Shown here: one piece after another, positions 1 through 64,000 of the stretch | How positions within the stretch are numbered: the first letter of the stretch is position 1 | Layout of the letters: the number at the start of each line of letters is the position of its first letter | DNA from: an uncultured Acidobacteriota bacterium | GTDB taxonomy: Bacteria > Acidobacteriota > Thermoanaerobaculia > UBA5066 > Gp7-AA6 | Direction of reading: 5' to 3' | Length of the DNA stretch: 64,000 nt | NCBI GenBank assembly: GCA_963805495.1 | Contig: CAWDUQ010000002.1 | Coordinates: 164,138-228,137 of the forward strand | The notes under the pieces: generated by a model | The model's input: only the letters and a program-made list of their open reading frames with translations | The model's database searches: none | Told to the model about the DNA's origin: nothing | Made by a program: the position numbers and the translations under genes

Positions 1-370
1 GGTCGCGATCCGGCCAGCGCCCGCGGCACCAGCGGATCGAAGGCGCGTGGACGTCGAAGCCGATGTAGCGGCCGCCCGGGGGCAGGCGCCGGGCGAGTTC
101 CTCGACCATCGCCCCCGCGCCGCAGCCGATGTCGAGGACAGAGCGGGCACCCGCGAGGAGGCCGAGCCGGTCGATCAACGCCGCGGTCTCGCGGGCCGCG
201 CTCTCGAACGCGGACGGGGAGCCCGTGTGGCGCCGCAGCCACAGCGGCGGCAGATGCGGCCGTCCCGTGGCCCGAAGCCAGAGGCGGTCGAACGGGGTGG
301 CGATTCGGAAGGCCGCGGTGCGGAGCGCTCGCAGAATGACTGAAAATCCGGACCGTGCGTCGAGCCTCAT
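1..370 (-). CDS. Class I SAM-dependent methyltransferase. The 5' end is complete; the 3' end runs off the window.
   Basis: Minus-strand translation gives the motif VLDIGCGAGAMVEELARRLPPGGRYIGFDV (SAM-binding motif I). The ATG start overlaps the upstream gene's stop in an ATGA arrangement at 367-370. Confidence 0.6.
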   Translation of the reverse strand, partial: MRLDARSGFSVILRALRTAAFRIATPFDRLWLRATGRPHLPPLWLRRHTGSPSAFESAARETAALIDRLGLLAGARSVLDIGCGAGAMVEELARRLPPGGRYIGFDVHAPSIRWCRGRWPDRD

Positions 371-1647
371 GCGGCGGCCGGTGCGGGCGCGGCGCGACGC
401 CGGAGCACCAGCGCGGCCCCGGGGACGGCATAGAGGAGGAGCACGGGGTCCCAGTAGGCCGCGCGGTATCGCCAGCTCGTTTCGAATGCCAGGTGGAATG
501 CGAACGTCATTGCGAGAAACGCGAGGGCGAAGGCCCGCGCGCCCCGCCGGTCCGCCCGTGCCAGGCCGATCGCGGCGGCGAGGTACAGGAGCGTGAAATA
601 CAGGCCGAGCCCGACGACGGCCTCGCGCCGCCAGAACCTCGGGTCCGGATAGGGCCGAAGCCAGTCGCGGGCCTTCCATGCGATCAGCCGCGCCGACGCG
701 GCCGGCGGCCCCGCCAGTCTCTCGGCCAGGGCCTCGGCCATGAGGGCGCGCGACAGCCGGCCGGGCGACTCGCGGACCTCCGTCGGCAGCGCCGAGATGA
801 ACTCGATCCGGCGGCGCTCGAGCTCGTCCGCGGCCGCGGCGAGCTCTGCGCGGGTCTCGGCGGCGGCGAGCCCGAGAGCCGCGTCGGAGTTGCGTCCGTA
901 GAAGACGTACCCGGCGCCGTCGTTGACGAGGATGAGCTCCCCGAAGGCGAGCGCATTGCGAACGACCCAGGGCAGGAGCGCGAGGCCGAACCCCAGGAGG
1001 GCGGAGAGGGCGACGTGGGCGCCGGCGCGACGCGGGTAGCGCCGATCGAAGAGGGGAGCGAGGAGGAGCGGCGCGAGGACGAGCGCCGAGGAGCGCGTCA
1101 ATGCCGCCAGCGCGAGGAGGACGCCGGCGCACAGCGCCAGGTTCGAGGAGGGGCGGTCGGCGGCCGCGAGCAGGACGTAGCCGGACGAGAGGAGCAACAC
1201 GAGAAAGAGGGGCTCGGACTGAATGTCGGCGGAGGCGAGGACGAGAGTCGGATGGAGGGCCGCGATCGCGCCGGTCACGACGGCGAGGCCACGCCGGCGA
1301 AAGAGGCGGGCCGAGAGGGCGGCGAGGAGCACGGCGGACAGGGCGCCGGCGACCGCGCCCCCGACCTTGGCGGCGGCGATCCGCTCGGGCCGGCCGAGCG
1401 TGACGGCGGCGAGAAAGACGGCGTAGCCGGGGGGCCGGAAGAGGAAGGCATCGGTCCGCCGCGGATAGTGGCCCGTCTCGACGAGGGCCCGGGCGCCGAA
1501 GAGGTAGGAGGGTGCGTCGGCGAACCGCGGGGTCGAAAAGCCGACGGCCGCCGCGGCCGCGAGGCGGGCCGCGAGGGCGAGGAGAAAGATCGCCGCGCAG
1601 GCGCGGCTGCCGAGCCGGGGAATTGCCGGGGGACTACCCGAGATCAA
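367..1647 (-). CDS. GT39/ArnT-like (PMT_2 family) integral-membrane glycosyltransferase
   Basis: 426-aa ORF with about 10 hydrophobic helices and an Ala/Leu-rich membrane topology typical of undecaprenyl/dolichyl-phosphate-sugar dependent GT-C enzymes. The start appears to be TTG. It overlaps the E2 gene's end by 14 nt. Confidence 0.55.
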   Translation of the reverse strand: MISGSPPAIPRLGSRACAAIFLLALAARLAAAAAVGFSTPRFADAPSYLFGARALVETGHYPRRTDAFLFRPPGYAVFLAAVTLGRPERIAAAKVGGAVAGALSAVLLAALSARLFRRRGLAVVTGAIAALHPTLVLASADIQSEPLFLVLLLSSGYVLLAAADRPSSNLALCAGVLLALAALTRSSALVLAPLLLAPLFDRRYPRRAGAHVALSALLGFGLALLPWVVRNALAFGELILVNDGAGYVFYGRNSDAALGLAAAETRAELAAAADELERRRIEFISALPTEVRESPGRLSRALMAEALAERLAGPPAASARLIAWKARDWLRPYPDPRFWRREAVVGLGLYFTLLYLAAAIGLARADRRGARAFALAFLAMTFAFHLAFETSWRYRAAYWDPVLLLYAVPGAALVLRRRAAPAPAAA

Positions 1648-3020
1648 ACTCTCCCGTCTCGAGCGTCGTCTTGATCGCCGCCATGAACCGGTCGGCGTCG
1701 GCTCCGTCGATCAGCCGGTGGTCGAACGAGAGGGCGAGGTACCCGACCGTGCGGATGCCGAGCGCGTCCTGCCCGTCCTCGTCGGTCACCACGACGGGCC
1801 GCTTCTCGATGGTTCCCACGCCGAGGATCGCGACCTGGGGCTGGGGAATGATCGGCGTTCCAAAGAGCCCGCCGTAGACCCCGGGATTCGTGACGCTGAA
1901 GGTCCCGCCCTGGATCTCCTCGGGCCTCAACCGCTTGGTGCGCGCCCGCTCGGCGAGGTCCTGCGAAGACCGCGCGAGGCCCAGGATCGACTTCTCGTCG
2001 GCGTTCTTGATCACGGGCACGATCAGTCCCCAGTCGAGCGCGACGGCCATGCCGAGGTTGACGTCCTTGTGGTAGACGATGTTCTCGCCGTCGATCGAGG
2101 CGTTGACCTGCGGGAACTGGCGGATCGCCTGGATCGCGGCCCGGAAGATGAACGGGAGATAGGTCAGCTTCACGCCGTTCTTGGCGAGGAAGTCGTCCTT
2201 GTGCCTGGCCCGGATCTTCGCGATGTTCGAGTAGTCGACCTGGAAGACGGTCGTCACGTGGGCCGAAGTCCTCTTGGAGAGCATCATGTTCTCGGCCGTG
2301 ATCCTGCGGATCTTCGTCATCGCGACGACCTCGTCGCGATCCGTCACGGAGATGGCGGGGCGGGGCGGCGCCGGAACCTCGACGGGCTCGGCGCGTCCGA
2401 GGGACGGGGCTTCCGCAGGAACGGCGGATCCGCGGATCGGCGCCTGGGCCACCTTGCGGTTCTCGAGGTAGGAGAGGACGTCGTTCTTCGTGACGCGGTT
2501 GTGAATGCCGGTCCCTTCGATGTCGCCGATGTCGAGCGAGTTCTCCTGGGCGATCTTGCGCACGAGCGGAGAGGACTTGCGGCGGATCCGCTCCTCGATC
2601 GACTCGACCTGTCCGCCCGCGGACGGCTCGATCCGGGGGGCCGGGACCGGTGCCGGTGCGGGCGCCGGCTTCGCCTCGGCCTTCGGGGCCGGCGCCGGTT
2701 CCGGGGCTTTCGGAGCGGCGGGCGGGGGCGCGGCCGGCGCGGGGGCCGGAGCGGCCGGCGACGGGGCGGAAGCCGCGGCCGATCCCGCCTCGCCGATGAC
2801 GGCGACGACGGTGTTGATGGCGACGGTCTGCCCTTCGGCGACCTTGATCTCGGTCAGCGTGCCGGCGACCGGGGAGGGGATCTCGGCGTCCACCTTGTCC
2901 GTCGAGATTTCGAAGATCGGCTCGTCGCGCTTGATGGTGTCGCCGACTTTCTTGAGCCACTTGGTGATGGTGCCTTCGGCGATGGACTCGCCCATCTGGG
3001 GCATGATGACCGGAGTCGAC
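1634..3020 (-). CDS. Dihydrolipoamide acyltransferase, the E2 component of a 2-oxoacid dehydrogenase complex
   Basis: N-terminal lipoyl domain (MPQMGESIAEGTITKW...ISTDKVDAEIPSP). Ala/Pro-rich linker. E3-binding domain. C-terminal catalytic domain ending DHRLIDGADADRF. The true start is the ATG at 3020 (MSTPVIMPQMGE), inside the longer ORF-track entry 1634..3457. Confidence 0.85.
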
Positions 3021-3183
3021 ATAGGGTGCTCTCCTCGTTGGCCCGGAGTCCGGGCGGGTTCGTCCCCGCCCGCGGGCTCGCCACGCCGAAGAATAGCATC
3101 CGTTCGCCGGGGGAAACAGGCGGTTGGCCGATTCGCAGCCGACAGTTGGGCCGCGGTCTCGTAGATTGGGGGGGAGGTCAAAC

Positions 3184-3967
3184 GATGAACGAAGCGCGAC
3201 GGTCCAACTTCACACCCCGCATCCTCGCGGGCCTCGTCCTGATCGCTCTGGGAATCGTCTTCACGCTCGACAGCTTCGGCGTGATCGACGCCGGATCCAT
3301 CGGCGACTACTGGCCGCTCTTCCTGATCATCCCGGGCTTCGCGAGCCTCGCCTGGCCGCGCAAGAACGCCGACCGGCTCTGGGGAGCCATCCTCGTCAGC
3401 GTCGGGACGCTGTTTCTTCTGCGCAATCTGGGCATTTTCTGGATCAGCTTCCGGCACGTCTGGCCGGTGGTGCTCGTCGCGGTCGGCGTCTATCTCATCT
3501 GGCGGGCGATCGATTCACGCCTCCCGCCAGGGGGCGGCGAGACCGATTCGGTTGGCTCTCGGGGGCACGACGGCGTGATGGCCGGCTTCGATGCAAGCCG
3601 CGATCTGCGCGCTCCGGCGTCTTCGGCGGGCGATCGCCTCGACGAGTTCGCCATGTTCGGGGGCGGGGACCGCACCATCCTGTCCCAGGCCTTCCGGGGC
3701 GGAAACGTCACGGCGATTCTCGGGGGCTTCGACATCGACATGCGGGACGCCGTGATGGCGGGCGACGCCGCCGCCATCGAAGTGTTCGTCATGATGGGAG
3801 GCATCGATCTCAAGGTCCCCGAGAGCTGGACGATCGTGATCGACGTGACGCCCTTCATGGGAGGGGCGAGCTACCGGCGGCGTGGCCAGGCGCCCGGGGA
3901 GGGCCCGCCGAAGGTCCTGACGGTTCGCGGCTTCGTGTTCATGGGCGGCGTCGAGATCAAGCACTGA
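3184..3967 (+). CDS. LiaF-like / DUF2154 putative cell-envelope stress membrane protein
   Basis: N-terminal multi-TM segment (ILAGLVLIALGIVFTLDSF..., LFLLRNLGIFWISF...) followed by a C-terminal beta-rich domain (FGGGDRTILSQAFRGGNVTAILGGFDIDMRDA...). Sits immediately upstream of a LytS/LytTR two-component pair. Confidence 0.5.
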
Positions 3968-3976
3968 GCTCGAGCG

Positions 3977-5038
3977 ATGCATCCGATCCTCGCCCGACCC
4001 GGCCGCCTGCTTCCGTATCTGGCGGCCTGCCTGCCGCTGGCGGCGATCCTCACGGCCCTCCTCGCGCGGCGCGGGGGTCTCTTCCTGGGGGAATCGATCG
4101 CCCTGGCCGTTCCGCTGACCGTGGCGTACGCGTTCATGGGGCTGTCCGCCTGGTACCCCTGCCGCCAGTTTCCCCTGACCCGGACGCGGGCCCTGCCGCT
4201 CGCCCTCACCCACGCTCTCGCGGCGGCGATCATCGCGGGGATCTGGGTCGTGCTCGCGGTGCTCCTCGGCGCGGCCTACGGCTCGCTGCCCGCTTTCGAA
4301 GGGCTCCCCGGGCGCCTCGCGTCACAGGGCGGGACCCTTTTCGCGGCGGGCGTGCTTCTTTACCTGCTCGCGGCCGCGTTGAGCTACGTCCTCCTGTCGC
4401 TCGAAGTCGCGGCGGAGGCCGAGCAACGCGAAGCGCAGATGCAGGTTCTCGCGCGCGAAGCGGAACTCGCCGTCCTGCGCGCCCAGATCCGACCGCACTT
4501 CCTGTTCAACAGCCTCAACTCGATCTCGGGCCTCACCACTTCGGAGCCGGCGAAAGCGCAGGAGATGTGCTTGCGGTTGGCGGACTTCCTGCGCAAGAGC
4601 CTCGCCGTGGGGGAACGCCCGACGATTTCGATTGCCGAGGAGCTCGCGCTGTCGCGGTCGTATCTCCAGGTCGAGGCACTGCGCTTCGGCGAGCGGCTTC
4701 AAGTCGAGGAGGACCTCGACGAGCGGGGGGACGCCTGCCAGGTGCCCCCGCTCCTGCTCCAGCCCCTGATCGAGAACGCCGTCCGCCACGGCATCGCCTC
4801 GCGGATCGAAGGAGGCAAGGTGCGCGTCAGCGTCGCCTGCTCGGCCGGGCGGCTGCGGATCCTGATCGAGAACCCGCTCGACCCGGAGGCCCCGTCGCAG
4901 CCGGGCACAGGCGTCGGACTCTCGAACGTCCGGCAGCGACTGGCGGCGCGCTGGGGGTCGGAAGGCCTCTTCGCGGCCCGGCGCCTGGCCGACCGCTACC
5001 TCGTGGTCATCTCGGTGCCCGTGGAGGTCCGGGCGTGA
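3977..5038 (+). CDS. Sensor histidine kinase of the LytS/YehU type (5TM-less His_kinase + HATPase_c)
   Basis: Four to five TM helices, then the H-box region RPHFLFNSLNSISGL, then the ATPase motifs LLLQPLIENAVRHG and GTGVGLSNVRQRL. The stop overlaps the response regulator's GTG start by 4 nt. Confidence 0.8.
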   Translation: MHPILARPGRLLPYLAACLPLAAILTALLARRGGLFLGESIALAVPLTVAYAFMGLSAWYPCRQFPLTRTRALPLALTHALAAAIIAGIWVVLAVLLGAAYGSLPAFEGLPGRLASQGGTLFAAGVLLYLLAAALSYVLLSLEVAAEAEQREAQMQVLAREAELAVLRAQIRPHFLFNSLNSISGLTTSEPAKAQEMCLRLADFLRKSLAVGERPTISIAEELALSRSYLQVEALRFGERLQVEEDLDERGDACQVPPLLLQPLIENAVRHGIASRIEGGKVRVSVACSAGRLRILIENPLDPEAPSQPGTGVGLSNVRQRLAARWGSEGLFAARRLADRYLVVISVPVEVRA

Positions 5039-5796
5039 ACCCGGCCGCGGATGCCGGGGAGGTCGGCGTGCTCATCGTGGACGACGAGGCGCCGGCGCGG
5101 AGCATCCTGCGACAGCACCTCGGGACGGTTCCGGGTGTGCGCGTTCTCGCCGACTGCGCCAACGGAATCGAGGCCCTGCGGGCCGCCTCCGAATTGTCGC
5201 CGCAGATCGTGTTTCTCGACATCGAGATGCCGAAACTGTCGGGGTTCGAGGTCCTCGAGCTCCTCGATCCCGGGATCGCGGCCGTCTTCGTGACGGCGTA
5301 CGACGCCTGGGCCGTCAAGGCCTTCGAAGTCCACGCCGTCGACTACGTCCTCAAGCCCTTCGGGCCCGGTCGGATCGCGGCCGCGGTCGAGCGGGCGCGG
5401 GAGCGGTTGCGTTCCCGGGCGACGCGCGACGTGCCGGCCCTCGCGGCGGCGGCTCGGCCGGCGGGCACCTGGCAGGAAAGGATCGTCGTGCGCGACGGCT
5501 CGCGGGTTCACATCATCCCCGCCGAGAAACTCCTCGCGGCGCGGGCGCAGGACGACTACGTCGAGCTCACGAGCGAGGGAAAGACGTATCTGAAGCCGCA
5601 GACCCTGGCGAGCCTCGCCGCCGCGCTCGATCCGCGGCGCTTCGTGCGCATTCACCGCTCGCACCTCGTGCGCCTCGACGCGATTGCGCGCCTGGAGACC
5701 TTCGCGAGGGGAAGCTACGTGGCGGTCCTTTCCGACGGCGCCCGCGTCCCGGTGAGCCGCGAGGGCCATGCCCGGTTGAAGCGGCTGCTGGGATGA
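5035..5796 (+). CDS. LytTR-family response regulator
   Basis: Receiver domain (VLIVDDEAPAR...FLDIEMPKLSGFEVL...) followed by a LytTR DNA-binding domain (RIVVRDGSRVHIIPAEKLLAARAQDDYVELT...RIHRSHLVRLDAI). Confidence 0.85.
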   Translation: MNPAADAGEVGVLIVDDEAPARSILRQHLGTVPGVRVLADCANGIEALRAASELSPQIVFLDIEMPKLSGFEVLELLDPGIAAVFVTAYDAWAVKAFEVHAVDYVLKPFGPGRIAAAVERARERLRSRATRDVPALAAAARPAGTWQERIVVRDGSRVHIIPAEKLLAARAQDDYVELTSEGKTYLKPQTLASLAAALDPRRFVRIHRSHLVRLDAIARLETFARGSYVAVLSDGARVPVSREGHARLKRLLG

Positions 5797-7139
5797 GGCT
5801 TCGGCGGGATCCGACGGGGCCCCGCCTTCGCCGAACTCTCGTTTTCCCGGCGATCGTTTTTCTCGTGCGATGCGCGGGAGCGCCGGGTACGCCGGACTCC
5901 TTCTATGCGACTCCGAGGAGCGAACTCCCGCCTCCCGGCGGGTTGATCCGCTCCGAGAAGCTCGACGGAGGACCGCCGGGCGCGCGGGCCTGGAAGGTGC
6001 TTTACGCGTCGACCGGTCTCGATGGCCGGCCGATCGCGGTCTCCGGAGTGGTTATCGCGCCCGATCTGCCCGCTCCGGCCGCGGGCCGCCCGGTCGTGGC
6101 CTGGGCCCATCCGACGACCGGAGTCGCGGACGACTGCGCGCCGTCGGTGAACCCGGATTTCTTCGACACCATTCCGCACCTGACGGCGTTGATCGCCCTC
6201 GACTACGTCGTCGTCGCCACGGACTACGCGGGCCTCGGGACGGCCGGAGTCCACCCGTACCTCGTCGGGGAGAGCGAAGGGCGAGCGGTGCTCGACTCGG
6301 TCCGGGCCGCGAAGGAGATCCCGGCGGCGGGGGCGGGCGCGCGCTTTGCGGTATGGGGGCACTCGCAGGGGGGCCACGCCGCCCTCTTCGCGGGTCAGCT
6401 CGCGCGCGCGTACGCGCCGGAGCTCTCACTCTCGGGGGTCGCCGCCATCGCCCCGGCGACGAACCTCGGAGTCCTCATCGAGGACGACATTTCCGAGCGC
6501 GCCGGGCGGATTCTCGGAGCCTACGCCCTCTGGAGCTGGTCCCAGGTCTTCGGCGCTCCGCTCGACGAGGTCGTCGCGCCCTCAGACCGTCCCGCGATCG
6601 ACCGGACCGCGCGGGTCTGCGTCGAGAACGAGAACGAAGCGTACCGGGCCGCCTTCGACTCCCTGCCGCTTCCCCGAGACATGCTCCTTCCGGGAGCGTT
6701 CGCCCGCGAGCCCTGGAAGCGACTGCTCGAAGAGAACCGTCCCGGGAGGTCGCGGATCGGGGCGCCCGTCTATGTCGCCCAGGGAAGCGAGGATGCGATC
6801 GTCCGCCCCTCGGTGACCTCCGATTTCGTTGCCGCGCTCTGCCGGGCGGGAGAGATCGTGCGGTACGAAGTGCTCCCCGGCATCGACCACCATCGGGCGG
6901 GGCGCGCGAGCGCGACGAGCGCGGTCCAGTGGATTCGTGATCGCCTCGACGGAAAGCCGGCGAAAAACGGATGCGCCGTGCCCGAGCTGACGGAACCGCC
7001 AACCGGTTTTCCGCCCGGTTCGGCCGGCGTCAGCTCTTCGGCGGGGCCGGGGCCGGGGTCGCGGCCGGGGTCGTGGCCGGGGTCGGCGTCGTCGCCGGCG
7101 CGGGCTTCTCGAACAGCTTCGGATCGACGCCCGCGTTGA
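5793..7139 (+). CDS. Secreted lipase of the LIP (secretory lipase) family, alpha/beta hydrolase fold
   Basis: Signal peptide. GHSQGG nucleophile elbow. LIP-family architecture (VVAWAHPTTG...DYAGLG...VWGHSQGGHAAL). Start overlaps the response regulator's stop (ATGA). The C-terminal tail is Gly/Ser/Pro-rich and overlaps the convergent gene by about 110 nt. Confidence 0.55.
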   Translation: MRLRRDPTGPRLRRTLVFPAIVFLVRCAGAPGTPDSFYATPRSELPPPGGLIRSEKLDGGPPGARAWKVLYASTGLDGRPIAVSGVVIAPDLPAPAAGRPVVAWAHPTTGVADDCAPSVNPDFFDTIPHLTALIALDYVVVATDYAGLGTAGVHPYLVGESEGRAVLDSVRAAKEIPAAGAGARFAVWGHSQGGHAALFAGQLARAYAPELSLSGVAAIAPATNLGVLIEDDISERAGRILGAYALWSWSQVFGAPLDEVVAPSDRPAIDRTARVCVENENEAYRAAFDSLPLPRDMLLPGAFAREPWKRLLEENRPGRSRIGAPVYVAQGSEDAIVRPSVTSDFVAALCRAGEIVRYEVLPGIDHHRAGRASATSAVQWIRDRLDGKPAKNGCAVPELTEPPTGFPPGSAGVSSSAGPGPGSRPGSWPGSASSPARASRTASDRRPR

Positions 7140-7903
7140 TCTTGCACTCCTCCATCACGAGGGTCTGGTCCTTCTCGCCATTGGTCGAGACGTCCAGGCG
7201 GTGGGCGATCGGGAAGCCGTCGATGGGCCGGTAGTCGGAGTAGTCCGAGACCATCTGCGCGGACTTGCCGTCGGGAGTGGTCGTGGTGTGCTCGGTGCGC
7301 ACGATCCTTCCGGTCGCGGGCTCCACGAACCAGCGCACGGCGACCTCGCCGTATCGGATGTCGAGCAGGGCGGCATCGACGTCTCCGACTTTCGCTGTGC
7401 CGGCCGCGGCCGCCACGAGCCCCGGGTCGGAGGCCTTCTGGACGAGGTGCAGCGGGATGCGCTGGATCTGCTTGAGCAGCTCGGACCGGACGATGGGAGG
7501 CAGGTCCTGCGAGCCGTTCGCGGCGAAGAGAAAGGCCTCGCGCGGAGTCACGACCATGGCGATGCGGCCGTAGGGGGAGTCGATCTCCTGGTAGAGGTGG
7601 TCGGGAAACACCATGGCGCTCTGGACTTCCATGGTGGCGTCGCCCTCGGGAGTCTTCGCCGTGAGCTGGCCTTTTGTCTGGACGTCCCGCACGCCGGCGA
7701 CCTTCTTTTCGCCGCCGAGCCAGGCCACGACTTTCGCCATGAGCGCCTTGCCGGCCGCCTGCGCTTCGGCCGAGGGGGGGGCCGGGGTCGCGGCCTTCGG
7801 CGCGGGCGAGGGCGCCGGCGCGGCCTCCGGGGCCTGCCCGAGAGCGGACGCCGAAAGCGCGAGCGACAGGGCGGCCGCGCGGATGGCGCGAATCGTAGTC
7901 ATG
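7030..7903 (-). CDS. Secreted LolA-like / outer-membrane-lipoprotein-sorting-fold protein. The family assignment is tentative.
   Basis: The real start is MTTIRAIRAAALSLALSASALG (signal peptide) at 7903, inside the longer ORF 7030..8625. Pro/Ala/Thr-rich tails at both ends. No catalytic motif recognised. Confidence 0.4.
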
Positions 7904-7938
7904 GTTCCTCCGAGCGGCGGAGCATATATCGAAGTAGC

Positions 7939-9639
7939 ATGCGCGCCGTGCCGAGCCGAGCCGAAACGATCCTGCGCCGACTGGAAGAGGCCCGTCATCG
8001 ACGGCCCGGCGCGCGCGCGGCCGAGCGCGCGATCCGCTCGGCGCGCGGCCTCGCCGTGCGCGACGCGGACGGCCTCGTCCGGCTGCACGACGCGCTCTGT
8101 TTTCTCCGCGCGTATCCGCACAGCCGCCGCGTGCTCGACCTCGCCGAAGGTGCCCTCGCGACGATCGCGCGGCGCGTGGCCGCGCTGGAGGCGGCCGGCG
8201 AGGACCTCTCGCCGTTCGATGCCCCGGAGGTCGCCGGCATCGCGGGGACGACGATCGGCACCGACTTCTCTTTCGAGCTCGTCCGCTGGCTCTCGCGCCG
8301 CTTTCCGCGCCGCGTACGGCTCGCCTGGGACGCGGGGGGCTCGGAGGATCGCATGCGGACGGCATGGCCCGAGTTCGTGCCGCTGCTCGAGGAGGAGGCG
8401 CTCGCCGACGCCAACGTCCCGTACCTCGAATGGCTGGGCGCGGCGGCGGGGCGGCGCCGGGACGACCCGGCCTGGCTGCTCGACCGCTACGAGCGCCTGC
8501 CGGGGCCGCCGGAGGTCGCCGCCGATCGCTTCGATTCCCTCGAGGTCCCGATCACCTGGGAACTCGGGAACGGGAGCGCGTCCCGGACGCGGATGCGGCT
8601 GCCGGGGCCGCCGCCCTTCTTTCACGACGAACCGTTTCTCTCGCGGCGGGATGTCTCTCTCGACGCCGTGATGTCCGGGCCGCCTCTCGCGCTCCGGAAG
8701 CTCTCACGGCGGGAAGGGGAGCGTCTCTGCGACCGGGTGCGCGAGGCCACCACGGCCCGGTACCGCGAGTTCTACACGTTCACCCACGCCGACCCGACGT
8801 CGGTCCTCGCGGCGCGTCCCGGCCGCGGAGTCGAACTCTTCCTCGTCGGGGTGCGGCCCGAGCGGCGGCTTCCCCTGCGCTCGGCGTACGGCGGCTTCGT
8901 CGTCAAGAATGGCGTGCCGATCGGGTACATCGAGGGCCTCGCGTTCTTCGAGCGGCTGGAGATCGGCTTCAACATGTACTACACGTTCCGGGACGGCGAG
9001 TCGGCCTGGATCTACGCGCAGGTCCTGAAGCTCCACCGCGACGCCCTCGGCGTGACGTCGTTCTCGATCGACCCTTACCAGCTCGGCTACGAGAACGAGG
9101 AGGCGCTCGCGTCCGGGGCCTTCTGGTTCTACCGGAAGCTCGGTTTCCGGCCGACGAGCCGCGAGGCCCGGGCGCTCGTCGGGCGCGAGGAGGCCCGCAT
9201 CGCGCGGGACCCCGGCCATCGTTCCTCCCGCGCGACTTTGAATCGTCTCGTCCAGCGCAACCTGATCTACGACGCGCCCGGCACCGCGGTCGGTGCATGG
9301 GACCGCTTCCACGTCCGCCGCATCGGCCTTCAGATCAACCGCCGGATGCGCGAGCGGGGTCTCGACGCGGCGGGGCTGCGGGAGAAGGCGGCGGTCCGTG
9401 TCGCGCGCCGGCTCGGCCTCGCGCTTGGATCACTCCCAACCCGCGCCCGGCGCTTCTTCGGCGACTTCGCGCTGGCCCTCGATCTCGTTCCGGATCTCTC
9501 GCGCTGGACCGCCGCGGAGAGGACGGGCATAGCGGAGGTCGTCCGGGCCAAGGCCGGGCGGCACGAGAGGCGTTACCTGCGCCTCCTTCAGAGGCACGCG
9601 AGGCTCAGGGAGGCGCTGCTCCGTCTCGGTTCCGGCTGA
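7939..9639 (+). CDS. Hypothetical protein with a C-terminal GNAT-like (FemAB/CelD-type acetyltransferase fold) region
   Basis: 566-aa ORF starting MRAVPSRAETILRRLEE. The C-terminal part (GFVVKNGVPIGYIEGLAFFERLEIGFNMYY...AFWFYRKLGFRP) resembles BioF2/CelD-like GNAT folds. Family not firmly recognised. Confidence 0.35.
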   Translation: MRAVPSRAETILRRLEEARHRRPGARAAERAIRSARGLAVRDADGLVRLHDALCFLRAYPHSRRVLDLAEGALATIARRVAALEAAGEDLSPFDAPEVAGIAGTTIGTDFSFELVRWLSRRFPRRVRLAWDAGGSEDRMRTAWPEFVPLLEEEALADANVPYLEWLGAAAGRRRDDPAWLLDRYERLPGPPEVAADRFDSLEVPITWELGNGSASRTRMRLPGPPPFFHDEPFLSRRDVSLDAVMSGPPLALRKLSRREGERLCDRVREATTARYREFYTFTHADPTSVLAARPGRGVELFLVGVRPERRLPLRSAYGGFVVKNGVPIGYIEGLAFFERLEIGFNMYYTFRDGESAWIYAQVLKLHRDALGVTSFSIDPYQLGYENEEALASGAFWFYRKLGFRPTSREARALVGREEARIARDPGHRSSRATLNRLVQRNLIYDAPGTAVGAWDRFHVRRIGLQINRRMRERGLDAAGLREKAAVRVARRLGLALGSLPTRARRFFGDFALALDLVPDLSRWTAAERTGIAEVVRAKAGRHERRYLRLLQRHARLREALLRLGSG

Positions 9640-9663
9640 AGAGGGCGGGGACGAGCCCCGCCC

Positions 9664-10678
9664 CTACGCCGCCTTGTTTCGCGTCGCGACGATCTCGGCG
9701 AGGATGGCGACTGCGATTTCCTCGGGCGATCGGCCGCCGAGCGGCAGGCCGATGGGCCCGTGGAGCCGGGCGAGCGCGGCTGCGGGGAGGCCCGCCTCCG
9801 TCAGGCGCGCCCTCCGCTTCTCCTGGGTGCGCCGGGAGCCGAGTGCCCCGACATAGAACGCGCGGCCGGGAAGGGCGGCCAGCAGCGCCGGGTCGTCGAG
9901 CTTGGGATCGTGGGTGAGGACGGCGATCGCCGTCGATCCGTCCGGCGCGATCCGCGCGAGCGCCTTGTCCGGCCAGTCGTTGACGATCTCGTCGGCATGC
10001 GGGAACCGCTTCGCGTTGCCGAAGGCCTCGCGGGGATCGACCAGGATCGTCCGGAATCCGAGCGTCTTCGCGAGCGTCACGAGCGTGACCGCGATGTGCA
10101 CGCCCCCCACGATGACCAGGCGCGGCGCCGGCAGCAGCACGTCGACGAAGAGCTCCCGGGCCTCGGTCTTCACGCGCCGGCTCGCGCCCTCCGACTGCGC
10201 CGAGCGCGCCTCGGAGAGCGCCGCCTCGTCGATCTCGCCCCGGAGGCTGCCGTCCTCGAAAATAGCGAGCTTGCGCCCGACTTCTCCCTCGGGACCGCGG
10301 ATCACCGTCGCGACCGCGACCGGCTTCTCGCCGCGGATCGCCGATTCGGACCGGAGCGAAGATCGCCGGATCGAGCGGCTCGACGAAGACGTCGAGCGAG
10401 CCCCCGCACGCCAGCCCCACGCTCCACGCCGTGTCGTCCGAGACCCCGTAGTGGAGCAGCTGCGGCTTCCCGCTCGCGAGCGTCTTCTTTCCCGCCTCGA
10501 CGACCGCGTTCTCGACGCAACCGCCCGAGACCGATCCCGCGATCCGGCCGTCGGCCGTCAGAGCCATCTTCCCGCCCGCCGGCCGGGGAGCCGAGCCCCA
10601 GGTCTCGACCACCGTCGCGATCGCGACGGTTGCTCCCTCGGCCCGCCAGCGCTCGATGTCGGAAAGGACGTCGCGCAT
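9664..10678 (-). CDS. xdhC: XdhC/CoxI-family molybdoenzyme maturation factor, interrupted by a single-base frameshift near 10,330-10,350
   Basis: N-terminal XdhC_CoxI domain (ATVVETWGSAPRPAGGKMALTADGRIAGSVSGGCVENAVV...LACGGSLDVFVEPL) in one frame. The protein continues in the +1 frame (IRGEKPVAVATVIRGPEGEVGRKLAIFEDG...LVIVGGVHIAVTLVTLAKTLGF, a Rossmann fold). Confidence 0.6.
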
Positions 10679-10763
10679 GCCGCCGGGGATTATGTCTGCG
10701 GCGGCCGGTGGAGTTCCAGCGGGAAGGGGGCGGAGGCGAGTAATGGGTTCTGAGGCCGACTCC

Positions 10764-13670
10764 TCAGAAGGACACTTTCACCGCCGCCCGGAAGACCCTC
10801 GGGTCCTGGCGGTTGGTGACCTTGCCGTACTCGAGGTTCGTCTGCTCCTGGTTTGGGTCGTAAATCGTGGCCGGGAAGTTTTCCGGAGGAAAGTCAGACC
10901 AGGTGTTGTCGCGCGCGATTGCGATCTGCTGATTGAAGACGTTGAAGAGGTACGCCTGCAGGGTCACGATCGTCGGACCGACGACGATGGGGTAGGACAA
11001 CGAGAGATTCGTTCCCCAGAGGGTTGGCAGCCGCCCGGCCGACCCTCGAGGGACGAGGAAGACGACAGCTCCATACCCCGAGTTGAAGAAGCCCATCTGG
11101 TTGAGTGGGGCGCCGGATTCCACGAACGCCTGAAGCCCGACCGAGAGGTGCCAGGGTGTGACGTAATAGCCGTCAAGCCGGAACCGGTGCGGCCGATCGA
11201 GGTACAGCGTTCCATAGGCGTTGTGCCACATTGCCGGGTAATCGAAGTCCATGTTGACGCTCGGCCAGGTCAGGCCTTCGGCGCCCTGGTTGACACCACC
11301 GTCGTAGTTGCCGCGCAGCGACGAATAGACGTAGCTCGCCTGAAGCCAGAGACTGTTGCCGACGGTCTCGCGGGCCATGACTTCGACGCCACGGTAGATG
11401 CGCCGCGCTTCGGGCGTGGCCGGGCCTGCCGCATCGCACCGATACCAGTCCGGGTCGTCAAACAGTCCGTTGCACGTGGGCGCGTCTCCACTCGCGAACT
11501 GTCCTTTCGAGCCGGGATTGATCAGGGCACATCCAAAGCCGGTCTCCACATAGTCGAAGTCGCAGCGATCCTCGAGCGCGCGGTTGAGACGGCGATACGT
11601 GCCCTTGATGCCGACGGTCAGAGACGGCGCCAGCAGACGCTCGATCCCGACCGTCAGCTCGTCCTGGGATGAAGCCCGGGCGCCTGTATCCACCGGATCG
11701 TCAAAGGCACTGGTTGCCAGAGGGACGATGTCCTCATGCCTCAGCACGTTCGGGTCCTGAACGACGCTGACCGGATCGAAGTTGAACGTCCGCAGCAACG
11801 TGTTGCCGCTGTAGACGAGAGCGGCGGCAACCGTCGGCAGCGCGTAGGAGAATCGCCCGGCAAAGGCAAGGACCTTCGTCTTGCCGTCGTTCCAGGGGTC
11901 CCACGTCACTCCGATGCGCGGCTGCCATTGGTTGTTGAAGCGCAGAACCGTCTGGCCGGTCTGGCTTCGCGTCTCCTCGCCGTCCCAGCGGAGCCCCAGG
12001 TTGATGGTCAGGCCCGGCGCGGCCCTCCAGGAGTCCTGGACGTAGGCTCCGTAGTCGAGGACCCGTGCCCCGACCGGCCTGTAGGGGATTACGGTCGGAT
12101 CGTCCAGGCTCACCGCAAAGAATTGGTGCATGAAGTATGGCTGGCCGTATTCGTTCCGAATCCAGACGAGTTGCCCTCCCGTGGCGGATCCGGCGGCGTC
12201 CGTCTTTCCATACATGTAGTCGCCTCCGGCCTTCACCTCGTGGTTGCCCGCGTAACGGGTGACGTTGGCCGCATACTGCTGGCGGGAGGACTTGCTGTGA
12301 TCACCCGAGCCGCCGATGAAGCCGTACCCTCCGGAAACGGAATGCGGCTCGTGCGGGAAGGGACATCGGTGATCTGGCAAACCACCCACGCAGGTGTCGT
12401 CCGTGTAGCGGATGAGATCGGAGGCGGTCAGTGCATTCTGATCGGCGTGGTGCGCGTACTGCAGGGTCGCGATCGCGTTCGATCCGAAGATCTGCGTCAG
12501 ACGGACGCCGAAGTCCGTACCGCCTTGCGCACGCTCCGAGTACCAGGTCGATGGCTCGAGGCTGACGGGCGGTTCGACGTCGCCCACGCCGAGGCCCTGT
12601 CGGGGGTCGGCGCCCGCGGCGCCGACCGTCGTGGAAGGATCCCCGAAGACCGTGCCGACGACCGAGGTGGAGGACGCGATATTCCAGGTGAGCTTTCCCG
12701 AGTAGAGATTGTCGGCGGAGTCGAAGGGGAACTTCGCATCCGCCGGAACATGGGTCGACGACTGGACCCGGGACAGATCGCCGTCCAGCGTGACCCGGTT
12801 GTAGGCCCCGAAGAACCACAACCGGTCCTTCAGCAAGAATCCGCCGAGGTCCGCGCCGTAGTCGTACCTTCGTCCGTCCGCCACGCGCATCGTGGCGATT
12901 CCCGAGTCGCCGGGCTTGAATTGCTTCTCGGCGGCCGTGCCCGTCGAATCGTAGTAGCCGAAGGCGTCGCCATGGACCTCGTTGCCGCCCGACTTGGTGA
13001 TGACGTTGACGACGCCACCGAGGGCCCGCCCGTACTCGGCCTGGTAGCCGCCGGTCTTGACCTCGACCTCCTGCACGAACTCGTTGTTGATGGCCTTGCC
13101 CTGGACGCCCTTGAAGACGTTGGTCGTGTTGACGCCGTCGATGATCCACTGGTTTTCGGCCGAGGTCGCGCCGTAGATCGACAGGGCGAGGGAGCGCCCC
13201 TCCGTGACGCCCCGATCGGTCGAGACGCCGGGGTTGGACTTGACGATGTCCGCGTAGTTGCGGGCCACCGGCAGGTGGTCGATGACTTCGCTCGTGTAGT
13301 TCGTGCCGGTCGTCGTCGACGACCGGTCGATGGACGGGGCCTCGCCCGACACTATGACCTCCTCGCTGGTCTCCAGCCGGAGTGTGAGGTCGGCCGCCAC
13401 GGACGCGTCGAGTGTGACCGTCAACGTCATGCTGGCCGGCCAGAATCCGGACAGACTCGCCTGGACGCGGTAGTTGCCCGGCGGGATCGCCGGAAACCGG
13501 AAGAGACCATCCGGATCCGTGACGCCGGAGCGCGTGCCCTGGAGGCTCGGACTCGTGATTTCGACGGTCACGCCCGGCAGCGGTGTGCCCGAGGGATCCG
13601 TGATCCGGCCCGAGATCTTGCCGGTCGTCTGACCGCTCGACGTTCCCGTGTCGAATGTCAGAAGACACAC
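10764..13670 (-). CDS. TonB-dependent outer-membrane receptor with an N-terminal carboxypeptidase-regulatory-like (CarboxypepD_reg) domain
   Basis: The sequence GKISGRITDPSGTPLPGVTVEITS...DGLFRFPAIPPGNYRV is a CarboxypepD_reg domain. The plug region is EEVIVSGEAPSIDR...TEGRSLALSIYGAT. A long beta-barrel follows, ending ...AAVKVSF. No canonical start codon precedes the predicted signal peptide. Confidence 0.75.
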   Translation of the reverse strand: MCLLTFDTGTSSGQTTGKISGRITDPSGTPLPGVTVEITSPSLQGTRSGVTDPDGLFRFPAIPPGNYRVQASLSGFWPASMTLTVTLDASVAADLTLRLETSEEVIVSGEAPSIDRSSTTTGTNYTSEVIDHLPVARNYADIVKSNPGVSTDRGVTEGRSLALSIYGATSAENQWIIDGVNTTNVFKGVQGKAINNEFVQEVEVKTGGYQAEYGRALGGVVNVITKSGGNEVHGDAFGYYDSTGTAAEKQFKPGDSGIATMRVADGRRYDYGADLGGFLLKDRLWFFGAYNRVTLDGDLSRVQSSTHVPADAKFPFDSADNLYSGKLTWNIASSTSVVGTVFGDPSTTVGAAGADPRQGLGVGDVEPPVSLEPSTWYSERAQGGTDFGVRLTQIFGSNAIATLQYAHHADQNALTASDLIRYTDDTCVGGLPDHRCPFPHEPHSVSGGYGFIGGSGDHSKSSRQQYAANVTRYAGNHEVKAGGDYMYGKTDAAGSATGGQLVWIRNEYGQPYFMHQFFAVSLDDPTVIPYRPVGARVLDYGAYVQDSWRAAPGLTINLGLRWDGEETRSQTGQTVLRFNNQWQPRIGVTWDPWNDGKTKVLAFAGRFSYALPTVAAALVYSGNTLLRTFNFDPVSVVQDPNVLRHEDIVPLATSAFDDPVDTGARASSQDELTVGIERLLAPSLTVGIKGTYRRLNRALEDRCDFDYVETGFGCALINPGSKGQFASGDAPTCNGLFDDPDWYRCDAAGPATPEARRIYRGVEVMARETVGNSLWLQASYVYSSLRGNYDGGVNQGAEGLTWPSVNMDFDYPAMWHNAYGTLYLDRPHRFRLDGYYVTPWHLSVGLQAFVESGAPLNQMGFFNSGYGAVVFLVPRGSAGRLPTLWGTNLSLSYPIVVGPTIVTLQAYLFNVFNQQIAIARDNTWSDFPPENFPATIYDPNQEQTNLEYGKVTNRQDPRVFRAAVKVSF

Positions 13671-13936
13671 GAGCAGCGCGAATACGCCCGCGCCCCCTCT
13701 CCGTGTCTTCAGAAGGCACTCCCGTCGCTTCCTCGATAGCGGAGCCGGGCAGCGGCGCTGGACGAACCCGCTTCAAGTGAGAACGACTATTGGGCGAGAT
13801 CTTCCGCCCGGTATCGACGAGAAGTCAATCCGGAACCGGACTGGAAGAAACGCGCCGCGGCGTCAGCCCCATGAGACCTCTTGAAGCGGGAAGAGAAGTC
13901 CCACATTAGCGAGCCTGAGCGGGCGTCGACCCGCTC

Positions 13937-16900
13937 CTATGACGCCGACCGATGCTGGAGCTCGAGCCGAATCGGATGATCGGAGTCCGCGAGGGCGAGC
14001 AGCATTGTGAGCTCCGCTTCGACGATCTGTGCATCGTCTTCGCGGCCAACACGCCGATAGAGCGTGGCGAGCTTCAGGCGGTTCCTCAGCCAATAGGCCG
14101 CCGTGTTGCCCCGGATCACGGCATAGCGTCGGTCTGAGGATTCCTCGAGGATTCGGATGGCATGGGGCACGTCACCCCGCTGCGCGAGGGCATCCGCCAG
14201 GGATTCCGCGCCGAGATAAAAGCCGGGCCTCGCTCCGCGGTCGTCGAGCTTGAGTGCCTCTTGGAGCCTCATGGCGTCTTCGAGCTCCAGAACCGCTCCG
14301 GGAAGGTCTTTTCGGGCCAGCGCGAGCTCCCCGCGCACCGTATGGAGCTCCGCCGAGTTCTCCTGCGGCTGGAGGAATCGACGAGCCTCCGATGTCAAAC
14401 CCGCCCGCGCCTGGAGGATGCTGGTCGTTTCCCGCCATGTCAGCGGAAATCCCCCTTCCGATGGCCGAGCTCCCACAAACCGCAGATGGCGGTCGAGGGC
14501 ATGGGTATCACCCTTGTTGAAACTGATCTGGGCGAGCATGTCGTTGCGGGCGACCGGGTCGGCCATCTGCTGGGCCATCCGCGAAGCCTTCTGGAGTTGG
14601 CCCAGCGTCATGTAGCCGAGAGCTGTTGCGAGGCCAAACCGATCCCTGGCAGGGCCGTTGAGCGAGTCCACCTTGGCGGCGACGCGGTCGATGTCGCTCG
14701 ACGCGGCTGCAAGGTCTCCCTTCAGCCAGTCCTCGGTGAAGGGGAGGAGGTCCAACCAGCTGACGAAGTGTGGAAAGTCTTCCGTGACTCCTGGGGTAAC
14801 GAGTTCGGCCGCTCGATCCAGATATGATCCCGCCTGAGCTCGATCGGGCACAAAGACCACGAAGTCATACCCCGCATTCCAGTTCCAGAAAAAGTTCTTC
14901 GGGTGCAAATCCGCGAGCCTGGCCTCCATCGCCGCGCTCTTGCCCAGGGCTCGTGGATCGTGCGCCCAGTCGTAGAGATTGACCAGGTTCCATGCCGCCC
15001 AGAGGTGGTCGGGATAAAGGTCGAGAAGAGCCTCGTACGCGGCGATGGCCTTGTCCTTTTGGCCGAGCAGCGCGTAGTAGCTCCCCCGGATGAAATACCG
15101 CTCCCGCTCGCTCGTCTCGTCCGCCAGTCGAAGCGCCGTTTCCGCGTAGGGCTGGAACTCTTCGAGAGGCTTGCCCTGATTGCGAAGCGTCCATGCGAGA
15201 TGGATCCAGGCCGAGGCGAACGAGGGGTCTTCGGCGACGGCCTGTCGCAGAAGCTCCTCCGCGACTGGCTGGGAGTCGCGGAGATGCCCGGGCTGCATCA
15301 AGAGGTCTGCCCGGGAGTAGAGCTGTAGCGCTCTCAGGTTGGTCGTGGTGACTCTGGCCAGTCCGGTCGCGTCGGGGTCGCCGCGGTCGGCAGTGTCACC
15401 AAGGGCCACGCGGAGACGATCCGAAATGCGCCCGATGGCTGCGAGAGTGCCGTCCGCCCCAGCGCTCTCCTCCCGGAACCCGGCCAGAGTCGATCCCTGC
15501 TTCGGGTCCACGAGTTCCACGCTCAAGAGATAGTTGGATCCGAGCTTCTCGACCCGGCCGGTCAGCAAAGCCCGAATGCCGCCGTCCCGGAGGCAGACCT
15601 CGCGCGCCAGCCCGGCATCGATCGAAGAGTCCGGAGGCTTCCGCATCAGCCGCAGCGCGTCCGCGACGCGTTCCCTCGGGACGACGTTGACGTGGCGCGA
15701 GTTGGAGAGTTCCAGTCCGAGTGCGTAGTCGAGCGTTCCGTCGAAGAGACTGTCCCCGGTGCGGTTCTCGAAACCAGCGACCAGGATCCAGTCGCGGGGC
15801 TGGAAGGGAAGGGCCTGAAGTGTCCCCGCGGAGGGTGAAGAACCGGTCCGCGAGAGCCAGGCGACGGCGCCGACCACGAGAATCGCCAGCCCGAAGCCGG
15901 CGGCAATCAACGCGGCCCGGCGAGGCTTCTCTGTTCTGCGCTGGAGGTTCTCGAGCGCCGCGAGCATGCCTCGCGCAGACTCGAATCGCTTCGGCGAATC
16001 ATGCTCGATCGCCCGACCGATCACGGCGGCGAGGGCCTTTTTCGCCGCCGGAGCCCCTTCCGCAAGATCCAACCGCTCTCCGCGCGCGTGTGCCTCGGCG
16101 ACTTCCTTGACGGTCGCTCCGCGAACCGGATACGCGCCGGTGAGGAGATGGAAAAGCAGGACGCCCGTGCTGTAGATGTCGGTCCGGACCGTTGCCTGAG
16201 CCCCCTGGAAGATTTCCGGAGCGAGATACAAGGGCGTTCCTGCCGCGTCCAGGCTCGAGCCCGGAGTCTCTTCCAGCTCCCGTCCCGTCCCGAAGTCCAT
16301 CAGAACGAGACGGCCGTCTCCCGTCTGCATGAGGTTCTGCGCCTTGATGTCCCGATGGAGCAGGCCCGCATCGTGAACCGCCGAGAGTGCCCGGCAGACT
16401 TCGATGCCGATTCGCGTCACTTCGCGGTCGTCGAATTTCCCTCGTTCTCCGAGAACCTGTTCCAGGTTCCGACCGTGAATGAACTCCATCCAGAGGCCAA
16501 CCCGGCCTTCGATCTCGTCGGCGTCATAAACGGTGACGACGTTCGGATGGCGAACCCGCGCAAGCAGGCGCGCTTCCCTGAGTACCGTGGCGCCCTCCGG
16601 TTGCTCCTTGCCCCCGTGCAGCAGCTTGACCGCCACTTCGCGGTCGAGTTTCGGATCCCGGGCCCGGTAGACTTCGCCAAAGGACCCTCTTCCGATGCGT
16701 TCGAGGATCTCCAGCCTGCCCCAGTGTTCCAGCTTTTCCTCAGGAATCGTGCACGAGTCCGATAGAAGGGGATCGCGGGCAAGACTTCGGTGAAGCTCTG
16801 CGATCCCCGCGAGGACTCTCAGCTGCTGTAGAGCCTCGCGGTCCCTCTCGTCTGCAGAGGATTCCGCAAGGGCCCAGTCGACGGATTGACCATCGAGGAC

Positions 16901-16999
16901 GGCTCCCGCGAACTCGTCCAGCGGCCGATCCTCATCGTCCACGGGCCATCTCCTCGGCCAGACGAACCAGTGCGCGCTTCGTCGCCTTGTGCGCGGCAC
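13937..16999 (-). CDS. Transmembrane Ser/Thr protein kinase with a large TPR-rich extracytoplasmic sensor domain
   Basis: Hanks kinase motifs: GRGSFGEVYRA (P-loop), VAVK, HRDIKAQNLM, DFGTG, GTPLYLAPE. A single TM helix (ALIAAGFGLAILVVGAVAWL). About 600 aa of TPR-like repeats. The N-terminus overlaps the sigma gene's end; an alternative GTG start near 16942 would reduce the overlap to about 11 nt. Confidence 0.8.
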   Translation of the reverse strand: MPRTRRRSAHWFVWPRRWPVDDEDRPLDEFAGAVLDGQSVDWALAESSADERDREALQQLRVLAGIAELHRSLARDPLLSDSCTIPEEKLEHWGRLEILERIGRGSFGEVYRARDPKLDREVAVKLLHGGKEQPEGATVLREARLLARVRHPNVVTVYDADEIEGRVGLWMEFIHGRNLEQVLGERGKFDDREVTRIGIEVCRALSAVHDAGLLHRDIKAQNLMQTGDGRLVLMDFGTGRELEETPGSSLDAAGTPLYLAPEIFQGAQATVRTDIYSTGVLLFHLLTGAYPVRGATVKEVAEAHARGERLDLAEGAPAAKKALAAVIGRAIEHDSPKRFESARGMLAALENLQRRTEKPRRAALIAAGFGLAILVVGAVAWLSRTGSSPSAGTLQALPFQPRDWILVAGFENRTGDSLFDGTLDYALGLELSNSRHVNVVPRERVADALRLMRKPPDSSIDAGLAREVCLRDGGIRALLTGRVEKLGSNYLLSVELVDPKQGSTLAGFREESAGADGTLAAIGRISDRLRVALGDTADRGDPDATGLARVTTTNLRALQLYSRADLLMQPGHLRDSQPVAEELLRQAVAEDPSFASAWIHLAWTLRNQGKPLEEFQPYAETALRLADETSERERYFIRGSYYALLGQKDKAIAAYEALLDLYPDHLWAAWNLVNLYDWAHDPRALGKSAAMEARLADLHPKNFFWNWNAGYDFVVFVPDRAQAGSYLDRAAELVTPGVTEDFPHFVSWLDLLPFTEDWLKGDLAAASSDIDRVAAKVDSLNGPARDRFGLATALGYMTLGQLQKASRMAQQMADPVARNDMLAQISFNKGDTHALDRHLRFVGARPSEGGFPLTWRETTSILQARAGLTSEARRFLQPQENSAELHTVRGELALARKDLPGAVLELEDAMRLQEALKLDDRGARPGFYLGAESLADALAQRGDVPHAIRILEESSDRRYAVIRGNTAAYWLRNRLKLATLYRRVGREDDAQIVEAELTMLLALADSDHPIRLELQHRSAS

Positions 17000-17519
17000 C
17001 CGAGGTCGGCTTCCCGAGAAGGCGGGCGAGCTCCTCGTAGGAATACCCGAGCTCGACGCGGAGGATGATCGACTCGCGTTCTACTGGCCGCAGCCGCCCG
17101 AGAGCGTCTTCGTACCGTTCGATTTCTTCCATGCCGACAGCCTTCTCGAGAGGCGACCGCGCCGGGTCGACCTCGGTCCCTTCAAGCTCTCCGTGCGCCG
17201 GCCGCCTTGCCACCCGGCGGATCTCGTCGCGTATCCGGTTCATCACCGCCTGACGGAGGTAGGCCTGCAGGGCACCCTCCCGCTCGGGTGTGAAGACGTC
17301 CATCCTGTTAAACGTCTGAAGCAGGGTTTCCTGGACAAGATCCTGAGTGTCGGCCAGATCGCGCGCCCATTTGGGCAGCCGGCCCCTTGCCCAGCGCTGC
17401 AGCCGGGGCAGGTGGCGCGCGAAGAGCAGTTCGAGCGCCGGCTTGTCTCCCTCGCGAAACCGCTGGATGAGGCGGAACGTGGATTCGGCCTCGCCGCCGG
17501 GAGCGGGTTCGGGGGACAC
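16932..17519 (-). CDS. ECF (extracytoplasmic function) RNA polymerase sigma-70 factor
   Basis: Region 2 (LVQETLLQTFNRMDVF...YLRQAVMNRIRDEIRR) and region 4 (ESIILRVELGYSYEELARLLGKPTSGAAHKATKRALVRL). GTG start. No anti-sigma factor gene adjacent; a Ser/Thr kinase takes its place. Confidence 0.8.
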   Translation of the reverse strand: MSPEPAPGGEAESTFRLIQRFREGDKPALELLFARHLPRLQRWARGRLPKWARDLADTQDLVQETLLQTFNRMDVFTPEREGALQAYLRQAVMNRIRDEIRRVARRPAHGELEGTEVDPARSPLEKAVGMEEIERYEDALGRLRPVERESIILRVELGYSYEELARLLGKPTSGAAHKATKRALVRLAEEMARGR

Positions 17520-17990
17520 GGTTAGCGCCTAGTCTATTCCGCAGGCCACCCACCCACGGGTTTCCGCGGATTTTGAGCGATTTCGCGTCGAGAAAGCCTG
17601 CCGCGGTCGTTACTTGAGAAAAGGGCATGGTTGTGTACGCGACGCCGTCCAAGTCAGAGACCTGTTGCGAAACGCGGCTGGTCGAGAATCTGACACCTTC
17701 GTCGCTCGCCTGGCGCACGTCGCTCGCGTTTTTGCCGACAAGCGCTGCAGCGACTGGCTGCGGGAACTCGCGGCGAGAAACCTCCAGATCGTGACGATGC
17801 CGTCAGGCGGGGCGGGTATGGGGAGAGCCGGACGGCTTCTTGCCCTGCTCCGACAAAACATGCAAAAGGACCGAGGTGCCGAACCCTACCTACCCAGTCT
17901 AGCGAGGGTGCCCAGCCTCTGGATCGCCAGATCGCCTGCGTCACCAGAATCGCCAAGCCTACCGATGCGCCGACTGCCCGAGGAGGACAC

Positions 17991-20900
17991 ATGAGGGCTT
18001 CCCTTCGTTCCGGCCTCCATCTCGCGATTCTTCTCGGCATCGCGACCCACGTCGGTCTGCGAGGTCAGCTCGCCGCTTCGGACATCTGGGTCGGCAACGG
18101 GCCCGAGGGCGGGATCGTCAACGCGCTGGTCGTCGACCCATCTGACTCGAGCACGCTCTACGCCGGAACGACCTGGGGTGGAGTCTTCAAGAGTGTCGAC
18201 AGCGGCGCGAGCTGGAGTCCATCAAACCTCGGTCTCACGGGTAGGTCGGTCATCGCGCTCGCGATCGATCCCAGCAATCCGGCCACGATCTTCGCGGGGA
18301 CGATGCCGCAGGGGGAAGGCCAGGTCGGGCTGTTCAAGAGCACCGACGCTGGCGGCTCGTGGGCGCCATCCGCCGCCGGGATGATCTATTTCTTTGGATA
18401 CTACGCTGCGGTGGAGAACATCGAGGTCGACCCTCTATCGTCCTCCATCGTCTACGCGGGAACCCAGGCCGGCGCCTACAAGAGCATCGACGGAGGGGCT
18501 ACCTGGGAGAGTATCGGTGACTTCAACACGGGCTGTTTTGTGGCGATTGATCCTTCGACGCCCACAACCCTCTACGTCGGTGCAGGAGGCGCGGTCTACC
18601 GGAGCACGGACTCCGGGGCTAACTGGTTGCCGACCGGCGAGTTCAGTGGGGCGACGGTTCTCGGGATCATCGTCGATCCTACCGATAGCCAAGTGGTCTA
18701 CACGGTTGACAGCAACGGCGTCTCAAAGAGCATGGACAGCGGATCCTCATGGCAGAGCCTCCCGACAGGTCTCACGTATCCAAGCCTCTGGGAGCTCGCC
18801 ATGGATCCGCTCGACCACAACGTTCTCTACGTCGGAGCGCGATCAGGGTATCTCGACGAGTACGGTGTTCTAAAGACCACGGATGGGGGCGCGAGCTGGA
18901 ACCCGGTCAATTTCGGCATCGAGGATCAATTCAGTGTGGGGGCCATCGCAATCAGCCCTTCGACGCGCGGCATCGTCTACGCGGGCGGCTGGTCGTCGAA
19001 CTACAACTCGAACTCGCGCTCGTCTCCAGGAGGCGTCTACAAGACCACGAACGGCGCGGCTGTCTGGGCTCCTGCAAACAGTGGCCTGGCAAATTCCTTC
19101 GTCCACAGCGTCACGATCGATCCCGTCAATCCCGATATCCTGTATGCGGGGCTTTCGAGCTACGTCTCTCCATCCACAACCAACTTTGGCGTCTCGCGAA
19201 GCCTCGACGGTGGCGCCTCCTGGGGGCTTGCGAGTGAAGGATTGCTCGACCCCTATTCCGCCAAGACATCGCCTGTCTACGACGTCGTCGTCGATCCGAC
19301 CAACTCGAGCAGGGTCTACGCTGCTGGAGTCGGCGGCGTGTTTCGGTCGCTTGACGGCGGCGACTCCTGGGACCTGTTCGGCACTGGAATTAGCCCGACT
19401 CAGAACGGTGTCGAAATCGCGATCGACCCGGCCACGCCTTCCACGCTCTATCTCGCCACGTCCAACGGCTACGGGTTGTACAGGAGCACGGGTGCCGGCG
19501 GCGTCTGGTCGCCGATAGGCTCGGCCTACACATTTGCTCTCGATCCAGCCTCGCCCAACGTCCTCTACGGCGCAGAGATCGGTGGAATCGTCCGGAGCTC
19601 CGATGGAGGCGACACCTGGAGCACCCCGGTACCAGTCTGCTACAACGTCTACGCCCTCGCTGTTGCTGCCAATTCCTCCGCCGTCTACGCCGGTTGCTAC
19701 CTGGACGGAGTCTGGAAGTCTACTGACGACGGCGCGAACTGGTCCCACACGGATGAGGGCCTGGGCAATTGGTCGGTAGTTTCCCTCTTGGCGGACCCGG
19801 TCGATCCAAACACGATCTACGCCGGCGCAAATCAGAATCAGTTCGACACCGGCGCCGTCTACCGCTCGACCGATGCCGGGGTTCATTGGACGACCGTCGG
19901 CCAGGGGTTCCCGCCTCTGTTTGCCTACGGGCTGGCCCTTTCGCCGACAGGCAAGCTCTACGCAGCCACGGAGGGAGCGGGCGTCCTTGTCGTCGATGTC
20001 TGCGCCCCCGTCGGGCCTCCGACAGCCGGCAACGACGGACCTATTTTCTGTGAGGGGCAGACCATCAACCTGACCGCCTCGACGATAACCGGAGCAACCT
20101 ATGGGTGGACGGGACCCGGCGGCTTCACATCTAGTCTCCAGAACCCGACCATCTCCAACGCAACCCTCGCCGCCTCAGGGACGTATTCTGTCGTCGCGAC
20201 TGTGGACAACTGTGACACGTCGCCGGCGGACACAACGGTCGCCCTCAACGAGGCTCCGATCGCGACCGCCACGGGGTCGGCGACGATCACGGTCGGCCAG
20301 TCGACGCCTCTCTCGGGGTCGGGAGGTATTTCGTGCGTGTGGTCGCCGCCGACCGGCCTCGACGACGCCAATTCGTGCTCGCCGAACGCGAGCCCTTCGG
20401 TGTCCACTGTCTACTCGCTCGTCGTGACCGGTGCGAACGGCTGTGGCTCGACCAACGGAGCGGACGCCACAGTCACTGTAACCGGGGTAGGCATCCCACC
20501 TTCTGAGCGGGCTGCCCTGATTGCGCTGTACAACAGCACGAATGGTCCCGGCTGGACAAACAACACGAACTGGCTCGGGGCGCCGGGGACCGAATGCACC
20601 TGGTCTGGGGTGACTTGCGGTGCCAGTGGCACTACAGTCACCCAACTCATACTCTCGAGCAGGAATCTCACCGGCACGCTGCCTCCGGAGCTGGGCCAGC
20701 TCACCAACTTGCAGTTCCTTCGCTTCGGTCTTAATCACTTGAGTGGGGGGCTTCCACCAGAGCTCGGGAGCCTCGCCAACCTTGTTGTTCTCGATTTGCA
20801 ACTGAATCAGCAGCTCACCGGTCCGATGCCTCCCGAGCTGGCGTCCCTCACTAGCCTTCAGACCCTCATCGTCGACTACAACCAACTGTCTGGAAGTATC

Positions 20901-23900
20901 CCGGCGTGGCTGAGCAACCTGCCCTCCCTCAAGGTCCTTAGTCTCTTGGCGAACCGCTTCACTGGGTCGATACCTCCCGAGCTGGGGAACAGCCAGACGC
21001 TTCAGGAGCTGAGCCTCGGGTCGAACCAGCTCACCGGGCCAATCCCGGCTGAGTTGGGCAACCTTCAGAGCCTCACCTATCTCATCCTCGGACCGAATCA
21101 ACTGACAGGCGGAATTCCACCGGAGCTCGGCAACCTCGGCCAACTCAGAACGCTCAACCTGGCCTACAATCCGCTGGGCGGTGTCGTACCCGCCGCCCTT
21201 GGGAACCTCTCACAGCTCACATCGCTCTACCTCCAGGCCGACGGACTCACGGGAACGATTCCCGCCGAGCTCGGCAATCTGTCGACGCTGGCTAATCTCT
21301 ACCTGAATGGCAACCTGCTGAGCGGGCCGATTCCGCCAGAACTGGGGAACCTTGCCGCCGCCCGCTTCGTTGACCTCGAAGGCAATCAGCTCTCGGGAGC
21401 GATACCAATCCAACTCGGAGGCGCTTCTCTTCTGCTCGAGTTGTACCTCCAGGGAAATCGCCTGGAGGGCACGATCCCAGCCGAGATCGGCGACCTGACG
21501 GCTCTTCACATACTGAAACTCAACTCGAACAAGCTCGCCGGGCCGGTTCCCGGCAGCCTGTCCAACCTCACACAGCTACAGTCAGGCGGCCTGGATCTCC
21601 GGTGGAACGCTCTCGACACATCGGACTCGGCGCTTCTGGCGTTTCTAAATTCCAGGCAGATCGGCGGTGACTGGGAGGGCACCCAAACCGTGGCGCCTAC
21701 AAGCCCGAGCCTCGAAAGCGCGACTCCAAATGGCGTAAGCGTCGGCTGGACACCGATTCTCTACGCCGGAGACCCGGGCTTCTATCAAGTCATCTATGGA
21801 ACGACGACCGGCGGCCCTTACACGCCCTTTGCGACGACGACGACCGACAAATCAGCGTCCGGGCTTGCCGTGAACGGGCTCACACCCGGCACGGCCTACT
21901 ACTTCGTCGTGCAGACGACGACGCTGCCCCACTCGAATAACCAGAACACGGTAGCCAGCAACCCGAGTGTCGAGATCTCCGGGTCGACACTGAGCGGCAC
22001 CCCTACCCCCACAACGACGCCAACGGCAACCAGCACAGCGACATCCACCCCCACACCTACCGCTACCGGAACACCAACCTCAACCAGCACGCCCACAAAC
22101 ACTCCGACGCCCACTCAAACGCCGACGGCCACTCCGACACCGACGCTCACGCCTACCCAGACCCCGACGCAGACGAGCACGCCCACCCCGGTTCCGACCC
22201 CTACGACCACCAGTACCCCTCCGAGCACGCCAACGAGCACTGCGACTCAAACGCCGACCCCCGCTCCGACGGTAACGCCGCCTCCAACCCTGACCCCGAC
22301 GAAAACGTCAACGAACGTCGCTACGATCACGTCAACGGCGACCAGCACACCACCGCCTGCACCCACAAACACGCCGACGCCAACCCAGACGCCGGCACCG
22401 CTTCCGTGCGGCCCGACGCCCGACGAGTTTCCAATCCCAACGGCTGTCAGTGGGCCTTTCTTGATTGCTGCCGGATCCGATGGCGCCATTTGGTTCAGTG
22501 AGAATGGCGCCGACAAAATCGGCCGAATCACTACAGAGGGTGTCATTGCTGAATTCGCGCTTCCAATAGGTAGTGTACCTACCGGCATAACCGCTGGGCC
22601 GGATGGCAACCTCTGGTTCACGGAAACTGGCGCCAACAAGATTGGTCAGATCACTACCGGAGGCGTCATCACGGAATTCGCTGTCCCGACCGTCTCTTTC
22701 CCTTTCGACATCACCGCGGGACCGGATGGCGCTCTCTGGTTCACCGAAAGGAATCCAGCGCAGATCGGCCGGATATCGACATCTGGCGCTATCACCGAGT
22801 TTGCCCTCTCCGATCCCAGCAGCTTTCCATCCGGCATCACTGCGGGACCTGACGACGCCCTCTGGTTCACAGAATCCGCTGGTATTGGCAAGATCGGCCG
22901 AATCACTACGGCCGGCGATATTACTGAATTCGCGATCCCCACGGCCAACAGCTTTCCCTTTGACATCGTCGCGGGACCCGACGGGGCCCTGTGGTTCACG
23001 AGCAACGAGAAGATAGGCCGAATCACTGTCGGTGGCGTGGTCACGGAATTCGGGCTGCCCTCTCCCGGCAGTTACGGCATTGCAGTCGGGGTCGATGGCG
23101 CCCTCTGGTTCACGAAGCCAAACACGAATAGCATCGGGCGGATCACCATTGCGGGTGTCATCACGTTTTTCGCCCTCCCGCCCCCGGTCGGCAGCTTTCC
23201 GCTAGGCATTGTCGCGGGACCCGACGGCGCCTTTTGGTTTACCGAGTCTCAAGGCAACAAGATTGGCCGGATCTGCACGGCGGTGACGCCGAGTCCGACC
23301 AATACACCGACGCCGACGGTCATGCCGTCTGACACACCGACGAGTACTCCGAGCTTTACGCCTACCGTTACGCCAACCAACACGCCGACACAGACTGTCA
23401 CGGCCACACCGAGTCCGTCGCCAACCCCCACGCCAACGCCAACGGCGGTGCCGACGAACACGCCAACGAACGTCGCTACGATCACGCCAACGGCGACCAG
23501 CACACCACCGCCTGCACCCACAAACACGCCGACGCCAACCCAGACGCCGGCACCGCTTCCGTGCGGCCCGACGCCCGACGACTTTCCGGTCCCAACACCC
23601 TACAGCCAGGCTTTCGGTATCGCCGCCACGCCCGATGGTCCTCTCTGGTTCACGGAACTGAGCGGCAACAAGATCGGTCAAATCACCACGGCCGGGGTCA
23701 TCACCGAGTTCCCTATCCCTACGGCCGACAGTCAGCCTACTGGCATAGCGATGGGTTCGGACGGCGCTTTCTGGTTCACCGATCGAACGTCAACCAGGTC
23801 GGCCGAATCACTACGGCTGGCACAATTACCGAGTTTCCAATTCCCACGGCGAACAGTCGGCCTATAGGCATTACGCCGGGGCCGGACGGCGCCCTCTGGT

Positions 23901-24700
23901 TCACAGAGACCAACGGCAACCAGATCGGCCGGATCACCACGGCCGGGGCCATCACGGAGTTCCCAATCCCCACGGTCAGCAGTCGGCCTGTCGGGATCGC
24001 TGCGGGGGTTGACGATGCCCTCTGGTTCACCGAGACCAACGGCAACCAGATCGGTCGAATAGCAACGGACGGCGCTATCACAGAGTTCACAATCCCTACG
24101 GCGGGCGGCCCCCCCTATGCCATCGCGCCAGGGCCCGACGGCGCGCTGTGGTTTACCAAGCCGAACGCCGATCAGATTGGCCGAATAACGACGGCCGGCG
24201 TCATTACTGAGTTTTCCGTTCCCACCGACGGTCACCCCATCGGCATCACCGCCGGCGCGGACGGCGCTCTCTGGTTCGCCGAGAACGTCGTGAACCGAGT
24301 CGGCCGGATAACAACGACCGGCGCCATCACTGAGTATGACCTTACACCTTCGGGTCCGCCCGACCACATTGCCGCTGGATCGGATGGAGCCCTTTGGTTC
24401 ACGCGCGACATCGGCGACGCCATCGGGCGCATCTGCACGACTGCGGCACCGAACCCGACGAACACACCGACACCGACGATCACGTCGTCCAACACACCGA
24501 CGAAGAGTCCTAGCAACACGCCTACCGTTACGCCAACCAACACGCCGACACAAGCTGTCACGGCCACACCGAGTCCGTCGCCAACCCCAACGCCAACGGC
24601 GGTGCTGACCAATACCCCGAAACCGACGAAGACGCCGAACCCGACAAAGACGCCGAAGCCTACGAAGACGCCGAAGCCTAGGAAGACGCCGAAGCCATGA
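17991..24700 (+). CDS. Giant secreted mosaic surface protein, about 2,230 aa if one frameshift near 23,786 is bridged. Domains: BNR/Asp-box beta-propeller, Ig-like, about 13 plant-type LRRs, FN3, Thr/Pro linkers, two Vgb (streptogramin-lyase)-like beta-propellers, and a Lys/Pro/Thr-rich tail.
   Basis: Strong RBS GAGGAGG 7 nt upstream of the ATG, then a signal peptide. About 13 S-x-D-x-G-x-x-W repeats ([18 protein letters not shown] and so on). 24-residue LRRs (LxxLxxLxLxxNxLSGxIPxELGNL). An FN3-like domain. TPTPT linkers. WFTE...IGRIT..G.ITEF repeats characteristic of the virginiamycin B lyase fold, present in two copies. The ORF-track pieces are 17991..23867 and 23561..24700. Confidence 0.7.
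22309..22426. repeat. 118-bp direct repeat R1, copy 1 (linker preceding the first Vgb-like propeller)
   Basis: About 99% identical to 23464..23581, with one mismatch. Encodes ...[37 protein letters not shown]. Confidence 0.85.
23358..23455. repeat. About 95-bp direct repeat R2, copy 1 (linker following propeller 1). Copy 2 lies at 24518..24608.
   Basis: The string acgcctaccgttacgccaaccaacacgccgacaca[g/a][a/g]ctgtcacggccacaccgagtccgtcgccaacccc... occurs twice. Copy 1 carries a 6-nt insertion. Confidence 0.8.
23464..23581. repeat. 118-bp direct repeat R1, copy 2 (linker preceding the second Vgb-like propeller)
   Basis: See copy 1; seen directly in the sequence. Confidence 0.85.
24518..24608. 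repeat. About 91-bp direct repeat R2, copy 2 (linker following propeller 2)
   Basis: Near-identical to 23358..23455. Confidence 0.8.
24623..24694. repeat. Four 18-bp in-frame tandem repeats (cc[g/t]a[c/g][g/a]aagacgccgaa[c/g]) encoding (P)TKTPKP units at the C-terminus of the giant protein
   Basis: Direct reading of 24623-24694. Encodes [26 protein letters not shown]. Confidence 0.8.
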
Positions 24701-24830
24701 GAGGACCTACAAACCTAGCGCTTCGCCGCCGGCGCGAACGGGAGCCACAACGGAGGCGATGCGCGTTTGCTGGACCGGTTCGTACCCGCATGTCGACTTC
24801 GGGAGGACCTCCTTTGTCACCGAGAGATGA

Positions 24831-27800
24831 ATGGACGGCTCCCTGGCGGATTCCCCCGCAATCACAGCGCTTGCGAAGGGAGGCTCGCATGAATCCGGAT
24901 TCCGGACTTCAGATCAAGGGACAACTCCGGCTATCACGAGAGTTCTTGTCTGCTTTTTTCTCGGCGTCCTCTTGCTTCGACTTGTTGCCGGCGCTCAGAT
25001 CATCAGCGACTCTCGAGTCGCCGGTCACGCTGGCGCATTTAGAGAGCGCATTGGCGACATACGCATGCCTTTTGTCTCGAATGCCGGGCAGAGCGACCCT
25101 GCGGTTGCGTTCTACGCTCGGACCTTCGCCGGCACCGTCTTTGTCACTCGAAGGGGCGAGATCGTCTATTCGCTTCCACGGGCGGTCAGAGACGCCGGAG
25201 CGACTCAAAAACCCCGAGGACCCGCTCTCGAGGCGGATGCCGCGGGCTGGAGCCTGAGCGAGACGCCTGTCGCCGGGAAGGGTCGAGTTACCCCAGGCCA
25301 AAGGGCACCCGCCCTTGTCAGCTACTTCACTGGCTCTGATCCTGCTCGGTGGCGAACGGGCGTTCGCACATACGAGACCGTAGTGCTTGGCGAGGTCTGG
25401 CCGGGCGTGAGCCTGTCCCTGCGCGCCAGCGGTAACAATGTGGAAAAGGTCTTCACGATACGGCCCGGAGCGGACTTCTCTCGCATCCGGATGCGCGTCG
25501 CCGGCACACGGTCGCTCCGAATCGACGACGACGGTGCACTCATTGCGGCAACGGGGCTGGGAGAGGTGACGTTTACGCGCCCTCTTGGCTACCAGGAGCG
25601 GGACGGCGCGCGCCTGCCCGTCAAGGTGGGATACCGCGCGCAAGGTCGGCAATACGGCTTTTCAATCGGCGAACATGACCCTGCGCTGCCAGTAGTCATC
25701 GACCCCCTGTTGCAGGCGACATATTTGGGTGGCAGTGGCATGGAAGGTCAGTACTCCGTCGCTCTCGCTATCCACCCGACGACGGCGAAGTGTTCCTCGC
25801 TGGGTACACGTTCTCCGCCGACTTTCCTGGAACTGCCGGAGGGGCACAGCCGGCGAGCGGAGGCAGTATCGACTGTTTTGCGCGCGCCTGGACGCTGCTC
25901 TCACCACGCTGAGCCAGGCGACCTATTTCGGCGGCAGCTCCTTCGACCTCGCCTTTAGTCTCGCCGTCGAGCCAACGTCCGGCGACGTACTCATGGCCGG
26001 ATAACATCCTCCACCAACCTTCCGGGCACTACGGGTGGGGCCCAGCCGGTGAACGCGGGCAATCAGGACGCTTTCATCGCGCGCTTTGACGCTACTCTTG
26101 ACACGCTGTACCAGGCGGTCCTATCTCGGAGGCAGCTCCGACGAGTTGGCCTATTTCCTTGCTCTCGCGATTCACCCGACCTCAGGCGAAGTTCTCGTCT
26201 CCGGGTCAACGGACTCGTTCAATTTTCCCGGTACAGTCGGTGGGGCGCAACCCTCGAAAGGCACCTTCGGTGATGCTTTTGTTGCACGCTTGAACGCCGG
26301 CCTCACTACGCTCAACCAAGCGACCTATCTCGGCGGCAATGGTGACGATCTTGGCGGCGCCATGGCCATCGACCCTGGGTCTGACGATGTGCTCGTAGCC
26401 GGGAGCACGAACTCCACCGATTTTCCCGGGATAGCCGGAGGAGCCCAGGCTTCGAACGCGGTGACGGGGACGCTTTCATCGCGCGCTTGAACTTCAGTCT
26501 CACAGCGCTGAACCAAGCGACGTATCTCGGTGGTGGGGACACGAAAGCTGGCCGCGCTTGCCATCCATTCGAGCTCCGGGGACGTGTACATCTCCGGGGC
26601 CACGCTCTCCACTGACTTCCCGGGCACCGCGGGCGGCGCGCAGCCGGCCCATGGCGGCGGTTTCTACGACGCCTTTGTGGCGCGCTTGAATGGAAGCCTA
26701 ACGATACTGAACCAGGCGACCTATCTTGGTGGTGGTCGCCGAGACTCTTTTCTGCGCTCGCTATTCATCCGGCCTGGGGAGAAGTGTTCATTGCGGGCCA
26801 GACGTTTTCAGCCAATTTTCCCGGCACTGCCGGGGGAGCCCAGCCGGCATTCGGCGGTGGTAGTGGTGACGTCTTCGTCGGGCGGCTAAGCGTCAGTCTC
26901 ACGACGCTGAACCAGGCGACTTTTCTCGGAGGCAGCGGGGGCGACGCGTTCAAGGTGTCGCCATCGATCCGACTTCCGGCGACGTGTTTGTTGCCGGTCA
27001 GACGACTTCAACCGACTTTCCCGGCACCGTCGGTGGTGCCCAGCCAGCGAACGCTGGCGGTAGCGGCGACACGTTCATTGCGCGCCTGACGCCTGACCTG
27101 GCCGGCATTCCCACGATCGCACCCTCTTCAGGGCCCGCGTCGGGTGGGACCGTGGTCACGATTACTGGTAGCGGGTTTCAGGTCGGCGCCACCGTCACGA
27201 TCGGGAATGCACCGGCAACGGGAGTTTCCGTCGTCAACTCTCACCAGATCACCGCTACCACTCCGGCACTTGCTGCTGGCTCCCTGAACGACGTTGTCGT
27301 CACCAATCCGGGATCCTTGCCGATGTCGCCGCAGCTCGTGCTCGTCGGGGGGTTTTTCGCGGACTTTCCGACGTACCTCTCCCAGACCCGTTCCATACCT
27401 TCATCGAGAAGGTCTTCCGCAAGGGCATCACCGCCGGCTGTGGCGGGGGCAACTATTGCCGCGACAACTCCGTCACGCGGGCGCAGATGGCGGTGTTCCT
27501 GCTGAAGGCGGAGCATGGCGCCATTTTCGACCCACCTGATTGCGCCGGCATTTTTCCGCGATGTTCCCTGTACTCCTGGTATGGGCTTTTCGGACTGGAT
27601 CGAGCAGCTCGCGGCCGAGGGAATCACGGGTGGCTGCGGAGGTGGTAACTACTGCCCCAACGACCCCGTTACGCGGCAGCAGATGGCGGTCTTTCTCCTG
27701 AAGACCAAACATGGCCCGGGCTACGCGCCGCCGTCCTGCGCGGAATCTTCGGCGACGTTCCCTGCCCGAGCACGTTTGCGATTGGATCGAGCAGCCCGCT

Positions 27801-27908
27801 GCCGAAAACATCACCGGAGGTTGCGGCGGCGGGAACTACTGTCCTTCGTACCCGAACACGCGGGGGCAGATGGCGGTGTTTCTCGTGAAGACGTTCAATC
27901 TGCAATGA
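24831..27908 (+). pseudogene. SBBP (seven-bladed beta-propeller) repeat protein with an N-terminal DUF7948-like domain and C-terminal SLH-like domains. It is broken into at least 8 frame segments: either a decayed pseudogene or a region dense in sequencing errors.
   Basis: The first segment has a signal/TM stretch, then ...RMPFVSNAGQSDPAVAFYARTFAGTVFVTRRGEIVYSLP (DUF7948-like). The unit LNQATYLGGsg.D.a.aiAid..g.v.vAG.T.S.dFPGTaGGAQP..gG..DaFvArL recurs in ORF fragments 25729-26004, 26086-26490, 26530-26889, 26784-27089 and 26984-27505. The 3' end encodes two GCGGGNYCP-type SLH-like modules (27391-27908), again split across three frames. Confidence 0.55.
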
Positions 27909-27942
27909 CCGACTGTGTGGCCGAGAGAGGAAGTCGCGAGGG

Positions 27943-30900
27943 ATGTTGACAGTGAGGTGTGATGTGCTACGCGCTCGGCGAATGGAGCCAACGCTGTTGG
28001 TGGCTTTCGCCATCGCAGCGCTGACCGTACGGCCCCTCGCGGCGCAGACTTATCAGGTGCTTCACAATTTCGAACCGGTGCCGCCAGCCCTTCCGCTCGC
28101 AGGGCTGATAGCAGATTCGGTAGGTAATCTGTACGGTACGACGGTAAGCGGTGGGGTATGGGGCCACGGGACAGTATTCAAAGTCGACACCTCAGGCGCG
28201 CTGACGATCCTTCACAACTTTGGCTACTCCGAAGGGACCGGTCCGTGGGCGTCGTTGATTTGGGACGGCTTTGGAAACCTGTATGGAACGACTTGTTGCG
28301 GCGGCGCCGGCGGTCGTGGAACCGTGTTCAAGTTGGACAGCACGGGGGACCTCACGGCGTTGCATAGCTTCAGTGGCGGCGACGGCGCCGCTCCAACGGC
28401 CGCCTTGATTTCAGATGCCTCGGGAACCTTTATGGGACGACGTTGACTGGTGGCGTGGGTGATCACGGAACAGCGTTCAAGGTTGATCCTTCGGGCACGC
28501 TGACTACACTGCATGCATTTGGCGGCCCTGACGGTGACCAGCCGTGGGGAGCGCTGATCCGGGACGGTGGGGGCAACCTCTACGGGACGACTCTCTACGG
28601 TGGCGCTGGAGATCTCGGGACGGTCTTCAAGCTGGACATAGCTGGAACGCTGACGACGCTGCACGCGTTCGACGGCTCAGACGGGATTGTCCCGTGGGCT
28701 TCTCTGATTCAGGATGGCGCGGGCAACTTCTACGGCACGACGGCATACGGGGGCGTGAACGGGCGAGGAACCATTTTCAGGCTCGACCCCTCTGGGACCC
28801 TAGTCACCCTCCACAGTTTTTCGGATTCAGAGGGGGCAGTCCCGAGCGCCGGACTCCTCCGAGACGGGGCCGGGACTCTTTACGGGACAACCACCTTGGG
28901 TGGCGCAAGCGATCTCGGGACGGTGTTTGCGCTCGACACGTCTGGATTGCTAACGACGCTCTACGGCTTCAGTGGTCTCGACGGTAGCGCGCCTGAAAGC
29001 GCTCTAATCCAGGACAGTTTCGGCAACCTCTATGGGACGACGTACACGGGTGGCTCAGGCGGAGGTGGGACCCTCTTCAAGCTCGGCGCCAGCGGAGGAC
29101 TGACCACGCTCGTCACGTTCAACGACTCGGACGGTGCGTACCCGGCCGCTGCCTTGATTCAGGACGCCTCGGGCAACCTTTTCGGCGGAACGTCGTACGG
29201 CGGCGTGAACGGTGACGGAACGATCTTCAAGCTCGAGTCGTCTGGGGCGTTGACGGTGCTGCACAGGTTCAGCCGTTTTGTCGACGGTGCCAGCCCCTAC
29301 GCGGCACTTTGCCAAGACGGCCTGGGAAACCTTTACGGAACGACCGTCCTCGGTGGCGTGGGAGACAACGGAACGATCTTTAAGCTCGATGGCTCGCAAA
29401 CACTGACGAGGCTGCATAGCTTCAGCGGCTCGGGTGGCTCCGTCCCGATCGGCGCTCTGATTCAGGACGCCTCGGGAACCCTCTACGGCACAACTGCGAG
29501 CGGCGGGGCGAGCGGGATGGGCACGGTCTTCAAGTTCGACACGTCAGGAGTGCTGACTACGATACACAGTTTCACCGGTTCTGACGGTGCGGCTCCAGAT
29601 GCCGGGCTGATTCGGGACGGCACGGGAAACCTCTACGGAACGACCTCCGGCGGTGCAAGCGGCCATGGAACAGTTTTCAAGCTGGAACCCGCCGGATCGC
29701 TGACGACGCTACACAGTTTCAACGGTGCAGACGGGTCTTCTCCGTCGGCCGCCCTGATTCAAGACGGCTCGGGCAATCTATACGGGACGACTGCCAGCGG
29801 CGGCGCAAGCGGCTTCGGCTCTGGAACGGTTTTCCGGCTCGACACCGCAGGGACACTGACGACGCTGCACACCTTTGACGGCTCCGACGGTGCCAACCCC
29901 CGAGCCGCACTGGTCGGGGACGGCTCCGGCAACCTTTACGGGACGACTGTGGGCGGGGGGGGGGTGGGCTCTGGAACGATCTTCAAGCTCGACTCGGCTG
30001 GGATTCTGACGACACTGCACAGTTTCGACAAGTCCGATGGCGCTTTCCCGCTGGCTGGCTTGATGCAAGACACCTCTGGCAATCTCTTCGGCACGACCTC
30101 GGGAGGAGGCACGAACGGAACCGGCGTCGTCTTCTTTTTCGGAACGGCCACCGCGCCTTTTGCAGTTTCGGCTATCGACCCAGCGTCGGCCCCAGCGTTC
30201 CCCGAGACGTTCGTGAGGGTCGCGGGAGCGGGATTTCTGAGCGGGGCAACTCTCAGTATCGGAAGCGTCGTGGCCACGAACACCGCCGTCGTCGACTCAA
30301 CGAAGATTGAAGCGTCGACACCCGCGCTTTCGCCCGGAACGCTGAATGACGTTGCGGTTTCAAACCCGTGGTCATCGCCGACGGTTCTGGCCAAGGGCTT
30401 TTTCGCGGACTTCCTCGACGTGACGCAGGCAGACATCTTCCACAACGACGTTGAAAAGGTGTTCCGAAACGGCATCACCGCGGGATGTGGGGGTGGCAAC
30501 TACTGCCGGAATAGTCCGGTCACGCGCGCCCAGATGGCCGTGTTTCTGTTGAAGGCCGACCACGGATCCGCCTATCTACCGCCAGCGTGCTCGGGTATCT
30601 TCCCGGATGTCGAGTGCACGCCGTCACCCGCTTTTGCGGTCAACTGGATCGAGCGGCTCTACAAGGAAGCGATCACCGGCGGGTGTGGCGGGGGCAACTA
30701 CTGTCCTGGCAACTCCGTCACGCGCGCTCAGATGGCGGTTTTCCTCCTCAAGTCGGAGCATGGGGCGACCTACGTGCCGCCGCCGTGTACCGGCATCTTC
30801 CCCGACGTTGAGTGCACGCCGACACCCGCCTTCGCCGTCAACTGGATCGAGCAGCTGCACAACGAAGGCATCACCGGAGGCTGCGGTGGCGGCAACTACT

Positions 30901-30968
30901 GCCCGGGCAACTCCGTCACCCGTGGCCAGATGGCGGTGTTTCTGGTCAAGACGTTCGGTTTGCCGTGA
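27943..30968 (+). CDS. Secreted GloVer-type (Gloeobacter/Verrucomicrobium tandem repeat, 'choice-of-anchor') beta-propeller repeat protein with three C-terminal SLH-like domains. One frameshift near 28,425.
   Basis: Signal peptide MEPTLLVAFAIAALTVRPLAAQ. About 17 tandem repeats of about 46 aa (LTTLHSFsGsDGa.P.aaLiqDasGNLYGTT..GGa.G.GTVFKLd.sG). An IPT/TIG-like domain. Three copies of FPDVEC/FHNDV...W/FIE.L...GITGGCGGGNYCPGNSVTRAQMAVFLLK. ORF-track pieces are 27943..28446 and 28443..30968. Confidence 0.7.
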
Positions 30969-30974
30969 CGGGCG

Positions 30975-31015
30975 AAAGGACGGCCAAGGACCACGCGGCT
31001 CAGTCCTTGCCGTCC
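30975..31015 (+). terminator. Imperfect GC-rich hairpin just after the stop of the GloVer gene (aaggacggccaagga...tccttgccgtcc); no U-tract
   Basis: Inverted repeat ggacggc(c)aagga / tccttgccgtcc, 7 nt beyond the TGA at 30966-30968. Confidence 0.3.
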
Positions 31016-31145
31016 GTGTCTCCGCTCCTCAGCGGTGAATCGTCAGGTTGTCCACAGAATGACGCTGGCGCCACCGACCCGACAAGGAAACAGAGCCGTC
31101 GATCTGGAGAGCCCCGCGCTGACGCTGTTTGAAAGGAGAATCGAA

Positions 31146-31952
31146 ATGGAACCATTCCGAACCCCTACAAATGCCCCTACCAGACAGCGACGACTAGGCA
31201 TTGCGACCTTCGCACTAACACTCCTGTTTTGTCAGCCGCGTCGCGGCCTGGCAGACCCCCCCCGGTAAGCCCCCGAAGGCCACGGACATCCCCGTGACGA
31301 CGACGATCAGCGACGAGGATTCGGACGGAAACACCTACACCGTTGCGAGCGAGGGCGGGGCACCTACTTCAACGGGGTGGACAACGTCATGGCGATCCTG
31401 ACCTGCAACGGTTACAACGGAATCAAGAATGGCGACTGGCAGTTCAACAAGCCCGTCAGTGGCAAGAAGGGACAGCGGCAAAACGGACGCGGGATCACGA
31501 TGAGTCTCAACGTTTCCGACGCGGTCCAAGTCGGTGACCCGCACTATACGGCGCCGGCCGCCCCTCCGTACTGGGGCAGCGCGACCCTGTACGGCTATTC
31601 GGAGGTCAAGTGCACGTTGGTAGGCAAGAGCATGCTGACGATGGCGTCCGACACGGCAATGACTTGTCCTCTGCTGATCAACTTCTTCCCGGGAAATCCG
31701 GAGGTCGGCTACGGCCTGAATCCCGCGCACTCTGTCAATAACTTTCCCGAGGTCACGGACGCTCAGATCACTTGCGAATCAGCGGACTCCGGTGGCTGCA
31801 ATTCGTGGTCCATCGAGCCTTATGCCAACCCCGACCCCTGGGATGGTCGAGATCCGTTCGAAGCCGTCGGACGTTTGGTCCCGCACTCGAACACGAGCAT
31901 CAACAAGGGCGACTTCTACATGCGGTTCCACATTCACGTGACTCGGCCTTAG
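31146..31952 (+). CDS. Small secreted hypothetical protein, about 270 aa if intact. Split by two homopolymer frameshifts: a C8 tract at 31256-31263 and a G4 tract near 31358.
   Basis: Good SD (AAAGGAGAAtcgaaATG). N-terminus MEPFRTPTNAPTRQRRLGIATFALTLLFCQP is a signal peptide with an RR motif. The reading frame continues across the C8 run into ...KPPKATDIPVTTTISDEDSDGNTYTVASEGG and then into the ORF 31377..31952. Local GC is visibly lower than the flanks. Confidence 0.45.
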
Positions 31953-32023
31953 AGCCAGCGTAGTTTCCAGCAAGGGTCGGGCCCGGAGCGACGACACGCC
32001 GCGGCCCGACCCCTTTTTTGCGC

Positions 32024-32890
32024 CTAACTGCGGGCGCGTCCGGCGGCGGTGGCGAGGGCGCGTTTCGCCAGCACCGTGGCGAGGTTGACGCGGAACTCTC
32101 CGGACGCGTAGTGGTCGCTCAGGGGATCCTCGAGGGCCGCAGCGACCTTGGCGGCGGCGGCCGCGATCGAGGCATCGCCCGGCTTCTGCCCGGTGAGCGC
32201 GGCCTCGGCGGCCGAGGCGCGAACGGGGGTGTGCGTGACGCCGCCGATGACGAGGCTCGTTCGGGCGACCTTGCCGTCTTTGATGTCGACGATGGCCGCG
32301 ACGCCGACGACCGCGTAGCGGGACGCCGGGTGCGGATGCTTGAGGTAGGCGCCGCCGGTGCCCTTGCCGGAGGCCGGCACGAGGATGGCGGTGAGGATTT
32401 CGGTCGGCTTGAGGGCGGTCGTGAAGAGGTCGAGGAAGAATTTCTCGGCCGGGATTTTCCGCGCGCCCTTGTGCTCCCTTGACGAGGATCGTCGCGCCGA
32501 CGGCGACGAGCACCGTCGGGAGGTCCGCCGCCGGATCGGCGTGGGCGATCGATCCGCCGATGGTGCCGCGGTTGCGGACCTGGATGTCGCCGATCTGGGC
32601 GGCGGCCTCGGCGAGGATGGGGCAGGCCTTTGCACCGCCGCGGAGGCCGCGATCTCGGCGTGGGTCGTGGTGGCGCCGATCTCGAGCGTCTTGCCCTTCG
32701 CCTTGATGCCGGAGAGGCCCTTGATGGCGCCGATGTCGATCAGCGCTTTGGCCGAAGCGAGGCGAAACTTCATGGCGGGAAGGAGGCTGTGGCCGCCGGC
32801 CAGGACGCGCGCCCCCCGGTGCTTCTTCAGGAGCCGCGCCGCTTCGGAGAGCGTCTTCGGGCGGAAGTACTCGAAGTGCGAGGAATACAT
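32024..32890 (-). CDS. coxM: CoxM-like FAD-binding medium subunit of a xanthine dehydrogenase/CODH-family molybdoenzyme. It contains two compensating single-base frameshifts, near 32,630 and 32,467.
   Basis: N-terminus MYSSHFEYFRPKTLSEAARLLKKHRGARVLAGGHSLLPAMKFRL (FAD_binding_5), with SD ggaggtaaga before the ATG. Between the two frameshift sites the conserved sequence KACPILAEAAAQIGDIQVRNRGTIGGSIAHADPAADLP is encoded in another frame. The C-terminal part (IPAEKFFLDLFTTALKPTEILTAILVP, the CO_deh_flav_C domain) is back in the original frame. Confidence 0.65.
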   Translation of the reverse strand: MYSSHFEYFRPKTLSEAARLLKKHRGARVLAGGHSLLPAMKFRLASAKALIDIGAIKGLSGIKAKGKTLEIGATTTHAEIAASAAVQRPAPSSPRPPPRSATSRSATAAPSADRSPTPIRRRTSRRCSSPSARRSSSREHKGARKIPAEKFFLDLFTTALKPTEILTAILVPASGKGTGGAYLKHPHPASRYAVVGVAAIVDIKDGKVARTSLVIGGVTHTPVRASAAEAALTGQKPGDASIAAAAAKVAAALEDPLSDHYASGEFRVNLATVLAKRALATAAGRARS

Positions 32891-32892
32891 TC

Positions 32893-35244
32893 TTACCTCC
32901 GCGCGTCCCGGATCGCGCGCCACACGCGCTCGGGCGTGAGCGGCATGTCGAGCTTCGTGACGCCCAGGGGAGCGAGGGCGTCGATGACGGCGTTGTAGAC
33001 GGCGGGCGTGGAGGCGATCGTGCCGGTCTCGCCGATTCCCTTGACGCCGAGCGGGTTCACGGTGGTCGGCGTCTCGGTCATGCCGAGCTCGAAGACCGGG
33101 AAGGCGTCGGCTTTCGGGAGAGCATAGTCCATCATCGAGCTCGTCAGGAGCTGGCCGGCGTCGTCGTACGCCGCGCCCTCCCAGAGCGCCTGGCCGATGC
33201 CCTGGACGATGCCGCCGTGGATCTGGCCCTCGACGATCATCGGGTTGATGACGCGGCCGCAGTCGTCGACGGCGACGTAGCGCTCGAGCTCGATCTCGCC
33301 CGTCTCGGCGTCGATACGCACGACGGCGGCGTGCGCGCCGAAGGGGTAAACGAAGTTGGACGGGTCGAAGAAGGCCGAGGCCTCGAGTCCCGGCTCGAGG
33401 CCGCTCGGGTAGTTCCAGGCGACGTTCGCCATCAGGGCGATGTCCTGGATGGTCTTCGACTTCGAGGGCACGCCCCGTACGGAGAACTTCCCGTCGGCGT
33501 ACTCGATGTCCTCGACCGCCGCCTCGAGAAGGTGCGCCGCCACGATCTTCGCCTTCTCCTTGATCTTGCCGATCGCGCCCATGAGCGCGCCGCTGCCGAC
33601 GGGCGTCGAGCGGCTCCCGTAGCTGCCCCAGCCCATCGGCGTCTGGGCCGTGTCGCCGTGGAAGACCTCGACATCCTCGACGGGGACGCCGAGCTCGCTC
33701 GAGACGATCTGGGCGAACGTCGTCTCCTCGCCCTGGCCGTGCGGCGAGATGCCGACGAAGACGTTGACCTTCCCGGACGGGTGGAAGCGCACGATCGCGC
33801 TCTCCCACAGCCCGCCGCCGAAGCCCACGGCGCCGGCGACCTGGGAGGGTCCGAGGCCGCAGATCTCGGCGTATGTCGAGAACCCGATGCCGACGTGCTC
33901 GCCCTTGCGGCGCCGTTCGTCCTGCTTGCGGCGCATTCCGCGGTAGTCGAGCATCTCGAGAAGCTTTTCCAGGGAGCCGGCGTAGTTGCCGGAGTCGTAC
34001 GTCAGCCCCGTGGCCACGGTGTGCCCGTCCGTGAAGGGCGGGATGAAGTTCTTCTTCCGGAGCTCCACCGGGTCCATCTTGAGCTTGCGGGCGAGACGGT
34101 CCACCAGGGTCTCCACCATGAAGATCGCCTCGGGCCGCCCCGCCCCGCGGTAGGCATCGGTCGGAGTCGTGTTGGTGAACACGCCGAATACGTCCTCGTG
34201 GATGTTCTTGATGTCGTAGGCGCCCGAGAGCATCAGGCCGTGGAGGATCGTGGGGATGCCGGTCGAGGCCGTCGAGAGGTAGGCGCCCAGGTTCGCCCAG
34301 ACCTTCGCGCGCAGGGCGAGGATGGTGCCGTCTTTCTTCGCGGCCATCTCGACGTCCTGGATGTGGTCGCGGCCGTGGATCGTCGAGCGGTAGTTCTCGC
34401 TTCGGGTCTCCGTCCACTTGACCGGGCAATCCAGCATCTTCGACGCGAAGATCACCATGGTGTCTTCCGGGTAGTGGGGGATCTTGGAGCCGAAGCCGCC
34501 GCCGACCTCGGGCGCCACGACCCGGATCTTGTTTTCCGGGATGCCGGTGTCGAGCGAGAGGAGGAATCGGACGATGTGGGGGTTTTGCGACGTGACCCAG
34601 AGCGTGACGTCGCCCGAGCCCGACTGGTAGTTCGCCAGGGCCGCCCGCGGCTCCATGGCGTTGGGGATGAGGCGCTGGTTGATGATGCGTTCCTGGACGA
34701 CGACGTCGGCGGCCTTGAAGGCCGCGTCCACGTCTCCGCCGGAGACCTTCCAGTGAAAACAGACGTTGTTCGGCGCTTCCGCGTGGAGCTGCGGCTGCCC
34801 CTTGCCGGTCGCCTTCTCCGCGTCGGTGACCGACGGCAGCGGCTCGTAGTCCACTTCGACGGCATCGGCGGCGTCCCGCGCGGCGTAGCGGTCGGTCGCG
34901 ACGACGATCGCGACGGCGTTGCCGGCGTAGCGGACGACGTCGATGGCGATCGGGAGATAGGCCGGGGTCTTCGTGTCGGACCCGGGGACGACCCACGCGC
35001 AGGGGATCCCGCCGAACCCGGCGTCCTTCATCTGCTTCCCGGTGAAGACGCCGAGGACGCCCTCCATCGCGGCGGCCTTCTTCGTGCGGATCGCCTTGAT
35101 CCGGGCGTGGGCGTAGTGCGACCGGACGACCGCCATGTGGGCCATGTTCGGAAGGACGAGGTCGTCGGTGTACTTCGCCTGTCCGGTGATGAGCCGCGGG
35201 TCCTCGCGGCGCTTGACGCGGGAGCCGAATGCGGGCGTTGCCAT
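32893..35244 (-). CDS. coxL: Molybdopterin-binding large subunit of a xanthine dehydrogenase family enzyme. It is a form-II CoxL-like protein with the active-site loop AYRGAGR, not a bona fide form-I CO dehydrogenase.
   Basis: 783 aa. Ald_Xan_dh_C and C2 domains. The motif [14 protein letters not shown] distinguishes form II from the form-I AYXCSFR motif. GQGHETxxAQ-like region present as [14 protein letters not shown]. Confidence 0.8.
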
Positions 35245-35254
35245 GGCCGCCCTC

Positions 35255-35728
<474 letters not shown>

Positions 35729-35775
35729 GAACTGCCTCCCGCTGAGTGGCGGGAGTCTAACACCGCGATGCGAGG

Positions 35776-36225
35776 CTACGCCTTCCCCTCGATCTCCTCG
35801 CGCACCTTGTCGAAGAACGCCGACGTCAGCTTCTTCGTGACGCCGCCCATGAGGCGCGCGGCCATGCTCGCGACCGTCCCGACGACGTTCACGTCGGCCG
35901 TCCACGCGAGATCGGTGGCGCCGTCCTGACCGTCGGTCAGCGTCATCGACGTCGTCGCGTCGACGCCCGAGCCCGGCGCGGTGCCGTGCGCCTTCATGCG
36001 GGCCATGTTCGGCGGATCGAGCTCGACCCACTCGACGTCGTTGACGAAGCGGACCTTCACCGCGCCGAAGCCGACCGAGGTCGTCGCGCGGAATTTCTTC
36101 CCCGGCTCGACGATCTCGAGTTTCTCGAGGCCGGGCGCGCTCTTGGCGACCTTGTCGGGGTCGGTCAGGTAGTCCCAGACGGCCGCGCGGGGAGCCTTGA
36201 TCGTGACCGTGCCGTCGAACTTCAT
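35776..36225 (-). CDS. coxG: CoxG-like SRPBCC-family protein (carbon monoxide dehydrogenase subunit G family)
   Basis: [42 protein letters not shown]...; 149 aa, the typical CoxG size and fold signature. Confidence 0.6.
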
Positions 36226-36233
36226 GTCCGGTC

Positions 36234-37256
36234 TCAGTACCCGGCGAGGGCCCTCGCCGCCTTGCAGACCTTCTCGGAGTTCGGGAGAAAGAACTCCTCG
36301 AGCGGAGGCGAATAGGGGACCGGGGTATCGGGCGCCGTGACGCGCACGAGCGGCCCGTCGAGATACTCGAAGCAGCGTTCCGAGAGCACGGCGGCGATCT
36401 CGGCGCCGATCCCCCCGGTGCGCGTGGCCTCGTGGAGCAGGATCGCCTTGTTGGTCCGGGCGACCGACTCGAGGATCGTCTGCTCGTCCAGGGGAAAGAG
36501 CGTCCGCAGGTCCACGACCTCGGCGTCGATGCCTTCGGCCTCCAGCGTTTTCGCGGCCTCGAGCGCCGTCCACACCATCGCGCCGTAGGTGATGATCGAG
36601 AGGTCGCGCCCGGCGCGGCGAACGGCCGCCTTCCCGATCGGGACGACGTAGTCTTCGGAGGGAAGCTCCTCCTTGATGCGCCGGTAGAGAAACTTGTGCT
36701 CGAAGAAGAGCACCGGGTCGTCGTCGCGGATCGCCGCCTTGATGAGCCCTTTGGCGTCGTAAGCCGTGGCCGGCTGCACGATCTTCAAGCCCGGCGTGTG
36801 TGCGAAGTAGGCCTCGGGATTCTGCGAGTGGAACGGACCGCCGTGGACGCCGCCGCCGGACGGGCCACGGATCACGAGGGGAACGCCGACGCCGGTGCGG
36901 TAGCGGGACTTGGCGGCGAAGTTCGTGATCATGTCGAAGGCGCAGGAGATGAAGTCGATGAACTGCATCTCGGCCACGGGACGCATCCCCATCATCGCGG
37001 CCCCGACCGCGGCGCCGACGATCGCCGTCTCCGCGATCGGCGTGTCGATGACCCGGTCCTCGCCGAACTCGCCGATGAGGCCGTCGGTGACCTTGAAGGC
37101 GCCGCCGTAGACGCCGATGTCCTCGCCCAGCAGGAATACCCGCTCGTCGCGGGCCATCTCCTCCCGGAGCCCTTCGCGAATCGCTTCGACGTAGGTGGTC
37201 TGGCCCTTGACGGCCGGGCCGCCGGCATCGCCACCGAAGTGGGGAGCGCTGCTCAC
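36234..37256 (-). CDS. 2-oxoacid (pyruvate/branched-chain/acetoin) dehydrogenase E1 component beta subunit
   Basis: [56 protein letters not shown]...: transketolase-like pyrimidine-binding and C-terminal domains. The GTG start overlaps the E1-alpha stop (GTGA). Confidence 0.85.
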
Positions 37257-38269
37257 GGCCGCCTCCGGGCGATCGATCCCGACGGCGACGGCGCGGCCGG
37301 GGCGGCGGGGCGGGCGTAGACGCCCTCCACCGCGAACTCCGGCGCCGGCAGGGGGCTCGCGTCGGCGCGCTCGACATCGCGGTCGACCTCTTCGGCGATC
37401 GCCTGGTCGATGGCGGCGAGCTCGTTCGGCGAGGCCGCACCCGATTCGACGAGGGCGGCCGAGTAGCGCGCGATCGGATCCTTCTGCTTCCACTCCTCGA
37501 GCTCCGCCTTCGGGACGTAGGCCTGCGCATCGTGCTCGGCGTGCCCCTTCATGCGGTAGGTCATGGCCTCGACGAGCGTCGGGCCTGCGCCCGAGCGCGC
37601 CCGATCGACCGCGCGCCGCGCCGCGGCGTAGACCGCGAGCACGTCGTTGCCGTCGACCTGCTCTCCCGGGATCCCGTAGGCGGCAGCCTTGTCGGCGAGG
37701 CAGCGCGCCGCGGTCTGTTTGCGGAAGGGGGTCGAGTACGCCCAGCCGTTGTTCTCGGCGATGACGACGAGCGGCAGATTCTGCACCGCGGCGAAGTTGA
37801 GGCCCTCGTGGAAGGCCCCGGTCGAGGTCCCCCCGTCGCCGATCCAGGTCATCGTGACCAGGTCCTTCTTCTGCATGCGCGCCGCGAGCGCGATCCCGGC
37901 CATGACCGGCACGAGGGCGCCGAGCATCGAGATGGGGGAGATGACACCGCGGTCGGGCCGCCCGAAATGGAGGTTGCAGTCCTTGCCGCCCGACGGCGAG
38001 GTGGCGCGGGCCATGTACTGGGTCATGACGTCCCGGGGCGTGTAACCCATGACGAGCACGACGCCGAGGTTGCGGATGAGCGGCCCGACGATGTCGCCTT
38101 TGCGCAGAGCGTAGGCCGTTCCGACGGACGTGGCCTCCTGGCCGAGCGAGCGGTAGAGGCCGCCGACGACCTTTCCCTGGCGGTAGAGGTTCACGAGCCG
38201 CTCCTCGACGACGCGGTTCAGCCGCATGAAGCGATAAAGCTCGAGCTTCTGTTCGCGGGTCAGGTCCAA
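37253..38269 (-). CDS. 2-oxoacid dehydrogenase E1 component alpha subunit (TPP-binding)
   Basis: MDLTREQKLELYRFMRLNRVVEERL...YRSLGQEATSVG...TWIGDGGTSTGAFHEGLNFAAV...IAENNGWAYSTP. This is the TPP motif GDG-(x)n-N. Confidence 0.85.
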   Translation of the reverse strand: MDLTREQKLELYRFMRLNRVVEERLVNLYRQGKVVGGLYRSLGQEATSVGTAYALRKGDIVGPLIRNLGVVLVMGYTPRDVMTQYMARATSPSGGKDCNLHFGRPDRGVISPISMLGALVPVMAGIALAARMQKKDLVTMTWIGDGGTSTGAFHEGLNFAAVQNLPLVVIAENNGWAYSTPFRKQTAARCLADKAAAYGIPGEQVDGNDVLAVYAAARRAVDRARSGAGPTLVEAMTYRMKGHAEHDAQAYVPKAELEEWKQKDPIARYSAALVESGAASPNELAAIDQAIAEEVDRDVERADASPLPAPEFAVEGVYARPAAPAAPSPSGSIARRRP

Positions 38270-38342
38270 GCAGGCTCCAGAAACCGGGAGTCTACACGAC
38301 GCGGATTCGCGCTCGGCGACGACCGGCGCTTATCATCGGGGC

Positions 38343-39311
38343 GTGGAGCCCGCCGTTTCCGTCCTCATCGCCTCCGACCGCGTCGGGACCCTCCTGCCGG
38401 ACTGCCTCCGCTCGCTCGACGCGCAGCGCGGCGGGCCCGAGTTCGAGGCCATCGTCTGCTCGGCGACGGCCCCCGCGATCGACGGGCTCACCTTCCCGGT
38501 CCGCTGGGTCCGGGCGGACGCCCCGAATCCGGCGCGGCGGCGCAACGCGGCCGCGAGAGAAGCCCGGGGGAGCGTCCTGGCGTTCCTCGACGACGACGCC
38601 ACGGCCGAGCCGGGCTGGCTCGCCGCAGGGGCCGCCGCCTGCGGCGGGGCCGACGTCGTCGGCGGGCCCGACCCGGGGCCCCGCGACGCGCCCTACGGGG
38701 AGCGGCTCTCGAACCTGCTGCTGGCGACGCCCGGCATCGGCAGCGGAGTCCCCGCGCACGAATGGAACCCGCGCGGGGGGCCGGTGCGATCGGCGCACGA
38801 CGTCGCGCTCTGCAACCTCTTCGTGCGGCGCGACCGGTTCGAGGCATTGAAGGGATTCGACGAATCCTTCGGCTACATCGGCGAGGACACCGACTTCGTC
38901 CGCCGGGCGCTCGACGGCGGGGCGAGGGTCATCCTCGACCCCTCGGTGCGCGTCCGGCACCGGCGGCGCGCGTTTCCCGGTCCCTACCTCGCACAGCGCT
39001 GGCGGTACCGCGTGAAGACCGGGAGGATGCTCGTCGAGAGGCCCGGGCTCCACGCGCGCGGACGCGTGGCCGCGTTCCTCTCCGGGGCGTTCGCGGTCTC
39101 GGCCGGCGGAGCGATGTGGGGGACGGGATTCCTGCTTCCCGCCGCCGCCGCCTACGCGCTCCTCGCGTGGGCCCTCTCGTTCCCGATCTGGCGCCGCGAC
39201 GTCGCGCTCTTTGCGGCCGTGCCGTTCGCGTTCGCGATCCACCACGCGACGTATCTCGCGGGCCTGCTGACGGGGATCGGGCGCGGGGTCCTCGGGGCGG
39301 CGGCTCGATGA
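38343..39311 (+). CDS. Family 2 glycosyltransferase with a C-terminal membrane-spanning region
   Basis: VSVLIASDRVGTLLPDCLRSLDAQ...VLAFLDDDATAEPGWL (GT-A fold, DxD-like DDD motif). The C-terminus has 3-4 hydrophobic helices. Divergent from E1 alpha. Confidence 0.7.
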   Translation: MEPAVSVLIASDRVGTLLPDCLRSLDAQRGGPEFEAIVCSATAPAIDGLTFPVRWVRADAPNPARRRNAAAREARGSVLAFLDDDATAEPGWLAAGAAACGGADVVGGPDPGPRDAPYGERLSNLLLATPGIGSGVPAHEWNPRGGPVRSAHDVALCNLFVRRDRFEALKGFDESFGYIGEDTDFVRRALDGGARVILDPSVRVRHRRRAFPGPYLAQRWRYRVKTGRMLVERPGLHARGRVAAFLSGAFAVSAGGAMWGTGFLLPAAAAYALLAWALSFPIWRRDVALFAAVPFAFAIHHATYLAGLLTGIGRGVLGAAAR

Positions 39312-40381
39312 ACTCCCTCGAGCTGGCCGCGCACTGGCTGCGGGGGCGGGAGACGCTGCCCCGCTACCTCATCCTCGGAATGACGAACCTCTGCAACTCC
39401 AAGTGCGTGACCTGTTTCTACTGGGACCACCTGAACGTGAACCGCCACCTGGAGATGAGGCTCGAGGAGTACGACCGGGCCCTGTCGGACCTCGGGGCGC
39501 TCTACTCGGTGGTCCTGACGGGCGGGGAGCCGACGTTGAACCGCGAGCTGCCCGAGATCACGAGGCTCCTGTACCGGCGCCACGACGCGTCGAACGTGAC
39601 GATGCCGACCAACTCGATCATCCCCGAGCAGGTCGAGTCGATCGTGGCGCGGGTGCTCGAGTCGCGCCGGGACGAGCGCCAGACCTTCACCGTCGGTCTT
39701 TCGCTGGATCACCTGGGCGAGCGGCACGATTTCATCCGCGGCGCGCCCGGCAATTTCGTGAAGCTCGAGGAGACCTACCGGCGGCTCGCGGCCCTGAAGC
39801 GCCGGTCCCGGGGCTTCACGCTCAACGTGCAGACGGTCCTGGCGTCGTTCAACATGAACGAACTCGGCGAGATCACGACCTGGGTCTCGGCCAACCTGCC
39901 GGAGATCAACTTCCATTCCTTCGAGCTCCTTCGGCCGCCGTTTCCGGACCCCTCGATCCGGGCGCTCACGCCCGCCGAGTACGCCGAAGCCCTCCGGTTT
40001 CTCCGGCCCTACTGGTCGAAGTTCGGCAACTACAACCCGGTCCTGCGCAATCTCAAGGTCGGCGCCCGGACGGCCGAGCTCGAGACGCTCGAGCAGGAGC
40101 GCATGGTTTATCCCTGCTACGCGGGCACGATCTCGGGCGTCCTCAACCCCGAGGGCACGGTCTCGCTCTGCGAAGTGCAGTGGGAGATCGGCAACATCCG
40201 GGATTTCGACTACTCCTTCAAAAAGGCCTGGTTCTCGGAGAAGGCCGTCGCCATGCGGCGGCGGATTGCCAATCGTGAATGCTGGTGCACGCATTCCTGC
40301 TTCATGACGTCCTCCCTGCCGTTCTCCGTCTCCGGCGCGGCGCACCTCGTCAAGTCGGCGGTGCTTCCGGGAGCGAGATGA
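39308..40381 (+). CDS. Radical SAM enzyme with a C-terminal SPASM/twitch-like Cys-rich domain
   Basis: CNSKCVTCFYW (CxxxCxxC) and TGGEPTL. C-terminal cysteines: CYAGTISGVLNPEGTVSLCE ... CWCTHSCF. The ATG overlaps the GT2 stop (ATGA). Confidence 0.75.
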   Translation: MNSLELAAHWLRGRETLPRYLILGMTNLCNSKCVTCFYWDHLNVNRHLEMRLEEYDRALSDLGALYSVVLTGGEPTLNRELPEITRLLYRRHDASNVTMPTNSIIPEQVESIVARVLESRRDERQTFTVGLSLDHLGERHDFIRGAPGNFVKLEETYRRLAALKRRSRGFTLNVQTVLASFNMNELGEITTWVSANLPEINFHSFELLRPPFPDPSIRALTPAEYAEALRFLRPYWSKFGNYNPVLRNLKVGARTAELETLEQERMVYPCYAGTISGVLNPEGTVSLCEVQWEIGNIRDFDYSFKKAWFSEKAVAMRRRIANRECWCTHSCFMTSSLPFSVSGAAHLVKSAVLPGAR

Positions 40382-40402
40382 GGACGGCGGATCGGCGCCC
40401 GA

Positions 40403-41203
40403 CTAGGCGCGAAGGACGAGCAACCGGTCCTCGACCCGCGCGACGCCCGCGGCGCGGCGGGCGGCTTCGAGCGCCTGGGCTCTTTCGAGGTCCGTGTCGA
40501 CAACTCCCGACAGAGTGACGACTCCCCGGCGTGTCGTGACCTGGACACGGCCGCTGGGAACCGCTTCCTCGACCCTCGCGTGGACGTCGACGGAGATCGC
40601 GGCATCCTCCTCCGACATCGTCGCCGGGAAACCGGAGGCCGGGGCCGGCAGGAGCATGTCGGGCCCGGCCGCCGCCGGGGCCTCGCCGATCGAACCGTCG
40701 ACTTCGGGCGCGGGCTCGATTCCCGCGGCGGCGCGCCACTCGGCCGCCGGGGCCGGCGGGGCGAGCTCGACTTCAGCCGTTCCGGCTGGAACGAGTTCCG
40801 GCGCGCGGTCCGGAACGGCGGCCTCCCCTGCCGCCGCGGGCGCCGGCTCGAGGCGCGGGAAGGGCAGCGCGGCCCGCACGGCCCGCGGCACGACGACAGG
40901 GGCTTCGGCCGGCAGCCCGACGGGGGGCATCCGGAGGCGGTCGACGACCTGGACGACACTGGACGCCCGGCGAACGATCTCGAGGACGCGGCGGTGCGCG
41001 ACCTCGTCCGGGACTTCTCCCTCGAGAGTGACGACCCCCGCGCTCGTCGTGACGCTCAGATCGCGGGTCCGGACGATCGGATCGCTCTCCATCATCGAGA
41101 GGACGCGCTCGGTGATCGCCGCATCCCGCCGGCCGGATCCCGAACAGCCGGTGGCCATTGCCAGAAGAAGGAGGGGCAGGGGAAGAAGCGTCGCACGTTT
41201 CAT
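40403..41203 (-). CDS. Lipoprotein with two BON domains
   Basis: Lipobox [11 protein letters not shown]. Two BON-like segments: [35 protein letters not shown] and [36 protein letters not shown]. Confidence 0.65.
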
Positions 41204-41284
41204 CGGGGTGCCTCCAGTGCCATCCGACGAGGACGCCTGGAGGGAATGCAGGAGTCGTGCCGGGGCGTGGAGCGCCCCCGGCCC

Positions 41285-41755
41285 TCAGGCCTCGATCTGC
41301 TGGGCGAGGTAGTTCGCGGCCCCGATGTCGCTGATCTGCTGGAGCTGGGCCTCGATCCAGTCGATGTGCTCCTCTTCGGAGATCAGGATCCGCTCGAAGA
41401 GGGAGCGGGACCCGTTGTCGCCCTTCTGGGTCGCGAGGTGGATGCCGGCGTTCAGGCGCTGGACCGCGTCGAGCTCGAGGCCGAGATCGACCTTCATCAT
41501 CTCGGGGACCGTCTTGCCGACGTTGATCTTCATGTACTTCTGCATGTTCGGCGACGCGTCGAAATAGAGGATCCGGTCCATGACCTCCTGAGCGTGCTTC
41601 ATCTCGCCGATCGACTCTTTCTCGGTGTGGTCCGCCAGCCGCATGTAGCGCCAGTTTCGGAGCATCCGGGCGTGGATGAAGTACTGGTTGATCGCCGTCA
41701 GCTCGGCCGACAGGACCTCCTGGAGGACCTTGAGAATCTCGGGATCACCCTTCAC
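41285..41755 (-). CDS. bfr: Bacterioferritin
   Basis: (M)[36 protein letters not shown]... The GTG start at 41755 is preceded by GGAGGT. The ORF-track entry 41285..43372 is a long GC-driven upstream extension. Confidence 0.85.
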
Positions 41756-41817
41756 GCGCACCTCCCCGATCGATGCCGGGATCTTATCCCGCGGACCGGC
41801 TCGTCGTATCATTTCGG

Positions 41818-43501
41818 AATGAGCGACAAAGACCCGCTGGTGCCCGAGGCCGTGGCGGCCGGCCGCCGGCGCTGGGCCGAGAAGTCCGGCAAGGCATTCG
41901 AGAAGGCGGCGGCCTGGAAGAAGGACTGGACCACGGTTTCGGGCGCGGCGGTCGAGCCGCTCGCGGCCCCCGATACGCAATCGGGCTTCGATTTCGAGCG
42001 GGACCTCGGATGGCCGGGGGAGCATCCGTTCACCCGAGGCGTGCAGGCGACGGGGTACCGCGGCAAGCTCTGGACCATGCGGCAGTTCGCCGGCTACGGA
42101 ACGGCAAAGCAGACTAACCAGCGGTTCCACTACCTCCTCGAGAACGGCCAGACCGGGCTCTCGACGGCCTTCCACCTGCCGACGCTCTACGGCTACGACT
42201 CGGACCACGAGATGGCTCGGGGCGAGGTCGGCAAGTGCGGCGTCGCGATCGACTCGCTCCGCGACATGGAGGTCCTGTTCGACGGCATCGACCTCGGGCG
42301 CGTCACCACGTCGATGACGATCAACTCCACGGCCCCGATCGCCCTGGCGATGTACCTCGCGGTCGCCGAGAAGCACGGGACGTCGTGGGAGAAGGTCGGC
42401 GGGACGCTCCAGAACGATATCCTCAAGGAGTACATCGCGCAGAAGGAATACATCTTTCCGCCGCGGCCGTCGATGCGGCTGGTGACGGACCAGTTCGCCT
42501 TCTGCGCGAAGCACGTTCCGAAGTGGAACACCATCTCGATCTCCGGGTACCACATCCGTGAGGCCGGTTCGACGGCCCTCCAGGAGCTCGCCTTCACGCT
42601 CCGCGACGGCGTCGAGTACGTGAAGTACGGAATCGACGCGGGCCTGCCGGTCGACGAGTTCGCGCCGCGCCTCTCCTTCTTCTTCAACTCGCACAACGAC
42701 TTCTTCGAGGAGATCGCCAAGTTCCGCGCCGCGCGCCGGATCTGGTCGAAGACCATGCGGGAACGCTTCGGCGCGAAGGACCCGCGGTCCTGGATGTGCC
42801 GTTTTCACACCCAGACGGCGGGATGTTCGCTCACGGCCCAGCAGCCGTACAACAACGTCGTGCGCACCGCCATCCAGGCGCTCGCGGGCGTGCTCGGCGG
42901 AACGAACTCCCTCCACACCAATTCGCTCGACGAGACCCTCGCGCTGCCCACGGACTTCGCCGTGAAGCTCGCCCTGCGGACGCAGCAGGTCATCGCCCAC
43001 GAGTCGGGTGTCGCGAACACGATCGATCCGCTCGGCGGGTCCTACTTCGTCGAGGACCTGACGACGAAGATGGAGCGCGGATGCTTCGACTACTTCCGCC
43101 GGATCGACGACCTCGGGGGAATGGTCGAGGCGATCGAGGCCGGTTTTCCGCAGCGCGAGATCATGGACGCGGCGTACGCCTACCAGCGGGCGGTCGACTC
43201 GAAGGAGAAGATCGTCGTCGGCGTCAACGACTTCATCGACGAGGAGGAGCACCCCCTCGAGATCCTGTACATCGACGACTCCGTCGAGGACGTGCAGAAG
43301 AAGGCCGTGGGGGAGCTTCGGCGGACGCGGGACGGCAAGGCGGTTTCGGCTGCGCTCGCCGCCCTGCGGCAAGCCTGCCGGGACGGCAAGAACGTCATGC
43401 CGCCGCTCGTCGAGGCGGTCAAGACCTACGCGACGGTGGGCGAAATCTCCGACGTCATGCGCGAGGTGTTCGCGACGTACGAGGAACCCGCGGTCTTTTG
43501 A
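41818..43501 (+). CDS. Acyl-CoA mutase large (catalytic, TIM-barrel) subunit of the methylmalonyl-CoA mutase family. It has no B12-binding domain, so this is a split-type mutase.
   Basis: MSDKDPL... then [66 protein letters not shown], a canonical MCM N-terminal substrate-binding domain. Ends ...EEPAVF at about 560 aa, with no C-terminal B12-binding Rossmann domain. Confidence 0.8.
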
Positions 43502-43736
43502 CGTCGCTCCGGCTTGCGGACGGCCTGCGCCCCTTCGGGCGCACCGGCCCGCGGCTCGCGCGGATGCGCGCTCGACCGCTGGCCTGGCCCTCCGCCGCGC
43601 CTTCGCTCCCGCGGCGCGGGGCTCCTCCCTCGGTGACTTCGGGAGACTCCCCGCGCCGCGGGCTCGAGTTCCAGTGCGGCGAGGAAAAAGTGCCCGCGGG
43701 ACGCCCCGGCCGGCGCCGTTCTACAATAGCGGGCTC

Positions 43737-44948
43737 ATGTCCGACACGCCGTTCTCGACCATCGAACAGGCCCTCGAGGACCTCCGGGCGGGAAAGTTCG
43801 TCGTCGTGGTCGACGACGAGGACCGGGAAAACGAGGGCGACCTCGTCCTCGCCGCCGAAAAGGCCTCGCCTCAGGCCATCAACTTCATGGCGCGGGAGGG
43901 GCGCGGCCTCATCTGCCTGGCCCTGACCGAGGAGCGTTGCGCGGAACTGGGGCTTCCCCCGATGGTCGAGGAGAACACGTCCAATTTCGGAACCGCGTTC
44001 ACGGTCTCGATCGAGGCACGCGGACGAACGACGACGGGCATCTCCGCGGCGGACCGGGCGGCCACGGTGCTGACGGCGATCGACCCGGCGACCCGGCCCT
44101 CCGACCTGAATCGCCCCGGCCACATGTTTCCGCTGCAGGCGCGGGTCGGCGGAGTGCTGAAGCGGGCGGGGCAGACCGAGGCATCGGTCGACCTGGCGCG
44201 CATCGCGGGCCTCAACCCGTCGGCCGTTCTCTGCGAGATCATGAACGAGGACGGCACCATGGCGCGCGTGCCTGACCTCGGGAAGTTCTGCTCGCGGCAC
44301 GGCCTCGCGATGGTGACGGTGGCCGACCTCATCCGCTACCGGCTGAAGACGGAACGGCTGGTGCACCGGATCGCGTCGCCGCACCTGCCGACGCGGATGG
44401 GCGAGTTCCAGCTGTACGCCTACCGGAGCGAGGTCACCCACGAGGAGCATCTCGCACTCGTGCACGGCGACATCGGCGAGGAGGAGCCGATCCTCGTGCG
44501 CGTCCACTCCCAGTGCCTGACGGGCGACGTCTTCGGCTCGGCCCGCTGCGATTGCGGCGAGCAGCTCGAGCTCGCCATGGAAAAGATCGTCGAAGCCGGA
44601 CGGGGCGTCTTCCTGTATCTCCTGCAGGAGGGGCGGGGGATCGGCCTCGTCAACAAGCTCAGGGCCTACGAGCTCCAGGACCAGGGCCACGACACCGTCT
44701 CGGCCAACGAGAAGCTCGGCTTCCCGCCCGACATCCGCAACTACGGGGTCGGCTGCCAGATCCTGCGCGACCTCGGTGTGCGCAGGATGCGCCTGATGAC
44801 GAACAACCCGTCCAAGTACGTGGCGATCGACGGCTTCGGCCTGGAGATCGTGGAGCGGGTCCCGCTCGAGGTCAAACCGACCGACCGCTCCCGCAAGTAC
44901 CTCGAGGCCAAGAAAAACAAGATGGGGCACCTGCTCAAGCTCGTCTAG
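43737..44948 (+). CDS. ribBA: Bifunctional 3,4-dihydroxy-2-butanone-4-phosphate synthase / GTP cyclohydrolase II
   Basis: RibB domain: [22 protein letters not shown]. RibA domain: [24 protein letters not shown]...[22 protein letters not shown]. Confidence 0.9.
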
Positions 44949-44979
44949 ATCCGCCGCCCCGGCGCAGCCAGGAGAACAC

Positions 44980-45819
44980 ATGACCAAGACTTTCGAGATC
45001 GTTCCGCCCTCGGGTTCCAGCCCCCGTTTCGCCCGCAACGCGATCATCGCCCTCGTCCTCTTCGTTCTGATCGTCGTCGGCGGGCCGATCACGGTCGTGC
45101 CCGCAGGCCACGTCGGGGTCAAGGACCTGTTCGGCAACGTGTCCTCGAGCGTCCTGCCGCCGGGCGTCCACCTGGTCTTCCCGTTCACGCGGGTCATCAA
45201 GATGTCGATCCAGACGCAGGAGGTCAAGGAGACGACCGAAGTGCCCTCGAAGGAAGGCCTGATGATGGACCTCGAGGGCTCGCTCCTCTTCCGGCTCGAT
45301 CCGACGAAGGCCGCCGACATCTACAAGACCGTCGGCAAGAACTACCAGGAGATCGCGGTGCATCCTCAGATGCGCTCGGCGATCCGCGAAATCACCGCCT
45401 CCTACGAGGCCAAGGCCCTCTACTCGGCCGAGCGCGAGCAGATCGCCCGTGAAACCTTCGAGCTCTTCCAGAAGATGGCAAGCGGGAGAGGGATCATCAC
45501 CGAGGCGGTGCTGCTGCGGAAGATCGGCCTGCCCCCGATCGTGGCCAACGCGATCCAGGAGAAGTTGAAGCGCGAGCAGGAGGCCGAGCAGATGAAGTTC
45601 GTCCTTCAAAAGGAGTCGCAGGAGGCCGAGAGGAAGCGCATCGAGGCCCAGGGCATTTCCGACTTCCAGAAGATCGTGGCGCAGGGCATCTCGGCGCAGC
45701 TCCTGGAGTGGAAGGGCATCGAGGCGACCGAGAAGCTGGCGTCGAGCCCCAACTCGAAGATCGTCGTCATCGGGAACTCGAAGGGCCTGCCGCTGATCCT
45801 GGGCGGCGACTCCAAGTAG
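44980..45819 (+). CDS. SPFH/Band-7 (prohibitin/HflC-like) membrane protein
   Basis: N-terminal TM helix, then the SPFH core (VVPAGHVGVKDLFGNVSS...) and a coiled-coil (KLKREQEAEQMKFVLQKESQEAERKRIEAQG). Confidence 0.7.
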   Translation: MTKTFEIVPPSGSSPRFARNAIIALVLFVLIVVGGPITVVPAGHVGVKDLFGNVSSSVLPPGVHLVFPFTRVIKMSIQTQEVKETTEVPSKEGLMMDLEGSLLFRLDPTKAADIYKTVGKNYQEIAVHPQMRSAIREITASYEAKALYSAEREQIARETFELFQKMASGRGIITEAVLLRKIGLPPIVANAIQEKLKREQEAEQMKFVLQKESQEAERKRIEAQGISDFQKIVAQGISAQLLEWKGIEATEKLASSPNSKIVVIGNSKGLPLILGGDSK

Positions 45820-45847
45820 ACGGTTCGAGGCCGCCGTGCGGATCTCC

Positions 45848-46426
45848 ATGCCCGCCGCGGTCCTCGCGGGCGGCGCCTCGCGGCGGATGGGGCGGCCGAA
45901 GGCGGCGCTGCCTTACGGGGCGACGTCGCTCCTCGCGTTCCAGACGCAGCGGCTCGCTGAGATCTTCGAGGACGTGATGATCGTCGTCAAGGAGCCGCCC
46001 GATTTCCCGGCCGGACCCGCCCGCATCGTGCGCGATGCCGTCGCGGAGCGCGCCGCGATCCACGGCCTCGTCCGCGCCCTCGAGGAGGCGGCGGACCGCG
46101 TCTTCGTCCTGGCCGTCGACCTGCCGGCTCTGCCCGCGGCTCTGATCCGCGCGATCGCGGAGCGAAGTCTTGCAAGCGACGCGGCCGCGGTGGTGCCCCG
46201 GGCGGAGGAGCGCCTCCAGCCGCTCGCGGCGGTCTGGCGCCGTGCGGCGCTGCCGATCGCGCGGGGGCGCATCGACGCGGGCGAGCTTTCCCTGAACGGG
46301 CTCGCCACGGAAGCCGGGGCCGAGATCTTCGAGGAGCCGGCGTGGAGGGAGATCGACCCCTCCGGAAACGCCTTCGAGAACCTGAACACGCTCGAGCGTT
46401 ATGCGGCGCTCCGGGAGAGGGCGTGA
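45848..46426 (+). CDS. mobA: Molybdenum cofactor guanylyltransferase
   Basis: MPAAVLAGGASRRMGRPKAALPYGATSLL... The ORF-track entry starts 12 nt earlier at 45836. Confidence 0.75.
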   Translation: MPAAVLAGGASRRMGRPKAALPYGATSLLAFQTQRLAEIFEDVMIVVKEPPDFPAGPARIVRDAVAERAAIHGLVRALEEAADRVFVLAVDLPALPAALIRAIAERSLASDAAAVVPRAEERLQPLAAVWRRAALPIARGRIDAGELSLNGLATEAGAEIFEEPAWREIDPSGNAFENLNTLERYAALRERA

Positions 46427-46959
46427 GCGACGAGAAGACCCTTCCGGGCAAGCCCCGGCGGCCCCGGGGCGGGGCGCGCCTTCGCGGCAGCGTCCTCCAC
46501 GTCGACGCCCGGGGCCGCGCGCGGATGGTCGACGTCGGCGCCAAGCGGGTGACGCGGCGGGTTGCCGTCGCGCGCGGCGTGGTCGCCGTCAACCGCACGG
46601 CCTTCGCGGCGCTCGCTTCGGGGCGTCTCGCCAAGGGAGACGCGCTCGCCGTGGCGCGCCTGGCCGGCATCCAGGCCGCCAAGCGCACCTCCGAGATCGT
46701 GCCGCTCTGCCACCCTCTCGCGCTCGAGTCGGTCGAGGTCGACGTCGTGCTCGACGCCACTCGCCGGGAAGCGGTCGTGACCGCGACCGCCCGGATCACC
46801 GGCAAGACGGGCGTCGAGATGGAGGCCCTGACCGCCGCGAGCGCGGCGTGCCTCGCCCTCTACGACATGATCAAGGCGCTCGACCGATCGGCGTCGATCC
46901 GGGAAATCGTGCTGGTCGAGAAGACCGGCGGCCGGTCCGGCGCGTACAGGCGCGCCTGA
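46423..46959 (+). CDS. moaC: Cyclic pyranopterin monophosphate synthase
   Basis: LHVDARGRARMVDVGAKRVTRRVAVARG...EIVPLCHPLAL...TGKTGVEMEALTAASAACLALYDM. The GTG start overlaps the mobA stop (GTGA). Confidence 0.8.
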   Translation: MSDEKTLPGKPRRPRGGARLRGSVLHVDARGRARMVDVGAKRVTRRVAVARGVVAVNRTAFAALASGRLAKGDALAVARLAGIQAAKRTSEIVPLCHPLALESVEVDVVLDATRREAVVTATARITGKTGVEMEALTAASAACLALYDMIKALDRSASIREIVLVEKTGGRSGAYRRA

Positions 46960-46966
46960 GCCGGCG

Positions 46967-47866
46967 GTGCGCTACCGCTATTTCCTCTGCGACGTCTTCA
47001 CGGACCGGCTGTTCGGCGGCAACCCCCTCGCCGTGCTGCCGGACGCCCGCGGACTGTCCGACCGCCTGATGCAGCAGATCGCCCGCGAGTTCAACTTCTC
47101 CGAGAGCGCCTTCGTGCTCCCGCCGGAGCAGGGCCGGACCCGGCGGGTCCGGATCTTCACGCCGACGAAGGAGGTGCCCTTCGCCGGGCACCCGAACGTC
47201 GGCACCGCCTTCGCCCTGGCGCGCGCGGGGGAGCTCGGTCCGCTCGACGGTCCGCTCGAGGTCACGTTCGAGGAAGGGGCCGGCCTGGTTCCGATCACGA
47301 TCCGGCGGCAGCCGGACGGCGCGATCGCTTGCGAGCTCGCGGCGCCTGAACCCCTGTCGCTCGGCGCGACCGTCGGTCCGGGCGCGCTCGCCTCGGCGGT
47401 GTCGCTTTCCATCGACGACATCGTCACGCGGACGCACCCGCCGCGGGTGGCTTCGGTCGGTCTGCCGTTTCTCGTGGCGGAGGTCGCGGACCGGGCGGCG
47501 CTCGAACGCGCCCGCACCCACATGCCCGGCGTCGAAGCGCTCGTGGCGGAGGGCGTGGTGCCGGACGTCCACCTGTACGTCCGGAGCGGCGACGAGTTCG
47601 ACATCCGCGCGCGCATGTTCGCGCCGCTCGACGGCGTGCCCGAAGATCCGGCGACGGGCAGCGCCAACTGCGCCCTGGCCGCGCTGCTCGGCCACTGCGA
47701 TCCGCGCGACGACGGGGACTTCGGGTGGCGCATCGCGCAGGGCGTCGAGATGGGCCGGCCGAGCATTCTCGCCGCGCGGGCGCGCAAGAAGGGCGGAACG
47801 GTGGTCGGGGCCTGGATCGGCGGGACGAGTGTCCTCGTCGGCGAGGGATGGCTCGAGATCCCGTAG
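46967..47866 (+). CDS. PhzF-family (phenazine biosynthesis-like) isomerase
   Basis: RYFLCDVFTDRLFGGNPLAVLPDARGLSDRLMQQIAREFNFSESAFVLPP...; the PhzF/DAP-epimerase-like fold. Confidence 0.75.
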   Translation: MRYRYFLCDVFTDRLFGGNPLAVLPDARGLSDRLMQQIAREFNFSESAFVLPPEQGRTRRVRIFTPTKEVPFAGHPNVGTAFALARAGELGPLDGPLEVTFEEGAGLVPITIRRQPDGAIACELAAPEPLSLGATVGPGALASAVSLSIDDIVTRTHPPRVASVGLPFLVAEVADRAALERARTHMPGVEALVAEGVVPDVHLYVRSGDEFDIRARMFAPLDGVPEDPATGSANCALAALLGHCDPRDDGDFGWRIAQGVEMGRPSILAARARKKGGTVVGAWIGGTSVLVGEGWLEIP

Positions 47867-47872
47867 CCGGGC

Positions 47873-48895
47873 TCAGCCCCCGCGCGTGTGCATCTCGAGG
47901 TGCGGGTCGCGCACGAGCTCGACCCGCGGGAGCAAGGGCGAGCGCTCGGCGAGCCGGAGACGTTCCTCCGCTCCCCGGTCCTCGCGGCGACGCCAGGTCG
48001 AGGACACGAGTTCCCGGAGATCCGCGTCGGTCGCGCCGGCCCGCAGCGGGCCGCGCAGGTCGATTCCGCGGGCGGCGTAGAGGCACAGGTACCAGTGGCC
48101 GTCCGCCGTCAGGCGACTCCGGTCGCAGGCCTGGCAGAACGGAGCGGTGGTCGAGGCGATGATGCCGAAGGCGAGACCGTCGGGCAGCCGGAACCGCTCG
48201 GCGGGCGCCGAGCCCTGCCCGGCGATCGGGGAGATCGCGCCGTAGCGCGCCGCGAGCGTCGCGAGGATCTCGGCCCGCGAGACGACGCGTTCGCGCGACC
48301 ACTGGGTCGCTCCGCCGACGTCCATGTATTCGATGAAGCGGACCTCCGCACCCCATGCGCGCCCGCGCTCGAGCAGCGCCGGGATCTCGTCGTCGTTGAC
48401 GCCGCGGATCACGACCGAGTCGAGTTTGAGCGAGCCGAATCCCGCCGCGGCGGCCGCGTCGATGCCCTCGAGGACCTGCGGGAGGTTGTCGAAGCGGGTC
48501 AGTCGCCGGAACCGCTCGGCGTCGAGCGTGTCGAGGCTGATCGTGACGCGATGGAGGCCGGCCGCCTTGAGCGCCGCCGCATGGTCGGCGAGGAGGACGC
48601 CGTTGGACGTCATCGCGATGTCGGTCAGCGCGGCCTTCCCGGCCAGGATCTCGACGAGTTCGGGAAGGTCCCGCCGGACGAGCGGCTCGCCGCCCGTGAG
48701 CCGCACCTTGTCGACCCCCAGCCCCGTAAAGACGTCCACGAGCCGGCCGATCTCCTCGAAGTGCAGCAGGTCCTGGCGCGGCAGCCAGGTGTAGTTCGGC
48801 TCGGGCATGCAGTAGGCGCACCGGAGGTTGCAGCGGTCGGTCACCGACAGCCGGAGATTCCGGAGGGGCCGGCCGAGGGAGTCGGAGATCGCCAT
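47873..48895 (-). CDS. moaA: GTP 3',8-cyclase (radical SAM)
   Basis: LRLSVTDRCNLRCAYCMPE...VRLTGGEPLVRRDL. C-terminal second cluster CQACDRSRLTADGHWYLC. Confidence 0.9.
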   Translation of the reverse strand: MAISDSLGRPLRNLRLSVTDRCNLRCAYCMPEPNYTWLPRQDLLHFEEIGRLVDVFTGLGVDKVRLTGGEPLVRRDLPELVEILAGKAALTDIAMTSNGVLLADHAAALKAAGLHRVTISLDTLDAERFRRLTRFDNLPQVLEGIDAAAAAGFGSLKLDSVVIRGVNDDEIPALLERGRAWGAEVRFIEYMDVGGATQWSRERVVSRAEILATLAARYGAISPIAGQGSAPAERFRLPDGLAFGIIASTTAPFCQACDRSRLTADGHWYLCLYAARGIDLRGPLRAGATDADLRELVSSTWRRREDRGAEERLRLAERSPLLPRVELVRDPHLEMHTRGG

Positions 48896-48929
48896 GGGAG
48901 GTCTATATTAATCGCGTGCCGGGCCCCGC

Positions 48930-49433
48930 ATGAGCATCCGCATCGCCATCGTCACCGTCTCCGACGGCGTCGCCGCCGGAGCGCGGGAGGACCGCGGCGG
49001 TCCGGCCTGCGAGGAGGTCCTGCGCTCCTCGGGTATCGACCACCGCATCGTCTCCCGCGAGACGATTCCCGACGAGCCCGGGCTCGTGGCCCGAGCCGTC
49101 GCGACGCGGGCCGACGCGGAGGAGGCGGACCTGATCGTCCTGACCGGCGGAACGGGCGTCTCGCCCCGCGACCGGACGCCCGAGGGCGTGCGGCAGGCGA
49201 TCGAGTTCGAGGTCCCCGGCCTCTCCGAGAAGATGCGCGCCGACACGTCCCGGGGGTTTCCGGCCGCCTACCTGTCGCGTCAGGTGGCCGGCGTGCGCCG
49301 GAAGACCCTCGTCGTCGCCCTGCCCGGTTCGCCCCGGGGCGCGGCCGATTGCCTGACGGCGATCCTCGAGCTCCTGCCGCACGCGGTCTCGCTCCTCCAG
49401 GGCCGCCGTCCCGACCATCCGAGCGCTCCGTGA
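48930..49433 (+). CDS. mog: MogA/MoaB-family molybdopterin adenylyltransferase
   Basis: IAIVTVSDGVAAGAREDRGGP...LIVLTGGTGVSPRDRTPEG. Confidence 0.8.
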   Translation: MSIRIAIVTVSDGVAAGAREDRGGPACEEVLRSSGIDHRIVSRETIPDEPGLVARAVATRADAEEADLIVLTGGTGVSPRDRTPEGVRQAIEFEVPGLSEKMRADTSRGFPAAYLSRQVAGVRRKTLVVALPGSPRGAADCLTAILELLPHAVSLLQGRRPDHPSAP

Positions 49434-49464
49434 CGCGCTGATGAGCCGGCGCGGATAAGATCGC

Positions 49465-51165
49465 GTGCCGATCATGGGAAAGGTGCGCTTCGGAATCGAC
49501 GTCCTTCTCGAAAGCCCCTGGCCTGTGGCCGGGCGGCGAATCGGGCTGATCACCAATGGCTCCGGGATGACCTCGGCGGGCGTGCCGACCTGGAAGGCGC
49601 TGCGCGCGGCCCAGAACGTCCGGCTCGTGCGCCTCTTCGGGCCCGAGCACGGTCTCGAGGGCGGCGCCGTCTACATGGAGGCCGTCGGCTCGGCGATCCA
49701 TCCGCCCTCGGGCCTTCCGGTCGTATCGCTCTACGGGGCGACGGCCGAAGACCTGAAGCCCAGGCGAGAGGACTTCGCCGACCTCGAAGCGATCGTCTTC
49801 GACGTGGCGGACGTGGGCAGCCGGTACTACACGTACATCTGGACGATGCTCCTCGCGATGGAAGCCTGTGCGGGCTCGCGGCTGCGCTTCGTCGTGTGCG
49901 ACCGGCCGAATCCGATCGGCGGAGCCGTCGAGGGCGCGCCCCAGGCCACGGGGTACCTGACCTTCGTCGGTCTTCACCCGATCCCGGTGCGCCACGGCAT
50001 GACCGCCGGCGAGCTCGCGCGCCTCTTTGCCGCCGAGCGGCGGCTCGATCTCGACCTCGTCGTCTGTCCGGCCGCGGGGTGGGCGCGCGGGACGCCGTAC
50101 GGGGAGACCGGGCTGCCGTGGGTGGCGCCGTCGCCGAACATGCCGACGACCGACACGGCCCTGGTGTATCCGGGGATGTGCCTGCTCGAGGGAACGAACC
50201 TCTCCGAGGGCCGGGGAACGACGCGCCCGTTCGAGGTCTTCGGCGCGCCGTGGCTCGAACCGATTGCGGTCGCGGAGGCGCTCAACGCGCTGGCGCTGCC
50301 CGGGGTCCAGTTCCTGCCCCACAAGTTCCGGCCCATGTTCGACAAGCATGCCGGCCAGGTCTGCGGAGGCGCGCAGATCCACCTGACCGACCGTTCCGCC
50401 TTCCGACCGTTCCAGACCGGGCTGCGCCTGGTCGAGACGGTCCGGCGAATGGGCCCGATCGACTTCCGGTGGAGGACGGAGCGCTACGAATACGACGATC
50501 GCCCCGCGATCGACCTGCTGACCGGATCCGAACGATTTCGCGAGATCGTCGAGCGCAACGGCAACCTGCGGGCCGAGATCGCCCGCCACTTCGACGCCGC
50601 GCAGCCGTTCGTCGCGCGCCGGGAGCCGTTCCTGCTCTACCCGGACCGCAAGCCCGCGGTGGTCGCGTTCGTGGGAGGCCACGATTCGGGCAAGACGTCG
50701 ATCATCGTCGAAGTGCTGCCGCGCCTGAAGGCGCGGGGTCTCTCGGTCGGGACGGTGAAGCACACGACCAAGGACGCCGAGGATGACGTGCCGGGTAAGG
50801 ACTCGCATCGCCATGCGGGGTCAGGCGCCGCGGCCGGGGCGTTCGTGACGCCGCGGCGGACGACCGTGAGGCGCTTCGGCGAGGAGGAAGCCCTCGAGCA
50901 GGTCCTCCGTCGCGACTTCGCCGGCTGCGACCTGGTCCTCGTCGAGGGGTACAAGTCCCTGCCGATTCCGAAAATCGAGGTCGTGCGGACGGGGGTCGCG
51001 CGGCCCGACGTCGTCGAGCCCGCGTTGAGGATCTCGGACGGGCCGTTTGCCGGGTCGGTGCCGACGCTCTCCTTCGGCGACTGGGACGCCATCGCGTCGG
51101 CGGTGGTGCGGCTGGCGGGGCTCGACCGGACGGAATCGACGGTCGGCGCGCGGAAAACCGGTTGA
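49465..51165 (+). CDS. Apparent fusion protein: a DUF1343 (NamZ-like exo-beta-N-acetylmuramidase family) domain followed by a MobB (molybdopterin-guanine dinucleotide biosynthesis protein B) P-loop domain
   Basis: Residues 1-395 contain RIGLITNGSGMTSAG...YGATAEDLKP...FDVADVGSRYYTYIWTM...PNMPTTDTALVYPGMCLLEGTNLSEGRGTTRPFE, which is DUF1343. Residues 400-566 contain VAFVGGHDSGKTSIIVEVL (Walker A)...LVLVEGYKSLPIPKIEV, which is MobB. A single ORF with no stop between the two parts. Confidence 0.65.
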   Translation: MPIMGKVRFGIDVLLESPWPVAGRRIGLITNGSGMTSAGVPTWKALRAAQNVRLVRLFGPEHGLEGGAVYMEAVGSAIHPPSGLPVVSLYGATAEDLKPRREDFADLEAIVFDVADVGSRYYTYIWTMLLAMEACAGSRLRFVVCDRPNPIGGAVEGAPQATGYLTFVGLHPIPVRHGMTAGELARLFAAERRLDLDLVVCPAAGWARGTPYGETGLPWVAPSPNMPTTDTALVYPGMCLLEGTNLSEGRGTTRPFEVFGAPWLEPIAVAEALNALALPGVQFLPHKFRPMFDKHAGQVCGGAQIHLTDRSAFRPFQTGLRLVETVRRMGPIDFRWRTERYEYDDRPAIDLLTGSERFREIVERNGNLRAEIARHFDAAQPFVARREPFLLYPDRKPAVVAFVGGHDSGKTSIIVEVLPRLKARGLSVGTVKHTTKDAEDDVPGKDSHRHAGSGAAAGAFVTPRRTTVRRFGEEEALEQVLRRDFAGCDLVLVEGYKSLPIPKIEVVRTGVARPDVVEPALRISDGPFAGSVPTLSFGDWDAIASAVVRLAGLDRTESTVGARKTG

Positions 51166-51803
51166 GCGGGCTTGCGTTCCTCGTCTTCGACCTCGACGGG
51201 ACGCTGATCGACGGCTACGACGCCATCGGCGATGCGCTCGGCTTCGCGATGCGAGCGCTCGGCGAGGAGCCGCTGCCGAACATCCGCATCCGGACGATGG
51301 TCGGCCACGGCCTCGAGAAGCTCGTGGCGGACGCCGTGGGGCCGGAGCGGGCGGCCGAGGGCGTGCGGCTCTTTCGCGAGCGGTATCCGCAAGTCGCCGT
51401 CGAGAAGTCGCACCTGCTGCCCGGCGTCGCGGACGTCCTCGCCGGGCTTCGGGCGCGCGGCCACCGGATGGCGCTCGCATCCAACAAGCCGGCCCCGTTT
51501 TCGCGGATGATCCTCGAGGCCAAGGGCATCATTTCGAGGTTCGAGGCGGTCGCCGGGCCGGACGCGGCGACGCCGGCCAAGCCCGACCCGGCCATGCTCC
51601 GGCGTTTGATGGCCGGAGCGGGAGCGTCCGCCGAGCGGACGATCTGCATCGGCGACATGGAGGTCGACTCGGATTTCGCCCGGGCCGCGGGGTGCCGCGT
51701 CGTTCTGATCCCGGGCGGTTCACGGACCCGTGAGCAACTTCTTGGCGTCTCCGCCGACGGTTTTCTCGATTCGATCTCGGACCTTCCCGGATTCCTGGCG
51801 TAG
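51162..51803 (+). CDS. HAD-superfamily phosphatase (phosphoglycolate/phosphoserine phosphatase-like)
   Basis: FLVFDLDGTLIDGYD (motif I)...ALASNKP (motif II)...CIGDMEVDSDFARAAG (motif IV). TTG start overlapping the previous stop. Confidence 0.7.
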   Translation: MSGLAFLVFDLDGTLIDGYDAIGDALGFAMRALGEEPLPNIRIRTMVGHGLEKLVADAVGPERAAEGVRLFRERYPQVAVEKSHLLPGVADVLAGLRARGHRMALASNKPAPFSRMILEAKGIISRFEAVAGPDAATPAKPDPAMLRRLMAGAGASAERTICIGDMEVDSDFARAAGCRVVLIPGGSRTREQLLGVSADGFLDSISDLPGFLA

Positions 51804-51887
51804 GGGCGGGGCTCGTCCCCGCCCGTCAACTCCGGGCGGCGACAAGGGCCGCCCCGACTTTGAATCACAAGTAGAATCCGGATCCGC

Positions 51888-52997
51888 ATGACGACATCCT
51901 TCGATCCCACCGGCGGGCGGCCGGGGCAGGTGCGCTTTTTTCTTCCCGGACCCGTCTGGGTCCGCGACGCGGTGCGGCAGGCCATGGCCCACGAGGCGAT
52001 CGGGCATCGGGGAAAGGCCTTCGCGGATCTCTATTCGCGCATTCCGCCGCGGCTGAAGAAGGTCTTCCGCACGGAGAAGTTCGTCTTCACGGCGACCTCG
52101 GCTGCGACCGGCCTCTGGGAAGCGGCCCTCCTGAATCTCGCACCCGAGCGCGTGCTCGCCGTGACCTCGGGCGCCTTCTCCGAGCGCTGGGCGGCCTGCG
52201 CGCGGGACCTCGGCATCCCGGTCGACGTTCTCGAGGTCCCGTGGGGAACTCCGGTCGACCCCGCGGACGTGGCGAAGGCACTGGGGCGGTCGCGGTACGA
52301 AGCGGTCACGGCGGTGCACTCGGAGACTTCGACCGGAACGCTCAACGATCTCGAGGCGATCGCGCGGGCGGTGCGCGCGTCGTCGGAAGCCTTCTTGCTG
52401 TGCGACGTCGTGACCTCGCTCGCCGGGTCGCCGGTCGAGTGCGACGCGTGGGGACTCGATTTCGCGCTCGCGGGCTCGCAGAAAGCCCTCGCTCTTCCGC
52501 CGGGCCTCGGCGTGGCGTTCGCCTCCGACCGCTACCGTGCGCGGGCGCGGGAGCGTTCGCGCGCTCACTACCTGCGCCTGTCGGAGGCCGAGTCGTTCGC
52601 GGAAAAGAACCAGACGCCCTACACCCCCTCGACGCCGCACCTCTTCGCGCTCGACGTTCAGCTCGATCACATCCTGGAGGAAGGGGTCGAAGGCCGGTGG
52701 GCGCGCCACGATGCGATGCGGCGGCGCGTCGAGGCCTGGGCCGGCGAGCGCGGCCACGGTTTCGCGCCTCCCGCGGGAGCGCGCTCCTGGACCGTCTCCT
52801 GTCTGAAGCCGCGCGCCGGCGTGTCCTCGGAAGCGCTGGTCGCGAAGGTCAAGGAGCGCGGATTCACGATCGGCGGCGGGTACGGCAAGTGGAAGCCGAC
52901 GAGCTTCCGCATCGGTCACATGGGAGACGTCGACCTCGCCTCCCTCGACCGCCTTCTCGAGGCGCTCGACGAGGCGGCGGGAGACGCCGCCGCTTGA
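51888..52997 (+). CDS. Class V aminotransferase (serine-glyoxylate / phosphoserine aminotransferase-like)
   Basis: FLPGPVWVRDAVRQAMAHEAIGHRGKAF...LLCDVVTSLAG...ALAGSQKALALPPGLG (PLP-lysine region). Confidence 0.75.
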   Translation: MTTSFDPTGGRPGQVRFFLPGPVWVRDAVRQAMAHEAIGHRGKAFADLYSRIPPRLKKVFRTEKFVFTATSAATGLWEAALLNLAPERVLAVTSGAFSERWAACARDLGIPVDVLEVPWGTPVDPADVAKALGRSRYEAVTAVHSETSTGTLNDLEAIARAVRASSEAFLLCDVVTSLAGSPVECDAWGLDFALAGSQKALALPPGLGVAFASDRYRARARERSRAHYLRLSEAESFAEKNQTPYTPSTPHLFALDVQLDHILEEGVEGRWARHDAMRRRVEAWAGERGHGFAPPAGARSWTVSCLKPRAGVSSEALVAKVKERGFTIGGGYGKWKPTSFRIGHMGDVDLASLDRLLEALDEAAGDAAA

Positions 52998-54571
52998 GCC
53001 GCGTCATCGTCGCCGAGAAGGTCTCGGGCGCCGGGCTCGCGCTCCTGCGCAAGGCCGGGCACGAAGTCGTCGACATGGCCGGGGCGTCGCGGGAGGAGCT
53101 CCTCGCGGCCCTGAAGGACGCCGACGCTCTTCTCGTCCGCAGCGCCACGAAGGTCGATGCGGCCCTCCTTGCGGCCGCTCCGAAGCTCACCGTCGTCGGG
53201 CGGGCCGGCGTCGGGGTCGACAACGTCGACGTGCCCGCGGCCTCCGCGCGCGGCGTCATGGTCCTCAATTCGCCGACGGGCAACGTGGTCTCGGCCGTCG
53301 AGCACACGTTCGCGGTGCTTCTCGCCCTTCTGCGGCGCGTGCCGGAGGCGGCGGCTTCGATGGCGCAGGGCCGCTGGGAGAAGTCGAAGTTCGTCGGCTC
53401 CGAGCTCGCCGGCAAGACCGTCGGCATCGTGGGCCTCGGCCAGGTCGGCTCCCGCGTGGCGGCGCGCGCCCGCGCCTTCGAAGCGAAGCTGCTGGGCCAC
53501 GACCCGTTTCTCCCGGTCGAGAAGGCCCATGAGATGGGCGTGCCGCTCGTCCCCCTCGAGGACCTGCTGCGGCAGTCGGACGTCGTGACGCTCCACTCGA
53601 CCGCCACCGAGAAGGGCCGGCCGCTCCTGGGGCCGGCGGAGCTCGCCCTGATGAAACCGTCGGCCGTCCTCGTCAACGTCGCGCGGGGGAGCCTGGTCGA
53701 CCGCGTCGCCTTGACCGAAGCGCTGCGGAGCGGGAAGCTTGCCGGGGCGGCGCTCGACGTCTTCGACCCGGAACCTCCCGCCCCGGACGATCCTCTGCCG
53801 AAACTCCCCAACGTCGTCGCGACCCCGCATCTGGGCGCCTCGACCGTAGAAGCGCAGGAACGCGTCTCGGTCCAGACCGTCGAGGCCCTGCTCGAGGCCC
53901 TCGCGGGCGCGGCCTACGTTCCGGCGGTCAACCTCCCGTTTCGCGGCCCCAAGGACGCGAGCGGCGCGGCGGGCTGGATGCGCCTGGCGGAGCGGACCGC
54001 CCACTTCCTCTCGGCCCTCTCGGGCGGCCGCCTCACGCGCCTCGCGGTCGAGACCTGGGGCCTGCCCGAGGACATGGTGCGGCCGGTGGCCGTCGCCGCG
54101 GCCAAGGGAGCGCTCGAGGCCCAGACCCCGGACGTCGTCAACTACGTCAATGCGCTCTACATGGCGTCCGACCGTGGCCTCGCCGTCTCGGACACCCGCC
54201 ACGGAGACCCCGGGACTTACGCGCGTTCGATCCGCGTCACCCTCACGGGCGCCTCGTCGAAAGGCAGCGCCGACGCGACCCTCTTCATCGGGCGCGACGC
54301 GCGTGTCGTCGAGGTCGACGGACTCCCGCTCGAGTTCCACCCGGAAGGGACGGTCGTCTTCATCCGCAACCACGACGTCCCCGGCGTCGTCGGCGCCGTC
54401 GGCACCGTTCTGGGCCAGGCCGGGATCAACATCGCCAACTTCTCGCTCGCCCGCGGGGACGGCTCGCGCGCGGCGGCCGTGATCGCGGTCGACTCGGCTC
54501 CCCCCGCCGCGGTGCTCGACCTGCTGCGCGCCCTGCCGGCGGTCGAGGAGGTTCGGGTGGTGACCTGGTGA
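52994..54571 (+). CDS. serA: D-3-phosphoglycerate dehydrogenase with a C-terminal ACT domain
   Basis: KTVGIVGLGQVGSRVA (NAD-binding GxGxxG)...VNVARGSLVD...TPHLGAST. ACT domain: VFIRNHDVPGVVGAVGTVLGQAGINIANF. TTG start overlaps the upstream stop. Confidence 0.85.
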   Translation: MSRVIVAEKVSGAGLALLRKAGHEVVDMAGASREELLAALKDADALLVRSATKVDAALLAAAPKLTVVGRAGVGVDNVDVPAASARGVMVLNSPTGNVVSAVEHTFAVLLALLRRVPEAAASMAQGRWEKSKFVGSELAGKTVGIVGLGQVGSRVAARARAFEAKLLGHDPFLPVEKAHEMGVPLVPLEDLLRQSDVVTLHSTATEKGRPLLGPAELALMKPSAVLVNVARGSLVDRVALTEALRSGKLAGAALDVFDPEPPAPDDPLPKLPNVVATPHLGASTVEAQERVSVQTVEALLEALAGAAYVPAVNLPFRGPKDASGAAGWMRLAERTAHFLSALSGGRLTRLAVETWGLPEDMVRPVAVAAAKGALEAQTPDVVNYVNALYMASDRGLAVSDTRHGDPGTYARSIRVTLTGASSKGSADATLFIGRDARVVEVDGLPLEFHPEGTVVFIRNHDVPGVVGAVGTVLGQAGINIANFSLARGDGSRAAAVIAVDSAPPAAVLDLLRALPAVEEVRVVTW

Positions 54572-55647
54572 GCCGGACCCGGGTCGCCGTGGTCTTCGGA
54601 GGCAAGTCGGTCGAGCGCGAGGTCTCGCGGATCTCGGCCCGTACGATCGCCGGCGCCCTCGATCCGGCCCGCTACGAGGTCGTGCCCGTGGCCGTGGGGG
54701 AGGACGGCCGCTTCCTGCCGGCCGCCGAGTCGGGGCGGCTGCTCGCGGCGGGCCCCGTCCCGGAGCGGTTCCGCCGCGGCGACCAGGGGACGGGCGCGCT
54801 CGTTCCCTCGGAGCTCGCCCCCGGCCGCGTCGACGTGGTCTTTCCCATCATCCATGGAACCAGCGGCGAGGACGGCGCGCTCCAGGGGTTTCTCGAGACG
54901 CTCGGCGTGCCGTACGTCGGCGCCGGCGTGACGGGTTCCGCGGTCGGGATGGACAAGTCGGTGTTCAAGGCGCTCATGCGCGACGCCGGGATCCCGACCC
55001 CGGCGGCGGCCGTCGTCGACGCGGCGAAGGACGCGACGCGCTGCCGCGAAGAGCTCGAGCGCGCGGGCGTCGGGCTTCCCGTTTTCGTCAAGCCATCCGG
55101 CGGCGGCTCCTCGGTGGGCGTGACCAAGGTGAAGCGCTGGGAGGACCTGGGGGCGGCCGTCGCGGCGGCCCTCGCCTACGACGAGCGGGCCCTGGTGGAG
55201 GAGGGGATCGACGGGCGCGAGCTCGAGTGCGCCGTCCTCGGCAACGACACGCCCCGGGCGACGGTTCCGGGCGAGATCGTTCCCGGGCACGAGTTCTACG
55301 ACTACGACGACAAGTACCGCGACGACAAGGCGAAGCTGCTGGTGCCGGCCCCCGTGACGCCGGCCGTTGCGGAAGAGGCGAAGGCCATGGCGATCCGGGT
55401 GTTCCGCGCCTGCCGGCTCTCGGGAATGGCGCGGGTGGATTTTTTTCTCGAGCGCGTCGGCGGGCGGCTGCTCGTCAACGAGGTCAACACGCTGCCGGGC
55501 TTCACCGCGATCTCGATGTATCCGAAACTGTGGGAGGCGAGCGGACTGTCGCTGGCGGCGCTCCTCGACGAGCTCATCCGGCTGGCGTTCGAACGGCGCG
55601 ACCGCCGCGCCCGCCTGCGCACCTCGCCGCCGGCGGAGCTCGCATGA
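54568..55647 (+). CDS. ddl: D-alanine--D-alanine ligase family (ATP-grasp)
   Basis: RVAVVFGGKSVEREVS...FPIIHGTSGEDGALQGFLETLGVPYVGAGV...FVKPSGGGSSVGVTKV...LLVNEVNTLPGFT. GTG start overlaps the serA stop. Confidence 0.85.
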   Translation: MSRTRVAVVFGGKSVEREVSRISARTIAGALDPARYEVVPVAVGEDGRFLPAAESGRLLAAGPVPERFRRGDQGTGALVPSELAPGRVDVVFPIIHGTSGEDGALQGFLETLGVPYVGAGVTGSAVGMDKSVFKALMRDAGIPTPAAAVVDAAKDATRCREELERAGVGLPVFVKPSGGGSSVGVTKVKRWEDLGAAVAAALAYDERALVEEGIDGRELECAVLGNDTPRATVPGEIVPGHEFYDYDDKYRDDKAKLLVPAPVTPAVAEEAKAMAIRVFRACRLSGMARVDFFLERVGGRLLVNEVNTLPGFTAISMYPKLWEASGLSLAALLDELIRLAFERRDRRARLRTSPPAELA

Positions 55648-56735
55648 AAAGGCCGTGGCGCTCGGTTCTCGCGGTGTCGCTCCTGTGTCCGGCAGCCGGT
55701 GCGCTCCGGGCGCAGGAACCGGTCCAGGAGCAGGTCACGGTCTCACGGGTCGAGGTCACGCTCCACGTGACGGACAAACAGGGGCGCGTCGTGCCCGACC
55801 TCCGGAAGGAAGACTTCCAGCTCTTCGTCGACGACGAACCCGTTTCGATCGAGTCCCTCGAGTGGGAGGGAACCCTGACCGCCGCGGTGCCGAGCCGCAG
55901 CGCGACGCTCGTCCGCACCGACGCACCCGGCCCCGATACCGACGCCGAGGCGTCGGCCGCGCCCGCCGGAAGACTCTTCGTCATGGTCTTTCAGTCCCAC
56001 ATCGAAGGCCAGAAGGACGAGGGCCTGATGCGGATGAAGCAGCAGGCCCTCGGTTTTCTCGACACGCTCGGGCCCTCCGACGAGGTCGCCCTCCTGGTGT
56101 TCGGCTCGAGGTTGTGGCTTTCCGAGGACTTCACCGCCGATCACGCCGTGATCCGGAAGGCGATCCGGTCGGCGCCGCGAAAGGAAGAGACGCCGCGTTC
56201 CGAGAACCCGCCCGCACTCTCGATCGGCGCGCACCTGTCGCACGAGGAGGAGCGCGCCGCGACCTCGATGGAGAAGGGCCTGACGGCGATCGGGCGGGCG
56301 CTGCGGCCGCTGCCGGGCTCGAAAGCAATCCTCTTCTTCGGGTACGCCGTGGGCCGCTGGAACGCCCTGTCCGAGACGGCGTCCAACGCGAGCATGGGGT
56401 ATTTCGCCTCCACGGAGGACCTGGAGACGGCGCAGAGGGCGCTCGCGTCCGCGCAGGCCCCCGTGTTCGCTCTCGACATCAGCGCGGGCGCGCACCAGCT
56501 CGGCGGCGGCCTGAAGCAGCTGGCCTTCGAGACCGGCGGCTTTTACATGCGGACCGAGACGTTTCCGGAGTGGGCGATGGGCGTCGTGCGCGAGGCGGTC
56601 AAGGGCCACTACGTCCTGACGTTTGCCAAACCCGCGCGCAAGCCCGGGCCCCATCGGATCCGGATCGACAAGCTGCGCGGCGCGGCACCCTGGGTCCTGC
56701 TGTACCGGCAGGAGTACGACGACGGCCCGCCGTAG
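55644..56735 (+). CDS. Secreted hypothetical protein with a VWA-like fold
   Basis: Signal peptide MKRPWRSVLAVSLLCPAAGALRAQ. The stretch ...RLFVMVFQSHIEGQKDEGLMRMKQQALGFLDTLGPSDEVALLVFGS is a VWA/MIDAS-like beta-alpha core. ATG overlaps the ddl stop. Confidence 0.45.
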   Translation: MKRPWRSVLAVSLLCPAAGALRAQEPVQEQVTVSRVEVTLHVTDKQGRVVPDLRKEDFQLFVDDEPVSIESLEWEGTLTAAVPSRSATLVRTDAPGPDTDAEASAAPAGRLFVMVFQSHIEGQKDEGLMRMKQQALGFLDTLGPSDEVALLVFGSRLWLSEDFTADHAVIRKAIRSAPRKEETPRSENPPALSIGAHLSHEEERAATSMEKGLTAIGRALRPLPGSKAILFFGYAVGRWNALSETASNASMGYFASTEDLETAQRALASAQAPVFALDISAGAHQLGGGLKQLAFETGGFYMRTETFPEWAMGVVREAVKGHYVLTFAKPARKPGPHRIRIDKLRGAAPWVLLYRQEYDDGPP

Positions 56736-56736
56736 G

Positions 56737-56822
56737 GGGTCAGGTCTTCATTTTTCGGGCCCCGGCGCCCTCCCGGCTCAGACCGCTGTTTCCAGGGGCC
56801 GTCGAAAAAGTGAAGACCTGAC
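56737..56822. terminator. Bidirectional terminator-like stem-loop between convergent genes: 22-bp arms ggggtcaggtcttca(t/c)ttttcg separated by a 41-nt loop that is itself GC-palindromic
   Basis: 56737-56758 is the reverse complement of 56800-56822 with one mismatch. It sits exactly between the VWA gene stop (56735) and the deacetylase stop (56825). Confidence 0.6.
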
Positions 56823-56824
56823 CC

Positions 56825-57769
56825 CTACTCGCCGTCGACGCCGGCGATCTCGAGGACGAACTTCGGCACGGTCGGCTCGTCCGGCAGGACGAGGCCCTTC
56901 TCTCCGCGCGTCAGGGCCCAGCGGTGGAGCCACGAGATCCCGCCGGCTCCCGTGAAGGTGTCCGGTGAGCCGAAGGCGGGGTCCGCGAGCGCCGAATCGA
57001 GCGGGACGAACGCGTAGCCGCGCGCCTTCATCATCCGCGCGAGGTCCGGGTAGGCATCGGCATTCAGCGAGTTGGCGTGGATGAGGAGCACCTGCGGGAT
57101 CTCGCGGCCGAAGAGGGCGCGGGACTCGCGCTCGAAGTAGTCGAACTTCGACTCCATGTAGGGGACGTAGGCCTCGATGAGCATGCGCTGCGTTGCGGAA
57201 TCTCCCCGGTTGCCGGCCTTCGCGTAGGCGCTGGCGAAGATCCACTCGCCGTTGTCGTGCGTGACGGGAGCGATGGTGTAGCCGCGGGCAGAGAGGAAGG
57301 CGTCGAAGGCCTTCTTCGTCTCGAGGCTCCGGCCCGTGTGGAGAAACGGATGGCGGAAGTAGCGCAGCGTCCGGCCGCGCTCGGCGAGAAGGGCCCGGGT
57401 CGTCTCCTCGCCGCGGACCGTGTCCCGCTCGAAGTCCTCGAGCGGCGTGCGGTGAAGGTCGAAGTGGGAGTACGTGTGGTTGCCGAGGTCCAACCCCGCG
57501 TCGAGCCAGGCCCGCAGAAGCGCCACCCGGGCCTCCTCACGCGTCCCGTGCGGCGCGAGCTTGCCCTCGTTCACGAAGCCGATCGCGGGAGCGCCGGACG
57601 CCTTCACGGCCGCGAGGAGCTTCGCGGTCATGGCCTGGAAGGCCGCGAGATCGCCGCCGATGCAGGCCGCGGGGGCGCCCGGGAGGTCGTCGATCGTCAC
57701 CACGACGCGCCGCGCGGGCACCGGGGCCGCGGCGAGCCAGGCGAAGGCGAGCGCTGCGAGCGCCGTCAT
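56825..57769 (-). CDS. Polysaccharide deacetylase (NodB homology / CE4) family protein, secreted
   Basis: Signal peptide MTALAALAFAWLAAAPVPA, then VVVTIDDLPG (the TFDDG-like motif 1)...LGNHTYSH (HxxH motif)...; the ATG overlaps the NmrA gene's stop. Confidence 0.7.
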   Translation of the reverse strand: MTALAALAFAWLAAAPVPARRVVVTIDDLPGAPAACIGGDLAAFQAMTAKLLAAVKASGAPAIGFVNEGKLAPHGTREEARVALLRAWLDAGLDLGNHTYSHFDLHRTPLEDFERDTVRGEETTRALLAERGRTLRYFRHPFLHTGRSLETKKAFDAFLSARGYTIAPVTHDNGEWIFASAYAKAGNRGDSATQRMLIEAYVPYMESKFDYFERESRALFGREIPQVLLIHANSLNADAYPDLARMMKARGYAFVPLDSALADPAFGSPDTFTGAGGISWLHRWALTRGEKGLVLPDEPTVPKFVLEIAGVDGE

Positions 57770-58635
57770 CCGCCGAAGTCGTGGACGTGGTGGCGCACGA
57801 AGCTTTCGAAGGACCGGGGCGCGCGGTCGAGGACCTCCTCGACGCCGAGCGCGACGGCGGAGCCGTTGGTCGTGCCCTGGCCCTGCTGGAACCACGCGTA
57901 GAGCTCGACGAAGGCGTCGGCGCTCCACTCCGACTCGCCCACGCCCATCAGGCTGCGGCGTCCCTCGGCCGGCGAGAGATCCACGAAACGCACCTCGCGG
58001 CCCGCGATCATCGTGATGCGGCGGGCGACGTCCGCGAACGACTGGGCCTCCGGACCCGTCAGCTCGTAGGCCCGGCCTTCGTGTCCCGGCTCTGTCAGCA
58101 CCCGCGCCGCGACCGCCGCGACGTCGTGCGCGTCGACGTCGGCATGCCGCCCGTTCCCCGCCGGCGCCGCGATCACGCCCTGTGTGCGAATTGCGTCGGC
58201 ATAGCCCAGATAGTTCTGCATGAAGAAGTTCGGCCGGAGGAACGTCCAGGCGAGGCCCGAGGCTTCGATGTGACGCTCGGCGTCCCCGTGGAGCTTCAGG
58301 AAGAGGGGAGCCTTCTCGGCGTCCGCGCCGACGGAGGAGAGCTTTACGACGTGCTCGACGCCGGCGGCCCTCGCGGCGTCGACGATGCGCGCCTCCGTCT
58401 CGGGCTGGTCGGGAAGCGAGTTCGTCAGCAGGAAGAGCTTCGCGATCCCTCGCAGCGCGGCCTCGACCGAGGCGTGGTCCGCGAACTCGCCCACCACGGC
58501 ATCGCCCCCGGCCTCCCGGATCGACTGCGCCTTCCCGACGCTCCGCACGAGTGCCCGGAACGGCGTGCGGCCGGCGGACAGGAGTCGGACGAGCTCCCGA
58601 CCGATCGTTCCCGTGGCGCCGGTGACGAGGATCAT
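57766..58635 (-). CDS. NmrA-like / atypical SDR NAD(P)H-binding protein
   Basis: MILVTGATGTIGRELVRLL (GxxGxxG)...HVVKLSS... Confidence 0.7.
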   Translation of the reverse strand: MILVTGATGTIGRELVRLLSAGRTPFRALVRSVGKAQSIREAGGDAVVGEFADHASVEAALRGIAKLFLLTNSLPDQPETEARIVDAARAAGVEHVVKLSSVGADAEKAPLFLKLHGDAERHIEASGLAWTFLRPNFFMQNYLGYADAIRTQGVIAAPAGNGRHADVDAHDVAAVAARVLTEPGHEGRAYELTGPEAQSFADVARRITMIAGREVRFVDLSPAEGRRSLMGVGESEWSADAFVELYAWFQQGQGTTNGSAVALGVEEVLDRAPRSFESFVRHHVHDFGG

Positions 58636-58695
58636 GCGAGCGGGCGAGTCTAGCGCAGGCAGGTCCGGCGACAGGGGCTTGTTCGGAAACGCGGC

Positions 58696-59802
58696 CTACG
58701 GACGGGGCTCGATCGGTCGGGGTTCCCGAGTGCCCGCTTCCACGCGCAATGGACACACCTCGCAGAGGCTGTAGCCGTAGACCCCCTGCAGGGTTCCCGC
58801 GTATAGCGTCATCGCGTCGGCGTTCACCGCGAGAGACGAGATCGGCTCCGGCCACGGCGATGTCGGGAAACGTCCGAGGGGCGACCAGGTCTCGCCCGCG
58901 TCCGAGCTGACGAAGACGACCCCGCCGATGGCAACGAAGAGCGATCCAGTACGCACGGGGTCGGCCGCGAACGCCTCTGGCGGCTCGGTCCAGCGGGGAT
59001 CCCGGAGGAGCGTCCAGTGGATGCCGCGATCGTCGCTGCGGTAGAGGGCGGCGTTGGAACGGTCCAGCCCGTAGAGACGATCGACGTCGACGGCGTCCGG
59101 CTGGATTTCGATCTGTGTCAGGTTCCCGTCCCACACGCCCATCGCGGCCGCTCCGTTGGAGTCGACTCGATAGAGCATTCCGTCGATGAGCGATGAAGCG
59201 AACGTGAGTGGCTCAAGGCCCGGGACTGCGAAGATCGGAAAGAGTCCGCCGTCCACGGGCGCGCAGGGGCGATCCACGCGGGGACATCGATAGTCTCGCG
59301 ACTCGTAAGGACGTGGTTGCCAGCACCAGAATGGCCCCGGTCGTACACACGGAACTTGAACGTACGCCCGCATGTAGACCGTCGGATCGCCCGCGAGATC
59401 GGCCGTGACGTGCTGCACCCAAGCGCCCGGCGGATCGGGCCACGCGGCCCAGGTCGAACCGTGATCCGAGGACAGCACGACGTTGCCGCTGCCCACCACG
59501 TAGACGACTTCCGGCGGCACCCGGCTGACGACGACCTGATCCGCCGAGGGCCCGAGCTTCAGCCCCGCCGGCCTCCACGTGCGCCCGAGGTCGTCCGAAA
59601 CGGACACGACGTTGGCCCCTCCGGCCGCGTAGACGATTCCCGGTTCGTCGCGAGAGGTGGCGATCCGGAGCCCCGCAACCGGTCCGTCCGCGAGCAGGGT
59701 CCACTGGTTCTGGCCCGCGCCGGCAGTCGCGGCGGTCAGCAGCGGGACGAACGACGCCAAGAGCCAGCGTGCGGCGCCGCGGGTGCAGAAGCTCATACCC
59801 AA
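58696..59802 (-). CDS. Secreted BNR/Asp-box repeat beta-propeller protein (sialidase/Ycf48-like fold, function unknown)
   Basis: Signal peptide, then four S-x-D-x-G-x-T/H-W repeats (SDDLGRTW, SSDHGSTW, RSDDRGIHW, SSDAGETW). Confidence 0.6.
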   Translation of the reverse strand: MGMSFCTRGAARWLLASFVPLLTAATAGAGQNQWTLLADGPVAGLRIATSRDEPGIVYAAGGANVVSVSDDLGRTWRPAGLKLGPSADQVVVSRVPPEVVYVVGSGNVVLSSDHGSTWAAWPDPPGAWVQHVTADLAGDPTVYMRAYVQVPCVRPGPFWCWQPRPYESRDYRCPRVDRPCAPVDGGLFPIFAVPGLEPLTFASSLIDGMLYRVDSNGAAAMGVWDGNLTQIEIQPDAVDVDRLYGLDRSNAALYRSDDRGIHWTLLRDPRWTEPPEAFAADPVRTGSLFVAIGGVVFVSSDAGETWSPLGRFPTSPWPEPISSLAVNADAMTLYAGTLQGVYGYSLCEVCPLRVEAGTREPRPIEPRP

Positions 59803-59838
59803 GTGTACGGAGGAAGTCGAAGCGGTGCCAGGGGCGGA

Positions 59839-60177
59839 TCAGGCTCCGATGATCTCTTCGAGCCCCTCGGTGACCTGCATCAGCTCCTCGGGGGATGCCG
59901 AGCCGAGCCGCTTCCCGAGCCGGTCGACCGAAAGCGTTCGCACCTGGCCGACCTTGACCCAGGACGGCTTCGGGAGCGATCGCTCACGCAGAGCCACGGT
60001 CAGAGGAAAACCTTCGCGGGGCTCGTGGCTCGTGACCGCCATGGCGATGACGGTACCCGTCCGTTGATTGAAGACCTCGTGACTGATGATGAGAACGGGG
60101 CGACGGCCGGCCTGCTCGTGTCCGCGCACCGGATCGAGCTCGGCCCAGAGGATGTCGCCCCTCAGTACTCGGGCCAT
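59839..60177 (-). CDS. mazF: PemK/MazF-family type II toxin (mRNA interferase)
   Basis: MARVLRGDILWAELDPVRGHEQAGRRPVLIISHEVFNQRTGTVIAMAVTSHEP..., the canonical MazF fold sequence. The true start is at 60177, inside the longer ORF 59839..60423. Confidence 0.8.
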   Translation of the reverse strand: MARVLRGDILWAELDPVRGHEQAGRRPVLIISHEVFNQRTGTVIAMAVTSHEPREGFPLTVALRERSLPKPSWVKVGQVRTLSVDRLGKRLGSASPEELMQVTEGLEEIIGA

Positions 60178-60416
60178 CCCTCGAGGTCGTAGGAGGCCCC
60201 TTCTTCGGCCAGGGCCTGCTCGGCGCCGGCGTCGACCTTCGCGCACTCGCGTGCGAGGCGGCGCCGTTCGACTCGCGCGATCTGCGCTTCGACGGCGAGC
60301 TGGATGGCCCGGCTCCGGCTGGGGAACCGCCCCGCCTCGACGAGACGATCGAGTCGAGCCAGAACGTCGCGGTCGAGGGAGATCGCAATCTTCGAGACAG
60401 CCATTGGTATGACCAT
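60162..60416 (-). CDS. Ribbon-helix-helix (CopG/MazE-like) antitoxin
   Basis: MAVSKIAISLDRDVLARLDRLVEAGRFPSRSRAIQLAVE is an RHH motif. It overlaps the toxin start by about 16 nt. Confidence 0.7.
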   Translation of the reverse strand: MVIPMAVSKIAISLDRDVLARLDRLVEAGRFPSRSRAIQLAVEAQIARVERRRLARECAKVDAGAEQALAEEGASYDLEGWPEY

Positions 60417-60427
60417 ACGTCATACCA
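60405..60427. promoter_or_regulatory. Perfect 9-bp inverted repeat with a 5-nt spacer (TGGTATGAC-catac-GTCATACCA) overlapping the antitoxin start. Putative autoregulatory operator of the toxin-antitoxin operon.
   Basis: Read directly from 60405-60427. The position at the start of the RHH antitoxin gene is typical of TA autorepression sites. Confidence 0.5.
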
Positions 60428-60472
60428 ACCCGCGAGTCAAGGCTCCGCCGCTCGGGCTAAGCTCGCGCCGGC

Positions 60473-61378
60473 ATGCCGGAGCTCCCGGACATCCTCGGCT
60501 ACCTCGCTGCGCTCGAGCCGCGCGTCGTCGGAAAACGGCTCGAGGCCGTGCGGCTCGGAAGTCCCTTTCTGCTGCGCTCCGTCTCGCCGCCGCTGTCGGC
60601 GGCCGAGGGTCGGTCAGTCATCGGGCTGCGCCGAATCGGCAAGCGAATCGTCCTCGCTCTCGAGGGCGGGCTCTTTCTCGTCCTGCACCTGATGGTCGCC
60701 GGCCGGCTGCACTGGAAGAAGCGGCCGGGCAGGGTGGGGGGCCGCGGAGCACTCGCGTCCTTCGACTTTCCGGACGGATCGCTCGTCCTCTCCGAGGCGA
60801 GCACGAAGAAGCGGGCGTCGCTTCACATCGTCGCGGGCGAGGCGAATCTCGAGGAGCTCGACCGCGGGGGAATCGAAGTGCTCGAGGCCGACCTGCCGCG
60901 ATTTCGCGACGCCCTCCTCCGGGAGAATCACACGTTGAAGCGCGCGCTCACGGACCCGCGCCTCTTCTCGGGCATCGGCAACGCGTATTCGGACGAAATC
61001 CTCCACCGCGCCCGGCTCTCGCCGGCGAAGCTGACGCAGAGAATGTCGGAGGAGGAGATCGGGCGGCTCCACGCGGCGACTCGCGCGGTGCTCGGAGAGT
61101 GGGTTGAAAAGCTGTCTGCCGAAGCAGGGAAGACGTTCCCCGAGAAAGTCACGGCGTTTCGCGAGGGGATGGCCGTGCACGGGCGCTACGGCAAGCCGTG
61201 CCCGGTCTGCGGCTCGCCCGTGCAGCGAATCGTCTACGCGGAAAACGAGGCGAACTACTGCGCCACCTGCCAGACCGGTGGGAAGCTCCTCGCCGACCGG
61301 GCCCTCTCGCAGCTTCTGCGCGGCGACTGGCCCCGCACGCTCGAGGAGCTCGAAGAGCGCATGAGGCCGGTCGGTTGA
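60473..61378 (+). CDS. Fpg/Nei-family DNA glycosylase/AP lyase
   Basis: N-terminal MPELPD (catalytic Pro2/Glu3). H2TH region. C-terminal zinc finger CPVCGSPVQRIVYAENEANYCATCQ. Confidence 0.85.
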   Translation: MPELPDILGYLAALEPRVVGKRLEAVRLGSPFLLRSVSPPLSAAEGRSVIGLRRIGKRIVLALEGGLFLVLHLMVAGRLHWKKRPGRVGGRGALASFDFPDGSLVLSEASTKKRASLHIVAGEANLEELDRGGIEVLEADLPRFRDALLRENHTLKRALTDPRLFSGIGNAYSDEILHRARLSPAKLTQRMSEEEIGRLHAATRAVLGEWVEKLSAEAGKTFPEKVTAFREGMAVHGRYGKPCPVCGSPVQRIVYAENEANYCATCQTGGKLLADRALSQLLRGDWPRTLEELEERMRPVG

Positions 61379-61416
61379 GGGCGCGCCCGGGCGCGGCCGG
61401 AACGCCCGCCGCCGGA

Positions 61417-61947
61417 ATGCTCGCACTCTTCCTGCTCTCCGTGTCGGCAGTGCGCGCCGAAGGGCCGCTCGCGGTGGGACGCCCGCCGGAGTGGGGAGTC
61501 GTGGCGGGCTACGCGATCCCGGCGGACCTCGGCCCCGGGGACTCCGAGGAGCACCAGGTCGTGATTTCGCCCTCGGTCGGCTTCCGGCTTTCGTCGCGGC
61601 TCGAGTGGCTGGCCGCGGCGACCTTCGAGCGGTACGTCTCGCCCGACGCCTACTTCGTGGGCATCCTTCCCGGCGGGCTGCGTCTCACGCTCCTCGACGG
61701 TCCGTGGCTGCCGTACGCCGCGCTCGGTCTCGGAGTCGGCTGGACGGACCTGGTCGAGAAAATCCCCGAGATCAACCGCCGCTTCAATTTCCGGATCGAG
61801 GGGGCGGTCGGAATCCGCCGGGAAGTCACGGAAACGTCCGGGTGGACGCTCGAGGTCCGCTACCAGCACACGTCCAACGCCGGCACGGTGCCGCCCAACT
61901 ACGGTTTGAATTCGTTCGCCTTTCTCGGGGGTTGGCGCTTCCGGTGA
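61417..61947 (+). CDS. PagL-like lipid A 3-O-deacylase / acyloxyacyl hydrolase family outer-membrane beta-barrel
   Basis: Signal peptide MLALFLLSVSAVRA. Small beta-barrel ending ...YQHTSNAGTVPPNYGLNSFAFLGGWRF (PagL His/Ser/Asn region). Confidence 0.55.
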   Translation: MLALFLLSVSAVRAEGPLAVGRPPEWGVVAGYAIPADLGPGDSEEHQVVISPSVGFRLSSRLEWLAAATFERYVSPDAYFVGILPGGLRLTLLDGPWLPYAALGLGVGWTDLVEKIPEINRRFNFRIEGAVGIRREVTETSGWTLEVRYQHTSNAGTVPPNYGLNSFAFLGGWRFR

Positions 61948-61951
61948 CGTC

Positions 61952-62892
61952 CTAGGGCGTCGCGCCCGCGAGGATCGAAGCCAGCACGGGGGCGTCGATG
62001 TTGCCGCCGGAGACGACGCAGACGAGCCTGCCTGCCGGCGCGCCGGCGGATGCGGCGGCTGCGACCGATGCGCCTGCGGCTCCCTCCGCCACGACGCGCG
62101 CCCGCGCGGCGAGGAGCCGGACCGCGGCGGCGATCTCGGCGAGCGAAACGACGATCGAGCCGGCGAGCAGCGCCGAGGCCAGCGGCCACATGTCGGCCAG
62201 GACGCTGCGGCCTCCGATGCCGTCGACGAAGCTCGGCGTGTACTCGACGGAGACGGGCCGCCCGGCCGCGAGGGCGGCGGCGAACGGCGCGGCCGTTTCG
62301 ACTTCGCAGGCGTAGACCTTCGCGTCCGGCCGGATGGCGCGCACCGCGGACGCGATTCCGCAGGAGAGGCCGCCGCCCCCGTACGGCACGAGCACGGCGT
62401 CGACGTCCGGAAGCTCCTCGAGAATCTCGAGGCCGATCGTCCCGTTGCCGGCGATGACGGCCCGGTCCGCGAAGGGATGGATCATGAGTCCCTCCATTCC
62501 CGGGTACGCGTGATCGACGAAGACCTGCCACCATCTCTGGAACGGCACCTTGACGACCTTGCCGCCGAGCCGCTCGATCGCGGCGATCTTCGCCTGCGGC
62601 GCGTGGTCGGGCACGATGACCGTGCAGGGGACACCGGCCTTTTTCGCGCACCAGGCGACGCCCTGTGCCATGTTGCCGGCGCTCGCGGTCCACACGCCGC
62701 GGGCGAGCGTCCCGGTCGGCGCGAGGGTCATCGCGCTGGCGGCCCCGCGCAGCTTGAAGGAGCCGATCGGCTGAAGGCACTCGAGCTTCAACCAGATCTC
62801 GCGGCCGGAGTCGAGGGAGAGGGGGATGAGCGGGGTTCGGGCCGCGGTCCCGGAAATGCGGTCCCGGGCCTCGCGGATCTCCCGGAGGCCGA
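61952..62892 (-). CDS. PLP-dependent threonine/serine dehydratase-fold enzyme (EutB-like)
   Basis: KLECLQPIGSFKLRGA is the PLP-lysine motif of the threonine dehydratase/serine racemase subfamily. GGGGLSCG is the Gly loop. The conserved N-terminal region (PIEPVGLREIREARDRISGTAARTPLIPL) lies upstream of the first canonical start (TTG at 62791). There is no ATG, GTG or TTG in-frame back to the upstream stop, so the 5' end at an ATT near 62892 is uncertain. Confidence 0.6.
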
Positions 62893-62897
62893 CCGGC

Positions 62898-63890
62898 TCA
62901 ATCGGCGTCGTGGCGGCTCCCTCCGAACTCGACGAACTGGCCGAAGCCGGAGCCCCTCGCCTTGGCGTAGATGTGCTGCGCCGCGGCGATGTCCTCGATC
63001 GCGAGGCCGACCGACTTGAAGAGCGTGACGTCGGAGGGCGACGTGCGGCCGGGAACGGATCCGTTCAACACCTCGCCCAGATCGCCGCGGATGTGAGCGT
63101 CGCTCACGGCCCCCTCCGCGCGCGGGATGAGGAAGTCGCCCGCCTCCTGGAGAGCCGAGGCGCGGTGGTCGACGAAGAGGCGCGAACGGACGACGGCGGC
63201 CGTGTCGACCTCCCGGGCGGTCGCGACGCTCGAGCCGACGACGTTGAGGTGCGCGCCGTCCTTGAGCCATTCCCCGCGGACGACCGGCTCGCGCGAGGAA
63301 GTCACCGTGCAGACGATGTCGGCGCCCGAAACCGCTTCCTGCACGGAAGCGCACGGGGTGATCGCGAGCTCGTGGCGCTTGCCCTCCCGCTCGGCGAAGC
63401 GCTTCGCGCGGGCGAGGGTCTGGCTCGCGACCCGGACGCGGCGGATGGGGCGCACGGCGCGCATGGCCTCGAGGTGCGTGCGGGCCTGCACCCCCGACCC
63501 GACGAGCGCGAGGTCGCCGGCGTCCTCGCGCGCGAGCAGGCGCGTGGCGAGCCCGCTGACCGCGGCGGTGCGGACCGCCGTCACCGACGTGGCGTCGATG
63601 ACCGCGAGCAGGCGCCCCCGCCCCGCTTCGAAGAGCAGAACGGCGCCCTGGTGCGAGTCGAGGTCGGTGCCTTCGTTGCGGGGAAAGAACGTCACGGCCT
63701 TCAGGCCCACGGCCGCGAGCCCCGTCAGGTGCGCCGGCATGAGTCCGAGGGCGCCTGTCTTGCCCGGGAGCCAGAGGATCTGCCGGATCGGCATCTCGGC
63801 CTCGCCCCGCGCGAGGGCGGCGAAGGCGCGCGCCATGACGTCGACGCAGTCTTTCACCGGAAGAAGGCGGGGGACCTCGCTCTGATTCAC
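62898..63890 (-). CDS. Ornithine cyclodeaminase / mu-crystallin family NAD-dependent enzyme
   Basis: VNQSEVPRLLPVKDCVDVMARAFAAL...LALVGSGVQARTHLEAM (Rossmann)...TVTSSREPVV...NVVGSS. GTG start. Confidence 0.8.
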   Translation of the reverse strand: MNQSEVPRLLPVKDCVDVMARAFAALARGEAEMPIRQILWLPGKTGALGLMPAHLTGLAAVGLKAVTFFPRNEGTDLDSHQGAVLLFEAGRGRLLAVIDATSVTAVRTAAVSGLATRLLAREDAGDLALVGSGVQARTHLEAMRAVRPIRRVRVASQTLARAKRFAEREGKRHELAITPCASVQEAVSGADIVCTVTSSREPVVRGEWLKDGAHLNVVGSSVATAREVDTAAVVRSRLFVDHRASALQEAGDFLIPRAEGAVSDAHIRGDLGEVLNGSVPGRTSPSDVTLFKSVGLAIEDIAAAQHIYAKARGSGFGQFVEFGGSRHDAD

Positions 63891-64000
63891 GATGAGGACT
63901 TCGATGACGCACGCTCCTCTTCCGCCGGTGTCAAAAGGGAATACGAAACCACGAAACTGCCGCCGAGGATATGCCCGCCGGGGGCCTCACTGCCAGCGGA

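What the first reader, a model, noticed from the sequence alone, without database searches (positions are those of the whole stretch)
13937..17990. ECF sigma factor paired with a transmembrane Ser/Thr kinase instead of an anti-sigma factor
The ECF sigma gene (16932-17519) is followed with overlap by a 1,000-aa Hanks-type kinase. The kinase has a cytoplasmic kinase domain, one TM helix and a roughly 600-aa TPR-rich outside domain. No zinc-finger or RskA-type anti-sigma gene is present. This arrangement matches the recently described class of ECF sigma factors controlled by phosphorylation rather than sequestration (ECF43-like sigma/STK pairs). The pair is transcribed divergently from the giant surface-protein gene across a 470-bp intergenic region. 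The surface-protein island is therefore an obvious candidate regulon.
Basis: partly seen in the sequence, partly recalled or inferred. Interest (0 to 1): 0.65.

Follow-up and report, generated by a model that had tools for sequence, protein, structure and literature searches.

The report
ECF sigma factor with partner kinase
An acidobacterial stress-type sigma factor is encoded together with a membrane-spanning Ser/Thr kinase that almost certainly controls it, a known kind of switch, but it lacks the ECF43 hallmark and nothing links it to the neighbouring giant surface-protein gene.

Summary
An ECF sigma gene (16932-17519, minus strand) overlaps by 14 nt a 1002-aa Hanks kinase gene (13937-16945). 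The kinase has a kinase domain, one TM helix and a 637-aa TolB-like/TPR outside domain. No recognisable anti-sigma gene is present.

The pairing is real and dedicated. 46 of 49 relatives have the kinase directly downstream. Four of five kinases sampled independently have the sigma directly upstream. Natural sigma-kinase fusion proteins exist.

It is not ECF43-like in the defining respect. Region 2.2 reads D57-T58-Q59-D60, so the acidic residues are kept and Gln sits at the ECF43 phospho-Thr position. T58 (98%), S/T14 and S122 are conserved candidate acceptors.

All partner kinases carry a conserved N-terminal three-helix module of unknown role.

The regulon idea is not supported. A conserved ECF-type promoter motif (TAACGA-N11-TTTCTCGAC, 17587-17612) occurs once in 64 kb. 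The giant gene lies in a 13.6-kb variable island that the closest relative replaces with other DNA.

The conserved neighbours are a downstream TonB-receptor-like gene and a divergent secreted protein of unknown family (~31146-31952).

Verdict: a new member of the kinase-linked ECF class, of moderate interest.

The parts
16932..17519 (-). ECF sigma factor gene, 195 aa. Region 2.2 motif is D57-T58-Q59-D60-LVQE (T58 codon 17346-17348). Also a conserved N-terminal E-S13-T14 (17478-17483) and S122-P-L-E (17154-17156).
13937..16945 (-). Transmembrane Hanks-type Ser/Thr kinase gene, 1002 aa, GTG start. It overlaps the sigma stop codon by 14 nt.
16775..16945 (-). Kinase N-terminal three-helix module (aa 1-57; helices 9-17, 24-30, 33-57). 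Family consensus is LxxLAxAxxDGxxVDW...LRxLAxIAxLHR. A disordered linker follows (aa 58-74).
   Evidence: No Pfam or PDB sequence match.
15926..16723 (-). Catalytic kinase domain (aa 75-340) with all Hanks motifs intact.
15851..15916 (-). Single transmembrane helix (aa 344-365).
   Evidence: hydropathy.
13940..15850 (-). Extracytoplasmic sensor (aa 366-1002): a TolB-like N-terminal part followed by TPR repeats.
   Evidence: The same sensor occurs at 50-63% identity fused to an N-terminal HTH instead of a kinase.
17587..17612 (-). ECF-type promoter-like motif TAACGACCGCGGCAGGCTTTCTCGAC, 68-93 nt upstream of the sigma start. Presumed autoregulated promoter.
   Evidence: The same motif lies upstream of the sigma gene in seven close relatives, L001-L006 and L008. 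A relaxed form appears in about 15 more distant loci. It is the only site in the window.
17531..17536 (-). TAGACT, a conserved TAGAAT-like (-10-like) element 12 nt before the sigma start codon.
   Evidence: Read by eye; function inferred.
10764..13709 (-). TonB-dependent-receptor-like outer-membrane protein gene (CarboxypepD_reg + Plug + beta-barrel), directly downstream of the kinase. Probable CTG start near 13709.
31146..31952 (+). Conserved divergent partner gene: a secreted protein of about 260 aa from no known family. In the window it carries two apparent frameshifts.
17991..30968 (+). Variable surface-protein island: the giant BNR/LRR/Vgb-lyase protein, then Vgb-lyase, DUF7948, SBBP, TIG and SLH ORFs. 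It lies between the sigma promoter region and the conserved divergent gene. Listed as context, not shown to belong to the system.

Best explanation
This is a dedicated two-protein envelope-signalling switch. An ECF sigma factor is regulated by the transmembrane Hanks-type Ser/Thr kinase encoded immediately downstream and translationally coupled to it, not by an anti-sigma factor.

Proposed sequence:
1. The periplasmic TolB-like/TPR domain senses an unknown envelope or extracellular cue (inferred).
2. The cytoplasmic kinase domain, which has intact catalytic residues, becomes active (inferred).
3. The sigma is engaged, possibly through the kinase's conserved N-terminal three-helix module, and phosphorylated on a conserved Ser/Thr. 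Candidates are T58 in region 2.2, S13/T14 in the N-terminal tail, and S122 at the linker/region 4 border (inferred; site unknown).
4. This changes the sigma's use by RNA polymerase.
5. The sigma transcribes from its own promoter (TAACGA-N11-TTTCTCGAC). That promoter drives sigma, kinase and probably the downstream TonB-receptor-like gene (inferred from motif conservation and gene order).

Because the acidic residues of region 2.2 are retained, the ECF43 logic does not apply as such. In ECF43, phosphate supplies a missing negative charge.
For: - **Pairing, sigma first:** 46 of 49 relatives at 42-97% sigma identity have the kinase directly downstream on the same strand. This includes one Planctomycetota MAG.
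- **Pairing, kinase first:** 4 of 5 kinases at 37-40% identity have a 195-205-aa ECF sigma gene directly upstream, overlapping the kinase start.
- **Fusions:** three mutually diverged sigma-module-kinase polypeptides exist, P0301, P0326 and P0387. P0326 is identical in three separate records (NCBI, ENA, JGI).
- **Coupling:** 14-nt overlap with a GAGGAG Shine-Dalgarno.
- **Active kinase:** K107, E124, HRD, N204, DFG and T237 are invariant in 60 kinases. The fold resembles PknB.
- **No anti-sigma domain detectable**.
- **Conserved Ser/Thr** in an exhaustive, unbiased sample of 150 family representatives: T58 148/151, position 14 T107/S32, S122 141.
- **Promoter motif** conserved upstream of the sigma gene in otherwise unalignable DNA.
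- **Precedent:** direct sigma phosphorylation by the adjacent kinase is shown for EcfP/PknT and EcfK/PknS (PMC8999054, PMC13147305).
Against: - No phosphorylation data exist for this family.
- Region 2.2 keeps D57 and D60 and has Gln at the ECF43 phospho-Thr position, so the sigma may be intrinsically active. Phosphorylation could be modulatory, or even inhibitory.
- T58 is not specific to kinase-linked sigmas. Unrelated ECFs with no kinase within 6 kb also carry DTQDLVQE (L057-L080).
- The T58 invariance in the fetched loci is circular, because DTQDLVQE was one of the search patterns. Only searches are unbiased.
- The promoter assignment rests on conservation alone.
- A 228-nt gap separates the kinase from the TonB-receptor-like gene in the window.
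Confidence: 0.6

Rival explanations
1. Hybrid tether model. The kinase's N-terminal three-helix module is a short anti-sigma-like or docking domain that holds the sigma at the membrane. Kinase activation, by phosphorylating the sigma or the module, releases or activates it. Regulation would then be partly classical sequestration built into the kinase.
For: - The module is present in essentially all sigma-linked kinases, from 37% to 98% identity, including a Planctomycetota one.
- AF2 predicts it confidently (pLDDT about 91) as a separate unit on a disordered linker.
- In the natural fusions it sits between sigma region 4 and the kinase domain, again at pLDDT 92-94.
- The ECF43 partner PknS also has an uncharacterised N-terminal helical domain of 81 aa (PMC13147305).
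- Short two-helix anti-sigma domains exist (CnrY, NepR; my own knowledge). The best PDB sequence match of this sigma is CnrH from the entry 4cxf.
Against: - The module has no sequence similarity to any Pfam anti-sigma family or any PDB chain.
- At about 50 aa it is shorter than a class I anti-sigma domain.
- No complex model could be evaluated.
- One fusion, P0269, lacks the module.
Confidence: 0.25
2. True ECF43-type mechanism. The sigma is intrinsically inactive because region 2.2 lacks negative charge, and a phospho-Thr restores binding to the beta-prime clamp helices.
For: The gene arrangement and kinase architecture match ECF43 pairs (PMC13147305). A nearly invariant Thr lies inside the DAED-equivalent motif.
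Against: - The motif is D-T-Q-D here and [DE]-T-[DEQ]-D in 150 representatives: acidic at position 1 in 138/151 and at position 4 in 150/151.
- The residue aligned with the ECF43 phospho-Thr is Gln, Asp or Glu.
- The best NCBIfam hit is the planctomycete subfamily TIGR02984, below its cut-off.
Confidence: 0.08
3. The sigma/kinase pair controls the divergent giant surface-protein gene and the surface-protein island.
For: - The arrangement is divergent across 471 bp.
- Vgb-lyase-type propeller genes recur in the divergent unit of L002 and L007, and BNR/sortilin-like genes lie near the pair in L016, L024 and L043.
- All island genes are co-directional with the conserved divergent gene at 31146-31952.
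Against: - No second copy of the conserved promoter motif exists anywhere in the window. The best other PWM score is 12.2 bits against 27.4, inside the shuffle range.
- No mirrored motif occurs in loci where the divergent gene is adjacent.
- L001, at 92% nucleotide identity, carries a different 4.5-kb segment instead of the island.
- Such surface proteins are very common in Acidobacteriota (my own knowledge).
Confidence: 0.15
4. The kinase and the sigma are merely co-expressed. The kinase phosphorylates other substrates, and the sigma is controlled only through its own transcription.
For: The sigma keeps an apparently competent region 2.2. Two promoter-like elements lie upstream of it. Hanks kinases often have many substrates (PMC13147305, introduction).
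Against: The pairing is near-universal, with start/stop overlap over a wide divergence range, and fusion into one polypeptide recurs. Both point to a direct physical and functional partnership.
Confidence: 0.07

Closest known systems
ECF43 sigma/kinase pairs: EcfP-PknT (Vibrio parahaemolyticus) and EcfK-PknS (Xanthomonas citri)
   Same: An ECF sigma is encoded next to a transmembrane Hanks kinase with no anti-sigma gene. Like PknS, the kinase has an N-terminal helical region, a kinase domain, a TM segment and a large extracytoplasmic domain. Direct sigma phosphorylation is demonstrated for these pairs (PMC13147305, PMC8999054).
   Different: ECF43 lacks the acidic DAED motif (QTTA/STTA) and is phosphorylated at its third position. 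Here the motif is DTQD, with Gln at that position and Thr at the second. The phylum and the sensor domain differ.
Kinase-associated ECF groups that keep a DAED-like motif (ECF59, ECF61, ECF62, ECF217, ECF283; Casas-Pastor 2021)
   Same: The kinase is in the conserved neighbourhood, there is no anti-sigma factor, the acidic region 2.2 is retained and Ser/Thr lies in or near it (PMC7826278, PMC8999054). The best NCBIfam match of this sigma is a planctomycete-specific subfamily, TIGR02984.
   Different: Those groups are described from Planctomycetes and Actinobacteria, and none is experimentally characterised. This family is overwhelmingly from Acidobacteriota. TIGR02984 scores 77 bits against a cut-off of 184. 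Group assignment could not be tested, because no ECF Hub models were available.
FecI/FecR/FecA-type cell-surface signalling
   Same: The gene trio has the same outline: an ECF sigma, a single-pass inner-membrane transducer with a large periplasmic domain, and a TonB-dependent-receptor-like outer-membrane protein.
   Different: The transducer is a kinase, not a FecR anti-sigma factor. The receptor has a CarboxypepD_reg N-terminus and no detected signalling (STN) domain. Among the fetched loci the receptor gene follows the kinase directly in only eight. None of the five kinase-first places has one directly downstream; L086 has a convergent one.
M. tuberculosis PknB acting on SigH/RshA and SigE/RseA
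   Same: A Hanks kinase feeds into ECF sigma control by phosphorylation (PMC8999054, PMC13147305).
   Different: In those systems a zinc anti-sigma factor is the main regulator, and the kinase is neither dedicated nor adjacent. No anti-sigma factor is detectable here.

Membership tests
ECF (group 4) sigma-70 factors | Only regions 2 and 4 are present, about 200 aa in total | tested here: met
   Sigma70_r2 aa 32-105 and Sigma70_r4_2 aa 134-186. TIGR02937 scores 72.7 bits, above its cut-off of 42.9.
ECF43 | A Hanks-type kinase gene co-occurs next to the sigma gene | tested here: met
ECF43 | Region 2.2 DAED/DxxD is replaced by uncharged residues (QTTA/STTA consensus), with the phospho-acceptor Thr at the third position | tested here: not met
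   The motif is D57-T58-Q59-D60 by alignment to CnrH, AlgU and others. Family profile: position 57 D/E 138/151, position 59 D/E/Q 106/151, D60 150/151.
ECF43 | Assignment by the ECF classification 2.0 group HMMs | not testable with these tools
   ECF Hub models are not available, and the paper's supplements are not held.
Kinase-associated ECF groups retaining DAED (ECF59/61/62/217/283) | Kinase in the conserved context, no anti-sigma factor, an acidic 2.2 motif with Ser/Thr in or around it | tested here: met
   The feature list is taken from PMC8999054 and PMC7826278.
Kinase-associated ECF groups retaining DAED (ECF59/61/62/217/283) | Sequence membership in one of these groups | tested here: inconclusive
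   The only proxy is TIGR02984 (planctomycete subfamily 1), the best hit at 77.2 bits against a cut-off of 183.75.
Hanks-type (eukaryote-like) Ser/Thr kinases | Gly-rich loop, VAxK lysine, alphaC Glu, HRD, Asn, DFG and APE motifs, and the kinase fold | tested here: met
Classical ECF / anti-sigma pair (ZAS, RskA, FecR, class I anti-sigma domain) | An anti-sigma domain encoded next to the sigma gene or fused to a neighbour | tested here: not met
   No Pfam anti-sigma family hits any neighbouring ORF, or kinase aa 1-75 at E<=1. No PDB anti-sigma chain matches. A divergent short anti-sigma domain cannot be excluded by sequence alone.
FecIRA-type cell-surface signalling | A TonB-dependent transducer with an N-terminal signalling domain, plus a FecR-type anti-sigma factor | tested here: not met
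   The receptor has CarboxypepD_reg + Plug + barrel only, and there is no FecR.

The most novel reading that the evidence does not exclude
The kinase's conserved N-terminal three-helix module is a built-in sigma-docking or anti-sigma-like domain. This family would then work by a hybrid of tethering and phosphorylation, distinct from ECF43. The natural sigma-module-kinase fusions would be its one-polypeptide version. The conserved divergent secreted protein of unknown family would be a further component, either a ligand or a target.
Probability: 0.25. Interest if true: 0.7.

Novelty: new member of a known kind. Interest (0 to 1): 0.4.

Why it matters
Only ECF43 has an experimentally established mechanism among kinase-controlled ECF sigma factors. 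Reviews state explicitly that the kinase-linked groups retaining the acidic region 2.2 may work differently.

This locus belongs to a very large, mostly acidobacterial family: 442 clusters at 50% identity with E<1e-30. The family offers clear handles for that open question:
- a near-invariant Thr inside an intact DxxD motif;
- a conserved S/T in the N-terminal tail;
- a conserved kinase N-terminal module;
- natural sigma-kinase fusions;
- a sharp candidate promoter.

The practical consequence for the window itself is modest. It is a regulatory pair of a known class with an unknown signal and an unknown regulon.

Tried and rejected
1. **Database search with the 84-aa kinase N-terminus.** It found nothing significant in a 5.8-billion-sequence database, so a capped search was wasted.
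3. **Mixed MSAs for a natural fusion.** MAFFT repeatedly put kinase N-termini onto the sigma region. A reduced set finally aligned (A3) and gave a confident model. No coordinates or PAE are returned, so the sigma-module contact question stayed open.
4. **Foldseek of the fusion model.** It returned only kinases.
5. **T58 invariance in the fetched loci.** It looked striking, but it is circular: DTQDLVQE was a search pattern, and unrelated kinase-less ECFs carry the same motif. I replaced this evidence with the exhaustive search.
6. **First promoter pattern.** It had the wrong spacer (12 instead of 11) and missed the site.
7. **Generic bipartite motif enumeration over distant loci.** It did not rise above shuffles.
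8. **ECF group supplements of Casas-Pastor 2021.** They are not held.
9. **Look-up of P0001's contig.** No exact product was on record.
10. **Rfam, repeats and terminator/promoter consensus scans of the region.** Nothing informative.
11. **My interim conclusion that the giant gene is simply unrelated.** I softened it after finding the conserved divergent gene beyond the island and the recurring propeller genes.

Full report
**What is there**

On the minus strand, ORF 16932-17519 encodes a 195-aa protein. It has Sigma70_r2 (aa 32-105), Sigma70_r4_2 (aa 134-186) and Sigma70_ECF matches. It passes the generic ECF model TIGR02937. Its best specific NCBIfam hit is the planctomycete subfamily TIGR02984, at 77 bits against a cut-off of 184.

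The next ORF is the kinase. Its longest frame is 13937-16999. The start is GTG 16945, preceded by GAGGAG at 7 nt, which gives the same N-terminus (MDDEDRPLDEF) as the annotated orthologue P0121. The two genes therefore overlap by 14 nt.

The 1002-aa kinase has four parts:
- an N-terminal module, aa 1-57;
- a canonical Hanks kinase domain, aa 75-340, with every catalytic motif (Pkinase 1.7e-46; best PDB sequence matches StkP and PknB);
- one hydrophobic helix, aa 344-365;
- a 637-aa outside part, with TPR hits at aa 545-660 and, from the TM helix on (aa 342-654), a match to the non-cyclase part of TIGR04510.

No anti-sigma family matches any neighbouring ORF, the small ORFs of the 471-bp intergenic region, or the kinase N-terminus, even at E<=1.

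**Source organism**

The closest public loci are Acidobacteriota MAGs. L001 has 97% sigma identity and 92% nucleotide identity. L002 is labelled Thermoanaerobaculia, and more distant loci are Vicinamibacteria/Vicinamibacterales.

**Is the pairing meaningful?**

Yes.
- Of 49 loci whose sigma is 42-97% identical, 45 have a kinase domain directly downstream on the same strand, typically about 210 nt after the sigma stop. That gap is the module plus linker.
- A 46th locus (L005) ends inside the module.
- The three exceptions (L026, L047, L049) have a kinase nearby in another orientation.
- One paired locus is a Planctomycetota MAG (L048).

Those loci were found through the sigma, so I also sampled from the kinase side. 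Five module-bearing kinases at 37-40% identity to ours were looked up. Four have a 195-205-aa ECF sigma gene directly upstream, overlapping the kinase start. The fifth has one 2.8 kb away.

An exhaustive HMMER search of 1.84 billion representatives gave 442 family clusters at E<1e-30. Among the best 150 are proteins in which sigma, module and kinase form one polypeptide: P0301, P0326 and P0387. They are mutually diverged and share a common C-terminal soluble domain. A fourth, P0269, lacks the module. P0326 is encoded identically in three separate records (NCBI, ENA, JGI), so the fusion is not a read error.

Conserved adjacency, translational coupling and Rosetta-stone fusions together make a direct sigma-kinase partnership very likely.

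**Is it ECF43-like?**

Only in outline. In ECF43 the DAED/DxxD motif of region 2.2, which contacts beta-prime, is replaced by uncharged residues (QTTA, or STTA in EcfP). The third-position Thr is phosphorylated to supply the charge (PMC13147305, PMC8999054).

Alignment to solved ECF sigmas places the equivalent motif here at D57-T58-Q59-D60, followed by LVQE. Across the 150 representatives:

| Position | Residues |
|---|---|
| 57 | D 114, E 24 |
| 58 | T 148 of 151 |
| 59 | D 61, E 23, Q 22 |
| 60 | D 150 |

So the family keeps, and often strengthens, the acidic patch. The residue at the ECF43 phospho-site is never Thr-dominated. This matches what the review says of the other kinase-linked groups (ECF59/61/62/217/283): DAED-like motif retained, Ser/Thr nearby, mechanism unknown. 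I could not run the ECF group HMMs.

**Candidate acceptors**

Conserved hydroxyl residues in the unbiased sample are:
- T58;
- position 14 (T 107, S 32), within an N-terminal E-S-T motif;
- S122 (141), in SPLE at the linker/region 4 border;
- position 172 (S 82, T 45).

Two cautions apply. First, the T58 invariance I initially saw in the fetched loci is circular, because DTQDLVQE was one of the search peptides. Second, unrelated ECFs with no kinase within 6 kb (L057-L080) carry the same DTQDLVQE. T58 is therefore not diagnostic of kinase control.

**The kinase N-terminal module**

All sigma-linked kinases begin with the same pattern, LxxLAxAxxDGxxVDW...LRxLAxIAxLHR. A variable linker and then WGxL...GxGxFG follow.

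AF2 with a 60-sequence MSA gave pLDDT 87 overall. It predicts three helices (9-17, 24-30, 33-57) at pLDDT about 91, a disordered linker (58-72), and then the kinase.

The module matches no Pfam family and no PDB chain. The ECF43 kinase PknS likewise has an uncharacterised 81-aa N-terminal helical region.

Whether this module docks or sequesters the sigma is the main open point. A model of the natural fusion P0326 was confident per domain (pLDDT 86, module 92-94, pTM 0.61), but the tool returns no coordinates or PAE. Its fold search returned only kinases.

**The sensor domain**

The C-terminal sensor of the kinase varies among relatives. Only L001, L004, L008 and L016 match it.

The same sensor (TM plus TolB-like plus TPR) occurs at 50-63% identity in proteins of about 770 aa. 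Their N-terminus is a helix-turn-helix (GRLDSWKEIASYLRRSVRSVQRWE) instead of a kinase. One sensor is thus wired to two different outputs.

**Promoter and regulon**

A 26-nt element, TAACGA-N11-TTTCT(C/G)GAC, lies 68-93 nt upstream of the sigma start (17587-17612). The same element lies upstream of the sigma gene in seven of the close relatives (L001-L006, L008), with a near-variant in L007. This holds even though the surrounding DNA is not alignable between the window and L001.

About 15 more distant loci carry a relaxed form, AACG-N~14-ATCCGGAC/ATCGAAC. It has the shape of an ECF promoter, with AAC at -35. I take it as the autoregulated promoter; this is an inference.

A second conserved element, TAGAAT-like (TAGACT at 17531-17536), lies just before the start codon.

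In the 64-kb window the motif occurs exactly once:
- a pattern search allowing 3 mismatches gave only chance-level extras;
- a PWM gave 27.4 bits for the sigma site and 12.2 for the runner-up, inside the shuffle range of 8.5-18.7.

Nothing lies upstream of the giant gene, the TonB-receptor-like gene or the divergent conserved gene.

**Conserved neighbours**

Directly downstream of the kinase is a TonB-dependent-receptor-like gene (10764 to about 13709) with CarboxypepD_reg, Plug and barrel domains.
- It is conserved at 54-83% identity in the same position in L001, L002, L003, L006 and L007. The gap can be as small as about 20 nt (L002).
- Weaker relatives sit downstream in L009, L011 and L015.
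- Its signal peptide lies upstream of the first canonical start codon, implying a CTG start.

Upstream and divergent, many loci encode a secreted protein of about 250 aa from no known family, with the C-terminal motif GDFYMRFHIHVTRP / EGFYTMPFxITV.
- It was found in 15 of the sigma-first loci plus the window, and in all three kinase-first loci that returned DNA.
- It is always on the opposite strand.

In the window this gene lies at about 31146-31952, with two apparent frameshifts. It is separated from the sigma by the 13.6-kb island of plus-strand surface-protein genes.

**The island**

The window matches L001 across 10938-17501 and 31257-32775. Between those blocks L001 has a different 4.5-kb segment.

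The stretch from 10 to 32 kb, which includes the sigma-kinase-receptor cluster, has lower GC (62-66% against about 70%).

The giant gene is therefore a variable insertion into an ancestral divergent pair, not a conserved partner. Against a total dismissal:
- Vgb-lyase-type propeller genes occur in the divergent unit in L002 and L007;
- BNR/sortilin-like genes lie near the pair in L016, L024 and L043.

**Verdict**

This is a dedicated sigma/kinase switch, but not of the ECF43 mechanism. The surface-protein regulon is unsupported.

The locus is best filed as a new member of the kinase-associated, DAED-retaining ECF class. The features noted above could make that class experimentally tractable.

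Noticed in passing
window ~31146-31952 (+); L001 825-1745, L007 5021-5794, L009 5026-5841, L014 5112-5849 and others: A secreted protein of about 250 aa from no known family (no Pfam or PDB match) is conserved divergently upstream of the sigma gene. It was found in 15 sigma-first loci plus the window, and in all 3 kinase-first loci with DNA. In the window it shows two apparent frameshifts (near 31245 and 31360).
   Followed up: partly
window 17520-31146 versus L001 1519-6002: The surface-protein island (giant BNR/LRR/Vgb-lyase gene, then Vgb-lyase, DUF7948, SBBP, TIG and SLH ORFs) is replaced by a different 4.5-kb segment in the closest relative. ORFs between 24.7 and 28.4 kb look fragmented, either by assembly frameshifts or by decay. 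The whole 10-32 kb stretch has lower GC (62-66% against about 70%).
   Followed up: partly
P0301, P0326, P0387 (L081-L083 6001-8034); P0269: Natural single-polypeptide fusions of this ECF sigma, the three-helix module and the kinase domain, with a shared soluble C-terminal domain and no TM segment noticed on reading the sequences. P0326 is identical in three records (NCBI, ENA, JGI). I found no report of such fusions in the papers searched.
   Followed up: partly
P0135, P0136, P0144, P0152, P0155 and about 50 more hits: Proteins of about 770 aa have the same TM + TolB-like + TPR sensor (50-63% identity) but an N-terminal helix-turn-helix (GRLDSWKEIASYLRRSVRSVQRWE) in place of the kinase. They look like membrane-bound one-component regulators sharing the sensor.
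   Followed up: no
window 13670-13720 (-): The TonB-receptor-like gene has no canonical start codon before its signal peptide (KTRRGGAGVFALLVCLL). A CTG with GGGAG 6 nt upstream is the likely start. L001 has the identical arrangement.
   Followed up: partly
window 17531-17536 (-) and equivalent sites in L001-L009, L014, L016-L018, L024: A conserved TAGAAT/TAAGAT-like element lies 12-40 nt before the sigma start codon, at variable distance from the ECF-type motif. It may be a housekeeping -10 box giving a near-leaderless transcript.
   Followed up: no
window 9664-10305 (-) and 32024-36031 (-): The lower-GC block (sigma, kinase, receptor gene and island) is flanked by an XdhC gene on one side. 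On the other side lie FAD-binding/CO-dehydrogenase-flavoprotein and [2Fe-2S] subunit genes. The block may therefore interrupt a molybdenum-hydroxylase cluster.
   Followed up: no
L081-L083 1-1755; L086 6550-9744; L010, L012, L014, L017, L019, L022, L029: CarboxypepD_reg-type TonB-receptor-like genes recur within 6 kb of sigma-kinase pairs in various orientations (about 15 of 48 loci). This may be only a slight enrichment over their high background in Acidobacteriota.
   Followed up: partly

Follow-up and report, generated by a model that had tools for sequence, protein, structure and literature searches.

The streptogramin B lyase Vgb (PDB 2Z2N, 2Z2O, 2Z2P, 2QC5; Pfam PF24684) is a seven-bladed propeller of ~295 residues with a WFTE...IGRIT...ITEF signature; its solved chains stand alone (299–300 aa), and the enzyme holds substrate and Mg2+ through conserved polar residues of blades 6–7 (PMC8916777). 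The GH74 xyloglucanases (CjGH74 5FKR, PoGH74 6MGJ, Xgh74A 2CN2) contain two consecutive seven-bladed Asp-box propellers. The Asp-box itself is treated as structural, and the Asp-box propellers of Vps10 do not belong to the carbohydrate-active enzymes (PMC2716378). The ectodomains of plant leucine-rich repeat (LRR) receptors such as PEPR1, GSO1, FLS2 and BRI1, in turn, consist of 24-residue repeats of the form LxxLxLxxNxLsGxIPxxLgxL and an LRRNT_2 cap with a Cys pair. In the window, by which we mean the whole 64,000-nucleotide stretch of DNA from an uncultured Acidobacteriota bacterium that was analyzed, a single gene (17991–24700, + strand) encodes relatives of all three in one mosaic.

The gene is read from an open reading frame at 17991–23867 (1,958 codons) and the +1 frame at 23561–24700, which can be joined by restoring one base after 23782. 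The joined product of 2,236 aa, referred to here as the giant protein, carries in order a signal peptide, Asp-box blades, two Ig-like domains, an LRRNT cap with LRRs, a fibronectin type III (FN3) domain, Pro/Thr linkers, two Vgb-family propellers and a tail. Pfam matches for BNR, LRR_8, fn3 and Vgb_lyase were all found, and all modules follow the order given in a preliminary description of this DNA, which had proposed one reading frame with a single frameshift. Its assignment of a strong Shine–Dalgarno sequence also held, as GAGGAGG lies 5 nt before the ATG at 17991 (about 17979–17985). Between the upstream stop (17694) and this ATG there was no alternative in-frame start codon, and no terminator-like site was found after the gene. 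These data support a real, single long mosaic gene with an exported product built from common extracellular binding modules. On balance, we favor the view that this product is a Sec-exported, non-catalytic and multivalent extracellular binding protein of adhesin-like character, from a bacterium that probably belongs to the class Thermoanaerobaculia.

The base is missing at 23781–23783 (codon 1931, 'GA-' before TCG; junction 'TTCTGGTTCACCGA|TCGAACGTC'), within the WFT[D/E]S motif in blade 2 of the second Vgb-family propeller. It might be a true mutation in a decaying accessory island, in which case the gene would be a pseudogene and its protein would either end past blade 2 of propeller 2 or not be made. 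The site indeed lies outside any long homopolymer, and no recorded protein from the gene was found by exact-sequence lookup or among the best 120 relatives, which fits a pseudogene annotation. Furthermore, the genomic setting is variable. A blastn comparison with a close relative (L049) showed 98.1% identity up to position 17501, across a neighboring ECF sigma/Ser-Thr kinase pair, after which 13.75 kb (17502–31256) comprising the giant gene and two adjacent surface-protein genes were replaced by an unrelated 4.5 kb. GC content, 62–64% in this segment and about 70% in its flanks, and gene contents likewise delimited it as a strain-variable island. Since the segment is absent from a relative that is 98% identical, the giant gene is cargo specific to the strain, carried on a variable island of lower GC. 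The gene immediately downstream, which encodes a DUF7948-SBBP-TIG-SLH protein, is split into at least six frames and the gene after it is split as well. Against decay, the frame of the giant gene is open for 1,930 codons before the missing base and for 305 more past it, with the blade consensus of propeller 2 intact in the +1 frame, so that 6.7 kb contain a single disruption. Moreover, similar single-base indels affect housekeeping genes of the same window. CoxM is broken by window-specific indels (32475, 32630) and is intact in L049; XdhC is split between frames, again by an indel lacking in the relative; and a G-run deletion splits a GloVer-like gene. The source contig measures 1.76 Mb, a size typical of long-read assemblies that retain residual indels. 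Because conserved genes in the window carry such lesions, an assembly error probably accounts for the base missing after 23782, and we consider a genuine pseudogene unlikely.

At the N-terminus, residues 1–29 (17991–18077) read by eye as a Sec-type signal peptide (MRASLRS, a 16-residue hydrophobic core, LAA|SD) lacking a lipobox Cys, so that export is predicted. The following region (aa 30–675, 18078–20015) matched the Sortilin-Vps10/BNR Pfam family (4.6e-25). About 13 Asp-boxes had been described, and we counted 13, with the strict SxDxGxxW form in 10 of them; the consensus of 35 homologues, however, revealed 14 blades, which, together with an AlphaFold2 (AF2) model (pLDDT 90.2, pTM 0.88) and Foldseek, corrected the picture to two tandem seven-bladed propellers. 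The top 25 Foldseek matches in the PDB were all GH74 structures, mostly with TM about 0.7, and the model showed the cleft formed by the two propellers. The GH74 xyloglucanases are about 90 residues longer than this domain and share only 16–21% identity with it. The first catalytic Asp of GH74 (RTD-IGG, blade 1) aligned to Thr in the AGTTWGG motif of the giant protein, and none of the 35 homologues had Asp in this column, a position that is thus unconserved in the family. (At this position 5fkr has Asp and 5fkq, a mutant chain, has Ala.) For the second catalytic Asp no reliable position could be assigned, since the blades are repeats and the local alignments allowed more than one register. A GH74-type enzyme was not supported as a reading of the N-terminus: the fold is GH74-like, but Thr occupies the place of the first catalytic Asp.

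Adjacent to the propellers, residues 676–834 (20016–20492) gave a weak Pfam Ig_2 match. The preliminary description had listed one Ig-like, Cys-containing domain here; its nature was confirmed, but comparison with the metagenomic protein P0001 resolved two such domains (Ig_7/PKD_6-like). P0001 residues 691–772 score as Ig_7 and Ig-like_POM152, and residues 747–848 of that protein share 57% identity with the second domain. The LRR module (aa 835–1234, 20493–21692) comprises an LRRNT_2 cap (PF08263; 1e-4, 23.0 bits vs a cut-off of 20.7) holding a Cys pair, 13 repeats and a C-terminal cap (LRR_1, 3.7e-36; LRR_8, 1.6e-23). As described previously, the repeats are 24 residues long and of plant type, and all 13 are in regular register (aa 881–1192). 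The first 40 rows of a PDB search with this region were exclusively ectodomains of plant LRR receptors or receptor-like proteins (1e-140 to 7e-66), the best solved matches being PEPR1 (1e-140), GSO1, FLS2, MIK2 and BRI1. The module thus shows the 24-residue array, the cap with its Cys pair and the closest similarity to plant ectodomains that mark PS class LRRs. In contrast to the plant receptors, the giant protein lacks a transmembrane or kinase part, has 13 repeats only and places them in a bacterial mosaic. Bacterial LRR relatives with 40–50% identity occur in several phyla and at least six named lineages, so the module is no recent transfer from plants. Plant-type LRRs are also present in the Xanthomonas proteins XopAC, XopAE and XopL; the giant protein remained below the NCBIfam cut-offs for Xop effectors. 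An FN3 domain (aa 1235–1336, 21693–21998; Pfam fn3 4.1e-7, 30.5 bits vs a cut-off of 25) and long TPTPT linkers were likewise found as described. Linker 1 (21999–22400) has 134 aa and 72% Thr + Pro, linker 2 (23286–23555) has 90 aa and 68%, and at 74% DNA identity the two represent diverged tandem duplicates.

The two remaining propellers (propeller 1, aa 1471–1765, 22401–23285; propeller 2, aa 1856–2152, 23556–24445, containing the frameshift) had been described as Vgb-like and seven-bladed. Indeed, both matched Pfam Vgb_lyase (2.1e-107 and 4.5e-110, respectively), each contains seven WF blades, and they share 59% identity with each other. Propeller 1 aligned to 2qc5 at 4e-73, and its AF2 model (pLDDT 95.4) superimposed on Vgb with TM 0.91–0.93 (0.92–0.93 for 2z2n/2z2o) and an rmsd of 1.5–1.6 Å, confirming the Vgb fold. 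Identity to Vgb is 39–41%. Unlike the solved enzymes, the propellers are arranged in tandem within a mosaic, and each is bracketed by a Cys pair (LPC...RIC in propeller 1). As the catalytic and Mg2+-site residues of Vgb in blades 6–7 we take His228, Glu268 and His270 (Korczynska et al. 2007); this numbering was compared with the 2z2n chain and with the title of entry 2z2p, 'catalytically inactive H270A'. In a colinear seven-blade alignment, the three residues corresponded to Tyr/Phe/Leu in propeller 1 and to Ile/Pro/Asp in propeller 2. Propeller 1 contains no histidine at all. In propeller 2, a His remains in blade 6 and an Asp-His in blade 7, shifted by one position relative to the Vgb register. 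The PH...EPH motif was absent from all 120 closest relatives, about 80 of which had signal-peptide-like N-termini in a crude test. The NCBIfam Vgb(A)/Vgb(B) profiles scored 238–319 bits, below their 600-bit cut-off. Judging from these alignments and scores, the propellers are not expected to be streptogramin B lyases, and the suggestion that they may act as C–O lyases did not withstand the comparison.

The giant protein could still be a secreted enzyme if its GH74-like and/or Vgb-fold propellers cleaved a polysaccharide or cyclic ester via non-canonical residues, with the LRR, Ig and FN3 domains targeting the substrate. Both propeller folds match those of enzymes, the His and the Asp-His of propeller 2 lie close to the position of the Vgb site, and secreted glycanases typically contain Pro/Thr linkers. 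In addition, the NCBIfam equivalog NF045728 (F510_1955 family glycosylhydrolase) reached 192.9 bits, above its cut-off of 175. This score is a sum over seven repeat stretches, so it reflects the repeats rather than equivalence, and the model is a single domain of 246 positions whose architecture is not equivalent to a protein of 2,236 aa. Given also the replaced residues at both kinds of site and the highly regular propeller blades, which lack a symmetry-breaking polar cluster, we regard an enzymatic function as rather improbable.

A binding protein would work as follows. After cleavage of the signal peptide, the chain would expose a long series of independent recognition modules. The GH74-shaped tandem propeller would offer a cleft without the hydrolase dyad, the two Ig-like domains would act as spacers, and the capped LRR solenoid would present a concave surface for binding of proteins or peptides. 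Beyond the FN3 domain, the two Vgb-fold propellers would be carried on flexible Pro/Thr stalks of 90–134 residues; their top faces bear hydrophobic residues at the place of the Mg2+/His/Glu site of Vgb. The C-terminal tail (24446–24700, including the stop codon) is Pro/Thr- and then Lys/Pro-rich. Neither a sorting domain in the tail nor an outer-membrane secretion or anchoring signal in the giant protein was recognized; the basic Lys/Pro part could tether the chain to anionic envelope polymers.

To place the protein among its relatives, the N-terminal 1,336 aa were used as query and the best 120 relatives considered. The best local alignment with P0001 and P0002, soil-metagenome proteins of 2,224–2,225 aa, has 60% identity and spans 62% of the 1,336-aa query. 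Both proteins possess a tandem Asp-box propeller along with Ig-like and LRR modules, arranged differently from those of the giant protein, and have FG-GAP, Big_3_5 and PKD_6 domains in place of the FN3 domain and Vgb propellers. The propellers, in turn, led to metagenomic 'Vgb family' giants (P0244, 3,328 aa; P0246; P0247) that also contain several Vgb-family propellers. Such proteins span 1,000–3,300 aa, with 4–11 matched stretches 41–66% identical to propeller 1, and pair them with NHL, RHS/DUF6531 or DUF11; they are uncharacterized. None of the 146 proteins newly retrieved among the best 150 propeller-matching representatives contained the BNR, Ig, LRR or FN3 modules of the giant protein. 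Adjacent T9SS cargo genes of one Bacteroidota locus encode BNR proteins and LRR proteins. The exact module combination, which had been put forward as uncharacterized, was thus absent from the best 120 relatives of the N-terminal part and from these 146. Its novelty is limited, though, as the modules are common: each belongs to a very large family with thousands of relatives and shuffled partners. The giant protein is therefore best seen as an unusual member of a familiar class of bacterial surface proteins, not as a new system.

These relatives also bear on the idea of a teneurin/Rhs-type surface protein for competition or predation, in which propellers and LRRs would serve to recognize target cells for effector delivery. 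P0246 combines Vgb-family propellers with RHS repeats and DUF6531 in a giant protein, teneurin-like structures gave weak sequence (E 4e-4 to 5e-4) and fold (TM 0.60) matches, and the strain-variable island would suit such a role. However, the giant protein ends in a low-complexity tail, and no RHS/YD repeats, toxin domain, or immunity or secretion-system genes were found in it or beside it, which makes this role very improbable. That the region comprises several separate genes can practically be dismissed: the Pro/Thr linkers do divide modules that elsewhere form stand-alone proteins, but they are in frame within the continuous coding sequence, and homologues of 2,224–3,328 aa show that such a size is normal.

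The preliminary description had further suggested that the gene is regulated, and its divergent upstream region of about 470 bp measured 471 bp (17520–17990) to the start of an ECF sigma gene (16932–17519, – strand; Pfam). This gene overlaps by 68 nt with that of a receptor-type Ser/Thr kinase with TPRs (13937–16999, – strand; Pfam), and both products are candidate regulators. For ECF sigmas encoded beside Ser/Thr kinases, activation by phosphorylation is established or predicted, the criteria being that sigma region 2.2 has lost its acidic DAED motif and offers a phosphorylatable Thr (PMC8999054). As in EcfP/PknT and EcfK/PknS (ECF43 and related), the sigma stands beside a Ser/Thr kinase without an anti-sigma, Pfam detecting a zf-HC2 domain in neither protein; here, the two genes overlap. 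In the sigma of the window, DTQD takes the place of DAED; this sequence includes a Thr and, in contrast to those sigmas, still has two acidic residues, both Asp. The intergenic region had no Rfam match and no terminator or sigma-70-like promoter (the promoter search used the sigma-70 consensus), and a 126-aa ORF reaching into it (17614–17994) had no Pfam match. The claim of regulation held in part. All three of the closest lineages likewise have an ECF sigma gene in divergent orientation, but the 470-bp region lies within the segment missing from L049, so that a relative with 98% identity does not share it; in more distant relatives the ECF linkage is missing. Control of the giant gene by the sigma/kinase pair is plausible from this arrangement, and the conserved pair, directly abutting the island, may turn the gene on. 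P0001 and P0002 likewise have a divergent ECF sigma upstream, which differs from the kinase-associated sigma of the window in that its partners are a zf-HC2 anti-sigma and a TPR-CHAT protein; between this sigma and the P0001 or P0002 gene lies a small GerE regulator.

The giant gene (17991-24700, + strand) opens with an ATG at 17991, from which a reading frame of 1,958 codons extends to 23867; another open reading frame, offset by +1, ends at a stop codon at 24698-24700. Both frames fuse once one base is restored after position 23782, at the junction of TTCTGGTTCACCGA and TCGAACGTC, and the restored text reads FWFT(D/E)..., an ordinary blade of the repeat family. The joined product comprises 2,236 aa, which bears out the preliminary description of one reading frame with a single frameshift. 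The start is unambiguous, since the stretch from the upstream stop to 17991 contains no further in-frame start codon and since GAGGAGG, the strong Shine–Dalgarno sequence claimed before, is located 5 nt 5' of the ATG. By reading of the sequence rather than predictor output, the N-terminus (MRASLRS, a 16-residue hydrophobic stretch, LAA/SD) looks like a Sec signal peptide. In a GC3 scan, coding and non-coding frames could not be told apart.

Profile searches of the 2,236 aa with Pfam and NCBIfam returned Sortilin-Vps10/BNR, a weak Ig match, LRRNT_2, strong LRR families, fn3 and two Pfam Vgb_lyase domains (2.1e-107 and 4.5e-110). They upheld the domain list that had been read from the DNA and, together with structure models, confirmed the mosaic gene and the identities of its domains. 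We counted 13 Asp-boxes; the 24-residue LRRs, likewise 13 in number, are in register, and each of the two C-terminal propellers (propeller 1, 22401-23285; propeller 2, 23556-24445) has seven WF blades. Three Pro/Thr-rich low-complexity segments (61-72% Thr+Pro) were present, the last of which closes with a Lys/Pro-rich tail. The linker DNA is 74-83% identical and the propellers share 59% identity as protein; the linker and propeller unit is a diverged tandem duplication.

Downstream of the shift at 23782, 305 codons are still open and the blade consensus is perfect. Similar indels were found in conserved genes of the window. CoxM (32024-32900) has an extra base at 32475 and a missing base at 32630, leaving 155 nt out of frame when compared with the intact CoxM (288 aa) of L049, a close-relative genome, and the XdhC_CoxI and XdhC_C domains of XdhC (9605-10678) lie in different frames. 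These breaks suggest that the assembly retains some indel errors; the source contig of 1.76 Mb is consistent with a long-read assembly. For the giant gene, an assembly error is clearly favoured over a real pseudogene. The two genes that follow are interrupted as well. The GloVer-like gene (27943-30968) is split near 28425, where a G-run has lost one base (TCGGG-AAC; ASGNLYGTT would be expected). The SBBP gene (24831-27949) is fragmented into at least six parts that lie in different frames. Breaks are far fewer elsewhere in the window; here, either the repeats are mis-assembled locally or the gene is decaying. A programmed frameshift at 23782 was rejected, as there is no slippery motif and similar indels affect unrelated conserved genes. 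GATC is overrepresented in the whole window (538 observed versus ~190 expected from base composition); CGATCG occurs in 98 copies, and the giant-gene frameshift falls inside one of them.

An alignment of 35 relatives resolved 14 blades in the N-terminal region with the consensus LAIDPxxPxTLYAGTxxxGVFKSTDGGxxW. The structure model of this region (pLDDT 90.2, pTM 0.88) matched GH74 xyloglucanase chains in its first 25 fold hits, mostly at TM ~0.7 and all at 16-21% identity, which makes the region a tandem 7+7 Asp-box propeller. This arrangement corresponds to 'type 3' of Quistgaard and Thirup (PMC2716378), in whose account the Asp-box is structural and unlikely to take part in ligand binding. 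Although the GH74 fold was matched, the first catalytic Asp, located by comparing 5fkr (Asp) with 5fkq (Ala) in the motif ARTDIGG, is replaced by Thr in AGTTWGG of the giant protein, and an Asp occupies this column in none of the 35 relatives; the register of the second Asp is ambiguous due to the repetitive blade alignments. The NCBIfam model 'F510_1955 glycosylhydrolase' clears its cut-off only by adding up seven repeat stretches.

The first 40 rows of a solved-structure search with the LRR module were all plant LRR receptor or receptor-like ectodomains, led by PEPR1 (1e-140) and followed by GSO1, FLS2, MIK2, ERL1 and BRI1, and the LRRNT_2 cap scored above the Pfam threshold. The capped module also occurs at 31-50% identity in genomes of Bacteroidota, Chloroflexota, Gemmatimonadota, Desulfobacterota, Patescibacteria and others. 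It is a module widespread in bacteria and was not recently acquired from plants here.

The model of propeller 1 (pLDDT 95.4) superimposed on Vgb of S. aureus and S. cohnii with TM 0.91-0.93, an rmsd of 1.5 Å and 39-41% identity. We take the site residues of Vgb to be His228, Glu268 and His270, with Glu284, following Korczynska et al. 2007. The 2z2n chain indeed shows H, E, H and E at positions 228, 268, 270 and 284, and PDB entry 2z2p bears the title 'catalytically inactive H270A'. While the fold is the same, a colinear seven-blade alignment placed Tyr/Phe/Leu at positions 228/268/270 in propeller 1, which is devoid of histidine altogether, and Ile/Pro/Asp in propeller 2. In Vgb, conserved polar residues of blades 6 and 7 bind the substrate and Mg2+ (PMC8916777). 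The NCBIfam Vgb(A)/Vgb(B) models scored 238-319 bits against a cut-off of 600 bits, and the PH...EPH motif was absent from all 120 closest propeller relatives, about two thirds of which begin with a signal-peptide-like stretch as judged by a crude test. From the replaced residues, the low scores and the missing motif we infer that the propellers are not lyases, contrary to an activity that had been considered possible. They are members of a very large clade of propellers that have the Vgb fold and are secreted, and whose function is probably binding. An exhaustive search retrieved 35,567 cluster representatives of Vgb-fold propellers at E ≤ 1e-3. The best-scoring ones reach 3,328 aa, with about two thirds exceeding 1,000 aa, and contain several Vgb-family propellers each; partners in these giants include NHL repeats, RHS/DUF6531 and DUF11. 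Each propeller of the giant protein contains exactly two cysteines, one in the first and one in the last strand (LPC...RIC); in propeller 1 they are C1473 and C1762. As the ends of a closed propeller lie side by side, a closing disulfide that locks each propeller is plausible; such a lock would fit, and suggest, an extracellular module. Several single-propeller members of the Vgb family (P0123, P0129 and P0183) end in a common Cys-containing domain of ~110 residues that matches nothing in Pfam and has the motif …GYFWFFDxxNVExxVKVLxGC…FAAGLTxVxxxLxVTD…AFxTCP.

The N-terminal tandem propeller is common to more than 7,000 proteins, with widely varying C-terminal parts. The closest relatives, P0001 and P0002 (2,224-2,225 aa, 60% identity), have the propeller, Ig-like and LRR modules in common with the giant protein; they differ from it in module order and in having FG-GAP, Big_3_5 and PKD_6 domains. 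No Vgb domain turned up among the 120 best N-terminal relatives and, conversely, none of the 146 proteins newly retrieved among the best 150 Vgb-family representatives possessed BNR, Ig, LRR or FN3 modules. The exact domain combination thus appears unique within this sample, while its building principle is common: the preliminary description overstated how unusual the mosaic is. A scan of GTDB representative genomes yielded no copy of the giant gene, only relatives of the LRR module (31-50% identity) and one Bacteroidota locus with BNR and LRR proteins encoded separately, and the contig index contained no exact-sequence match for the 1,958-aa ORF or the sigma factor. In a Cyclobacteriaceae MAG (L019, 5439-17779), genes for BNR-propeller proteins and PorP/SprF lie next to those for two plant-type LRR proteins that carry type IX secretion domains (CHU_C). 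There, BNR and LRR modules are adjacent but separate type IX secretion cargo genes; in the window they are fused.

Comparison with L049 by blastn placed the giant gene in a variable island. The segment 13622-17501, with the kinase and sigma genes, is 98.1% identical and the Cox region (31257-36226) is 91.5% identical, whereas the intervening 13.75 kb (17502-31256) are swapped in L049 for an unrelated segment of 4.5 kb (reverse complement 3882-8365) with small GloVer-like, PKD and Ig-like ORFs. Besides the giant gene, the island holds a DUF7948-SBBP-TIG-SLH gene (24831-27949) and a GloVer-like-repeat/IPT-TIG/SLH gene with three SLH-like units (27943-30968). Secreted repeat proteins (GloVer-like, PKD, Ig-like) are thus encoded in both versions. 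The CoxL proteins of window and L049 are 96% identical, and the nearest named relatives of the window CoxL stem from Thermoanaerobaculia and other Acidobacteriota MAGs. The GC content of the island is 62-64%, compared to ~70% in the flanks. A search of its ends for direct or inverted repeats of 9 nt or more yielded a single chance 9-mer, and neither an integrase nor a tRNA was detected at its borders. Since the segment is replaced between matching flanks, the giant gene is cargo of a variable locus and specific to the strain. On the left, the break falls inside the initial codons of the ECF sigma gene, so that the 470-bp region previously described as shared regulatory DNA belongs to the island. 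The swap next to a conserved sigma/kinase pair provides a testable lead on regulated surface variability. Farther downstream, ARAGORN predicted a tRNA-Ala(CGC) at 41292-41387 (96 nt, ~20 nt above the usual length), around which (41.3-43.7 kb) a small inversion relative to L049 was seen.

Judged by its modules and genomic setting, the giant protein is most likely a multivalent extracellular binding or adhesion protein and a strain-specific accessory, and it fits a known kind, the giant modular surface proteins found in soil bacteria. Provided that it is made, it clearly exemplifies how soil Acidobacteriota build surface proteins of very large size from a few shuffled extracellular modules, among them an LRR array of plant type and propellers that derive from enzymes but have lost their active sites. 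None of these findings overturns current understanding. However, annotations such as 'streptogramin lyase' or 'glycosyl hydrolase' are unsafe as statements of function and, because the lyase motif is absent from all 120 closest propeller relatives, soil resistome surveys that treat Vgb-like genes as antibiotic-resistance determinants would overcount. Two side results may prove of greater use than the protein: the variable cassette locus beside the conserved sigma/kinase pair, and the finding that environmental 'Vgb family' proteins generally lack the lyase residues.

Divergent to and upstream of the giant gene lies the ECF sigma gene (16932-17519), overlapping by 68 nt with a receptor-type Ser/Thr kinase gene with TPRs (13937-16999); beyond the pair, Pfam identified a CarboxypepD_reg TonB-dependent receptor gene. 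The giant gene is possibly under ECF/kinase control. ECF sigma factors encoded beside Ser/Thr kinases are known or predicted to be activated by phosphorylation in region 2.2, from which the acidic DAED motif is missing in ECF43 members (PMC8999054). Region 2.2 of the window sigma factor (residues ~56-66) reads DTQDLVQETLL, with DTQD in place of the canonical DAED and its Thr at the site phosphorylated in kinase-activated ECF sigma factors, a suggestive but not diagnostic sign of kinase activation. A divergent ECF sigma gene was also found 5' of the homologous genes in the three closest lineages, accompanied by anti-sigma and TPR-CHAT genes in P0001/P0002 and by a Ser/Thr kinase gene in P0004; this recurrence hints at a coupling that is general for the family, while more distant relatives had no ECF sigma gene next to them. 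Neither a sigma-70 promoter nor an intrinsic terminator was detected at either end of the giant gene, nor an Rfam family around it, and a 126-aa intergenic ORF had no Pfam match. A relic of a GerE regulator in the intergenic region, as known from P0001/P0002, was rejected because the only match was 'LLALLR-MQ' (tblastn E 0.3-0.5). The window cassette comprises the BNR-LRR-FN3-Vgb protein together with the SBBP and GloVer/SLH proteins, that of the 98%-identical relative small GloVer/PKD/Ig-like ORFs. It is conceivable, if rather improbable, that the conserved sigma/kinase pair marks a cassette locus where strains of one Thermoanaerobaculia lineage insert different giant secreted repeat proteins directly beside the sigma gene, and that the kinase-phosphorylated sigma factor would drive whichever is present; if true, this would amount to a signal-controlled, strain-variable cell surface. 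On a soil-metagenome contig (L047, 15049-18542), an ECF sigma/anti-sigma pair adjoins a Vgb_lyase-domain protein of more than 760 aa, and the same contig carries a distant BNR homologue, i.e., the same kinds of parts as separate genes.

What the first reader, a model, noticed from the sequence alone, without database searches (positions are those of the whole stretch)
24831..30968. Two neighbouring secreted propeller-repeat proteins (SBBP-type and GloVer-type) share an unusual SLH-like C-terminal module with an inserted GGCGGGNYCP motif
Both proteins end in tandem modules of the form F(P/R)DV.C...(F/W)(A/S).(N/D)WIE.L...GITGGCGGGNYCP.NSVTRAQMAVFLLK. The SBBP protein carries two or three of these modules, scrambled by frameshifts. 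The GloVer protein carries three intact ones. The framework (FxDV...W...I..L...GI..G......P...VTRAQMA.FL) matches S-layer-homology domains, which anchor proteins to pyruvylated secondary cell-wall polymers. The canonical Gy.dgtFrP segment is replaced by a Gly/Cys-rich GGCGGGNYCP loop, with a further Cys after DV. This may be an undescribed SLH variant, possibly stabilised by a disulfide, used by this lineage to display beta-propeller repeat proteins. Together with the upstream giant protein, the interval 18-31 kb looks like a surface-protein island.
Basis: partly seen in the sequence, partly recalled or inferred. Interest (0 to 1): 0.7.

Follow-up and report, generated by a model that had tools for sequence, protein, structure and literature searches.

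The report
Cysteine-paired SLH cell-wall anchor triplets
Two neighbouring secreted repeat proteins of an Acidobacteriota genome each end in three S-layer-homology (SLH) anchor domains of a large, already auto-annotated subfamily whose loops carry paired cysteines (probable disulfide staples); this is a modest variation on a well-known cell-envelope anchor, and the gene "scrambling" is a sequencing artefact.

Summary
Six modules of about 63 aa lie at the C-termini of two adjacent genes, three per gene (tblastn E 1e-14 to 1e-45; next window hit E 0.014).

They are SLH domains:
- Pfam PF00395 scores 53 bits against a cutoff of 20.8.
- An AlphaFold model (pLDDT 96) superposes on the SLH trimers of B. 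anthracis Sap and P. alvei SpaA (Foldseek prob 1.0, TM 0.7-0.8).
- The ligand-binding Gly (GIIxG) and Arg (TRAQ/TRGQ) are kept.

The GGCGGGNYCP loop is a same-length substitution, not an insertion. The cysteines occur strictly in pairs. One is C-x5-C in the loop. Across 149 diverse homologues this second pair is present whole or absent whole in 380 of 385 modules, which argues for two disulfides.

The frameshifts are long-read assembly errors. A second assembly of the locus differs by 39 single-base indels and has the SBBP modules in one frame.

The subfamily is large: 8,428 50%-identity clusters at E<=1e-30. It is annotated as SLH, concentrated in Thermoanaerobaculia and also found in Anaerolineales, and attached to many different passenger domains. 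I found no paper describing it. The csaB link could not be tested.

The parts
24889..27908 (+). SBBP-type gene. It encodes a signal-like N-terminus, DUF7948, SBBP repeats, IPT/TIG and three SLH modules. In this assembly single-base indels split it into at least 6 frames. The reconstructed product is about 1009 aa.
   Evidence: ORF fragments. Indel map against the second assembly L001. Merged ORFs. Pfam on the reconstruction: DUF7948 158 bits, SBBP 27.4, TIG 54.8, SLH 48.5. Coordinates.
27107..27340 (+). IPT/TIG spacer domain of the SBBP-type protein.
   Evidence: PF01833 at 58.4 bits on ORF 26984-27505, residues 43-111.
27350..27540 (+). SBBP protein, SLH module 1. It has the loop pair CGGGNYC, no C-x8-C pair and no WIE Trp. 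The window lacks a T at 27365, which shifts the frame.
   Evidence: tblastn E 6e-22. Indel list. Intact in P0046.
27541..27742 (+). SBBP protein, SLH module 2 (CAGIFPDVPC...GITGGCGGGNYCP...TRQQMAVFLLK). The window has an extra C at 27559 and lacks a G at 27742.
   Evidence: tblastn E 5e-25. Pfam SLH at 26 bits on ORF 27515-27949..
27743..27905 (+). SBBP protein, SLH module 3, ending KTFNLQ followed by the stop codon at 27906-27908. The window lacks a G at 27780.
   Evidence: tblastn E 1e-14..
27943..30968 (+). GloVer-type gene. It encodes a signal peptide (MEPTLLVAFAIAALTVRPLAAQ, from 27982), GloVer tandem repeats, IPT/TIG and three SLH modules. The window lacks a G at 28422, which splits the gene into ORFs 27943-28446 and 28443-30968.
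   Evidence: TIGR03803 at 591 bits. Merged single ORF. Indel list.
30153..30395 (+). IPT/TIG spacer domain of the GloVer protein.
   Evidence: PF01833 is recorded for P0001, the identical C-terminal 301 aa. Coordinates.
30396..30587 (+). GloVer protein, SLH module 1 (FLDV...GITAGCGGGNYCR..VTRAQMAVFLLK). It has the loop Cys pair only.
   Evidence: Pfam SLH best stretch at residues 657-699, matching profile positions 2-44. tblastn E 9e-20.
30588..30785 (+). GloVer protein, SLH module 2, with both Cys pairs (CSGIFPDVEC and CGGGNYC).
   Evidence: (C97 and C103 invariant).
30786..30965 (+). GloVer protein, SLH module 3, with both Cys pairs. It ends KTFGLP, followed by the stop codon at 30966-30968.
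   Evidence: (C163 and C169 invariant).
17991..24700 (+). Upstream giant secreted repeat protein. It contains Sortilin/BNR-like repeats, LRR, Pro/Thr-rich linkers and three Vgb-lyase-like propellers. It has no SLH anchor. It is part of the 'island' but not of the SLH feature. The window lacks an A at 23782, which splits it.
   Evidence: Pfam. Merged ORF 17694-24698 in merged-sequence coordinates, one base short of window numbering at its 3' end, so the stop codon falls at window 24698-24700. Lower GC.

Best explanation
Each of the two adjacent genes encodes a secreted beta-propeller-repeat passenger, followed by an IPT/TIG spacer and a C-terminal cassette of three tandem SLH domains.

The cassette folds into the classical pseudo-threefold SLH trimer: three core helices, three lobes and three grooves. 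By analogy with Sap and SpaA, it most likely tethers the protein non-covalently to an anionic, probably ketal-pyruvylated, glycan of the cell envelope. Binding would use the conserved Gly of the GIIxG motif and the Arg of the TRAQ/TRGQ motif.

The modules belong to a large cysteine-bearing SLH subfamily with two likely intramodule disulfide staples:
- SLH positions 30 and 36 (Tyr and Arg in the Pfam consensus) are both Cys. They would close a small C-x5-C ring (C-x7-C in some relatives) directly after the ligand-binding Gly29.
- In modules 2 and 3, a second pair (PPxC in the linker and DVxC, C-x8-C) would pin the inter-module linker to the start of the next module.

The staples probably rigidify and stabilise the anchor outside the cytoplasm.

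What is shown: SLH family membership, the predicted trimer fold, conservation of Gly and Arg, pairwise occurrence of the cysteines, modular use with many passengers, and the artefactual nature of the frameshifts.

What is inferred: the disulfides themselves, the ligand, and the cellular location (periplasmic face of the wall or the cell surface) in this diderm organism.
For: SLH identity and fold:
- Pfam SLH scores 53.3 bits (three stretches) and 26 bits against a cutoff of 20.8.
- 54 of 55 related loci hit SLH.
- phmmer finds Sap SLH (6bt4, 3pyw) at E about 4e-4.
- The AlphaFold2 model of the 190-aa cassette has pLDDT 96.1 and pTM 0.90, with two helices per module.
- The top 15 Foldseek PDB hits are all Sap or SpaA SLH trimers over about 180 columns (prob 1.00, TM 0.65-0.84). 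The next hit has E 0.18.

Ligand residues:
- G30, R44, R110, G162 and R176 are invariant, and G96 is at least 90% conserved, in 106 homologues.
- These match SLH-Gly29 and SLH-Arg43, which contact 4,6-pyruvyl-ManNAc in SpaA (PMC6081394).

Disulfides:
- The loop cysteines C97, C103, C163 and C169 are invariant.
- In 149 representatives at 50% identity, loops carry two Cys in 381 modules, none in 4 and one in 0.
- In the same set the linker/DVxC pair is both present in 200 modules, both absent in 180, and half present in 5.
- The closest 120 homologues give 140, 94 and 2 for the same three categories.
- Spacings are C-x5-C in 507 modules, C-x7-C in 126, and C-x8-C in 338.
- Both proteins have signal-peptide-like N-termini.

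Anchor role:
- The cassette is C-terminal in 126 of 149 representatives.
- It is joined to many passenger domains, including TIG, beta-helix/NosD, GSDH, Vgb-lyase, subtilase and DUF1800.
- GloVer passengers occur with the cassette (26 of 120) and without it (94 of 120).
- NCBIfam names GloVer a 'choice-of-anchor' repeat.

Artefact:
- There are 39 single-base indels between the two assemblies, at different places in each.
Against: - No coordinates were available, so no Cys-Cys distance was measured.
- No pyruvyltransferase (PF04230, csaB) was found among about 30 window ORFs scanned or within 10 kb of three homologues. A 64-kb window cannot show absence from the genome.
- The residue that aligns with the sugar-stacking SLH-Trp13 of Sap is a Phe. 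The family's conserved Trp lies four residues later. The binding pocket may therefore differ.
- The salt-bridging Lys of SpaA groove 2 has no counterpart here (a Val occupies its position).
- The host is a diderm: a TonB-dependent outer-membrane receptor lies at 10764-13670, and it is a Thermoanaerobaculia relative. A wall-bound C-terminal SLH cassette would keep the passenger under the outer membrane, not on the surface. This conflicts with the 'display' picture borrowed from Gram-positive bacteria.
- Per-domain Pfam scores are low, and precomputed hits are flagged 'faint'. The subfamily sits at the edge of the model.
Confidence: 0.75

Rival explanations
1. The fold is the same, but the job or location differs. 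In this diderm lineage the cassette does not display proteins on the cell surface. Either it retains secreted enzymes and binding proteins in the periplasm on peptidoglycan or a wall-linked polymer, or it binds a different anionic glycan (exopolysaccharide or lipopolysaccharide) outside the outer membrane.
For: - Diderm context: a TonB-dependent receptor is in the window, and the lineage is Acidobacteriota.
- Many passengers are typical periplasmic or extracytoplasmic enzymes, such as GSDH, NosD-like beta-helix, subtilase and DUF1800.
- The Trp13 position is altered and there is no SpaA-type Lys (PMC6081394).
- No csaB was seen nearby.
Against: - The Gly29 and Arg43 equivalents that grip the pyruvate carboxylate are invariant.
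- GloVer passengers elsewhere are classed as surface-anchored 'choice-of-anchor' proteins.
- No localisation data exist either way.
Confidence: 0.35
2. The conserved cysteines are not intramodule disulfides. Instead they bind a metal ion, or they form intermolecular disulfides that cross-link anchored proteins into a covalent layer.
For: - There are four Cys per full module and ten per cassette.
- Gly-rich Cys loops can bind metals.
- No coordinates were inspected.
Against: - The two pairs vary independently. The loop pair is present without the linker pair in module 1 and in Anaerolineales-type proteins. A four-Cys metal site is therefore not conserved.
- Cysteines are never found singly in the loop: 0 of 385 modules.
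- The short fixed spacings C-x5-C and C-x8-C fit local staples.
- The proteins are exported.
Confidence: 0.08
3. The SBBP-type gene really is a decaying pseudogene, as the scrambled reading frames suggest.
For: After merging the two assemblies, one frameshift (near 26120) remains in both. The window also carries an extra C at 27559.
Against: - The two assemblies place their indels at different sites, nearly all as missing bases. Each assembly repairs the other.
- The SLH cassette is a single ORF in L001.
- The neighbouring giant and GloVer genes show the same pattern and become intact on merging.
- The contig names (contig_NNNN) and the MFD isolate labels on the related Acidobacteriota MAGs point to long-read metagenome assemblies. 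That reading of the names, and the expectation that two such assemblies can share a systematic error, come from general knowledge rather than a tool result.
Confidence: 0.12

Closest known systems
SLH-domain trimers of Bacillus anthracis Sap (PDB 3PYW, 6BT4) and Paenibacillus alvei SpaA (6CWC, 6CWH, 7SV3 and others)
   Same: - Three tandem modules of about 55-65 aa.
- The predicted fold superposes over about 180 residues (TM 0.65-0.84, prob 1.0).
- GIIxG with the conserved second Gly, and a TRAE-type motif with the conserved Arg. TRAQ also occurs in SpaA SLH3 (PMC6081394).
- Loop length is identical.
   Different: - Sequence identity is 13-22%.
- Cys occupies the two positions that flank the Gly-rich loop directly after Gly29.
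- There is a second Cys pair between the linker and the DVxC segment.
- Phe sits at the aligned Trp13 position, with a new conserved Trp four residues later.
- The cassette is C-terminal, not N-terminal.
- The host is a diderm Acidobacteriota, not a monoderm Firmicute.
C-terminal triple-SLH anchors of Clostridium thermocellum S-layer proteins (SLAP1, SLAP2), as cited in PMC8559796
   Same: The architecture is the same: a passenger followed by three SLH domains at the C-terminus, acting as a modular non-covalent wall anchor.
   Different: - The Clostridium examples have no conserved cysteine pairs, as far as I know. This was not tested here.
- The host is monoderm.
OmpM / SlpA-type outer-membrane tethers of diderm Terrabacteria (Deinococcus, Thermus, Negativicutes, cyanobacteria)
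   Same: SLH domains are used in a two-membrane envelope to bind the wall layer. These papers came up (PMC9388160; bioRxiv 10.1101/2023.08.14.552755).
   Different: Those proteins carry a single N-terminal SLH per chain, trimerise through a coiled coil, and end in a beta-barrel. Here there are three tandem SLH domains at the C-terminus of soluble repeat or enzyme passengers, with no barrel.
NCBIfam TIGR03803 'choice-of-anchor tandem repeat GloVer-containing protein'
   Same: The downstream protein is a clear member, at 591 bits with 12 repeat stretches.
   Different: The family name covers the passenger only. The anchor chosen here is the Cys-paired SLH cassette, found in 26 of the 120 closest passenger homologues.

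Membership tests
SLH domain (Pfam PF00395 / PROSITE PS51272) | Profile match above the curated threshold | tested here: met
   53.3 bits for the GloVer protein and 26.0 bits for the ORF holding SBBP modules 2-3, against a cutoff of 20.8. The reconstructed SBBP protein scores 48.5 bits. 54 of 55 related loci hit SLH.
SLH domain (Pfam PF00395 / PROSITE PS51272) | Three modules assemble into the pseudo-threefold 'three-pronged spindle', with two helices per module | tested here: met
   The AlphaFold2 model has pLDDT 96.1 and pTM 0.90, with helices 16-24/44-56, 82-90/110-122 and 148-156/176-187. The top 15 Foldseek hits are all Sap or SpaA SLH trimers. This is a prediction, not an experiment.
SLH domain (Pfam PF00395 / PROSITE PS51272) | GIIxG motif with the conserved second Gly (SLH-Gly29) | tested here: met
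   The motifs are GITAG, AITGG and GITGG. G30 and G162 are invariant, and G96 is at least 90% conserved, in 106 sequences. 589 of 665 modules end the motif in Gly.
SLH domain (Pfam PF00395 / PROSITE PS51272) | TRAE-type motif with the conserved Arg (SLH-Arg43) | tested here: met
   The motifs are TRAQ, TRAQ and TRGQ. R44, R110 and R176 are invariant. TRAQ and TRGQ dominate across the subfamily.
SLH domain (Pfam PF00395 / PROSITE PS51272) | Conserved sugar-stacking Trp (SLH-Trp13) | tested here: inconclusive
   In the HMMER alignment to Sap, the Sap Trp aligns with Phe of PAFAVNW, and the family's conserved Trp (W84, W150) lies four residues later at the start of helix 1. Module 1 has neither Trp. 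Coordinates are needed to decide which aromatic residue lines the groove.
SLH domain (Pfam PF00395 / PROSITE PS51272) | Binds a ketal-pyruvylated secondary cell-wall polymer, with a csaB-type pyruvyltransferase in the genome | not testable with these tools
   PF04230 was not found among about 30 window ORFs or next to three homologues. Whole genomes could not be scanned, and binding requires an experiment.
GloVer repeat (NCBIfam TIGR03803) | Tandem repeats of about 50 aa matching the model above its cutoff | tested here: met
   591.5 bits against a cutoff of 44, in 12 stretches.
SBBP beta-propeller repeat (Pfam PF06739), with an N-terminal DUF7948 | Profile matches above the cutoffs | tested here: met
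   On the reconstructed 1009-aa protein, DUF7948 scores 158.5 bits (cutoff 27) and SBBP 27.4 bits (cutoff 20.5). The SBBP score is only just above threshold, although the repeat is visibly present about seven times.

The most novel reading that the evidence does not exclude
The cysteine-paired SLH cassette is the principal protein-anchoring device of Thermoanaerobaculia, a diderm Acidobacteriota class in which SLH-mediated anchoring has not been studied. It would be used by several to many genes per genome with diverse passengers. That would imply a pyruvylated (or otherwise anionic) wall- or outer-membrane-associated glycan that has not yet been described in this phylum. The disulfide next to Gly29 would lock, or redox-gate, the backbone flip that SpaA needs for ligand binding.
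Probability: 0.25. Interest if true: 0.5.

Novelty: new variant of a known kind. Interest (0 to 1): 0.3.

Why it matters
SLH anchoring has been worked out almost entirely in Gram-positive Firmicutes and in single-SLH outer-membrane tethers. This finding shows a very large, sequence-distinct SLH subfamily concentrated in uncultured soil Acidobacteriota and Anaerolineales. It has a simple, testable structural signature: two cysteine pairs per module.

If the disulfides and a pyruvyl-glycan ligand are confirmed, three things follow:
- There would be an unrecognised envelope polymer in a major soil phylum.
- Diverse extracytoplasmic enzymes in that phylum would be shown to be retained by one common anchor.
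- A stabilised SLH scaffold would be available for display applications.

As it stands, this refines the annotation of an SLH subfamily. It is not a new mechanism. The practical lesson for this window is that the 20-31 kb region carries many long-read indel errors and should not be read as pseudogenes.

Tried and rejected
- **Insertion reading of GGCGGGNYCP.** Rejected. The Pfam and Sap alignments are gap-free across the loop.
- **Pseudogene reading.** Largely rejected by comparison with the second assembly.
- **A different Pfam family covering the motif.** DUF7569 (PF24453) appears in precomputed hits. On rescanning it scores 25-27 bits against a cutoff of 27, over only 15-19 residues (WIE..LA), and produces no stretch that passes on its own. 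It is not a competing annotation.
- **NCBIfam inl_like_NEAT_1.** This is only a partial match to that model's own SLH tail, 33.6 bits against a cutoff of 1275.
- **Assigning functional and non-functional grooves from the Trp.** Abandoned, because the Trp13 equivalent is ambiguous.
- **Measuring Cys-Cys distances.** Not possible. Structure prediction returns no coordinates.
- **AFDB fold search for named UniProt relatives.** The library was unavailable.
- **Literature.** Four searches found no description of a cysteine-bearing SLH subtype or of SLH anchoring in Acidobacteriota. The library holds open-access papers only, so this is weak negative evidence.
- **PEP-CTERM-like tails.** A regex search among GloVer homologues found none in the top 120.
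Full report
**What is in the sequence**

The interval holds two co-directional genes on the + strand. In this assembly both are broken into several ORFs.

A tblastn search with one 66-aa module against the whole window finds exactly six copies:
- 30396-30587, 30588-30785 and 30786-30965, all in one frame, at the end of the downstream gene.
- 27349-27537, 27554-27733 and 27765-27893, in three different frames, at the end of the upstream gene.

E-values run from 1e-45 to 1e-14. The next best hit in 64 kb has E 0.014, so the repeat is far beyond chance.

The downstream passenger is a GloVer tandem-repeat protein: TIGR03803 scores 591 bits against a cutoff of 44. The upstream passenger starts with DUF7948 and continues with SBBP-type repeats. 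In both genes an IPT/TIG domain lies directly before the modules. Both have signal-peptide-like N-termini...VLVCFFLGVLLLRLVAGAQ and MEPTLLVAFAIAALTVRPLAAQ (read by eye, no predictor run).

**The frameshifts are assembly errors**

The identical C-terminal protein is on record from a second, independent metagenome contig, ENA ERZ25039539 contig_21257. That contig aligns to window 20058-31429 at 99.2% identity, with 52 mismatches and 39 single-base indels.

The indels lie at different sites in the two assemblies, and almost all are missing bases:
- From 20.3 to 22.7 kb the other contig lacks bases.
- From 23.8 to 28.4 kb the window lacks most of them.

I merged the two by keeping every base present in either. 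The results were as follows:
- The upstream giant protein becomes a single ORF ending at about 24700.
- The GloVer protein becomes a single ORF of about 1000 aa with a signal peptide.
- The SBBP gene collapses from at least 6 fragments to two large pieces plus a tail.

In the other contig the three SBBP modules form one uninterrupted 195-aa ORF, P0046. One frameshift near 26120 is shared by both assemblies, and the window has one extra C at 27559. The contig naming and the MFD isolate labels on the related MAGs point to long-read assemblies.

The 'scrambling' is therefore technical. A true lesion at 26120 cannot be excluded.

**What the modules are**

Several lines of evidence identify them as SLH domains:
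- Pfam SLH (PF00395) matches the GloVer protein at 53.3 bits in three stretches. It matches the ORF holding SBBP modules 2-3 at 26 bits and the reconstructed SBBP protein at 48.5 bits. The gathering cutoff is 20.8.
- phmmer against PDB sequences finds the SLH region of B. anthracis Sap (6bt4, 3pyw) at E about 4e-4.
- An AlphaFold2 model of the 190-aa cassette, built on an alignment of 106 homologues, has mean pLDDT 96.1 and pTM 0.90, with two helices per module.
- The 15 best Foldseek matches in the PDB are all SLH trimers of Sap and of P. alvei SpaA. They cover about 180 columns with probability 1.00 and TM 0.65-0.84. The next hit drops to E 0.18.

Blackler et al. (PMC6081394) define the ligand-contacting residues of SLH trimers as SLH-Trp13, SLH-Gly29 (the second Gly of GIIxG) and SLH-Arg43 (in TRAE). 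Here the motifs are GITAG/AITGG/GITGG and TRAQ/TRAQ/TRGQ. G30, R44, R110, G162 and R176 are invariant, and G96 is at least 90% conserved, across 106 homologues that share 51-83% identity with the query.

The Trp is less clear. In the HMMER alignment the Sap Trp pairs with Phe of PAFAVNW, and the family's own conserved Trp (WIE) lies four residues later, at the start of helix 1. Module 1 lacks that Trp altogether. I therefore do not assign functional grooves.

**The cysteine signature**

The loop after GIIxG is not an insertion. Pfam aligns 43 residues to profile positions 2-44 in module 1, and 30 residues to positions 15-44 in modules 2 and 3. Sap's GNDKGMFEP aligns with GCGGGNYCP without a gap. 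The two cysteines therefore replace the residues at SLH positions 30 and 36 (Tyr and Arg in the Pfam consensus), and the first follows the ligand-binding Gly29 directly.

That Cys has a partner eight residues upstream, in the inter-module linker: PPxC-x8-C, as in CSGIFPDVEC. Module 1 has no preceding SLH linker and lacks both members of this pair.

Counts across homologues:

| Set | Linker/DVxC pair: both, neither, one | Loop Cys count |
|---|---|---|
| 120 closest homologues, 236 modules | 140, 94, 2 | two in all 236 |
| 149 representatives of 50%-identity clusters, 385 modules | 200, 180, 5 | two in 381, none in 4, one in 0 |

Spacings are fixed:
- C-x5-C in 507 modules.
- C-x7-C in 126, as in CSSSPLLYC.
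- C-x6-C in 20.
- C-x8-C in 338 for the linker pair.

The cysteines appear or disappear in pairs, at short fixed spacings, in exported proteins. That is the expected signature of two local disulfides per module. It argues against a four-Cys metal site, because the two pairs vary independently. These counts are not phylogenetically independent, and no coordinates could be inspected, so the disulfides remain an inference.

**How widespread it is and how it is annotated**

- A word-indexed search with the cassette saturated: 6,992 of 8,000 scored candidates had E<=1e-5. Pfam SLH is recorded for 119 of the 120 hits listed. Where a source gives an informative name it is mostly 'S-layer homology domain-containing protein' (Anaerolineales, Thermoanaerobaculia) or a TIGR03803/TIGR02543 repeat-protein label; most JGI names are 'hypothetical protein'.
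- An exhaustive profile search of 1.84 billion cluster representatives gave 124,528 hits at E<=1e-3, 57,877 at E<=1e-10 and 8,428 at E<=1e-30. The strongest class is the Cys-paired type. The profile also included some TIG columns, so these figures are approximate.
Of the best 79 loci, 78 are Acidobacteriota or Thermoanaerobaculia MAGs and one is Anaerolineales. Several loci come from the same genome, for example six each from CAVXOX and JANMBR.
- An Anaerolineales contig carries at least eight SLH genes in a row.
- The window's own lineage is Thermoanaerobaculia-like. Its CoxL is 100% identical to a protein on a 1.76-Mb contig and 89% identical to a protein named as Thermoanaerobaculia.
- The organism is diderm: a TonB-dependent outer-membrane receptor lies at 10764-13670.

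**Modular use**

The cassette is C-terminal in 126 of 149 representatives.

In 55 related loci it follows:
- TIG (27 loci)
- beta-helix (13)
- NosD (7)
- Ig or PKD domains
- Vgb-lyase-like propellers
- GSDH
- phytase-like domains
- NHL
- subtilase
- LamG
- PQQ propellers

In five of the 55 scanned loci it precedes a DUF1800 domain.

Among the 120 closest GloVer passengers, 26 end in the cassette and 94 do not.

Module identities are position-specific between the two window proteins. Module 1 matches module 1 at 72%, against 47-58% for other pairings with module 1. Modules 2 and 3 are more alike within each protein, at 82% and 75%. The triplet is therefore inherited as a unit. All of this fits an interchangeable anchoring cassette.

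**Mechanism proposed**

After export, the three SLH modules fold into the pseudo-threefold spindle. The invariant Arg and Gly residues line the inter-module grooves and bind an anionic envelope glycan. By analogy with Sap and SpaA this would be a ketal-pyruvylated sugar on a wall-linked polymer.

The C-x5-C staple closes the otherwise very flexible Gly-rich loop next to Gly29. The C-x8-C staple fixes each linker to the following module. Together they would make the cassette more rigid and more stable outside the cell. The TIG domain spaces the propeller passenger away from the anchor.

Because the host has an outer membrane, the passenger may sit in the periplasm on the wall rather than on the cell surface. 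I cannot decide this.

No PF04230 pyruvyltransferase was found among about 30 ORFs of the window or within 10 kb of three homologues. This says little about whole genomes.

**Comparison with what is known, and novelty**

This is an SLH domain by every sequence and fold criterion I could test, and public pipelines already label it so. It differs from the characterised Sap and SpaA domains in four ways:
- the two cysteine pairs,
- the Phe/Trp arrangement before helix 1,
- its C-terminal position,
- its concentration in Acidobacteriota and Anaerolineales.

Four literature searches found no description of a cysteine-bearing SLH subtype or of SLH anchoring in Acidobacteriota. One review lists Acidobacteria and Chloroflexi only among phyla with few representatives in its map of S-layer protein sequences (PMC8559796).

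I rate it a new variant of a known kind, of modest interest. It is a tidy, testable structural embellishment and a pointer to unexplored envelope biology in a major soil phylum. It is not a new mechanism.

Noticed in passing
window 20058-31429 compared with L001: The two assemblies of the same locus differ by 39 single-base indels and 52 mismatches (99.2% identity). Almost all indels are missing bases, often beside short homopolymers. ORF-based reading of this region is unreliable, and apparent pseudogenes here are artefacts.
   Followed up: yes
window 17991-24700: The upstream giant protein is about 2,230 aa once repaired. It contains Sortilin/BNR-like repeats, LRRs, long Pro/Thr-rich linkers and three Vgb-lyase-like propellers. 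It ends in a Lys/Pro/Thr-rich tail (…[14 protein letters not shown]) with no SLH cassette or other recognised anchor. It contains internal repeats of about 146 bp at 95-96% identity (22296-22441 and 23451-23596).
   Followed up: partly
window about 18000-32000: The three surface-protein genes have lower GC (0.62-0.63, against 0.65-0.74 in the flanks). Their GC3 is much lower (0.65-0.73) than that of housekeeping genes such as CoxL, RibBA and Ddl (0.92-0.95). This could reflect foreign origin or relaxed or different codon usage in repeat proteins. The indel errors blur the estimate.
   Followed up: partly
window 13937-17519 (- strand); L081 20091-20606: An ECF sigma factor (16932-17519) and a Ser/Thr kinase with TPR repeats (13937-16999) lie directly upstream of the island, on the opposite strand. 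In an unrelated contig, an ECF sigma gene also sits next to a NosD-TIG-SLH gene. This may indicate regulatory coupling of these envelope proteins.
   Followed up: no
L036, L043, L048, L051, L062, L064, L066, L072, L074: In a subset of Acidobacteriota loci, the ORF that carries the Cys-paired SLH modules ends not in the cassette but in a conserved …QALYLV..SQYQVQR tail. In the five of these loci that were scanned (L036, L043, L051, L062, L066) that downstream part is a DUF1800 domain. This is a recurrent SLH-then-DUF1800 architecture of unknown function.
   Followed up: partly
window 49465-51165 (+): A single 566-aa ORF combines the exo-beta-N-acetylmuramidase NamZ (N- and C-terminal domains) with a MobB molybdopterin-guanine-dinucleotide synthesis domain. 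This is either an unusual fusion or two genes run together by an indel or a missed stop codon.
   Followed up: no
window 40580-43501 (+): The 973-aa ORF has its methylmalonyl-CoA mutase domain only at residues 452-964. The N-terminal 450 aa had no Pfam hit. This may be an over-extended ORF in high-GC DNA or an unannotated N-terminal region.
   Followed up: no
L083 (Anaerolineales MAG GCA_016714625.1, JADKCM010000045.1): A 20-kb stretch carries at least eight consecutive SLH-domain genes with different passengers (beta-helix, Flg_new, FG-GAP and others), next to a two-component system. This is a much denser SLH gene cluster than the one in the window.
   Followed up: no
window 31377-31952 (+): The 191-aa ORF just downstream of the GloVer gene has no Pfam match. 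The two assemblies diverge sharply from about 31300 to the end of L001, where mismatches cluster. This is probably contig-end noise.
   Followed up: no
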